A stretch of 32,005 nucleotides of DNA. Source: a virus. Lineage: Duplodnaviria; Caudoviricetes. This document shows positions 1-32,005 of this stretch, piece by piece. A program made the position numbers and the translations under genes. The stretch spans positions 1 to 32,005 of the IMG/VR virus record IMGVR_UViG_3300006483_000006; one strand, 5' to 3'. A model generated the notes under the pieces. It was given only the letters and a program-made list of their open reading frames with translations, searched no databases and was not told where the DNA came from. Positions within the stretch are counted from its first letter, which is position 1; each line of letters begins with the position of its first letter.

Positions 1-1212
1 TCATGACGCCGGGCGGCCGAGGTACACGCATGCGAGGCTGCCCCACCTGCGAGGCGCGTTGGCGGCGCCAGTGGGTACGACCCGAGATGCTGCAAATCCA
101 AAGGTGAATCTATGGTTCCCCTCAGTGCCAGACCCGAGAGAATCCGATACGTTATCCGTACGGTGCAGCGCCCCATTCCAGTTTGCATTTTGCCCCCACA
201 ACCGGCCTGTCATGCTGCCGACAATGTCCCTGATCCGGTCACCATCCGCGTCTCCCACGCCGAGAAGGTCGCATCCGAAGGCCTCGGGCATCATGCCTCG
301 CAGGTCCGGCAGGCGCAGGCGCTTGCCCGGAATATCCAGACAATACTTGGCTACGCCGCCCACACCATCAAAACCGACCTTCGTGCCGTCCGCATTGGTA
401 TGCCACTGATATGTGTTCAGGGCGGCGTACTCGGCGGCGCTCACGCAGAGGAACTGCCCCTCCTCGGTCTGCAGGTAATCCCAAATTTGGGGGTATGTTA
501 CGTCCACGGACTCAATCCAGCGCCCGTCACATATACCCATACCCGGCTTGGCGACATTATGTATGCCGCCGGTAAAGACATGCCAGCCCAGATAATAGTC
601 CAGGGTCAGGGTCTTGTTGAGTTGTGCCCACAGGGCCTCCACGGCAATTAGCGTGTCCTGCTGGTGCGCGGCCAGCGCGGCGGCCAGCGTGTTGTCAGCC
701 GATTCACGCGCGGCCGCCTCGGCGGTGACCAGCCCCTCAACCTCCACGATCTCCGCATCCACATAAGCCCGGCTGGCCGTGGCGATGGCCGGGTCGATGC
801 GGATGGGCGTGCTCGTGTCGCTGGCCTTCTCTATGATGATCCGGACGAGCAGTTCCTTGCCTGCCCCCTCGGCAAGCTGGGGCTTGTAGGTCTCGGGCAT
901 CTTGGCGATGGCGATCAGATCGCCCGCAGAGTCGATGAGGCCGGCCTCGCGCACGGTCCAGCCGCCGGTGGCCGTGGGGAGCACGGCCTCGACGATGACG
1001 TGGCCCGGATTGGTGGGATCGACTTCCAGTCGGGTGATGCCGCCGCGCCAGACCTCGCGGACCAATGCGGTCATGGCGTCGTTAGGCTCGTATGCAGCAT
1101 CGCCTCCGTCCCCCACGGCCAGATGGGTCAGGGTGATCTGCGGCCCGCCCGCGAGGTGATTAGCCTCCTTGATGCGGCCGGCGCGCGTCCAGATGGTGTA
1201 GTAGGTAGCCAT
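1..1212 (-). CDS. Tail fibre protein (P2 gpH-like N-terminal baseplate anchor, collar-like C-terminus)
   Basis: N-terminus with ITLTHLAVGDGG, GGWTVREAGL, IAIAKMPETYKP; C-terminal RLPDLRG and AASRVVPTG motifs; follows the baseplate genes. Confidence 0.92.
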   Translation of the reverse strand: MATYYTIWTRAGRIKEANHLAGGPQITLTHLAVGDGGDAAYEPNDAMTALVREVWRGGITRLEVDPTNPGHVIVEAVLPTATGGWTVREAGLIDSAGDLIAIAKMPETYKPQLAEGAGKELLVRIIIEKASDTSTPIRIDPAIATASRAYVDAEIVEVEGLVTAEAAARESADNTLAAALAAHQQDTLIAVEALWAQLNKTLTLDYYLGWHVFTGGIHNVAKPGMGICDGRWIESVDVTYPQIWDYLQTEEGQFLCVSAAEYAALNTYQWHTNADGTKVGFDGVGGVAKYCLDIPGKRLRLPDLRGMMPEAFGCDLLGVGDADGDRIRDIVGSMTGRLWGQNANWNGALHRTDNVSDSLGSGTEGNHRFTFGFAASRVVPTGAANAPRRWGSLACVYLGRPAS

Positions 1213-1222
1213 ATCCTCTCCT

Positions 1223-1873
1223 TCAGAACGGGTTGACGGTCAGGTAATCGCACGTTTGGCAGGCCGCGCGCAGGTACACGGGCCAGGCCAATTCCAGGTC
1301 CGTGGGGGACCAGGGATAGACCTCGATGGTCTCGCCGATCACGGCCGCAGCCACGGTAGCTTGCGAGCCCCGCGCCGTGAGGCTGACCTCGATCCCGGCC
1401 AGCTTGGCCGAGGCGCGCTTCTGGTCATTGAGGACCCACAGCCAGAGGTCGTAGTCCTGGCTGCCAACCGTGACCTCGGAGGCCAGGTGGCAGCGGAATT
1501 CGGCCCAGCGCTGCGGGTCCTCGATGCGCAAGCTGTAGACGGTTGCGTCGATGAAGCCGTAGGAAGCCAAAATCTTGCGCAAGCCGGACTGCTTGCCGCC
1601 CAGGAGCGACCATGCGTAGGCGCTGATCACGCGGGCACGGAAGCGCTCGAAGCCCTCCAGGGGATGCCGCCGGATTCCCCGGCTGCGGCCGTGCTCCTCG
1701 ACGTGCTGCTCGTCGCAGGTCTCCGGACTGAACTGCTCGCGCAGCCAGAGGATGTCCTGCCTGGCCTGGTCGAGGCTTCCGGCCGCGCCCTTGACCAGCA
1801 CGGCCAGCGGCCCGCCGACGAGCAAAAGCGGCCAGCGTAGCGTCTCCACAAAGTATCGCCAGAACACGCCCAT
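1223..1873 (-). CDS. Baseplate wedge / tail protein I-like
   Basis: Lies between baseplate J and the fibre; ATG at 1873 overlaps the J stop (TAATG); RWAEF motif. Confidence 0.8.
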   Translation of the reverse strand: MGVFWRYFVETLRWPLLLVGGPLAVLVKGAAGSLDQARQDILWLREQFSPETCDEQHVEEHGRSRGIRRHPLEGFERFRARVISAYAWSLLGGKQSGLRKILASYGFIDATVYSLRIEDPQRWAEFRCHLASEVTVGSQDYDLWLWVLNDQKRASAKLAGIEVSLTARGSQATVAAAVIGETIEVYPWSPTDLELAWPVYLRAACQTCDYLTVNPF

Positions 1874-3024
1874 TACGCAGCCTCTGCCCAACTCGTGGTG
1901 ATGGTGAGGGACTCAAGCACGGCCAGGCCGTCGGCCGGCACGTCCACGTCGGCGGCCGGGCTGGTCCAGATGATGCGTTTGACGCCTGGGATGGCCATGA
2001 GCAGCGCCACCATGCGGTCGCGGGTCAGATCCTCGCCGATGGCCAGAGGCTCGACGCCCGCCACGGCCGCGGGCAGGAACAGGGCCTGCAATCGAGCCAC
2101 GGCCTGTGCCTGGATGGCTACGGCATCGCCGCTGACCAGCTCCAGTTGCGCGTCGATGGCCACGCCCACCTCGACCGGCCCCTTGACCAACACATCGTCA
2201 TTCTGGGGCTGATCCTCGGCAATGCGCGCGCTGACAGCATCCAACAGATCCTGCGTGGGCAAGCCGGCCGCGCCGGTGATGACCACGTCCACGGTGCCTT
2301 GGCCGCGTGGATGCTGATCAAGCACCGAGGCCGAGGTCACGCCGGGCACCTCCAGCGCCCAGGCCTGGTAGGCGTGCCTGGTCAGGCCGTTGCGGGCGAG
2401 CCAGGCCAGAGCGTAGCGCCCTCGCAGGCTCTCATCATCCTCGCGGTCGGCTCCCTCGCTCACCAGCCAGGCGGCGCGGTTTGTGACAGCGTCCACGCCC
2501 TGCACCGGCGTGACCAGATCGACGATCTGTCCGACCGTGACATTGGCGGCCGCGCCGTACTCCTCGGCTTCCACCGGCACGACTATCTCGGTCTGGCCGG
2601 CAGGAAGCACCGCGTCCTCGGTTGTCACAAAGCGGTAGACCTGGCCGGCGGCGTCGGGCGGCGTGCGCAGGATGCGCCCGGCCGGAATGCGCACGTTGCC
2701 GGAGGTGCCGGCGCGCGTGAAGTAGACAACCCCTCGGGCCTTTGTGGCCGCGCGGCGCGTGATATCGACCTGCTTGCACCACAGATCGAGCCAGGCCCCC
2801 GTCGCCGAAGACGGAAAGGCTTGCGTGAGCACGAAGGCCAGGAACAGGTAGAGCTGATGCAGGCCCCAGCACCATAATTCAACGAGCCCGCGGACAACGC
2901 CCTTGTTGAGGTTCAGGCGTCGCGGAAGCCAACCTTTGGCCACGTACTCAGCCTGGACCTCCTCGATGCGCCCGAACATCTCGGCGCGGATCTGCTCCAA
3001 AGTCTTGTTAACTGGTACGGACAT
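1873..3024 (-). CDS. Baseplate J-like protein (P2 gpJ / Mu gp47)
   Basis: 383 aa; ATGAWLDL, RRAATKARGVVYFTR, GADREDDESLRGR, RGQGTVDVVI motifs. Confidence 0.95.
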   Translation of the reverse strand: MSVPVNKTLEQIRAEMFGRIEEVQAEYVAKGWLPRRLNLNKGVVRGLVELWCWGLHQLYLFLAFVLTQAFPSSATGAWLDLWCKQVDITRRAATKARGVVYFTRAGTSGNVRIPAGRILRTPPDAAGQVYRFVTTEDAVLPAGQTEIVVPVEAEEYGAAANVTVGQIVDLVTPVQGVDAVTNRAAWLVSEGADREDDESLRGRYALAWLARNGLTRHAYQAWALEVPGVTSASVLDQHPRGQGTVDVVITGAAGLPTQDLLDAVSARIAEDQPQNDDVLVKGPVEVGVAIDAQLELVSGDAVAIQAQAVARLQALFLPAAVAGVEPLAIGEDLTRDRMVALLMAIPGVKRIIWTSPAADVDVPADGLAVLESLTITTSWAEAA

Positions 3025-3436
3025 CGCTCTTCAGCGCCTCGATTTTGCCGCCACCGACCTCGATGACCAGGTTGTAGGGGTGATCCTCGCCAACAAACTT
3101 CCAGATCGCCATAAGCGTCACGGAATTGTCATCCCACTTGAGAATTGCCGCCGTGACGCTCATGGGCTGCACGCGCGGGTCGGCCTGGATGCGGCGCCGG
3201 ACTTCGGCCTCCAGGGCCATGCGATTGGCCTGTGTGTCCTCTTCGCGGCTCCACTCGTGGAGCCGCGAGCCGAACGCCGCGTCGTAGAACAGCCCGCCGC
3301 GCGGCGTGCGCAGGCGCAGCAGGATGTCCTGCAGGCCGGTCTGCACGCCGTCGGCAAGCAGCAGCTCACCGGAAGCCGCGATCCGGGGCTTTTGCTCCGC
3401 GTCGAGGGCTATGTCCTGGCCGAAGATGTCGCTCAT
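3008..3436 (-). CDS. Baseplate wedge / sheath initiator (gpW/gp25-like)
   Basis: 142 aa; LQDILLRLRTPRGGLFYDAAFGSRL and DPRV motifs; directly upstream of J. Confidence 0.85.
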   Translation of the reverse strand: MSDIFGQDIALDAEQKPRIAASGELLLADGVQTGLQDILLRLRTPRGGLFYDAAFGSRLHEWSREEDTQANRMALEAEVRRRIQADPRVQPMSVTAAILKWDDNSVTLMAIWKFVGEDHPYNLVIEVGGGKIEALKSDVRTS

Positions 3437-3442
3437 GATCGC

Positions 3443-3640
3443 CTACTTGTGGCTCGGGGCGTTGGGAGCGGTCGGGGTCGCGCCCACGTCCTCGATGTAG
3501 GGCACCTCCTCGCAGACCGCCTCGCAGATGGCCCGGACAAAAACCTGCAACTGATCAGTGAGGTCCGCCCCCCGGAAAAGCGGGCTCGCCTTGATCTTGT
3601 CCAGGGCGTTTTGGCTGACCCGATTAGCATTGACGGCCAT
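3443..3640 (-). CDS. Hypothetical protein, 65 aa (MAVNANRV...)
   Basis: ATG at 3640 just after the spike stop, with GGAG upstream; fills the gap between spike and wedge genes. Confidence 0.65.
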   Translation of the reverse strand: MAVNANRVSQNALDKIKASPLFRGADLTDQLQVFVRAICEAVCEEVPYIEDVGATPTAPNAPSHK

Positions 3641-3645
3641 GTCCC

Positions 3646-4278
3646 TTACTCCTTGCTGGCCAGCACGGTGCTGGATTTGTCGATGTGCGGCATGCCGGTC
3701 AGGGCGCAGATGCACATTCCCGTGACCACGCCCGAGACCGGGCCGGCGGTCTTGTGCGTGACGGTGCCGCCGGCTTCCACGCGCACGTCGCCGTCCACCT
3801 TGACCAGCCAGTCGCCGCCGATGGTCGCCTCGGCGTTGGCTGGGGTGACACAGATGATGCGCTTGCCTGCGTCGATCTTGATGTGCGTGTCCGGGTCGGC
3901 CTGGATGATGAAGCCGTCCAGCTCGCACTGGGGAGCCTGGCCCTCTGGCCAGCGAAAGTTGCTCACGTGCGGGAAGTCAGGCGAGCCATCGTAGTAGGCC
4001 AGGTCGCAGATGACGCCCACGCGCGGCGGGCAGACCACGCCCCGGTCCGGCCCGGCCCACAGGATCGGGATGGACACGCGCGGGACGAGCGGTTCGGCCG
4101 GGTCCTCGCTCTCGTCGTTGCGCAGAGGCTGCACGTCGCAGAAGTATGTGCCGCCCGAAGCATAGGCCTTGACCACGCGGGCCTTGCGCACCACGCGGTA
4201 GTAGCGGCGTAAGTCCGGCATGCACAATTCGATGGCCCGCTTGAGCAGCTCGCGCAGCTGGCGCAGGTCAGATTTCAT
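3646..4278 (-). CDS. Baseplate central spike (gpV / Mu gp45-like), 210 aa
   Basis: Start MKSDLRQ at 4278; OB-fold-like CDVQPL...VSIPILWAGPDRGVVCPPRVG, beta-helix-like repeats, metal-binding C-terminus. Confidence 0.88.
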   Translation of the reverse strand: MKSDLRQLRELLKRAIELCMPDLRRYYRVVRKARVVKAYASGGTYFCDVQPLRNDESEDPAEPLVPRVSIPILWAGPDRGVVCPPRVGVICDLAYYDGSPDFPHVSNFRWPEGQAPQCELDGFIIQADPDTHIKIDAGKRIICVTPANAEATIGGDWLVKVDGDVRVEAGGTVTHKTAGPVSGVVTGMCICALTGMPHIDKSSTVLASKE

Positions 4279-5086
4279 GCTCGTCTCCGTACTGCAGGAA
4301 GGTTCGCGCGCTGTCGGGCGTGATCTCGTGCACCACGCGCAGGGCGCGGATCTGCTCGTCGATGGACCGGCGCTCGTCGCGCAGGCGGAACAGCCGGGAA
4401 TGGCGCATGGAAGGCAAGAGGAACGTCTCCACGCAGGACAGCCCGGCCGGACCGCTGGCCGGAGAGTGCCGGATGAGCCCGGCGCGCGTAGCAATGACCG
4501 GCACGGCGCCGGGCTCATCGAAGTCGCCCCAGTTGACCGCACCGTCTTCGCCCATCCACAGCGCCCAGTGCTGCATATCCCGGCCGGTAGAGCGTTGCAC
4601 CGTGTGCGCGGCCTGTCTGACCAGCTGCCAGGGAGCCACGCCGCTGGCCACGAAGTGGCGCAGCTGCATGCCCGGCGAGTCGATGCGGCCCAGGGGCAGG
4701 CCGGCCTGGCGCACGGCCGCGCGCACGATGGCCTCGGGCGACTCGTCCAGCCAGGTCTGGGTGATGACGGTCTCCACGAGCGGCAGCTCCGGGCCGAGCA
4801 CGCGCACCAGCACCTGATCCGCAGTTTGCCCGGCCATGAGTCCGCCCACCGTGCCGCGCCAGGTGGCCGGCTCCTGATCCCGGTAGCCGAGTGCGATCTC
4901 GGCCGCGTCGCCACGCGCAAGAGAGCGGCCCACATCACCGGCCGGGTCCGGCAGCACGATCCTGGCCACGGTCAGCGGCTGGTGTCGCGTGGAATCGATG
5001 ACTAGGCGCGGGTAACGCAGGACCTGAAGACGCCCGAGGCGGATGCGCACCGCCAGTCCAGATAAGGCGCCGGATATGGCCGTCAT
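4268..5086 (-). CDS. Baseplate hub protein (gpD / Mu gpP-like)
   Basis: 272 aa; IALGYR...TWRGTV pattern; lies between tube-initiator-like gene and spike. Confidence 0.7.
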   Translation of the reverse strand: MTAISGALSGLAVRIRLGRLQVLRYPRLVIDSTRHQPLTVARIVLPDPAGDVGRSLARGDAAEIALGYRDQEPATWRGTVGGLMAGQTADQVLVRVLGPELPLVETVITQTWLDESPEAIVRAAVRQAGLPLGRIDSPGMQLRHFVASGVAPWQLVRQAAHTVQRSTGRDMQHWALWMGEDGAVNWGDFDEPGAVPVIATRAGLIRHSPASGPAGLSCVETFLLPSMRHSRLFRLRDERRSIDEQIRALRVVHEITPDSARTFLQYGDEHEI

Positions 5087-5598
5087 GACACATCCACCGT
5101 CAGGGTCGCATCGAGCGCCGGCTCTGCCTGACCAGCCGTCGCGGCCGGGGCCGCGCCGGCCGCGGCGCGCTCCTCCACGGCCACGATGGCCGGGCGGTGC
5201 TCGGTAAAGCTCAGGTTGGCCAGCATCACATCGTCCTGGTCCGTCTCGGACGAGTCCAGGCCCGAAAACACGACCTGATCCACGCCCCGAGCGCGCAGGT
5301 GCGCGTTGACCACATCCAGGACCAGGGGGTTGCCCTGGCCATCGTGGCCCCTGAATTTGGCGTCCAACAAGGCCAGCTTGTCGTAGCAGGTGGACTCGGA
5401 GTCCGTGAGCAAGTCCACGATGATTACGACCTCCGCGTCATCCCAGCCGAGCGGGGTCTTGGTTTTGCCGCTCATCCCGTCCTGCTCCGCCTCGTCGAAC
5501 TTGACCAGGCCGCGCACGGACAAATGCGTGAGCACGCCCGGCAGCAGCTCGCCGGCCAGGCGAACCTCGCCGTCCTCGAAACTGAGCTGCCTAGCCAT
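5083..5598 (-). CDS. Tail tube initiator-like protein, 171 aa (MARQLSFE...)
   Basis: Directly after tape measure, ATG overlapping its end; SGKTKTPLGWDD motif. Confidence 0.65.
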   Translation of the reverse strand: MARQLSFEDGEVRLAGELLPGVLTHLSVRGLVKFDEAEQDGMSGKTKTPLGWDDAEVVIIVDLLTDSESTCYDKLALLDAKFRGHDGQGNPLVLDVVNAHLRARGVDQVVFSGLDSSETDQDDVMLANLSFTEHRPAIVAVEERAAAGAAPAATAGQAEPALDATLTVDVS

Positions 5599-8212
5599 CG
5601 TGACCCTCCACCAGGCGGGCGAGACGAGACAGGAAGTCGTCGGCGTCCTGGACGCCGTGCAGATGGACCTGCATGCCCTGGATGATGATCTGCCGAGGTT
5701 GCCTGCCACCCCGCTCTGGGGCCGGGGCCTCCACGCGGATCTCCGGCGCGGCCGGGGCGTCGGCCAGGGCCGGGGCCGGAGCCGCCACGATAGCCAACCC
5801 GCCGAGCGCGCCGGCCATCGTAGCCGCCAGGCGCGGGGCTGCCGAGCGCACGCCCTGGCCGAGCGTATCCGGGATGGCCGCGCCCGAGGCGGTCAGTGAC
5901 GAGAGCGGGCCTTCCCTGGCGTCGCTGCTCGGCAAATACCGCGCTAGCGGCCCGAGAAACTCGCGGAAGTCGGCATAAAGCCCGGAGGCTCGACCCTTGA
6001 TGCCGTCCCAGAAGGTAGCGATGAGGGCCGCGCCGGACTCGTAGAGATTAAAACCCGCGAACCAGTCCCACAGCTCGGAGAACCAGGTTTTGATCGGCTC
6101 CCAGTTGCTGATGATAATCCCGAGCGGATGAAAACTGTAGAACAGATCGGCTAGCCAGGCCCAGAAGCGGGTAGCCAGAGAACCGACCGCATCAAAGAAT
6201 CCACTGAATGCTTGACCGATGGCGCTGAATACACGGCCGAAAAAACCGGATATGGGCTCCCAGTAGGCATAGACGAGCGCGACCACGCCCGCGAGCGCCG
6301 CGACGCCCAGCACGATCCAACCGATGGGGCTGGCCAGGAAGGCGGCATTGAGCAGCCACTGCGCGGCGGCCCAGAGCTTGGTGACAGCGATAAGACCGAT
6401 TTGGAGGATCTTGAAGGCCTGTACCACGGCGTAGCCCACGGCGATGGTGGCCACGATGCCACCCAAAGCCTCGCCCCAGGCCTGCCAAGTGGCCACGTCC
6501 GTGGCAGCGCCGGCCTCGGCCGTGGCCGCCCCCATAAGTCCGAGCCAGCCGGCCACGGCCTGCACCGCCGAGCCAAGAGCGTCCAGGATGGGACCAACGA
6601 CTGCCCAGGTGGCCGTGGCCACGCCGGAGATGCCCCGCCAGATACCGATGCCCAACTCGCGAATGCGGTAGGCCAGCCTTGCCACCGTGGTCACCGCGCC
6701 CACCAGGCCGGCGGCCTCGATGTCCTGAGCCAGCTGACCCTGGACGGTGCCTACGCCGTCCTCAAGCGACCCAAACACGGCGACCACGCCTTGGTAGACA
6801 AGCTGCACATTGGCCCACCACGCTGTCAAACGGTCGGCCATGCCGCCAAAATTTGCGCGCCAGGCCAGGGCGAGCACGGCCACAGCTGCGACGATGGCCC
6901 AGATGGGCCAGCTCACGGCCGCCAGCGCCCCGCCCAGGATGGGCAGCACGGCCGAGGCGGCCCAGGACGCAGCCGCGAAGGCGGCAATGCCCACCACGGC
7001 CGCGGCCAGGACTCCAGCCACGGTGACGAGGGCCTGGCCCACGGGCGTCTTGGCCAGGATCAACAGGCCGTCCGCCAGGACCCCCAGGACCTGCGCGGCA
7101 GCGCCCACGAGCGGCAGCACGGCCGTGCCGATGACGATGCCGATGGCATTGAGCCTGTTGCGCAGCAGGATGAGCGTATTGCCAACGGTCGCGGCGCGGG
7201 TGTCGAACTCGGCCTGCATGGACCCGGCGTAGTTGGCCTGGTCACCGACCAGCTCAAAGGCCTGTGACAGGAGGCCCGTGTTGGCCAACAGCGGCGCGAT
7301 GGCCGCCTGTCCAAGCTCCCCGAACATCTCGGTGAGCAGGGAGACTTGCAGTTCCTTGGGCTTGTTGGCCAGGGCCTGCATGACCTGCAGAATGGTGCCC
7401 TGGGCGTCTGTCTGCATGTCTTTGGCCATTTGCCTGGCCGAAAACCCCAGGCTCCTGAACGCCGCGGCCTGCCGGTCAGACATGGCGCTGCCCAGCACGA
7501 GCGTGCTGGTAAATTTCCGCAGGCCGGTGGCCGCGACCTCGGGTGTGGCGCCAGCAGCGAGGATCGCGGCTCCCAGGGCAGCCACCTGTGTTTCGGCCAG
7601 GCCAGCGGTCATGGCCAGCGCGCCGGCTCGCTGGATAACCTCGCTGAGCGCCGGGGCCGTGGCGTTCATGTTGTTGGAGAGATGGTTCGCGGCATCGGCC
7701 AGGGCGTAGGTCCGCTCAAGCGTCAGGCCCATGCCCGCGCGCCAGTCGGACATGGTCTTGCCCGCCTGGTCGCCGGACATGCCGAAGGCCACGCCCATCT
7801 TGGCCGCCTGCTCCGCGAACCCGAGCAGGTCGGCCTTGGCCACGCCGCTTTGCCCGGCGGCCTCGACGATGGCGGCCAGGCCGTCGGCGACCATGGGGAT
7901 GCGCGTGGACAGATCCAGGATGTCCTGGCTCATGGCCTGGTATTCCTGGTTCGACAGGTCCAAGACCTTGTTCACATCGGCCATCGCCCCCTCGAAGGCG
8001 ATGGCCTTGGATGTCATGGCCCCCAGCCCCAGCAAGAGCACGCCGGCCACGGCGGCCACGGGCAGCATGGACTTGGCCAGCATGCCCATGCGCTGGCCCA
8101 GGCTGACCACGCGGCCCTCCGTGGCCGCGAGCTGGCCCTCAACCGCGCGCATGGGGCCGGTGATGTTGTCCACCAGGCTCATGACGGCCTGAACCGCGAA
8201 CATGCCTTCCAT
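5591..8212 (-). CDS. Tail tape measure protein (TP901-like core)
   Basis: 873 aa, Ala/Gly-rich; FEGAMADVNKV, AEQAAKMGVAF; aromatic repeats (YWEPISGFF, NWEPIKTWF). Confidence 0.96.
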   Translation of the reverse strand: MEGMFAVQAVMSLVDNITGPMRAVEGQLAATEGRVVSLGQRMGMLAKSMLPVAAVAGVLLLGLGAMTSKAIAFEGAMADVNKVLDLSNQEYQAMSQDILDLSTRIPMVADGLAAIVEAAGQSGVAKADLLGFAEQAAKMGVAFGMSGDQAGKTMSDWRAGMGLTLERTYALADAANHLSNNMNATAPALSEVIQRAGALAMTAGLAETQVAALGAAILAAGATPEVAATGLRKFTSTLVLGSAMSDRQAAAFRSLGFSARQMAKDMQTDAQGTILQVMQALANKPKELQVSLLTEMFGELGQAAIAPLLANTGLLSQAFELVGDQANYAGSMQAEFDTRAATVGNTLILLRNRLNAIGIVIGTAVLPLVGAAAQVLGVLADGLLILAKTPVGQALVTVAGVLAAAVVGIAAFAAASWAASAVLPILGGALAAVSWPIWAIVAAVAVLALAWRANFGGMADRLTAWWANVQLVYQGVVAVFGSLEDGVGTVQGQLAQDIEAAGLVGAVTTVARLAYRIRELGIGIWRGISGVATATWAVVGPILDALGSAVQAVAGWLGLMGAATAEAGAATDVATWQAWGEALGGIVATIAVGYAVVQAFKILQIGLIAVTKLWAAAQWLLNAAFLASPIGWIVLGVAALAGVVALVYAYWEPISGFFGRVFSAIGQAFSGFFDAVGSLATRFWAWLADLFYSFHPLGIIISNWEPIKTWFSELWDWFAGFNLYESGAALIATFWDGIKGRASGLYADFREFLGPLARYLPSSDAREGPLSSLTASGAAIPDTLGQGVRSAAPRLAATMAGALGGLAIVAAPAPALADAPAAPEIRVEAPAPERGGRQPRQIIIQGMQVHLHGVQDADDFLSRLARLVEGHDG

Positions 8213-8407
8213 TTACCCTTTCCCCCCGAACATCTTGCCGAACGTCTCGAAGTGCCTCTGCTCAAGCCACAGGGCCTGGGCGGCCTGGTCGGCGAAGGTT
8301 TCCATATCCTCGGCCGGCTCGCTGTGCAGCCAGTGCCGGATGAGCGCCGAATGCTGGGCCATGCCGTTTGCCTCCAGATCCGCCCTGGCCGCCTGGATCA
8401 GTTTCCC
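8213..8407 (-). CDS. Tail assembly chaperone -1 frameshift extension (lambda gpT-like part)
   Basis: Open -1 frame GKLIQAARADLEANGMAQHSALIRHWL...FGKMFGGKG* from the slippery site to a TAA abutting the tape measure ATG. Confidence 0.85.
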   Translation of the reverse strand, partial: GKLIQAARADLEANGMAQHSALIRHWLHSEPAEDMETFADQAAQALWLEQRHFETFGKMFGGKG

Positions 8408-8730
8408 ACTTCGCCGAAGCCCACGCTGGTCAGGATTGCATTACCGAGCGAGCTGGCCAGGCCAGGGTAGGTGTCGCAGGCCTTGCGCAGCTCCTCGCGC
8501 TTGTCGGGGTGCACCACGTCCAGGACGAGGTTCCCGAACGCCATGCCGGGCTTTTTCAGCATCGTTTTTTGCGCTCGTTCGACTTGGGGCTGCGTGGGCC
8601 GGCGGAAGGGGAACGAAAAAGAGACGTCCTCGCCCTGGAACTTGTCGTAAAAGGTGTGCTCGAAAGCCACGTAGCCCTCGGGCCTCATAGCCCGCGTCTC
8701 CGCGTGCGCGGTGGTGCTTGCCTTGGTCAT
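8398..8730 (-). CDS. Tail assembly chaperone (lambda gpG-like)
   Basis: 110 aa between tube and tape measure; ends in slippery G GGA AAC TGA. Confidence 0.88.
   Translation of the reverse strand: MTKASTTAHAETRAMRPEGYVAFEHTFYDKFQGEDVSFSFPFRRPTQPQVERAQKTMLKKPGMAFGNLVLDVVHPDKREELRKACDTYPGLASSLGNAILTSVGFGEVGN
8401..8407 (-). other. -1 ribosomal frameshift slippery heptamer GGGAAAC
   Basis: X XXY YYZ in the correct phase (G GGA AAC) immediately before the chaperone stop. Confidence 0.85.
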
Positions 8731-8752
8731 GATGTGCTCCTGATGGTTGCGG

Positions 8753-9223
8753 TTACGTGATCACGTCCACGATGGTGTCGATGAGGTTGCCGGCCTTGGT
8801 GTAGGCCGGGATGCCGTTCCACAAGATCGGCTTGCTGATCTTGAAGTCGAGCTTGAACTGCCTGGCGTTGGGCTCGTTCTGTTTGGCGCTGGTGGCCACC
8901 TTGGTGAACCAGCACAGCGGAAGCACGTCGACCACGGTCTGCTTGAGGGCGGAGCCGTAGCTGACGATGATGGGCACTGGCGTGTTGTACATGCTGCCGC
9001 CCATGACCAGCTGCAGGCGCTGGAACTCGTCCGAATCCAGCGTGCAATTGCCGCTGGCCTCGTAGTTCTTGCGGCCGACGCCACGCGGGACCGCGCCCTT
9101 GCCGTAACGCATCTCCACGTCGCGGCCGTCCTCGTAGTTGACCTCGACGATGCCCACTGTCTCGCCGCTCGGCGTGACGATGCGCACGTCCTCCCAGTCG
9201 TAGATTGCTCCATTGATGGGCAT
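8753..9223 (-). CDS. Tail tube protein
   Basis: 156 aa after sheath; INGAIYDW, YGKGAVPRGVGRKNYEASG. Confidence 0.9.
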   Translation of the reverse strand: MPINGAIYDWEDVRIVTPSGETVGIVEVNYEDGRDVEMRYGKGAVPRGVGRKNYEASGNCTLDSDEFQRLQLVMGGSMYNTPVPIIVSYGSALKQTVVDVLPLCWFTKVATSAKQNEPNARQFKLDFKISKPILWNGIPAYTKAGNLIDTIVDVIT

Positions 9224-9232
9224 GGCTGCCTC

Positions 9233-10903
9233 CTAAGCGCGCGGGTCGAAGGCCGACCCGGCGTAATAGTAGCTGGCAAACAGCTTGATCTGGCGGATGA
9301 TGGGGATGCCAACGAGCTTGGTTTCCGCGGCCAGGCCGTTATTGACGATGTCCTGGCCGTCGGGGATCTCGATGACGTAGCCGGCCAGCTCCTGGGGCTG
9401 AGCCAGGACCATCGTGTCCAGGGCCGCCCCGAGATTGGCCCGCAGGTACTCGATGCCGGCCGCGCCGCCGTTGGCCAACGGGTCGCCGGCCTCGTCGTAC
9501 ATGCTCTTGAGCGCCTGGATGCGCAGCTTGCGAACGGCCCTGAATACGGTGCGCAGCACCTCGATGTACTGGTAGTCGCTGGTGGCGTCGGCCAGGGTGC
9601 GCGCGTCGCCCCAGTAGACCCCGGACAGGCCTGCGTAGCGTTTGGCCGTTAGGAAGCCGGCCTTCTCCAGGGACTTCTGGACAGCCTCGCCCCAAGCCTC
9701 GGGCAGCGTGGCCGGGGCGATGCCGCCGTCGCGCACGCGGCCCATGGCGCGCATGACCGGGATGGCCATGATGCGTCCGGCGGCCAGGCCGCCCCAGTTG
9801 CGCACAACGCGCCGGCCCGTGACGTCCATGACCTCTCCGAATTGGCAGCATACAGCCACGAAGCGATGCGCGTAGCTGGCCCGCTCCTGGAGCATGGCGG
9901 CGGTCCAGTCGGATACGTCCTCGCCGTCGTAGGGCAGGCGGGATTCGCACAAGAAAAAGGTGGGTCGGTGCAAATTCCAGAGTGTGTCGGCCAGCACTCC
10001 GAGCGCAGCCCAGTCCACGGAATCCGTGGGCGCGGCCACATGCACGAACTCCACGTCGTACAGCTCAAGCGGCGTCTCCAGGGCGCTCATGACGGCCGCG
10101 ATGGTCGGCACGGGCGGCAGCACGCGGACGCTGTAGGTAGTGCCAGCCACGCCCTCCTGGGCCGGCCAGGTGATGGTCACGCCCGTGTCGCCCACGGCGA
10201 TGGCCCCATCCACGGGGATGGTCCGTTCCGGGCCGAAGGTGTCGCCGTCCACGGAAAGCCTGTAGGTGCCCTCGTTGCGCCCGCCGGCCGTGACGATCTG
10301 CAAGATCACCTCTGCCGCCGCCCTGGGCGTGCCGGCCACCGTGATGTCCGGACCGGTGCCAACCTTGGACACCGGGCCGATGGCCGTGCGCACGGTCACG
10401 GCGTATTGGTCCCCGGCGACCTGGTCGGCATCTTCCAGGACCAGGGTCGCTCCGGACGCGCCGAGCGGGATCTGGCCGTTAGCCGGCGTGGCTGTAGCGA
10501 TCTCCCAAGCCTTACCACCGTCCAGGGACAGCTTGCAGGTCGCCGCGCCGAGCGCGCCAGCGTCCACGATCTGCACGAGCGCGTCGGCGTTCTCGGCCGG
10601 CACGCCACTGACCGTTGCTTCCGGGCCACTGCCGGTGTGCCTGACCGACGAGACGTAGCCGCCAACCTGGCCAGCCACCGGCACGGCGATGGCCGTCTGG
10701 CCGCCCGTAGCGAACAGATCGCGCAGCCTGTCCACGAGCGGACCGACTCCCAGCAGGTCGGCCAAGTCGCTCGACTTGCCAACCAAGTAGCCCTTGCCGA
10801 CCTCGCCCTTGGAGCAGACGCCGGCCACGATGCACGAGCCGTCCACGCCGCCGGGCGCCAGGCCCGAGGTGCCGTCAACTATGTACTCAAGTACGTCGCC
10901 CAT
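9233..10903 (-). CDS. Tail sheath protein (DUF2586-like)
   Basis: 556 aa; GRVRDG, YAGLSGVYWGD...SDYQYIE.LR motifs; directly upstream of tube. Confidence 0.9.
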   Translation of the reverse strand: MGDVLEYIVDGTSGLAPGGVDGSCIVAGVCSKGEVGKGYLVGKSSDLADLLGVGPLVDRLRDLFATGGQTAIAVPVAGQVGGYVSSVRHTGSGPEATVSGVPAENADALVQIVDAGALGAATCKLSLDGGKAWEIATATPANGQIPLGASGATLVLEDADQVAGDQYAVTVRTAIGPVSKVGTGPDITVAGTPRAAAEVILQIVTAGGRNEGTYRLSVDGDTFGPERTIPVDGAIAVGDTGVTITWPAQEGVAGTTYSVRVLPPVPTIAAVMSALETPLELYDVEFVHVAAPTDSVDWAALGVLADTLWNLHRPTFFLCESRLPYDGEDVSDWTAAMLQERASYAHRFVAVCCQFGEVMDVTGRRVVRNWGGLAAGRIMAIPVMRAMGRVRDGGIAPATLPEAWGEAVQKSLEKAGFLTAKRYAGLSGVYWGDARTLADATSDYQYIEVLRTVFRAVRKLRIQALKSMYDEAGDPLANGGAAGIEYLRANLGAALDTMVLAQPQELAGYVIEIPDGQDIVNNGLAAETKLVGIPIIRQIKLFASYYYAGSAFDPRA

Positions 10904-10906
10904 GGA

Positions 10907-11209
10907 TTACCTCCCCTTGTTCCTGGCGATGCGCCCGCCGCCCAGCCTCCGTCTTCGCAGCAGCTCCACGGCCTGGCCGAACTGCTCGGCGCTGACGGTT
11001 TTGCCCGGAGCCCAGCCTGTGGCCTGGCGCAGGGCGGCCAGCTCCCAAGCCGGCAGACCCTGCGCGTAGGCGTGCTCCTCCACCAGGCGCATTTCGTCGG
11101 GCTTGGCCGGTGTGACTTCGGCCGGCTCGGACGTAGCCGCGCGGCGCGGATCGATGCGGTTTTCGCTCTGGCGCTCGGCCAGGTCAGCCTTGGTCTTGTC
11201 CTTGGCCAT
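10907..11209 (-). CDS. Small hypothetical protein preceding the sheath
   Basis: 100 aa ORF filling the gap, with GGAGG RBS. Confidence 0.75.
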   Translation of the reverse strand: MAKDKTKADLAERQSENRIDPRRAATSEPAEVTPAKPDEMRLVEEHAYAQGLPAWELAALRQATGWAPGKTVSAEQFGQAVELLRRRRLGGGRIARNKGR

Positions 11210-11210
11210 G

Positions 11211-11735
11211 TCATGCCTCCTGGACGGTCAGGCCGTCCGTGACGTTAATTTTGCGCACCAGCGGATGCTCCTCATCCTGGCAGAGCATGCCCGTGATGCG
11301 GATATGCAAGGCTGCCGCGCGCCGACGGAAGACCTCCACGGTCTTGCGCCCATAGCCGCCGAGGATCGCGCGAAACGCTTCCACTCGCACCAGGTTGTTG
11401 TCGGCGTCCGCCGTCCGCGCCGGCAGAACCAGGAGAAAGGCTGGCATAAAGGCCTCCAGCCACTCCTCGTCGTCGGCAATGATCTCGACACGCACGTCCA
11501 GCCTGCGGGTGTAGATCCGCGCGCGGATGGTCTCGTGCGTGCCGGGCTGCGTCTCTGACGGTACCCGCGCGATCTTGTCGTAGTCGCGCGCAAGGCTCTC
11601 CGGCAAAAACTCGATCTCCAGTCGGGGCGACTTGGCCAGCTTGTCCTCGCGTTCGGGCTTGCGGTCCACGCGCTCAGCCGGCAGCCCTGCAGCCACGGCC
11701 GCGTCGCGGATGATCTGCTCGGCAAGACTTCTCAT
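11211..11735 (-). CDS. Putative tail terminator / completion protein, 174 aa (MRSLAEQI...)
   Basis: Position between gpG-like gene and sheath; start at 11735 avoids overlap. Confidence 0.65.
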   Translation of the reverse strand: MRSLAEQIIRDAAVAAGLPAERVDRKPEREDKLAKSPRLEIEFLPESLARDYDKIARVPSETQPGTHETIRARIYTRRLDVRVEIIADDEEWLEAFMPAFLLVLPARTADADNNLVRVEAFRAILGGYGRKTVEVFRRRAAALHIRITGMLCQDEEHPLVRKINVTDGLTVQEA

Positions 11736-11743
11736 TTTGAGTG

Positions 11744-12244
11744 TCACCGCCCGGCGCGGACGCCGAAGCCGGCGGCCAGCCAGGTCTGCACGGTCTGTTG
11801 TGTGTCCACGATGTCCTGCTTCGAAATGCCGATGAATGGCCGGGGCGGGATGCTCACGGCCTTTTTTCGCGCCCAGCGCCCACCGACCTGGAAGCGCAAG
11901 TACGGCGCGTTCTTGGCGCGGATATCGGCCCCAAACTGGTGCGTGGCCGCGTATTCGACGTTCGTGCCCACGGCGACCAGGTTGAGACTGGCCTCGTAGC
12001 CGATGGAGTTTTTGAGCCTGGCCGTGTCCACCAGGGTCTGCCCCCCTTCGGCCTGGGCGCGGATGGACGGCTCCCAATTTTCGCCGCCCGGCCCGCGCCC
12101 GTCCTCGAAGCGCTGCTGCGTGGAGCTGACCAGCTGCTCGCCGATCTGCTCCATGATCTCCTGCCGCGCCTGCACGTGGGCGATGGCCTTGCCGACCATG
12201 CCACGCAGGCCGGACAGATCCATCCTGAAGCTCGCGCCGGCCAT
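11744..12244 (-). CDS. Virion morphogenesis protein (Mu gpG / P2 gpS-like)
   Basis: RFEDGRGPGGENWEPS, LVDTARLKNSI, VGTNVEYAATHQFG, IPPRPFIG. Confidence 0.93.
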   Translation of the reverse strand: MAGASFRMDLSGLRGMVGKAIAHVQARQEIMEQIGEQLVSSTQQRFEDGRGPGGENWEPSIRAQAEGGQTLVDTARLKNSIGYEASLNLVAVGTNVEYAATHQFGADIRAKNAPYLRFQVGGRWARKKAVSIPPRPFIGISKQDIVDTQQTVQTWLAAGFGVRAGR

Positions 12245-12669
12245 CAGAAGCGCTCCCAGGTGTCAGGCCCGAACAGGGCCTGGGGCGCGTGGACCTCGAC
12301 GCCGGCATCAGCCACGGGCTCGGCGCCGAGGCGCTCCAGGCCGATGTCGTCCTTGCCCTCGACGATGCGCGCGAGCGCCTTGCGTGCCTCCCGGACCTGG
12401 TCCAGGAGGAACATGAACTCGGCCTCGTTGAGCAGCGTGGTGATGGCGCCGACCACGCCGTGGGCGGCCAGGGCCGCCGCGATCTGGCGCAGGGTGTCCG
12501 GGACCGTGGCGAGCGGCAACACGAACGTGGCGCGCAGGGCGTCCTCGACCCGACCGTTGGCCGCCGCGACGCAGCGGTCAACGATGCCGGGCGCGATCTC
12601 CTCGGCTTTGGCCTGGTAGGCCAGGAGCAGATACTCGCTCAAATCCTCACGACGGCAGTACACAGACAC
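12244..12669 (-). CDS. Head-tail adaptor (Mu gp36 / DUF1320-like)
   Basis: GTG start; YC..EDL, A..RVEDAL...F.LPL..VP..L pattern; follows capsid. Confidence 0.85.
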   Translation of the reverse strand: MSVYCRREDLSEYLLLAYQAKAEEIAPGIVDRCVAAANGRVEDALRATFVLPLATVPDTLRQIAAALAAHGVVGAITTLLNEAEFMFLLDQVREARKALARIVEGKDDIGLERLGAEPVADAGVEVHAPQALFGPDTWERF

Positions 12670-12685
12670 CTCTCTCGCGCGTTTG

Positions 12686-12706
12686 GGACTAGTCTTAGAC
12701 TAGTCC
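12686..12706. repeat. Perfect inverted repeat GGACTAGTCT-T-AGACTAGTCC
   Basis: 10-bp arms with a 1-nt spacer; each arm contains the palindrome GACTAGTC; intergenic between capsid and gp36. Confidence 0.9.
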
Positions 12707-12731
12707 GCGGACCAAAGCCCTACGCCAGGAC

Positions 12732-13709
12732 CTAGCTCAGCACCTGGGCCACGCAGATGCCCCGCATATTGGGCACCGGGAACGGCTTGGACTCGCCCAC
12801 CAGCATCCAGCCGCTGGGATCGTCCCGCTTCAGGGGCTTAACGAACATGGGCAGAGGCTGGAGGTTGGCGTCCAAATCGTCCACGGCCGCGTAGATGAGC
12901 CGGTGGTCGGCATCCTTGGCGACCATGCGCACGGTCTTGGCCGGCACCACGGGCGTCATCTGCCTGGTCTCGGGGTCGCGGTACTTCTCGGCCCGGCGCC
13001 GGACGAGGAAACCGCCGACGTTGATGCCCTGGTCCGTGATCTCCACGCGGATCTTGGCCGTGGTCTTGGAGTCCTCGGCCAGCCTGAACAGCTGGTTGTA
13101 CACGTCACCCGAGGCCTGAATCTCGACCTCGCCGCCGTAGCCTTCGGCCTCCAAGGCCTCCTGCATGGCCGTAAGCGTCTCGAAGACGTCGGCCAGCCTG
13201 ACGCCCTCGGCGCCCCACTTCTTGGCCGGGGTGACGCTGAGCGCATCCCCGAAGTCGATAACCCAGCGCTCGAAACCTCCAGCCTCCATCTGCACGGGCC
13301 AGTCGATCTCGCCGCCAAGCGCCTGGGAGCACAGGGCCTCGGTAGTCTTGCGCACGCCCCGGCGCAGCAGGTCGGCCTTGCCCTGCGCCCAGGTCTCCTT
13401 GGCGTTCTGGCCCAGGAGCTTGAGGTTGTTGAGGTCCATCCCGGCCACGAACGTATTGGGCTTGACCGGCAACGGCTCGTAAAAGTCGGCCTGGCCGGAA
13501 TCCCTGGTGGCCGGGATGGAGGCCGAGCCGCGCTTGACCACGGGCAGGGCGTGCACCACACCCTTGATCTCGTGGACGCCCACGATGGGCATGGCCAGCT
13601 GGGGCCGATTCAGAAACAGGCTGTCCATGATGGGCGTCTTGATCACGGGCAGGGCCAACAGGTAGCGCACTATGGCGTCGCGGCTGAACAGTCCGCGGAT
13701 GTCGAGCAT
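12732..13709 (-). CDS. Major capsid protein (Phage_cap_E-like)
   Basis: 325 aa; PVVKRGS, RKTTEALCSQAL.G, IDFG, DDPSG...LVGESKPFPVP. Confidence 0.93.
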   Translation of the reverse strand: MLDIRGLFSRDAIVRYLLALPVIKTPIMDSLFLNRPQLAMPIVGVHEIKGVVHALPVVKRGSASIPATRDSGQADFYEPLPVKPNTFVAGMDLNNLKLLGQNAKETWAQGKADLLRRGVRKTTEALCSQALGGEIDWPVQMEAGGFERWVIDFGDALSVTPAKKWGAEGVRLADVFETLTAMQEALEAEGYGGEVEIQASGDVYNQLFRLAEDSKTTAKIRVEITDQGINVGGFLVRRRAEKYRDPETRQMTPVVPAKTVRMVAKDADHRLIYAAVDDLDANLQPLPMFVKPLKRDDPSGWMLVGESKPFPVPNMRGICVAQVLS

Positions 13710-13742
13710 GATGTCCTCCGATGTGATTGCGGCTGGCCCGGC

Positions 13743-14093
13743 CTAGACCGGGTAGATACCGCTGGCTTGCAGTTTGCGCAGCATGGCCGCGTCGGGCTCG
13801 GCCGGGTCGGTCGCACCGACCTTGAGCACGTCGCGGCGCACGGTGCCGTGGATGACCACCACGCCGGCCGTGGCCAGGGCCGTGTCCAGGATCTCGTCCA
13901 GCACGGCCACGGGCTCGGCATCTTCGGCCTGGGGAATCAGGTTGCCGTCCTCGTCCTTGGCCAGGACGAGGCCCACGGGCAGCACGCCCTGGGCCTCCGC
14001 GAATGAGGCAGTGACCAGCACCGGACCGTGGCCCTTGATGCCCGCGCGCTCGTCGTCGTAGCTAAAGCTGTGTATCTTGCCGTTGATGGGCAT
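13743..14093 (-). CDS. Head decoration protein
   Basis: 116 aa between protease and capsid; LPVGLVL, VAVL, C-terminal L...GIY. Confidence 0.8.
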   Translation of the reverse strand: MPINGKIHSFSYDDERAGIKGHGPVLVTASFAEAQGVLPVGLVLAKDEDGNLIPQAEDAEPVAVLDEILDTALATAGVVVIHGTVRRDVLKVGATDPAEPDAAMLRKLQASGIYPV

Positions 14094-14111
14094 GTCGTAC
14101 TCTCCTTGCGC

Positions 14112-14546
14112 CTAGACCTTGCTGGTCAGGTCGACAGGCGTCTTGTCGTCGGTCCGCTTGCCCGGCGCGGCCCGCGCGGCCGTGGCAAACTCGGTGAGCA
14201 GGCCGTGGGGCTTGCGGGCCTCCAGGCTGCGCCAGTAGGACTCCTCCTGGCTGATCTGCTCGACCTTGCCGCCAGCCGCGAAATTGACAGTCGTGCCGGC
14301 CTGGCCCAGGGTCGCGGCAAAGCCCAGGACTTGGTCCTTTTCGGCGGGCAGGGCTTTCTCGTCGGCCACGAGCTTGTCGAAGCGCGCCTCGCGGGCGGCC
14401 GTTTCCTGCTGGCCCTTGAAGGCTGCAAAGTCGGCCGTGGCCTTGTCCTTGCCCTTCACGGCCTCGTCGCGCTCCGTGGCCAGCTGCTTGTTCTGGTCCT
14501 CCAGCTCCTTGACCCTCTTCGTGGCCTCTTCCAACGTCAGCGCCAT
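14112..14546 (-). CDS. Internally initiated scaffold protein (Mu gpZ-like), 144 aa
   Basis: In-frame AGGAGG-attcc-ATG at 14546 preceding the coiled-coil MALTLEEATKRVKELEDQNKQL. Confidence 0.7.
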   Translation of the reverse strand: MALTLEEATKRVKELEDQNKQLATERDEAVKGKDKATADFAAFKGQQETAAREARFDKLVADEKALPAEKDQVLGFAATLGQAGTTVNFAAGGKVEQISQEESYWRSLEARKPHGLLTEFATAARAAPGKRTDDKTPVDLTSKV

Positions 14547-14984
14547 GGAATCCTCCTGTGGCTGTGAGCCCTCGGGCTCGTTTGAAAACTCGATGCTCCA
14601 GGCCCCGCGCTCGGCCTGGAGCTGCACCGCGCCCAGGCCGTCGATGGCCGGGGGCGCGGCGCCGAGCAGGCCCACGTGGCGCAGGGTCCAGTTCGGGTTG
14701 AGGCTCATGGACACGTAGCGGTAATGGCCGTCGGAGATGAGCCGCCCGACCTCTTCGGGCACGTCCTTGAGCCTGGCCTGGAGCACGTCGCCGACCACGC
14801 GCAACTGCTCGACCCAGCCGAAGGCGGGGTCATTAGTCCGTGGGTGGCCGAAGACCAGCGGGGCCTGCAGCCGCGTGGGGTCGTAGCTGCGCACGATCTG
14901 GTCCAGCGTAGACCTGGTGAGGTCCACCAGGCGGCCGGCCATGTCCTTGAACGATCCGACTCGGGCGATGTTGATCCAGCTCAT
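14112..14984 (-). CDS. Prohead protease/scaffold (Mu gpI-like), 290 aa
   Basis: GGAGG-N4-ATG at 14984; APLVFGHP, PAFGWV, YRYVS, LRHVGLLGAAPPAIDGL. Confidence 0.93.
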   Translation of the reverse strand: MSWINIARVGSFKDMAGRLVDLTRSTLDQIVRSYDPTRLQAPLVFGHPRTNDPAFGWVEQLRVVGDVLQARLKDVPEEVGRLISDGHYRYVSMSLNPNWTLRHVGLLGAAPPAIDGLGAVQLQAERGAWSIEFSNEPEGSQPQEDSMALTLEEATKRVKELEDQNKQLATERDEAVKGKDKATADFAAFKGQQETAAREARFDKLVADEKALPAEKDQVLGFAATLGQAGTTVNFAAGGKVEQISQEESYWRSLEARKPHGLLTEFATAARAAPGKRTDDKTPVDLTSKV

Positions 14985-15025
14985 GCGTCCTCCGTAATAC
15001 GTCCGGCTGGCCGCAACCATGCGGC

Positions 15026-15046
15026 CGTGCAGGATATGCGAACTAT
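15026..15046 (-). promoter_or_regulatory. Putative late-promoter activator site upstream of the head-tail operon (ATAGTTCGC ATATCCTGC)
   Basis: TATGCGAACTAT at 15035-15046 matches TATGCAAACTAT upstream of the lysin gene at 11 of 12 positions. Confidence 0.55.
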
Positions 15047-15158
15047 TTTGACAAGCCGTGCGGCCGGGTTTATTGGTTTCAGAGAGGCATTGACCGGCCG
15101 CGCTGCCGAGCCCCGGCGGGGGGATAGGTAGGGGCGCGGCCGACTCGGATGGCCCGCC

Positions 15159-16439
15159 CTATCCGAGCTTTTCACGATGCAGCAGGATCCCCTGTCGTTG
15201 CTTCTCCAGGTATTCCAGCATCAAGGCCTTCTTGCCCACCTTCGGCGTGAAGGCCGTTGAGGCCTGCCAACTCCCGCCGACGAAATTGAAGACCACGAAT
15301 CCGCCGATGCGCTCCCCGTCCAGCCCGAACAGCCTGATCAGCCTGGTGGCCATGTAGCGGCGGCCGGAAACTTCCGCCGGAACCTGCCAAGCCTCGTATG
15401 GGTTCTGGATGGTCCGCGCGAGCAGCCGCACGTAAGGTGCACGCCCGCTTTTATCGACCTTCCAGGCCCCGGAATGCTTCTCGACGAAGAACCACTTGGA
15501 GATGGGCACCGGGATGCCGCCGGGCAGGATGTGCGTCGTGCTCTCCTGGAGGGATTGCAGGCCGAACTCACTGAGGAACGCCTGGACATACCGTTCGGGC
15601 CGCAGGCCGGCCGGCAGCAGGTCTGCCGCCTGGGCCGGCAGGATGTGGCGCGAGTCCAGCCTAGCCAGAGGTTCCTTGCAGTCGCCGCCGGCGAACATGC
15701 CCTTGCCGTCGCGGCAGAGTGTGCCGGCCGGACGCACGCGCAGATCCCGCTCGTCGATCTCCCGAGGCGTGAGCGAGGCGATCCAGTCCTCGGCTGTGTT
15801 TTGCGCAAAGCCCTTGTCCGGCGCGGGCCGAACTGGCGGCAGCCTCTCGCCGGTCCTGGGATCAACGGGCTCGATGATGCCCGACCAGTCTTTTTGGACG
15901 CCGTAGCCGCGCTCCTCGACTTGCTTGGCCGAGAGCGTCTGCACAGTGCAGCGGCAGCGGAAGCCGTTGGGCGGGTAGAAGCGGCTCCAGAAGTCATGGT
16001 CCGCCGGGTAGACCAGGCCGTGCAGGGCCGAGTGGCTGGGTCGCGTGCGGCTGTCCTGCACGGCCACATAGCGCCAGTAGGGCCGCGTCTTGGCCGCGCG
16101 CTGCATCTGCACGTAGCGGCCGGCCTGGTAGGCGGATTGGATGTTGGTCCGAAAGATGTTGTCCACGCGCCAGGCCCGCTGGCCGGTCCAGCCCTGCTGC
16201 TCGATGATGTCCGCGATGCGGCCCTGGAAATCGGCCAGCGTCTCGCCGCCCTCCATGGCCTTGGCCATGGCCGCGTGGACATCGGCCAACTGATCCTGCG
16301 CAGACAGGCCCGAGACTGTGAAGGCCCGCGCGCGGGCGCGCTCGGACAGCGCGTCGAACTCACGGCGGGTGACGATGCGCTTGTCCGCCCAGAATGCCTG
16401 GGCCTCGCGCATGGGCAGGGCGACGGGCTCAACGGCCAT
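15159..16439 (-). CDS. MuF minor head protein with C-terminal PBECR-like nuclease extension, 426 aa
   Basis: RAFTVSG, IFRTNIQSAYQAGR, DSRTRPSH, YPPNGFRCRC; extension with LLARTIQNPYEAW, WQASTAF, YLEKQRQG.LL. Confidence 0.9.
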   Translation of the reverse strand: MAVEPVALPMREAQAFWADKRIVTRREFDALSERARARAFTVSGLSAQDQLADVHAAMAKAMEGGETLADFQGRIADIIEQQGWTGQRAWRVDNIFRTNIQSAYQAGRYVQMQRAAKTRPYWRYVAVQDSRTRPSHSALHGLVYPADHDFWSRFYPPNGFRCRCTVQTLSAKQVEERGYGVQKDWSGIIEPVDPRTGERLPPVRPAPDKGFAQNTAEDWIASLTPREIDERDLRVRPAGTLCRDGKGMFAGGDCKEPLARLDSRHILPAQAADLLPAGLRPERYVQAFLSEFGLQSLQESTTHILPGGIPVPISKWFFVEKHSGAWKVDKSGRAPYVRLLARTIQNPYEAWQVPAEVSGRRYMATRLIRLFGLDGERIGGFVVFNFVGGSWQASTAFTPKVGKKALMLEYLEKQRQGILLHREKLG

Positions 16440-18006
16440 CGCGTCCCTCCTGGCCCTCATCCCTGGCGGCCAGGCGGCCGTGCATGTCGGCAGCCACAAG
16501 CGCCCGTTGCAGAAGCTCCTCGAATTCGCCGCCGCTCAGCTCCGGCATGGCCTCGGCGAGCATGAGCTGCAGGTCCTCCCAGGACTCGGTGGACTGCACG
16601 ATCTCGATGATTCTGCGCGTGCGATTCTCGCTGGCCCGCACGGCCTCGGGCAGAACCGCATCCAGCATGCCCTCAAGCGCGGCCTGCGCATCCACAGCAG
16701 CAGCCTCGCCGGGGTCGGAGCCAGGCGCGGCAAACAAAGAGCCGGGCTTGCCGGTAAAATTCTCATCTTGGGTGACATGCGCGGCGACCTCGAAATCCTC
16801 CTCGGGCATGCTGTAAACCTTGACGAAGTGCGACTTCAGAAAGCGCACGCCGATGCCGTGGAGCGTCGTGTCCAGGTCGGCGCGGGCTGCGTAGTCCTCG
16901 GGCTGCACGAAGCGGAAGACTGGCGCGAAGACGCCTTCGGGAGCGTTGAGCTTGGCGTAGCTCCAGGCCAGTTCATCCATGGTCGCCGCGACGAGCGCCT
17001 CGTCGGCCTCGGCCAGATCCCCTAGCTCGCCGGCATGGGTTGCGGCCGCGGCATAGCTGCCCTTGTCGCCCACCTCGGCCGACAACGTGTTGCCCATGAG
17101 GACTTTGGAGATGGCCGCGTCCCAGTGGCGCACCAGCCGTTCGTGGATGTCGGCTGACTTCCCCGACGCCTCGTAGATCTTCACGTCGCTGCCGGACGGC
17201 AACACGGCCACGGCGTCCTGGGTCATCCTGGCCAGGTCGGCGGCCATGGCCTGCCTGTCCTGCCGGCTTACCCCGGAGGGCGCGTTGCCCACGGTCCAGG
17301 GCTGGCCGTACTTTTCCGCGAAGCGCATCCAGAACTGCACGCCACCTCGTTTAAAGGCCACGGGCCACAGACAGCGGGTGAGCAGCCGTTCGCCATAGGG
17401 ATTGGCGTAGGTCGCGCCGTGGCGGGCCAAGACGAACTTCAGCGGCGGCACCAGTTCGCCCTGAAGGCTCGACTGGCTGCGGAAAAGCAGGCGATTGTCT
17501 GCGTCAAACCCGAACCAGGCGCGCGGCTTGGCCACGGCGTCCACCAGGCGCAAGCTCCCCTTGCCGGCCGGCTCGAACATCAGCTCGACGACTGTGTGAC
17601 CGAAATACGGGGCGTCGAGGATCTCGGAGATGAGCCCGCGCATGTCCAGGTTTTCCAGGTCGGCGACCAGGGCCTTGCAGAGCCGCTCGGCCTCGGCCGA
17701 GGGCTCCTCGCCTTTGGGCGCGCCGGGCTGGAAGTCATAGTCCTGGCGGTTGAGCGTCTTAAGCTTGCGCTTGGCCCTGGCCATCGTGACCTGGTCATCG
17801 GCGCACAGCTCGTCGAGCACCGAGGCGTCGTCCCCGCGCTTGCGCAGCACGGGGTCCGGGTCGGGCAGGATGCCCAGCCAGCCCACGAGATCCGCGCCCG
17901 CGGCCTCGCGCGTGGCGATCTCCGTGAGCAGCTGCTCCCGGTCGGGCTGATCAGGGCGGCGGGAGAAATTGAGCAGCCGACCAGCGAGGCGCGCCATGCG
18001 GTTCAT
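16429..18006 (-). CDS. Portal protein (Mu gp29 / DUF935), 525 aa
   Basis: LPDPDPVLRK, ILDAPYFG, NPYGERLL, FAEKYGQPW, ISKVLMGNTL, GSYAAAATH; ATG overlaps the TerL stop. Confidence 0.95.
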   Translation of the reverse strand: MNRMARLAGRLLNFSRRPDQPDREQLLTEIATREAAGADLVGWLGILPDPDPVLRKRGDDASVLDELCADDQVTMARAKRKLKTLNRQDYDFQPGAPKGEEPSAEAERLCKALVADLENLDMRGLISEILDAPYFGHTVVELMFEPAGKGSLRLVDAVAKPRAWFGFDADNRLLFRSQSSLQGELVPPLKFVLARHGATYANPYGERLLTRCLWPVAFKRGGVQFWMRFAEKYGQPWTVGNAPSGVSRQDRQAMAADLARMTQDAVAVLPSGSDVKIYEASGKSADIHERLVRHWDAAISKVLMGNTLSAEVGDKGSYAAAATHAGELGDLAEADEALVAATMDELAWSYAKLNAPEGVFAPVFRFVQPEDYAARADLDTTLHGIGVRFLKSHFVKVYSMPEEDFEVAAHVTQDENFTGKPGSLFAAPGSDPGEAAAVDAQAALEGMLDAVLPEAVRASENRTRRIIEIVQSTESWEDLQLMLAEAMPELSGGEFEELLQRALVAADMHGRLAARDEGQEGRDGR

Positions 18007-19475
18007 AGTGAGTAACCTCCATACATTCTGCCGGACTGGAGCGGCATGGCCGTGGCCACGTCCCACTCCCCGCCGCACTCGCTTGTCTTGGCCGCGAACA
18101 CGGCCAGGGCGGCGGCAACGCCGGCGTCGCCGTGACGCTGGCCGGCCTTGTCCTGGGTGCGCGTATCCGGGATCTTGGCCACGCCCTTGACCACCTTGAA
18201 GGCACGCAGATCGTCCAGGACATGCGCGTCCCTGGGCAGGCTCATGGTCTTGTCCTCCAACTGGCTTTTGAGCTTGGGCATGTGCTCGCGGTACCAGCCC
18301 TCGGAGAGCATGACCTCCTGAATGCGGTCCACGCCGTAGCGCTGTCGGGCGTACTCGGCCAAGGCCTGGCCGTTGCCGCGCGCGTCGAGCGCGCCGCCCG
18401 AGAAGCGCGGCAGGCGGTCGGCCAGGTGAAAGAGAATTTGCTCCTGGGTGCGGAAGGGCGCGTTGCGCAGCTCCAGCACGAAGGGTGTGTGCAGAAACAA
18501 GCTGGCCAGCTCCTGGAGCGGCCAGATCACGGTCAGGTCGCCGCTGCGCCCGAAGTCCTCGCCGAAATAAGAGCGGCTGCCGCTGTCGAGCCGACATAGC
18601 AGCGGGTCAAGCTCGGCCTCGCACCAGTCGCGCACCTCGCGCCAGGCGCGGTCCAGCGGCCAGTCCACAAATTCATCGGCCGGAGGCGTCCAGCGCAGCA
18701 CAGGCACGTCCTCACGCATGCAGCCCTCGATGAGGTTGCGCGTGAGGTAGGCCCCGGAGCCCTGGCGCGGGACGCAATACAGCTCCTCGTCGGCGCCGTC
18801 GCCATACTGCTCCACGAGTCCGGCCCGCCAGGCCGCCTCGGCCTCGGACGTCCAGCCCTGGCCCTTGACCTGGCAGATGCGCCGGTACAGGCCCTGGGAA
18901 AGGGCGTCGTCCAACGTGGTGCGGTGCAGGGCATATTTGAGTTTGCCGGCGCGGATGTCCTGCACGTACCCGTTGAACGGGTTGTCGTCGCCGTTATGCG
19001 TGCTGAGCACAGCCACGTCGCCGCCCCACATAATGAGCGCCAAAGCGGCCTTGAGCAGCTCGGCCAGGTCCTCCACGAAGGCAGCCTCGTCGATGCGCAC
19101 GCGGCCTTGCTTGGAGCGCAGGTTGTTCGAGTTGCTGGACAAGCCCTGGACGACGAAGCCCGAATTGAATCGCACCTGGTAGATGGTCACGTCCTTGTCG
19201 CCGTCGCGCAGGACGATCTCCTCCATATCTCCGGCGGCCAAGTCGAAGATGCGCGCCCACGCGGCCACGTCGCGCACGTACTGGCTGGTCATGTCCTTGT
19301 TGTAGCTGAGGTAATAGGTGGACATGCCCCCGGCGTCCTTGGCCTTGGCAGCGACCAGGGCACTGTCCGCCGCATCGGCATAGGACGCACCAATGCGCCG
19401 GGACTTCTCCCAAAATTTCACGGGCGAGCGGTCTTCTACCCAGGCCCGCTGGTATGGCAGCAGCATGCCTTCCAT
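18003..19475 (-). CDS. Terminase large subunit (Mu gp28-like)
   Basis: LLPYQRAW, EKSRRIGASY, IDEAAF, STHNG, GEDFGRSGDL, DARGNG, HGDAG. Confidence 0.96.
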   Translation of the reverse strand: MEGMLLPYQRAWVEDRSPVKFWEKSRRIGASYADAADSALVAAKAKDAGGMSTYYLSYNKDMTSQYVRDVAAWARIFDLAAGDMEEIVLRDGDKDVTIYQVRFNSGFVVQGLSSNSNNLRSKQGRVRIDEAAFVEDLAELLKAALALIMWGGDVAVLSTHNGDDNPFNGYVQDIRAGKLKYALHRTTLDDALSQGLYRRICQVKGQGWTSEAEAAWRAGLVEQYGDGADEELYCVPRQGSGAYLTRNLIEGCMREDVPVLRWTPPADEFVDWPLDRAWREVRDWCEAELDPLLCRLDSGSRSYFGEDFGRSGDLTVIWPLQELASLFLHTPFVLELRNAPFRTQEQILFHLADRLPRFSGGALDARGNGQALAEYARQRYGVDRIQEVMLSEGWYREHMPKLKSQLEDKTMSLPRDAHVLDDLRAFKVVKGVAKIPDTRTQDKAGQRHGDAGVAAALAVFAAKTSECGGEWDVATAMPLQSGRMYGGYSL

Positions 19476-20116
19476 CAGGCCCTCCCGAGGATTTTCTTTT
19501 CGATAAGTTCGGCCGTCTCGCGGCTGAGGCCCTTGGCCTTGCCGCCAGCCTTCTCTTCGGCCGCGTGCTGGGCCTTGAGTTGGGTCAGCAGGTCCATGCA
19601 GCCCTTGAGGTCGCGCATGCCGGCCACGTCCAGGGAGTCAGGGGCCGCCAACAGGGCATTCAGCTTGACTTCCAGCGCCTCGCCCAGGGCGGCCACGGCG
19701 TCGGCCAGGGTGCGTATCTCACGCCTGGGAGCCGCCAGGGCCTGGGCTGTCTGCGCGGCCAGCTTGCCGGCGCGCTCGGCCTCGGCCTGTTGCATGGCCA
19801 GGGTCTCCAATTTCGCGACGGCAAAACCGACCATGGGGTCCTTGTCCTCCAGGAGCGACTTGATCATCCTGCTCCTGGCCAGGACCAGGTCCGCGCGCAT
19901 TTCGGCCTGGGCCTGGGCGAGTTGCTCGCGCTTGTCGCGCCAGCCGTAGGCGTTGCACCAGCGCCAGAGCGTGGACGTGGCCACTCCTATCTGGCTGGCC
20001 ACCTCGTCCATGGGCAGGCGGGCCACGCAGTACAGCTCCTGGGCCTGCCAGACGGTCTCGGGTGGATGCTCGCGACGGCTGCCGCCGCTGACTCCGTCGG
20101 ATAAGGACCGTTCCAT
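19475..20116 (-). CDS. Putative terminase small subunit (N-terminal HTH)
   Basis: HTH MDEVASQIGVATSTLWRW...GW; coupled to TerL. Confidence 0.75.
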   Translation of the reverse strand: MERSLSDGVSGGSRREHPPETVWQAQELYCVARLPMDEVASQIGVATSTLWRWCNAYGWRDKREQLAQAQAEMRADLVLARSRMIKSLLEDKDPMVGFAVAKLETLAMQQAEAERAGKLAAQTAQALAAPRREIRTLADAVAALGEALEVKLNALLAAPDSLDVAGMRDLKGCMDLLTQLKAQHAAEEKAGGKAKGLSRETAELIEKKILGRA

Positions 20117-20122
20117 CCCGCC

Positions 20123-20416
20123 CTACCTCCGGGGAGAGGGTCGCTTGACGCCCGGCACCGTGACCCGGCAGCGCGCCACGTCCTCGCCGCGCTCGGTGAG
20201 CGTGGCCACAAGACACGGCCCGCCGGACAGGCGCACCAGCCCCTGTTCCTCCAGCCAGCGCAGTTCCGTGCGTAGGCGGTCGCGGCTCGGCGCAAATCCG
20301 TAGGGCTCGCTCTTGTCGAGCAGGATCGACTCATTCAGCGCGCGGCTGGGCACCTCCTCCAGCAGCCGCAGGATGGTGATGCGCAGGTGTTCGGTGATCA
20401 CCACATCGTAACTCAT
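20123..20416 (-). CDS. Mu gp26-like winged-helix protein, 97 aa
   Basis: RITILRLL, SRDRLRTELRWLEEQGLV, ATLTERGEDVA, VPGVKRPSP. Confidence 0.85.
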   Translation of the reverse strand: MSYDVVITEHLRITILRLLEEVPSRALNESILLDKSEPYGFAPSRDRLRTELRWLEEQGLVRLSGGPCLVATLTERGEDVARCRVTVPGVKRPSPRR

Positions 20417-20742
20417 TTCTTGTCCGCCCCTCCATTCAGCAGATAGGTCTCCTGGCGCTCCAGGATGCGGTCCAACTTGGCGGTGAGCGTTTCCAGGCCG
20501 CCGATGCGGGCGCCCACCGCGCGCACCTCTCCGCGCAGAGCTTCGATGCCCAACGCCAGCTGATGCACGGCCGTGGTGCCGGGCAGCTCGTCCAACCGCT
20601 CTTCGTTCCGACTGACGCGGGCGGCGAGCCCCACGTAGTCGCGCCGCAGACAGAGCAGTTCCCGGGCGACCCAGACCGCGAAGGGGATCACGACGATCTG
20701 CAACAGGCGCAGCAACAGGTCCAAAAACGCCTCCCAGCTCAT
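20413..20742 (-). CDS. Mu gp25-like (DUF2730-like) protein, TM segment plus coiled coil, 109 aa
   Basis: N-terminal TM segment, E.RL..LP motif, C-terminal YLL; directly upstream of gp26-like gene. Confidence 0.75.
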   Translation of the reverse strand: MSWEAFLDLLLRLLQIVVIPFAVWVARELLCLRRDYVGLAARVSRNEERLDELPGTTAVHQLALGIEALRGEVRAVGARIGGLETLTAKLDRILERQETYLLNGGADKK

Positions 20743-20957
20743 GCGCACCTCCCGTCTGCCTGGGTCTGGCAGGTGACGCACAGGCCGCAGCCCGGCACAG
20801 CGGCCAGGCGCGCGAGCGGGATAGGCTGCTCGCACTCGCGGCAGCAGGCCAGGCCGTCAATCAGCACGGGGCCAGGAGAGTCGGAGACTTCACGGGCGGC
20901 CAACGCCTCGGCCAGATACAGCGCCTCGGCGCGCTGGGAAATGTCGACTTCGTCCAT
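20739..20957 (-). CDS. TraR/DksA C4 zinc-finger protein
   Basis: MDEVD N-terminus; CRECEQPIPLARLAAVPGCGLCVTCQ. Confidence 0.92.
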   Translation of the reverse strand: MDEVDISQRAEALYLAEALAAREVSDSPGPVLIDGLACCRECEQPIPLARLAAVPGCGLCVTCQTQADGRCA

Positions 20958-21373
20958 CAGTCCTTGTCCCTCTTGTCCTTTTTCACGGCATCAAGCAGAC
21001 GCGGCACAACCTTCTCGGCCGAACGCCCGATGACGTATCCACCCAGGCCCAACTCCAGCAGGTCCCAGGCATGCTCGGAGAGTCTGTTGGGCAGCAGGTC
21101 CACCGAATCCAGCACGACGAGCACCAAGAAGGTGATCATGGTCACGGGCCTCCAGTTGGATTGCAGCCAGCCCTTGCCCGCCGCCTCGGCCGTGATTGCC
21201 TTGGCGCGCGCGTCCATGAGCCCGGTCTCGTATTGCAGCATGCGCTCGGAGAGCTGCACCTCCAGCTGCAGCAGGGCGCGCTGGGCCTCCAGGCGCTCCT
21301 TGTCCGACGTAAATTTGTCGATGATCTTGTTGACGGGCGACATGAGACCCGAAAGGAAGCCTGTGACGCTCAT
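20957..21373 (-). CDS. Holin (3TM / GTA-type); start may instead be TTG at 21385
   Basis: KIIDKF, AITAEA, WLQSNWRP, LGLGGYVIGRSAEK; adjacent to the endolysin. Confidence 0.85.
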   Translation of the reverse strand: MSVTGFLSGLMSPVNKIIDKFTSDKERLEAQRALLQLEVQLSERMLQYETGLMDARAKAITAEAAGKGWLQSNWRPVTMITFLVLVVLDSVDLLPNRLSEHAWDLLELGLGGYVIGRSAEKVVPRLLDAVKKDKRDKD

Positions 21374-21381
21374 GACTGTGC

Positions 21382-21828
21382 TCAAGGCCTGAAGAACATG
21401 ATGCCGGTCACTGCCACGGGCCAGTTGCGACAGTCGATGTGCAGCCAGGACACGTCGTCCTCGACACCGGTGATGTGGCGGTAGGCCTCGCGGTCCGGAT
21501 GCGTGCGCATGTCCTCGCGGATCTCGGCGGCAGTAACCTGCACCGGGACCAGGTCCAGCGCGCGGCCGAAGCGATGCTGGCTGAACTCAGCGCCGATGTC
21601 GGTGGACGGCAGGCGGAAGCCGCGCTGTTTGTGGCCGGCCTCGCCGCGCCACTGCCAGTCATTGCAGACCAGCGGCCCGTACAGCTCGCGCAGTTGGTCC
21701 GCGGCCCACAGGATGCGCCAGTCGAAAAGCGTCCACACGCGGCCGAGCATCCCGCGCGCCACCAGGCGGGCATGACAGGCCGGGCTGACCAGCTCTTGGG
21801 GACCAAAGTATTGGGGGACGTAGTGCAT
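21382..21828 (-). CDS. Endolysin, peptidase M15 family, 148 aa
   Basis: YF...ELV, RGFR, SQHRFGRALD, WLHID zinc-ligand motifs; AAGGAG RBS. Confidence 0.9.
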   Translation of the reverse strand: MHYVPQYFGPQELVSPACHARLVARGMLGRVWTLFDWRILWAADQLRELYGPLVCNDWQWRGEAGHKQRGFRLPSTDIGAEFSQHRFGRALDLVPVQVTAAEIREDMRTHPDREAYRHITGVEDDVSWLHIDCRNWPVAVTGIMFFRP

Positions 21829-21885
21829 ATGTGCGTACTCCTTGCGCCGGACGATAGCCGGGCGGGAAGCTCTTGCAGAGGGCTG

Positions 21886-21906
21886 TATGCAAACTATGCA
21901 AACTAT
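21886..21906 (-). promoter_or_regulatory. Tandem 9-bp repeat ATAGTTTGC ATAGTTTGC ATA, putative lysis/late promoter activator site
   Basis: Perfect direct repeat between the terminator and the lysin RBS, followed by TATCGT as a possible -10. Confidence 0.6.
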
Positions 21907-21936
21907 CGTGTCCTTGTTTTGCGGGCATGTGAGCGC

Positions 21937-21969
21937 AAAAAAAGAGAAGCGGCCCATGTGAGCCGCTTC
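21937..21969 (-). terminator. Rho-independent terminator closing the early/middle transcript
   Basis: GAAGCGGCTC-ACA-TGGGCCGCTTC hairpin followed by TCTTTTTTT. Confidence 0.85.
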
Positions 21970-21995
21970 GGATGGAGGGGGTATGGCGGGATGTT

Positions 21996-22436
21996 TCAGG
22001 CGGGAAGCATTTGCCGGACGCTGTCCGTCGTCACTCGCAACGGAGGCAGATCACTGGCGCGGACCAGGCGTCCATCATCGACATAGTTGTATATCTCGCG
22101 CTCGGACACACCGAGCACCCAGGCAGCCTCGTCAACACGCAGGACTAATTTGCTTTCAAGTAGCGCCCTGGCGCTCACTTGTGGCAGATAAGCAAAATAC
22201 CCTCGCGCCCGCCGCCGACTCCTGACAGGCAACGCCAGCTCAAACCCCTCCGGGTTGGCCAGGGCGCAATAGCGCCGGCAGCCAATGCAGATATAGTGCT
22301 GTTGTTTTTCAAACCACCGGGCTTTTTTTGAATTTGAACAGTCCAACTGCTCGTACACTATGGGCTGGATGTGGCCCTTATACGGCAAAAACTCGCGCTG
22401 GAGCATGCGCAACACATCCTCAATCTGCCTGCTCAT
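21996..22436 (-). CDS. Cys-rich protein with C-terminal excisionase-like HTH; candidate late activator
   Basis: C...CIGCRRYC; LRVDEAAWVLGVSEREIYNYVDDGRL; last gene before the terminator and lysis genes. Confidence 0.75.
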   Translation of the reverse strand: MSRQIEDVLRMLQREFLPYKGHIQPIVYEQLDCSNSKKARWFEKQQHYICIGCRRYCALANPEGFELALPVRSRRRARGYFAYLPQVSARALLESKLVLRVDEAAWVLGVSEREIYNYVDDGRLVRASDLPPLRVTTDSVRQMLPA

Positions 22437-22866
22437 GGATCACCTCCAGGTCATGGACCGGCACCGGATCGCGGGCGCCGATGCACTTGACCAGCCATTG
22501 TCCCGTAGCCAACTGGTATGGATCGCCGGCCGTCCAGGTCGCCGTAAAGAACGTCTTGTCGCCAATGCGCGCCGTGGGCATGCGCACCCGTGTGCCCCGA
22601 GGCAACACCGGGGCCTCGCGCGGAGCCTCCAGGCCGAGGACCGCCCCGAACTCGCGGGCCAGATAGGCGGCCAGGCCGGACAGGTCGAAAAATGTGTACT
22701 TGCTGCCATTGCAGGCCCAGCGGCCATTGACGCGCAGGCGCAGTAACCCCGGCTCGGAGCCCTCGGCATCGGGCCATTGGGCGGCATCGTATAACTCAAC
22801 CTTGAGTCGCGCTTTGCTCTCGGTGGTGAGCAAAAGGAGCGCCTTGCGTGTGCGGGATTCTGCCAT
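22420..22866 (-). CDS. Hypothetical protein, 148 aa
   Basis: Co-oriented ORF with GAGG RBS, overlapping the next gene. Confidence 0.7.
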   Translation of the reverse strand: MAESRTRKALLLLTTESKARLKVELYDAAQWPDAEGSEPGLLRLRVNGRWACNGSKYTFFDLSGLAAYLAREFGAVLGLEAPREAPVLPRGTRVRMPTARIGDKTFFTATWTAGDPYQLATGQWLVKCIGARDPVPVHDLEVIHEQAD

Positions 22867-22875
22867 CGTGTGCCT

Positions 22876-23100
22876 CTACTGCTCGTGTGCGGAAATATCG
22901 CGCACCAGGCGCGCGACCTCGTCCCTGGTCAGGTGCACAACGTCACCCGAACCAAAGACCATCTGGACAAATGGTTCGGGGCGGACCGGTCCGGCGACGG
23001 CAGCGGCCTTGGTCGCTTTGGCCCGCTTGCGACGCTCCTGCCAGGGAGCCCCTACCCAAATCCAAAAGATGACTATTCCGAGCCCCAATCCTTCGAGCAT
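22876..23100 (-). CDS. Small single-TM hypothetical protein, 74 aa (MLEGLGLG...)
   Basis: Hydrophobic N-terminus followed by a basic stretch; fills the gap. Confidence 0.55.
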   Translation of the reverse strand: MLEGLGLGIVIFWIWVGAPWQERRKRAKATKAAAVAGPVRPEPFVQMVFGSGDVVHLTRDEVARLVRDISAHEQ

Positions 23101-23114
23101 GTTTGTCACCCAAA

Positions 23115-23432
23115 TTAAGAATTTAACGTCATGACCGCCCGCGCCTGGGCGCGCAGGGTCTGCTGGCACTCTGTGCATGGCCGGGGGCCTGGCCGGCGGC
23201 AGCGGCTGCAGGCCACAGTCTCCAGGGCCGTGTAGATCCGCGCCTCGGGGTCATCGGTGGAGACCAGCGAGGCCCGGATGCGCGCCACCTGGCGCTCGGT
23301 GTCGCCGCCGTATCGCTGGCCGAGCACGGCGTAGACCATGCTCTTGGGCAGCCGGCTGCACCGCACGAAGCGGTAGACCGTGCCGTATAGCTGCTCGATC
23401 TCGGCCCGCAGTTGCGCCAGGTCGATCGACAT
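23115..23432 (-). CDS. Putative HTH DNA-binding protein with C-terminal CxxC...C cluster
   Basis: 105 aa; GTVYRFVRCSRLPKSMVYAVLGQRY; CSRC...CTEC. Confidence 0.7.
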   Translation of the reverse strand: MSIDLAQLRAEIEQLYGTVYRFVRCSRLPKSMVYAVLGQRYGGDTERQVARIRASLVSTDDPEARIYTALETVACSRCRRPGPRPCTECQQTLRAQARAVMTLNS

Positions 23433-23433
23433 C

Positions 23434-24510
23434 TCACGCGCCCACCGCCTGCTGCTGATTCAGAAACCGCTGGGCGAACTGATTCAACCTTGGGGCTGAA
23501 ACGGTCTGTTTGCCGGCTTTGGCCAGGTCAAAGTGATTCAGGAGCAGGGACACGTCGCGGGGATTGACTCCCTCGCGCCTGCTCCACTCGCGCTGGCTCA
23601 GGCCAGAGACTTGGATGCACGCGGCCACTCGCTTCTGCAGCCGCTTGATCAAAAATTCCGTGGGCTGAATCACTGTTTCCGAGGCCTGGTTCATTTCAGG
23701 CGCGGCGGGTGTTTCAGATGATTCAGCCGGATCCGTTTCAGCAGGCGCGGGTGATTCAGGCGATTCAACCTCGGCTGAAACAGGCGTTTCAAGCGCCTCC
23801 GCCTGGGCCGAGGGCGCCTCGGGCTCGGAAACGACCTCGGGGCTGACAACCGGGGTCAGGGCCTCCAACTCGCCGCAGGCAACCCGAGCCCTCGGGGCTG
23901 GCTCGCCCGTCTCGGCGCTCTGACGCCAGCGCCGGCCGCACATGGCCGCCATGCTCGCCGCACCGGTCTGCAGGAGCAGCAGGGCCAGGGCCTGCAGGCC
24001 GCAGGCGGCCCAGGTCTGCCAGGGCAGGCCGGCGGCCGTGGCGTTGGCCAGGCTGGCGCGCTGTGCCTCCAGCTCCGCGATGGCCAGGCGAGCGTCATCG
24101 ATACGGCCGTGCCAGCCGTAGCGGCCCGAGGCCGTGATCTCCAGGTAGCGGGCCAGTTCCGCGCGTCGGGCCTCCATGGCCGCATCCAGGCGGGCCAGTT
24201 CGGCTGGCCGGGCGTCGGCGGCCGTGCGCGCCTCGATGAGCGGCCGGCTGACCATGTACAGCGGCCCGGCCAGCAGCACGGCCGTGGCCACGACTCCGAG
24301 CAGACCGCACCCGAGCCTGGCCGCCCAGCCGCGCGCGGCAAAGGCCCAGGCTAGCCACACGGCAGCCAGCACGCCCAGGGCCACGGACAGGGCCGGGCCG
24401 GCCTGGGCGTGGAAATGGGCGCGCCAAAACGCCCAGCCGTGGATCTGGACCAGGGCCTCGCAGCCGATAAGGATCAGGCCGGGGATGATCAGGCTCGGGA
24501 TGCGTCGCAT
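23434..24510 (-). CDS. Multi-TM membrane protein with coiled coil, P/E/S/A-rich linker and C-terminal XRE-like HTH
   Basis: 358 aa; about 4 hydrophobic segments; LSQREWSRREGVNPRDVSLLLN; AAGGAG RBS. Confidence 0.8.
   Translation of the reverse strand: MRRIPSLIIPGLILIGCEALVQIHGWAFWRAHFHAQAGPALSVALGVLAAVWLAWAFAARGWAARLGCGLLGVVATAVLLAGPLYMVSRPLIEARTAADARPAELARLDAAMEARRAELARYLEITASGRYGWHGRIDDARLAIAELEAQRASLANATAAGLPWQTWAACGLQALALLLLQTGAASMAAMCGRRWRQSAETGEPAPRARVACGELEALTPVVSPEVVSEPEAPSAQAEALETPVSAEVESPESPAPAETDPAESSETPAAPEMNQASETVIQPTEFLIKRLQKRVAACIQVSGLSQREWSRREGVNPRDVSLLLNHFDLAKAGKQTVSAPRLNQFAQRFLNQQQAVGA
23456..23792. repeat. Cluster of 12 YGWTTCAR octamers in both orientations
   Basis: GWTTCA cores start at 23457, 23481, 23535, 23711, 23720, 23735, 23753, 23762, 23786 (+); TGAAWC cores at 23497, 23666, 23776 (-). 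Confidence 0.88.
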
Positions 24511-24522
24511 GATAGGGCTCCT

Positions 24523-24636
24523 TTATCGCGCAAAAATCAGGGCCAGCAGAAAGGCCAGGAACGGATGGTCGGACAAGGCCAGAAGAAAGCAGAAAAACAG
24601 GACCAGGCCGTTCCACATGGATATTTCGAGGGACAT
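24523..24636 (-). CDS. 37-aa hydrophobic membrane peptide MSLEISMWNGLVLFFCFLLALSDHPFLAFLLALIFAR
   Basis: ATG overlaps the gemA stop (TGATG); its TAA runs into the AAGGAG RBS of the next gene; absent from the ORF track. Confidence 0.7.
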   Translation of the reverse strand: MSLEISMWNGLVLFFCFLLALSDHPFLAFLLALIFAR

Positions 24637-25115
24637 CAAATCACCTCGGCATTGTCCGGGTCGATGCCGCGCTTGTTGCAGCGGTTGTGCAGGTCCTTGC
24701 TCAGGGTCTGGAGATGCGATTGGTCCTTGAGCCAGGCAAACTGGGCCACGCCGAACTGGCGCTGGCAGCGCTCATTCAGATAATCCAGGCTCCAGCCCAG
24801 CGCCCGAACCTGGGCCAGGATGCGCCGCTTCTGCCGGGCGTTGGGGTCGCTGTCCGGGATCGTCACGAAGATCCGCGCCTGGTCGGCCGCCTTGGCCGTC
24901 TTCTTGAGCCCGGCGGGTTGCGCCGGGCCGGCCCAGCCCCTGGCCACGAAATGGTTGAGCAGTTGCGAGAGCTGCGGGACGGTCAAGCCCCTGGAGGACT
25001 CGACGCCGTACAGCTCGGCCAGCATGGCGCGGTATTCGGGGTCGGACAGGCCCAGGCCTTTTTTGGCGATGTGGATCTTGGCCAGCAGGCCCTTGCGGGC
25101 GGTGTGCTTGCTCAT
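24636..25115 (-). CDS. gemA: GemA / Mu gp16 (DUF1018) family protein, 159 aa
   Basis: LAKIHIAKKGLGLSDPEYRAML...GVESS..LT..QL. Confidence 0.9.
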   Translation of the reverse strand: MSKHTARKGLLAKIHIAKKGLGLSDPEYRAMLAELYGVESSRGLTVPQLSQLLNHFVARGWAGPAQPAGLKKTAKAADQARIFVTIPDSDPNARQKRRILAQVRALGWSLDYLNERCQRQFGVAQFAWLKDQSHLQTLSKDLHNRCNKRGIDPDNAEVI

Positions 25116-25681
25116 CTCTGCCTCCTCTTGAGTTGCTCGACGGCGGCCTTGGCCTTGGCGGCGATGTCTCCGGTGTTGACCTTGCGCGGTGCGCTCTCCC
25201 AAGCCGCCGGCTGATAGGCCGGGCAGGTCGGCTCGGACCTGTGCGGTGGATGGCGCAATGACTCCTCTCTGCGGCGCAGAGCCGCCTCGCCGGCCTTGTC
25301 GGCCTCGCCGTAGGCGATGGTGCGCAGCAGGTTGTGGCCTTTGAGCGGCCTGGTCAGAGTGCCCGCCGCATCCTTGCCAAGCACATGCTCCATTGCCCGC
25401 AGCCAGTATTCCGGGCGGTTGTCCAGGATGCGCCGCCCCTCCCACTGGATGGTGGGCTTGCTCACGAGGGCGAGCAGCTCCTCGGCCAGGGCGCGCGCCC
25501 GAGACCAGGCCAGCCCGCGCGCCGAGCCCGGCCGGCGGAACAGCGCCAGATAGCGCGGACCGTGCGCGGCCAGGCCTGGCGACAGGCCCACCAGGGCCTC
25601 CAGGGTCTTGCGCGCGTCCAGGTCCAGCGACCAGGCGTCCAGCGAGCAGAGCGCGCCGCAGGAGGGGCAGGCTAGGCGCAT
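25112..25681 (-). CDS. Mu-like phage hypothetical protein with N-terminal CPxCG, 189 aa
   Basis: MRLACPSCGA..SLDA, YLALFR, L.WSRA, LTRPLKGHN.L; GGAGG RBS. Confidence 0.8.
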   Translation of the reverse strand: MRLACPSCGALCSLDAWSLDLDARKTLEALVGLSPGLAAHGPRYLALFRRPGSARGLAWSRARALAEELLALVSKPTIQWEGRRILDNRPEYWLRAMEHVLGKDAAGTLTRPLKGHNLLRTIAYGEADKAGEAALRRREESLRHPPHRSEPTCPAYQPAAWESAPRKVNTGDIAAKAKAAVEQLKRRQR

Positions 25682-25712
25682 GGGGCCTCCAGAGTGGTCA
25701 TGATAGCCCTCC

Positions 25713-26108
25713 CTACAGATCGCAATGGGTGTGAGGAGCGTCGGCTGGGGCGTAGCCACGGCGTGCCCGCCAGCAAGCGTCGCAACGGTAGTTGTTCGTG
25801 GGACTGCCACAGTCGGTGCAGTGGCGACCGGCGCAATTGCCTCGGCGGTCAGAGACGCCAGCGATGACGCGGGCCATGTTCGGGGCCGGGAGACCGGCAG
25901 CGGCGGCTGCGCCAGGCCCCCACGCCAGCTCGAGCAGCGCGTTGACCTGCGCTCGGCCATGGGTCGACGATACGCGAGGCAGCTTCATCCCGGACGTGGA
26001 GTGCGGCGTATGAGCCAGGATTTTCCCCGTCTGGAGATTGCGGACGTCGCCCTGGCGGTTGATCTCGTAGCCCGGCCAGCGTTCGATGGGTCGCCATTCG
26101 GTGTTCAT
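25713..26108 (-). CDS. NUMOD4-like domain protein with C-terminal zinc ribbon, 131 aa
   Basis: EWRPIERWPGYEINRQGDVRN; CTDCGSPTNNYRCDAC; ATGA coupling to the upstream ORF. Confidence 0.78.
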   Translation of the reverse strand: MNTEWRPIERWPGYEINRQGDVRNLQTGKILAHTPHSTSGMKLPRVSSTHGRAQVNALLELAWGPGAAAAAGLPAPNMARVIAGVSDRRGNCAGRHCTDCGSPTNNYRCDACWRARRGYAPADAPHTHCDL

Positions 26109-26284
26109 CTGCATCTCCTTGCGTTGCGCGCCAGCTTCCTGGCGGCCTCGGCCTCGCGGCGGGCGGCCGTGAGGTAGGCGTTGCGACCGATCCGATCCCT
26201 GACCTTGCCCAGGCGATTGACCTGGCTGGCCAGGTCCGCGTGCTGCTCCAGAGGGTCGCTGTAGCGGATGCGCTGGGGTCTCAT
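26105..26284 (-). CDS. Small basic hypothetical protein, 59 aa (MRPQRIRY...)
   Basis: GGAG-N6-ATG at 26284; the alternative ATG at 26308 lies inside the ribozyme core. Confidence 0.6.
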   Translation of the reverse strand: MRPQRIRYSDPLEQHADLASQVNRLGKVRDRIGRNAYLTAARREAEAARKLARNARRCR

Positions 26285-26296
26285 GGGTCGCTCCGG

Positions 26297-26364
26297 TTGG
26301 CTGCTCATCAGGGCCGGGCCGCCACGCCTGGCCGACCGCCGCCCGAAGGCGGACGGTTTCGCAG
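26297..26364 (-). ncRNA. Type II hammerhead ribozyme
   Basis: CUGC-GAAA-[CCG U CCGCC UUCG GGCGG CGG]-UC-[GGCC A GGC GUGGCG GCC C GGCC]-CUGAUGA-GCAG-CCA; complete core, three stems, GUC cleavage triplet. Confidence 0.92.
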
Positions 26365-26368
26365 TGCT

Positions 26369-26581
26369 TTAGATGGCCCGCACGTGCCGCAAGGTCTGCC
26401 ATCCGCCAATCTGGGCCACGCGCACAGCCGCGCGCTCGCCGATCAGGCAGGCCTTGGACAACGTGACGGTCTGCACCGTGCCTCCGCCCGGCCGCATCAC
26501 GCTGACGACCGTGCCCACGGGATAGCGGCTGTTCCAGGTGTCGGTGGCGGCACTCGCCGCTTCGTATGGCGTCATGGCCAT
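26369..26581 (-). CDS. Hypothetical phage protein, 70 aa
   Basis: WNSRYPVGT.V motif seen in small phage proteins; GGAGG RBS. Confidence 0.7.
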   Translation of the reverse strand: MAMTPYEAASAATDTWNSRYPVGTVVSVMRPGGGTVQTVTLSKACLIGERAAVRVAQIGGWQTLRHVRAI

Positions 26582-26582
26582 G

Positions 26583-26825
26583 CTATTTCCTCCCTGCGGG
26601 TTCCGGGTACCGATGCACCATGAATTCGTTTCCGGGGCCTATCGTGTGCGGCAGTTGGCAGGCGTTGTCGCAGCCAGGGCAGCGCAGGCGGCCGTCGCAC
26701 ATCTCAAGGGCGCGGGCGCGGAACATCCCGCCGGGACGGGCCTGCTCGCAGGGCTTGTAGCCGGGGATGACCACATACACAGGCACACCGCCTGGGGACG
26801 TGGATATCTGCTCAAAGATTCTCAT
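26583..26825 (-). CDS. Small Cys-rich protein, 80 aa (paralogue 2)
   Basis: MRIFEQISTSPGGVPV...GYKPC...CPGC...C.LP; ATGA coupled. Confidence 0.75.
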   Translation of the reverse strand: MRIFEQISTSPGGVPVYVVIPGYKPCEQARPGGMFRARALEMCDGRLRCPGCDNACQLPHTIGPGNEFMVHRYPEPAGRK

Positions 26826-27073
26826 GCCGCGTCCCCCCTGGATGGCGCGCAGGCGCGCCGGATCACCAGGAACTCCGCGCCCTGAGCCACGCAGCCGGGC
26901 AGCTCGCACATGCGCTCGCAGCACGGGCAGATGAGCTGCCCGCCACGCATCACGGCCCGGCCGCGCAACTCCTGGCCGCGCAGAGGCAGCATCTTGCAGG
27001 GCTTGTAGCCGTACTCCACCATCAGGATCGGGATGCCGCCCGGCGTGTCGGTCTTGTGCAGGAGGTTGCTCAT
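26822..27073 (-). CDS. Small Cys-rich protein, 83 aa (paralogue 1)
   Basis: TPGGIPI...GYKPC...CPCC...C.LP; ATGA coupled to gam. Confidence 0.78.
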   Translation of the reverse strand: MSNLLHKTDTPGGIPILMVEYGYKPCKMLPLRGQELRGRAVMRGGQLICPCCERMCELPGCVAQGAEFLVIRRACAPSRGDAA

Positions 27074-27561
27074 GCCGCGTCCTCCTGAATGGCCGTGGTA
27101 TCCGGCTCCACGCGGAACGAGTCTTCCACCCGCCGCCGCAGACCGAGCTTGGCCAGCAGTCCGTCATCCAACTTTTCCAACTTCTCCTTGAGGGGCTTTT
27201 CCTCTGTTTGGATGCACTCTGTGCACCCGTAGGCGCGCAGGGCCTTGAGCAGAGCCGCGACCTTGTCCTTGGCCCTGGGCACGCTCACCGAGCGCACCAG
27301 GCGATAGCCCACCTCGCCAAAGGTCATCTTCCGGGTCCGCACTTTCGAAAACTCGGCCTTGCGCTCCTCGCAAAACGTTTCCACGGCCCTTCGCAGTGCG
27401 GTCCGCTCCGCCCCAAGGCCGTCGGTCCTGGCCTTGGCCTCGGCCCGGATGGTGTTGATGCGCAGGAGCGCGTCGCCGTTGGCCCGCTCCATGGCGATGT
27501 CGATCTCGCCCATGCGGCGCAGGGCCTGGTCAACGTCCTCCCAGCTGGCAATGGTCTGCAT
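27070..27561 (-). CDS. gam: Host-nuclease inhibitor Gam (Mu Gam family), 163 aa
   Basis: SWEDVDQALRRMGEID, FCE..K.EF, RKMTFGEVGYR, C-terminal DSF.VEP. Confidence 0.92.
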   Translation of the reverse strand: MQTIASWEDVDQALRRMGEIDIAMERANGDALLRINTIRAEAKARTDGLGAERTALRRAVETFCEERKAEFSKVRTRKMTFGEVGYRLVRSVSVPRAKDKVAALLKALRAYGCTECIQTEEKPLKEKLEKLDDGLLAKLGLRRRVEDSFRVEPDTTAIQEDAA

Positions 27562-27580
27562 GCCGTCATCCTCCCTTTGG

Positions 27581-27829
27581 CTAATAATCGTTGCGCCAGC
27601 AGTCATTGCGGCAGGCGAGGCATTGGTTGCACATATGCTCGGGGAGCACAGCACGCGGTCCCTCGGCCTCCTCCATGTCGAGGCTCATGCGCTCCAACTG
27701 CCCGATGGGCTCCTGGATGCCGCGTAGCTGCGCATGGATGGGACTCAACCGCTCCCACACGTCGGCCGGCACCGTGCCGGCCAGGGCGCCCAGGTCGTTC
27801 AGGGCGCTGTCAAACTTCTCGGTAATCAT
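27581..27829 (-). CDS. Hypothetical protein, 82 aa, with C-terminal CxxCxxCxxxC
   Basis: GGAGG RBS, ATGA coupling; ends in CNQCLACRNDC. Confidence 0.7.
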   Translation of the reverse strand: MITEKFDSALNDLGALAGTVPADVWERLSPIHAQLRGIQEPIGQLERMSLDMEEAEGPRAVLPEHMCNQCLACRNDCWRNDY

Positions 27830-28434
27830 GACTTCCTCCTGTTTCTGCGGATGGTTTCGCGGATGACCGGCCGTTGGGGGCCGGGATCGTTCGTGAGTTC
27901 GTAGATAGTGAGGACGCCGTCCTGTCCCGCCTCGGCCACATAGCCGGCCAGGCAGAGGAGCCTGACGTAATCCGCCACCGCGCCCTTGGCGCAGCCCGTG
28001 GCCTCGATCAGGGCGCGGCGGGTAAAACGGCGCATGTCGCGGACGGCCAGCCATATGCGGTCGCGGGCCGTGCCGGACTCGATGTCGCGCAGGCTGCCGG
28101 GCTGGACCAGGGCCTTCTGCACGCGCTGCCACGCGCCGGGCGTGGACTCGCGCAGCAACCGCACGTCGTGCGAGGACGTGTCCAGGACCAGGTCCAGCGT
28201 CATGCGCTCCTGACCGTCCGGGCTCGGCGCGGCCAGGGCCTGGCGGGCGGCCTGGGTGGCGCGATAGCAGCCTTGGCCGTGCGGGCGGATGTAGCCGGCG
28301 GAGGCGAGCCAGGCGCAGTAGGCCTGGGCCTCGTCCAGCGCTACGCCGGCAATGCGCGCGAGGTCATTCGCGTCCCAGCCCGGATTGGCCGTGCCGATGG
28401 CCCGCCACATGCGTTCGCGTTCGGCCGTCTGCAT
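27826..28434 (-). CDS. Tandem winged-helix protein, 202 aa
   Basis: Two similar units, R.RMWRAI...AYCAWLASAGYI and RDRIWLAV...DYVRLLCLAGYV; coupled to the B gene. Confidence 0.8.
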   Translation of the reverse strand: MQTAERERMWRAIGTANPGWDANDLARIAGVALDEAQAYCAWLASAGYIRPHGQGCYRATQAARQALAAPSPDGQERMTLDLVLDTSSHDVRLLRESTPGAWQRVQKALVQPGSLRDIESGTARDRIWLAVRDMRRFTRRALIEATGCAKGAVADYVRLLCLAGYVAEAGQDGVLTIYELTNDPGPQRPVIRETIRRNRRKS

Positions 28435-29138
28435 CAGCTCCTCCAGGTGGCGACCTGGCGGGCCACGTCGCCGGCCAGCTTGGCGTCGATGACCTTGGTG
28501 TCGCGGGCCTTGGCGGCCTTCTCCAAGTGGCCGAGCAGCGTCCAGACCAGCCGGAAGTCGCCGTCGGCGCGGCGCACGATGAGCGCGCCGGCCTCGGGCG
28601 CGACCTCCAGGCCGGCGGCCTCTTCGGCCAGGATGGCCACGTCCTCTTCGCTGACCGGCCCGAATTCGATGACCTGCTTGACACGGCTCCAGATGCGGCG
28701 ACGCTCGCCAAGCAGGCCCTTCATCTCCAGCTCGCCGATGAGCACCACGGGCGCGCCGGTCATGTCGTGGATATCGCGCAAGTCGTCGATGCGCTCCACG
28801 TGCAGGCGGTCGGCCTCGTCCACGAAGATCGTGCGCGGGGCCGCGTCCAGGGATTCGATTACGCGCCGCTTGCAGACCGCGAAGTTGGCCGGGCTCTCGC
28901 CGCTGGTGAGCAGGCACAGGGCCTGGACAAAGGCGGTCTTGGTCCAGCCGCCCATGACGCGCAGGTAGATCCCGCCGTTCTGGGCGTAGTAGTTGCGGGC
29001 CGTCTCGGTCTTGCCCCGGCCGGCCTGGCCGTAGACCAGGGCGAAGCCGGTCTCGCCCTCCACGGTGTCCTCCAGCGTGCGGATTTTGCGGCGGAACTCC
29101 GTGACGTTGCCGGTTTCAATGAATACATCCTTACGCAT
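28434..29138 (-). CDS. Transposition AAA+ ATPase (MuB-like)
   Basis: Walker A GQAGRGKT, Walker B IFVDEAD, LRDIHD...PVVLIG, RIWSRV. Confidence 0.95.
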   Translation of the reverse strand: MRKDVFIETGNVTEFRRKIRTLEDTVEGETGFALVYGQAGRGKTETARNYYAQNGGIYLRVMGGWTKTAFVQALCLLTSGESPANFAVCKRRVIESLDAAPRTIFVDEADRLHVERIDDLRDIHDMTGAPVVLIGELEMKGLLGERRRIWSRVKQVIEFGPVSEEDVAILAEEAAGLEVAPEAGALIVRRADGDFRLVWTLLGHLEKAAKARDTKVIDAKLAGDVARQVATWRS

Positions 29139-29147
29139 GGCGTCTCC

Positions 29148-31274
29148 TTATGCTTTGGCCCGTCGCCGGGCGTACAACCGTGCGAGGCCCTCGAAGCGGG
29201 CCTGGGCCACCTCGCGGTACTCCTGGCCCGCCTCGTAGGCGGCCATGAATTCCCGGTCCGGCTCGCGCAACGTCAGGCCGTCGCGGTAGGCCAGGCCGAA
29301 CAGGTATTCGTACTTGTCGAGTTCGCTGATGATGTGCGGCAGCTCGGCCGACGGCGTGTAGTCGCGCGCGGCCGTGACGCGCTCCTCGCGGGCCTTGCGC
29401 ACGGCGCTTTCGATGCGCCGGACCTTGGATGGCGGCAGGTTCGGGGCGGCGGCGCCAGCCTCGACCGCGGCAGTCTCGCGCGTGGCCTCGGACAGCTCGG
29501 TCATGCGCCTGCGCTGGTCGGCCAGGGCGGCGTCCAGCACGCCGCGCGCAATGGACGAGGCCTCGTGCTCCTGGGCCTTCTTGAGGTCGATGGCCTGCTG
29601 CAACGCGCGCCGATCCTGCTCGTCGCCCAGGATGGATGCCGCCGGATGGATGCCGGCCACGCGCGTGGCCTCGCACAGGAGCGTCTTGCCCGTGGCGTCG
29701 TAGACCAGCACGCTGGAAGAGTCTTGCAGGTCGTAGCGCACGAGCGCGGAGTGCGTGCGTGAGTACAGCTCGGGCGCATAGTAGCGGCGACCGAACATCT
29801 TGATGCCATCGCGGGTGATCTTGGTGACACGCTGGCCCAGCATGAGGTGGCGCAGCTGGCGCTCGTCCACGCCGGGGCCGCGCCCGGCCAGGAAGACCTC
29901 GGCCGGGCATTTGCCGGACAGGTGGCCGCGCTGGGGACGGTTGATGTACTCGTCTATCCAGCGGGCCACGGCCACGTGGGCCTCCTCCAGGGTCAGGGCG
30001 CGGCCGCCGGCCGCCTCCCAGGCCTTGCGGTGCAGGGGCTCGCCCCGGCGCAGGCGCGGAGGCTTGGAGTCGATGTCCCGGCCCACGTAGGACGGCGACC
30101 ACTGCTCCAGATCGTGCAACGTGCCGAAAAAGCGTTCAATGGTCTTGGATTGGCCGTGGTAGGGCCAGGCAAAAATGGTGTGGATGCCAAGCTCGCCGAA
30201 CAGGCCGGACATGCCGGTCTGGCGGAAGTCCACGCCGTGGAAATACTTGGCCCGGAAGGCCTTGCCGTTGTCCAGGTAGGCGATGCGCGGGAACTTGCCC
30301 AGGGTGATGCAGGCCCGGCGGAAGGCCGCCGCGATTGCCTGCACGTTTTCCGTGGGCAGGATTTCCCAGCCCAGCGGGCAGTTGGAGGCCATGTCGTACC
30401 AGGTCACGAGCTCCATGCGCTGAGGCTTGCCGGTCCAGGGGTTGATGATCTCAAAATTAAGCACGTGGCCGTCGGCCACGAGGATGTCGCCGACCTGGAT
30501 GCGCGAGTAGTCACGGTCGATGTAGAAAGCGGCCAGATCGTTCCAGGCTTTTTTGCCCTGGCGCGTGTAGACCCAGGTGCCGAAATTTGTGGAGCGCCAC
30601 TGGTCCAGGAAGCGGCGCATGGTGGCCTCGCTGGGCGGGATCAGGCCGCTGGCCTGCATGGTCGGCTCGGCCATGCGCACGGCCGAGGACACGGTGGGCG
30701 CGTTGGGCAGCAGCACGGCCCGCAGGAGGATCTCCACGTGCGCCTCGGTCATGACCTTGCGCTCGACGTTGTGCTCGCCACGGCGGTCCACCAGGCTGAC
30801 CACGCTGCCCCGGCGGCGCAGACTGACCTTCCAGCGTTCGATGGACTGCCAGCTCGCGTTCGGCCCGAGGATCTCCAGCAGCCTGGGCCAGGCCCCGCCC
30901 CGGTAGGCCAGGACAAAATTCTCCCGCGCCGCGGCCTTGGTGCCGGTCTTGGCCTTACGCATCCACTCCACGTACAGGCTCACTAGGTCGGCCTTGGCCA
31001 GGGCCTTACCCTTCTTGGCCTCGGCCACCGGCGCCGTGGCCAGGGTCGGCTGATCCGGCGCGGGCAGGGCCTGGGCCTGGGCGGCTTCCTCCTCGTGGCG
31101 CAGGAGCTTGATGCGCAGGGCCTCGGGCATGGAGGACACAAGCCATTCGTGGCCGCCGCCGCGCCCCTTGCGCGGGCGGGATTGCCAGGATTCGGATTTG
31201 GCCTGGGCGTGTATCCGCTGTACTGACACACTCATGATCGCGGCCAACTCCCGTGTCGTGTATGATTCCTGCAT
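29148..31274 (-). CDS. Mu-type DDE transposase (MuA-like)
   Basis: 708 aa; N-terminal Mu HTH (YTTRELA...RKGRGGG.EW); catalytic VADGH, YLDNGKAF, KTIERFF; C-terminal VRYD...V.VYD. Confidence 0.97.
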   Translation of the reverse strand: MQESYTTRELAAIMSVSVQRIHAQAKSESWQSRPRKGRGGGHEWLVSSMPEALRIKLLRHEEEAAQAQALPAPDQPTLATAPVAEAKKGKALAKADLVSLYVEWMRKAKTGTKAAARENFVLAYRGGAWPRLLEILGPNASWQSIERWKVSLRRRGSVVSLVDRRGEHNVERKVMTEAHVEILLRAVLLPNAPTVSSAVRMAEPTMQASGLIPPSEATMRRFLDQWRSTNFGTWVYTRQGKKAWNDLAAFYIDRDYSRIQVGDILVADGHVLNFEIINPWTGKPQRMELVTWYDMASNCPLGWEILPTENVQAIAAAFRRACITLGKFPRIAYLDNGKAFRAKYFHGVDFRQTGMSGLFGELGIHTIFAWPYHGQSKTIERFFGTLHDLEQWSPSYVGRDIDSKPPRLRRGEPLHRKAWEAAGGRALTLEEAHVAVARWIDEYINRPQRGHLSGKCPAEVFLAGRGPGVDERQLRHLMLGQRVTKITRDGIKMFGRRYYAPELYSRTHSALVRYDLQDSSSVLVYDATGKTLLCEATRVAGIHPAASILGDEQDRRALQQAIDLKKAQEHEASSIARGVLDAALADQRRRMTELSEATRETAAVEAGAAAPNLPPSKVRRIESAVRKAREERVTAARDYTPSAELPHIISELDKYEYLFGLAYRDGLTLREPDREFMAAYEAGQEYREVAQARFEGLARLYARRRAKA

Positions 31275-31388
31275 CCGTCGTAGTCCTGATCCACCTGGGT
31301 GTACGTTCCGGTCCTACATGCCAGGGCCGCAAAAAGGCCCGCTTCCGCGCGTTGTGGGTTTCAGCGCGCTTACTAGGGCTCTTGAAGG

Positions 31389-31610
31389 CTAATTGAACCG
31401 ATAAGTACTGGTTTCGCAGTGATCCATGCTGTTTCTGAAGACCTTCACACGATATGAGCCGAGGGGAAGATTCCGGGCCGGTAGACCACCGGGATAGAAC
31501 ACCCTCATAATGGCGTCCCAAGTGGTCACGGCTTCGCCTTCGGGGATATAGAGGCTGATGCGATTGGCTGGTATTTCTATGCTTTCAGCCTGCACACGGA
31601 ACGCGCTCAT
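31389..31610 (-). CDS. Hypothetical protein, 73 aa
   Basis: ATGA-coupled ORF with GGAGG RBS; visibly lower GC. Confidence 0.55.
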   Translation of the reverse strand: MSAFRVQAESIEIPANRISLYIPEGEAVTTWDAIMRVFYPGGLPARNLPLGSYRVKVFRNSMDHCETSTYRFN

Positions 31611-31873
31611 TGCCTGCCTCCGTCCACGTTAGGGTCCTTTACAGTCCGGAAACTCGGACCATTATCGATGCACATGGCGCTGGGCAGACCGGCACACGGC
31701 ACATGTCCCAACGGCTTCAGAGGCTCTTGTGGCGCGTCATGATCGACCAAGAAGACTTGGCCCTCAACAATCGCCAAATCGACTACGCTCCCAAACTCAA
31801 GCTTGGTTTGGTACTGCCCGCAATAAACGTACACGCAGCCGTTACGCTGCACGATTCTTCGCAAACTCTGCAT
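31607..31873 (-). CDS. Hypothetical protein, 88 aa (MQSLRRIV...)
   Basis: TGATG coupling to the upstream ORF; AGGAGG RBS. Confidence 0.65.
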   Translation of the reverse strand: MQSLRRIVQRNGCVYVYCGQYQTKLEFGSVVDLAIVEGQVFLVDHDAPQEPLKPLGHVPCAGLPSAMCIDNGPSFRTVKDPNVDGGRQ

Positions 31874-32004
31874 CACGCCGCCTCCTGCTTCTCGTTTTCC
31901 AGATCCTTGGGCAGAGCCAGCCACTTCCGGGGGCAACCCCGGTCGCGCAAATATCGGAGCACTCGGCGGGCATTCTTGCGGCCAAATATGGTGTGGCTGA
32001 CCAG
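31873..32004 (-). CDS. Ner/Cro-like HTH regulator, C-terminal part (5' truncated by the window)
   Basis: ...LVSHTIFGRKNARRVLRYLRDRGCPRKWLALPKDLENEKQEAA*; position upstream of the transposase. Confidence 0.6.
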   Translation of the reverse strand: MVSHTIFGRKNARRVLRYLRDRGCPRKWLALPKDLENEKQEAA

Positions 32005-32005
32005 G

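Follow-up and report, generated by a model that had tools for sequence, protein, structure and literature searches.

Why would a phage gene that encodes a predicted membrane protein be crowded with copies of one short DNA motif, in both orientations and inside its own coding sequence? The question is raised by a locus within a 32,005-nt stretch of DNA (hereafter the window, meaning the whole stretch analyzed), whose source record is a linear virus contig that is 68% complete. The feature is real and belongs to an unnamed protein family, and there is good comparative support for a candidate pairing of a helix-turn-helix (HTH) domain with sites inside its own gene. We consider it probable that the HTH domain binds the array, and somewhat better than an even bet that the protein keeps the DNA of the element at the inner membrane in the early, replicative phase; tethering as the purpose is less sure than binding, and the purpose at the level of the element is the least certain step. 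A sequence-only reading of the locus had proposed much of this: its array, the 3' clusters expected in relatives and the trend with the recognition helix held up, while its Mu-like module and its inclusion of neighboring genes did not.

Phage setting

The window's phage is Mu-like, with MuA, MuB, GemA, endolysin, holin and Mu portal genes present. On the early strand, the membrane-HTH gene is flanked by GemA and by an HTH_17 gene, past which comes a terminator-like hairpin (Table 1). Among named homologues, those of Desulfocurvibacter africanus are the nearest, so the host of the phage presumably belongs to the Desulfovibrionales.

Table 1. Window coordinates of the membrane-HTH gene, its parts and nearby features.
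Feature	Position	Strand or placement	Basis or remark
Membrane-HTH gene, 358 aa, unnamed family	23434..24510	-	ORF; 320 related clusters
Three predicted membrane helices, aa 4-84	24259..24501	-	Hydropathy, family charge pattern, AlphaFold helices
Coiled helical hairpin, aa 88-160, conserved R-x-G-W at tip	24031..24249	-	Putatively periplasmic, from charge distribution
Fourth predicted membrane helix, ~aa 166-192, then basic residues	23935..24015	-	Hydropathy
Disordered linker, aa 202-284	23659..23907	-	AlphaFold model; second half holds 8 motif copies
XRE/Cro-type HTH domain, aa 285-357	23440..23658	-	Presumed recognition helix NPRDVSLL; 4 motif copies
Array of 12 YGWTTCAR (= YTGAAWCR) sites	23456..23792	both orientations	Spacings 9-131 bp
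Inverted pair [TG]GAAAC-N3-GATTCA	23666..23680	just before HTH	Kept in L001, L002, L003
Two overlapping inverted pairs, TGAAAC-N4-GTTTCA and GTTTCA-N8-TGAATC	23762..23791	window gene	
GemA homologue	24636..25115	-	PF06252, E 1.4e-18
Mu-type transposase and transposition ATPase	28434..31274	-	Upstream of membrane-HTH gene, same strand
Terminator-like hairpin closing the early operon with the membrane-HTH gene	21946..21969	-	Consensus match only

An array written in codon choice

YGWTTCAR matches 15 times in the window, against a mean of 4.0 and at most 8 in dinucleotide shuffles of the whole window (n = 100). Twelve of the matches form the array, 9 on the plus strand and 3 on the minus strand, exactly as the sequence-only reading had counted. 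That reading knew of one copy elsewhere; there are three, all isolated (13606, 19165 and 21992), and the one at 21992 shares bases with the TGA stop codon of the early operon's final gene. When all 5- to 7-mers were scanned without preselection in 400-bp windows, TGAATCA at 23401-23800 ranked first in the contig, with 6 of its 6 copies there, so the post hoc choice of motif does not lie behind the cluster. Spacing within the YGWTTCAR array is irregular, with no fixed periodicity.

The copies occupy four registers, which bears out the claim of differing codon phases, but half of them (6/12) share a single register encoding E-S/T. When codons were redrawn with the protein fixed, using the codon usage of 14 phage genes, the mean was 0.63 copies and the maximum 4, and none of 5000 redraws reached the observed 12. 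The same held for each part alone: 8 copies were observed in the linker versus 0.09 expected, and 4 in the HTH-coding part versus 0.54 (0/5000 in both cases). Codon usage is shifted in the same regions. GC3 is 0.48 in the second half of the linker versus 0.86 in other phage genes, glutamate codons there are GAA in 8 of 10 cases (17% in other genes), and all four asparagine codons of the HTH-coding part are AAT (27% in other genes). From the redraws and the codon bias together it follows that the array is a DNA-level feature arising from codon choice, and amino acid repeats do not explain it, as had been argued from the letters alone.

The N8 geometry of one inverted pair in the window array occurs twice in a distant homologue (L052). 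The tail of that family gene (gene nt 556-608) also holds two 20-bp sites, each quasi-palindromic and each the perfect reverse complement of the other.

A membrane module with a C-terminal HTH domain

Hydrophobic segments of the window protein span residues 4-22, 40-58, 66-84 and 174-192, and the AlphaFold model (117 sequences, mean pLDDT 84) places helices at 5-32, 37-58, 62-127, 134-155 and 163-201, followed by a disordered stretch (202-284) and a helical bundle (285-357). Hydropathy, AlphaFold and a profile match agree with the architecture first read from the sequence, namely about four predicted transmembrane helices, a coiled coil, a flexible linker and a C-terminal XRE-like HTH. Basic residues occur at the N-terminus and after the fourth hydrophobic segment, and the topology is probably N-in, with the hairpin periplasmic and the HTH domain cytoplasmic.

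A profile built from 22 HTH domains matched the XRE structure 2o38 (E 1.4e-7), the immunity repressor 8bny (1.4e-5) and HigA, and TIGR04111 was matched by 12 of 117 family members (best 1.4e-7). A fold search with the isolated HTH (pLDDT 88) placed DBP48, HigA, SinR and XRE at the top, at probabilities of at most 0.94 and E above 0.1. The window protein matched nothing in Pfam (E<=0.01), PHROGs, PADLOC or NCBIfam, nor in annotated phage and plasmid records; solved structures held no relative of the membrane module, and whole-model fold searches returned generic helical hairpins only. Its nearest clusters in the ESM Atlas are unnamed and mostly viral (best score 0.90).

A family of mobile elements

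By profile search, the family comprises 320 clusters at 50% identity; matches from one genome (G146) were excluded from every claim. Among 204 family proteins, 113 match the HTH profile and 91 do not, some of the latter through divergence or truncation. Most HTH-less members are short forms that end soon past the fourth helix with the membrane module kept, and the number of such relatives suggests that this module has a role independent of DNA binding. A search around 13 short-form loci for a split form, in which the family HTH would be encoded separately, found none, the best match having E 0.018 and lying far from the gene. Across 117 members, 21 Pfam families were matched, and DUF2637, which we take to be the SpdB2-like domain, was not among them.

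The surroundings of HTH-bearing members (103 ORFs scanned) include primases, recombination proteins, methylases and an O-like initiator. The sequence-only reading had placed the protein in a Mu-like module, which does not fit the wider family: members in non-Mu elements also adjoin genes for primase, recombination and conjugation. These neighborhoods, together with the conjugation genes of genome G305 described below, point to a family of mobile elements in general, and judging from them the family is not Mu-specific.

Two members differ by eye at the C-terminus. In P0060, the family membrane module is fused to a GemA-like domain in place of the XRE HTH, and at L027:5968-6849 it is joined to a different, winged-helix-like domain, with ParB-like and methylase genes nearby.

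Arrays in relatives

Intragenic clusters are not peculiar to the window. Two near-complete proviruses with 46-47% protein identity carry clusters of a related motif in the same gene. In a blind test that included the window, the best k-mer cluster of the gene tail exceeded all control windows of the same locus in 7 of the 18 loci that have a C-terminal domain and in 1 of 12 short-form loci (p=0.036 for the difference; L017 was dropped as too short, L020 was dropped among the short forms, and L027 has the different domain noted above). When length was matched at 105 bp, the comparison of 21 versus 12 loci gave p=0.02. HTH-less relatives are mostly without clusters. Two HTH-less short forms (L007:4868-5590 and L010:9968-10711) have in their tails an inverted pair of a longer element of the GGGTT(T)TAA(A)CCC type, and L007 gave the strongest short-form signal in the length-matched test.

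When eight motifs were tested on 24 HTH-bearing loci, from which the motifs themselves had been picked after inspection, 10 loci reached p<1e-4 and 4 more p<0.01, and the other 10 had none of the eight at p<0.01. Codon resampling of 13 loci, selected because each showed a motif, reproduced the observed count in 0/2000 trials in ten of them and in 1, 3 and 49/2000 in the other three. Arrays are therefore common in the family but not universal, and the fear that homologues might be devoid of intragenic clusters was unfounded, since many have 3' clusters of their own.

At L139:3022-4083 (genome G653) and L140 (G550), a TGCGC array spans the entire family gene, membrane part included, and 49 of the 72 TGCGC copies in the L139 contig fall in 3000-4000. 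Genes around these two loci include, by eye, an integrase-like gene, an SSB and a lipoprotein; those that were scanned had no Pfam match at 1e-5.

Recognition helix and motif

The motif differs between lineages and, from the comparisons below, tends to follow the presumed recognition helix, with kinship only partly separated. The window and L052, which are 24% identical, share both the helix NPRDVS and TGAAWC, and the L052 membrane domain groups with RPADVS members; placement in the window's clade was rejected (p-AU 0.002, for a group named after a tree had been seen). Two loci with the helix RPAD[VI]S (L069 and L056) have CGTAAC arrays, and two with RQNLS (L133 and L137) have TGCGC arrays of 28 and 16 copies. 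Domain exchange is apparent in P0003, whose membrane domain is 99% that of the window and whose HTH is 74% like that of P0006 and 38% like the window's.

Linker composition, scored in proteins without their DNA, points the same way. The dipeptides VT/RN occur at 5.3 per 100 residues in 10 RPA-helix linkers versus 0.8, and AQ/CA/AH/MR at 10.1 versus 0.6 in 7 R-x-N linkers, both of these helix groups being kin groups as well. With kinship removed, the partial correlation between helix and linker dipeptides (109 linkers, one mis-cut linker dropped) was exceeded in 0/500 trials under one normalization and in 127/500, not significant, under the other. The co-variation anticipated by the sequence-only reading is thus visible in three helix-motif pairs but has exceptions: L050 has a helix (RPADLS) resembling the CGTAAC-linked ones but none of the eight motifs at p<0.01, CGTAAC included, and L037 has a CGTAAC array despite an unlike helix.

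A second array in a conjugative element

In the 2.7-Mb genome G305, only two clusters occur among the 55 copies of ATGGAACA, one in the family gene (12 copies) and one in the linker of a relaxase gene (7 copies), 23.5 kb apart in the same ICE region. The relaxase (TraI_2) gene lies at L143:13763-16282 on the plus strand, and its array, at G305:C15:48122-48406, has TGGAAC as in the family gene. Of the 23 GGAAC copies in the relaxase gene, 19 fall within 400 bp, in three registers and on both strands. TraF, TraH, TraG and the TraI_2 relaxase are among the neighbors of the family gene, which is on the opposite strand to traG and ~2 kb past it. Peptide constraints would hardly account for a motif shared by two unrelated genes of the same element, in what is a single case. 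The window, the virus records and G305 all speak against a motif that is equally frequent genome-wide, in counts made on G305 and the virus records.

Proposed mechanism

We propose that a predicted four-pass inner-membrane protein, in the N-in orientation with its hairpin periplasmic and its XRE-type HTH cytoplasmic on a long linker, binds the array in its own gene. Binding would be sequence-specific, with several proteins loading on the array, and mainly in cis, because the protein would be inserted near its own gene. The bound protein would pin the phage DNA to the membrane in the early, replicative phase, and the benefit may lie in positioning element DNA for its replication or packaging, or for its transfer where the element is conjugative. 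This is the function that we infer for the membrane-HTH protein from sequence.

We entertain a broader picture more tentatively, at somewhat less than even chances: widespread self-addressed tethers in temperate phages, ICEs and other elements, in which one integral membrane protein has its own gene as a centromere-like address, the HTH domain and the address are swapped and re-tuned as a cassette, and extra addresses in other genes, such as the relaxase gene, draw selected regions of the element to the membrane.

Membrane placement of phage or conjugative DNA is understood for only a few systems, and the family offers a one-gene candidate. Controls are built in, since HTH-less members and domain swaps occur naturally, as do several helix-motif pairs; NPRDVS/TGAAWC, RPADVS/CGTAAC and RQNLS/TGCGC give direct binding predictions. 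If the proposal is true, the requirement to hold DNA sites would be seen to shape protein linkers, and the family could provide orthogonal anchors between DNA and membrane with which to position bacterial loci.

Alternative explanations

Alternatively, the protein may be a membrane-bound regulator whose HTH domain, seated on the array, acts as a transcription roadblock that limits its own gene and those downstream, which in the window include the final HTH gene ahead of the lysis and head genes. The periplasmic hairpin might sense an envelope signal that brings about release, and membrane attachment of the DNA would be a side effect. XRE domains are usually repressors and membrane-bound regulators of the ToxR/CadC kind exist, both of which count for this explanation. 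The sites lie within a transcribed operon, upstream of the HTH_17 gene and the terminator-like hairpin, and the conserved inverted pairs resemble operators. We nevertheless think it unlikely, as the genes downstream of the family gene vary among elements, the two promoter-like sites found are near 31.5 kb and not at the array, and at least 12 irregular sites with a linker of ~85 residues would seem to exceed the needs of an operator.

A role in exclusion or defense appears less likely still. Here, the membrane module would block or sense incoming DNA, and the HTH domain and array would recognize kin DNA at the membrane or park a toxic membrane protein on the resident genome. Such a role would suit the common HTH-less forms that keep the membrane module, the fast diversification of array and HTH and their swapping as a unit, as in specificity determinants, and the position of the G305 gene relative to traG. 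It is harder to reconcile with a gene that sits in early or replication operons and in no separate lysogenic cassette, and with the PADLOC results, in which the window protein had no match and 117 members gave five single-member matches. A catalogued anti-phage system in the sense of PADLOC was rejected on these results.

It is very improbable that the arrays are by-products, with repeats arising by slippage and expansion in an unconstrained linker, or retained for the sake of mRNA structure, and bound by nothing. Copies in four registers, on both strands and also inside the folded HTH domain argue against this origin, as do flanks that are not repeated and the recurrence of the motif in the unrelated relaxase gene of G305; on the other side, no array was detected in 10 of the 24 HTH-bearing loci and some arrays are tandem peptide repeats, as in L111. 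The array mRNA of the window folds more strongly than shuffles (z -2.9 to -3.3), and that of L052 more strongly again (z -8.9), but 1 of 20 control windows folds as well as the window array, and folding is not kept in the close array-bearing relatives L002 (z -0.1) and L003 (z +1.1), for which reason we rejected conserved RNA structure as the basis of the array.

That another binder occupies the array (the adjacent HTH/Zn protein, MuA/MuB, or a GANTC-reading methylase or restriction enzyme) is barely credible, even with an HTH/Zn gene that begins 2 bases past the stop of the membrane-HTH gene and 8 GANTC sites inside the array, given that none of 5 other records, two near-complete array-bearing proviruses among them, yielded the HTH/Zn gene (in a search without a positive control), that arrays are present in non-Mu neighborhoods, and that GAAAC copies and the motifs of other lineages are not GANTC, which occurs 70 times in the window.

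Comparison with known systems

The membrane-HTH protein shares single traits with several described systems. SpdA2/sps of the Streptomyces plasmid pIJ101 is a mobile-element protein that binds sites in its own gene, and recoding the sites lowered segregational stability (PMC4170104); the window protein likewise has candidate sites within its own coding region. SpdA proteins are 117-163 aa long, with an N-terminal DNA-binding part and 1-3 copies of a conserved 12-bp palindrome, and the word 'transmembrane' does not occur in that paper (PMC4170104), whereas the window protein has 358 aa, a C-terminal HTH, a predicted integral membrane location, 12 short sites and lineage-specific motifs.

RicO/ricS in Staphylococcus aureus (bioRxiv 10.64898/2026.03.06.710092) and RocS (PMC11500499) are precedents for one protein that bridges specific DNA sites and the membrane, and a single-protein tether of the RicO kind is what we propose here from sequence. 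These are chromosomal, with an N-terminal DNA-binding domain, a C-terminal amphipathic helix and nine sites over ~700 kb, as opposed to four hydrophobic segments in the N-terminal half, a C-terminal HTH and sites packed in the gene. In Corynebacterium prophage CGP3, AlpA/alpS-AlpC brings phage DNA to the membrane for efficient replication (PMC4446434). The phage context and the short repeats concentrated at a gene (bound in the case of AlpA) are alike, but that system uses a soluble adaptor and an actin-like filament, and its repeats are in a promoter region (PMC4446434).

The phi29 protein p16.7, an integral membrane protein that has been put forward as an anchor for replicating phage DNA, differs in working via terminal protein and displaced single strands, and the accessible portions of the reports describe no site array (PMC4974454, PMC4446434). 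SpdB2 of plasmid pSVH1, a DNA-binding protein of a kind found on plasmids and some actinophages, has four predicted membrane helices and a coiled coil like the window protein, but its coiled coil is N-terminal, its binding is non-specific, it forms pores, and a site array is not described in the text available (PMC4447253). The window protein had no match in the plasmid collection. We also rejected ParABS and iteron-Rep systems: HTH_ParB was matched by 1 of 117 members, weakly, and the AAA match among 27 window ORFs scanned is MuB. The protein thus shares single traits with RicO, AlpA/alpS and SpdA2/sps but fails their defining architecture, and in the main texts of open-license papers and bioRxiv preprints we found no prior description of the family or of this combination of traits.

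Neighboring genes

The sequence-only reading had counted genes on both sides as part of the system. The 37-aa ORF (window 24523-24639, minus strand) is small, hydrophobic and made of short imperfect repeats. A 60-bp deletion reduces it to 17 aa in the 96%-identical L001, and it was rejected as a partner on that ground, as was the HTH/Zn gene, which was not found in the five other records searched. Neither, on this comparison, is a conserved partner.

The single-TM gene downstream of the membrane-HTH gene (window 22876-23097, minus strand) has a look-alike two genes downstream in L002 (L002:10834-11151), with a C-terminal end that is similar by eye. Elsewhere in the contig, ACTAGTC occurs four times, every copy inside one 400-bp stretch (~12700-13050) near the 3' end of the capsid gene.

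Follow-up and report, generated by a model that had tools for sequence, protein, structure and literature searches.

A complete type II hammerhead ribozyme lies on the minus strand of a Mu-like phage (26295-26364), and the slot that this motif occupies, between gam or DUF3164 and gemA, stays fixed among relatives while the neighbouring genes change. On balance, and with little more than even confidence, we favour the reading that the hammerhead divides the early mRNA in two, each part capped by a hairpin and having its own fate, with the gemA part probably the longer-lived. The window, that is, the whole stretch of 32,005 nucleotides analysed here, is a linear virus record that is 68% complete. 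A preliminary description of this DNA had proposed a type II hammerhead, with an Rfam search as the check on it. An Rfam scan of the 32 kb window returned Hammerhead_II (RF02276) at 26364-26295 (minus strand) with 66.6 bits (E = 6.2e-12), against a gathering score of 37. The match covers model positions 1-66, the full model length. It is the sole Rfam match within the window, and the record holds no second copy of the motif. In 14 control genomes, the same search gave no match. The type II hammerhead is genuine and complete.

A coordinate check recovered all core and stem elements of the proposed ribozyme. Reading along the minus strand, the 5' strand of stem II (GC, 26361-26362) is followed by the core GAAA (26357-26360), whose alignment columns are invariant. 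The stem III hairpin (26335-26357), seen also in the product folds, consists of A26357-U26335 and three more pairs, a single bulged U (U26353) and a 5-bp hairpin with a UUCG loop. Next comes the GUC triplet (26334-26336), placed by the Rfam match as well, and the cut is predicted between 26334 and 26333 from the known hammerhead mechanism. The stem I hairpin (26312-26333) has eight positions including an A26329-C26316 mismatch, and carries in its loop the pseudoknot strand UGGC (26321-26324). The core CUGAUGA (26305-26311; also within the Rfam match), the 3' strand of stem II (GC, 26303-26304) and the 3'-tail pseudoknot strand GCCA (26298-26301) complete the motif. The core thus combines CUGANGA, GAAA and a UH cleavage site, with all bases intact. 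G26304-C26361 is the G-C pair that opens stem II beside the core, as is typical of type II. In addition, stems I and III are loop-closed and stem II is open, which agrees with the type II definition given in the passages of PMC3088659.

The loop I UGGC (26324-26321) is complementary to GCCA in the 3' tail (26301-26298), allowing four pairs that are kept across relatives; the pseudoknot of the preliminary description therefore stands. The 4-bp stem II that it had drawn together with this pseudoknot does not, since G26301 would be used twice, pairing with C26364 as the fourth stem II pair and with C26321 in the pseudoknot. The outer two pairs of stem II are seen in only 13/42 and 9/42 aligned copies, and the 4-bp stem was rejected. 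Because these outer pairs are rare and the four pseudoknot pairs are present in 95.2% of cells, we take a stem II of 2-3 bp plus the pseudoknot as the working fold, which is the one favoured by the 42 aligned copies. In the window copy, stem II can be extended by U26363-A26302.

The alignment behind these counts has 42 rows, the window copy and 41 from relatives. They were drawn from 52 distinct copies (window copy included), ten with a low score or an atypical length having been set aside. Across the 21 pairs of the fold, 97.1% of cells are paired, and 15 pairs show changes on both sides, including all eight of stem I and six of the seven of stem III. This level of pairing was reached by none of 500 shuffles, a comparison in which relatedness alone may beat the shuffles without any structure; slid controls, which retain the relatedness, are only 24-47% paired. 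The inner stem II pairs form in 42/42 and 39/42 rows, the three misses being rows shifted by an inserted base, and in the pseudoknot a two-sided change is seen for only one of the four pairs. The core columns show little or no variation. Overall, the fold is maintained under selection across copies. Its folding energy is unremarkable (z = 0.61; 141 of 200 shuffles were equally stable); therefore, the evidence for the motif is its core sequence and its covariation.

Several relatives carry variants of the motif. In two copies, both kept in the alignment (L013:3890 and L016:4175), the third and the eighth base of the core, which pair with each other in the active hammerhead fold, are substituted together. 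Single core changes are found at L002:3165 and L056:5426, and a U is inserted before stem II in L008, L009 and L039.

It is conceivable that the window copy itself has lost strength or is in decay, with little cutting as a result. Among the 42 copies, it is the only one unpaired at the stem I column of the A26329-C26316 mismatch. Naked-RNA folds that include the flanks, computed without the pseudoknot, give a pair probability of about 0 for stem II and of 0.06-0.76 for stem I. One relative has a remnant of the motif at L010:4335-4395 (also in L012), in which GAAA and the two hairpins persist and the CUGA core is lost; an intact copy follows 200 nt further on. Moreover, 4 of 18 consensus hammerheads tested failed to cleave according to the passages of PMC3088659. 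We nevertheless regard a decaying copy as improbable, given that the core bases are all intact, that the Rfam score is high and that the pair probability of stem I in the local fold is 0.98.

From its gene content, the window is assigned to a Mu-like phage. On the minus strand, a MuA-like transposase gene (29148-31274; PF09299; phrog_310, E = 8.9e-110) is followed by a MuB-like transposition ATPase gene (28434-29138; phrog_296, E = 1.4e-44), a regulator, a Gam-like gene (27070-27564; PF07352, E = 1.3e-34), three small ORFs, the ribozyme gap, three further ORFs and gemA (24636-25115; PF06252, E = 4.2e-19). MuA, MuB, gam and gemA share one orientation, as in a Mu-like early region, and the Gam-like gene and gemA served as upstream and downstream markers of the slot. 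The placement of the ribozyme between A/B/gam and gemA in the preliminary description was borne out, and relatives keep the same order. Many of the nearest GemA relatives belong to Desulfovibrio, Pseudodesulfovibrio or Desulfobulbaceae records; the host is therefore likely a member of the Desulfobacterota.

The ribozyme gap measures 84 nt and is the widest between MuA and gemA, where the other gaps range from -4 to about 31 nt. As initially described, the motif follows a stop codon and precedes a ribosome binding site (RBS). The upstream 70-aa ORF (26369-26581, minus strand), without family, has its stop ending at 26369, 8 nt before GAAA. On the other side, GGAG (26291-26294, minus strand) is probably the RBS of the next gene, a 59-aa ORF (26105-26284, minus strand; ATG at 26284) without family in the Pfam and PHROG search. 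Other small genes of the region have features of their own. Two adjacent and similar cysteine-rich ORFs of 83 and 80 aa (26583-27073, minus strand), without Pfam or PHROG family, have homologues that precede the ribozyme in L082 and follow it in L002, L025, L030, L034, L047 and L054. A 131-aa ORF (25713-26108, minus strand) weakly matches HNH-endonuclease PHROGs at its N-terminus (best E = 1.1e-07) and ends in a cysteine-rich tail.

For the minus strand of 21000-32005, a simple scan found no sigma-70-like promoter, and a similar scan found no terminator-like site between the end of MuA and gemA. These absences would fit a single early transcript. Further on (21946-21969, minus strand), a strong hairpin that resembles a terminator and is followed by a U tail lies between an HTH_17 gene and the endolysin gene, and could possibly mark the early/late boundary. 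The late activator that the preliminary description had placed downstream of the ribozyme was not recovered: in the record, 68% complete, no match to the Mor/C family (PF08765) was obtained after gemA or elsewhere at E ≤ 1. Nor did the two candidate ORFs after gemA give a Mor-like cluster; they resemble a hypothetical-protein cluster and an HTH_17 cluster.

The immediate flanks of the motif are similar from copy to copy. In 48 of the 52 distinct copies, an ORF of at least 40 codons ends in a stop codon located 1-13 nt ahead of GAAA (mode 3 nt), and in 33/52 a start codon with a purine-rich site lies 14-25 nt after the core. The ribosome footprint extends about 9 nt past a stop codon and about 20 nt before a start codon. 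Ribosomes on the flanking genes might thus cover the stem II strands and the pseudoknot tail, so that cleavage would track translation. In the computed folds, naked upstream RNA can also pair into stem III, in which case translation could aid folding. However, tight packing alone predicts such closeness, given the narrow gaps elsewhere between MuA and gemA, and may explain that of the stop codons. The same closeness is found in 7/8 copies of L173, a phage without gemA, mostly at 4-5 nt, so stop-codon closeness is not special to Mu-like phages. We consider gating by translation rather unlikely. As to the identity of the flanking genes, the upstream ORF is HU in 9/50 cases and DUF3164 in 4/50, and the downstream ORF is GemA in 5/43 and DUF2786 in 5/43; most have no family. 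A fixed partner gene was rejected, since the flanking genes vary widely.

The slot was then assessed in relatives chosen by gemA, the sample being the best 80 of 245 gemA-bearing virus records, several of them duplicates. RF02276 matched in 55 of these 80 records, 53 of them above the cut-off. All 61 copies in the 55 records are on the gemA strand and upstream of gemA. Fifty-nine of them fall within the loci that were retrieved and come after MuB in every case where that gene was detected; two extra copies are upstream of MuA. When loci with at least 3 kb upstream of gemA are considered, the ribozyme is present in 51/65 and absent from 14/65. Of the 23 loci with a detected Gam, 19 have it upstream of gemA and 4 downstream. 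The ribozyme stands between Gam and gemA in 14 of the 19, and in none of the 4, which look like two elements sampled twice. A locus search based on Gam returned no loci. Replacement of the hammerhead by another ribozyme class was rejected: no other Rfam ribozyme class was found in 12 hammerhead-less loci chosen from the 25 misses, nor in the early regions of Mu and B3.

Genome loci were searched with a model built from the 42-copy alignment, and 33/80 gave a match. Here, 35 of 37 copies are on the gemA strand and upstream of gemA. The two exceptions are a hammerhead downstream of gemA (L158:10879) and one on the opposite strand (L100:5207) in an apparently inverted block. The latter is a minus-strand ORF block (L100:4829-7078), with the hammerhead (5207-5276, minus strand) between a probable MuB and gemA, and represents either an inversion or an assembly error. 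Extra hammerheads upstream of the MuA-like transposase in L100 (1655-1723), L047 and L054 define a second slot. Two of the loci, L112 and L051, gave an identical match and are probably the same record. Because the records are related, the slot counts are not independent events.

A second sample started from the ribozyme itself. A loose pattern, run over 2 of the 64 parts into which the virus collection is divided, matched at 126 loci. The 79 entries with flanks, in which one record appears twice, provided the 78 records that were tested. The pattern is unspecific, with an Rfam match in only 16 of the first 50 records. Twenty of the 78 records carry gemA, one of them already in the gemA-first count. 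In all 20, the hammerhead is on the same strand as gemA and 0.07-2.6 kb upstream of it. The 19 further records (L166, L167, L169, L190, L191, L194, L202, L209, L211, L213-L215, L217, L220, L224, L225, L231, L232 and L234) all show the order gam or DUF3164, ribozyme, gemA. Gam (PF07352) is found in 4 of these 19 Mu-like records and DUF3164 (PF11363) in 15, never both and on the same side of the ribozyme; DUF3164 is also present in the early region of B3 and RS138. DUF3164 may thus stand in for Gam. Some hammerhead-bearing records have no gemA. This is so for 7 of the 16 with an Rfam match in the first 50, several of these seven being short fragments. Two records without a gemA match contain arrays of about nine type II copies within 4.6 and 5 kb, located between small genes (L173:447-5061, plus strand, and L227:161-5187, minus strand).

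The gam-gemA interval is a region where accessory genes come and go. In the closest relative, L082, whose GemA is 86% identical, the ribozyme stands directly before gemA and the three intervening genes of the window are missing. The motif might serve chiefly to mark the edge of a gene slot, as a short conserved stretch of homology through which accessory genes are swapped or duplicated, with cutting as a secondary property. The wide differences between flanking genes and the variation from zero to three genes before gemA would agree with this, as would RS138, in which two equal-scoring copies are each followed by a 135-nt ORF. Yet stem changes on both sides that keep the pairing erode DNA homology and preserve RNA structure, and the near invariance of the core also speaks for the RNA. 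A role mainly as a boundary appears very improbable to us.

Cultured phages carry the motif as well. A BLAST search with it returned 229 phage records at E ≤ 1, including 91 Pseudomonas and 99 Ralstonia phages, of which two (JBD30 and RS138) were verified. In JBD30 (JX434032), a single copy of 66.2 bits takes up exactly the 70 nt that separate genes 018 and 019, and the gene order is Gam, ribozyme, gemA, mor. In RS138 (NC_029107), the two copies (68.5 bits) lie between DUF3164 and gemA. Hence, both phages resemble the window in their Rfam scores and in the slot between gam or DUF3164 and gemA. They differ from it in that Mor, which follows gemA in both, was not found in the window, and RS138 has two copies instead of one. 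The database records of JBD30 and RS138 have no feature annotated at the ribozyme sites. Another 24 matching records are Streptomyces phages, with BLAST matches near the right genome ends (e.g. Diane, E = 1e-10). No ribozyme match was obtained even at E ≤ 1 in Mu (1-14000) or B3 (1-15000). Because these early regions and 14/65 of the gemA loci have no match, the Mu life style does not need the ribozyme.

In the favoured reading, a single cut at 26334/26333 would split the early mRNA, leaving the genes from the transposase to gam on one piece and gemA on the other. The upstream piece would have the stem III hairpin at its 3' end, closed by a 2',3'-cyclic phosphate. At the 5' end of the downstream piece, a 5'-OH would stand on the stem I hairpin, and this hairpin and the pseudoknot would lie only a few nucleotides ahead of the RBS. 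Such a 5'-OH end would be expected to escape RNase E. In the product folds, each predicted product retains its own hairpin at the cut end. With only 2-3 stem II pairs holding the two pieces together, they should separate rapidly, and the downstream message would probably be the longer-lived of the two. The end groups are those described for type II hammerhead cleavage in the passages of PMC8782182, a source that also reports cleavage in vivo of type II hammerheads near phage genes in Desulfovibrio vulgaris. Prophage type II copies cleave inside transcripts of about 2 kb (passages of PMC3088659). Splitting is favoured by the full Rfam match, the covariation, the conserved slot, the lack of promoter and terminator in our scans and the hairpin on each product. 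Against it stand the absence of a match in Mu and B3, the slot exceptions, the stem I mismatch, the poor fold with flanks and the relatedness of the records. Circularisation was rejected, as two copies are needed and the record has one.

The stability effect could also run in the opposite direction. In glmS, cleavage leads to decay (passages of PMC6765202), and a cut that passes the 5'-OH piece to degradation in the same way would damp the downstream genes, so that gemA and its neighbours stay at a low level. Reads from short 3' fragments at two D. vulgaris loci, for which lower stability is offered as one reading in the passages of PMC8782182, point the same way. The downstream piece, however, starts with an eight-position hairpin right at its 5' end, and the start codon placed 14-25 nt after the core in 33/52 copies resembles a leader made for translation. 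Damping is therefore an unlikely account, to which we give a small but real weight.

The window copy is a well-formed type II hammerhead in a setting usual for such motifs, and the motif itself is ordinary. In the passages of Perreault et al. (2011; PMC3088659), type II hammerheads with a loop I pseudoknot flank prophage genes. The window copy shares their core, permutation, short stem II, pseudoknot and site between small prophage genes, and differs by being single rather than one of a flanking pair and by its A-C mismatch in stem I. Three type II hammerheads near phage-like genes of D. vulgaris, active in vivo and with function not determined, are described by Olzog et al. (2021; PMC8782182); they are of the same type as the window copy and similarly placed near phage-like genes. 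Eckert et al. (2023; PMC10085705), on the basis of two earlier papers, state that bacterial ribozymes are linked most strongly to the genes of Mu-like phages, for a reason given as unknown. The window copy has exactly this setting, for which the passage names no position. The processing of long phage transcripts into shorter mRNAs was already proposed in PMC3088659 and is called unproven in PMC6765202. Both the Mu-phage link and the processing idea are thus already in print in these passages. The gam-to-gemA slot rule and the JBD30 copy were not found in the passages of the literature consulted, and may stand in supplements or in the papers cited by PMC10085705.

What the present analysis adds is the fixed slot between gam/DUF3164 and gemA, together with a workable phage that carries the ribozyme. 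A more specific and rather speculative extension, which we rate as improbable, is that the ribozyme between the end-protection gene (gam or DUF3164) and gemA, set between a stop codon and an RBS, acts in Mu-like phages of distant hosts as an early-to-middle switch: ribosome traffic would gate the cut, and the release of a long-lived gemA(-mor) message would thereby be tied to translation. The question of why Mu-like phages carry self-cleaving ribozymes is narrowed by the fixed slot and by the presence of a single copy in JBD30, a cultured and genetically workable phage.
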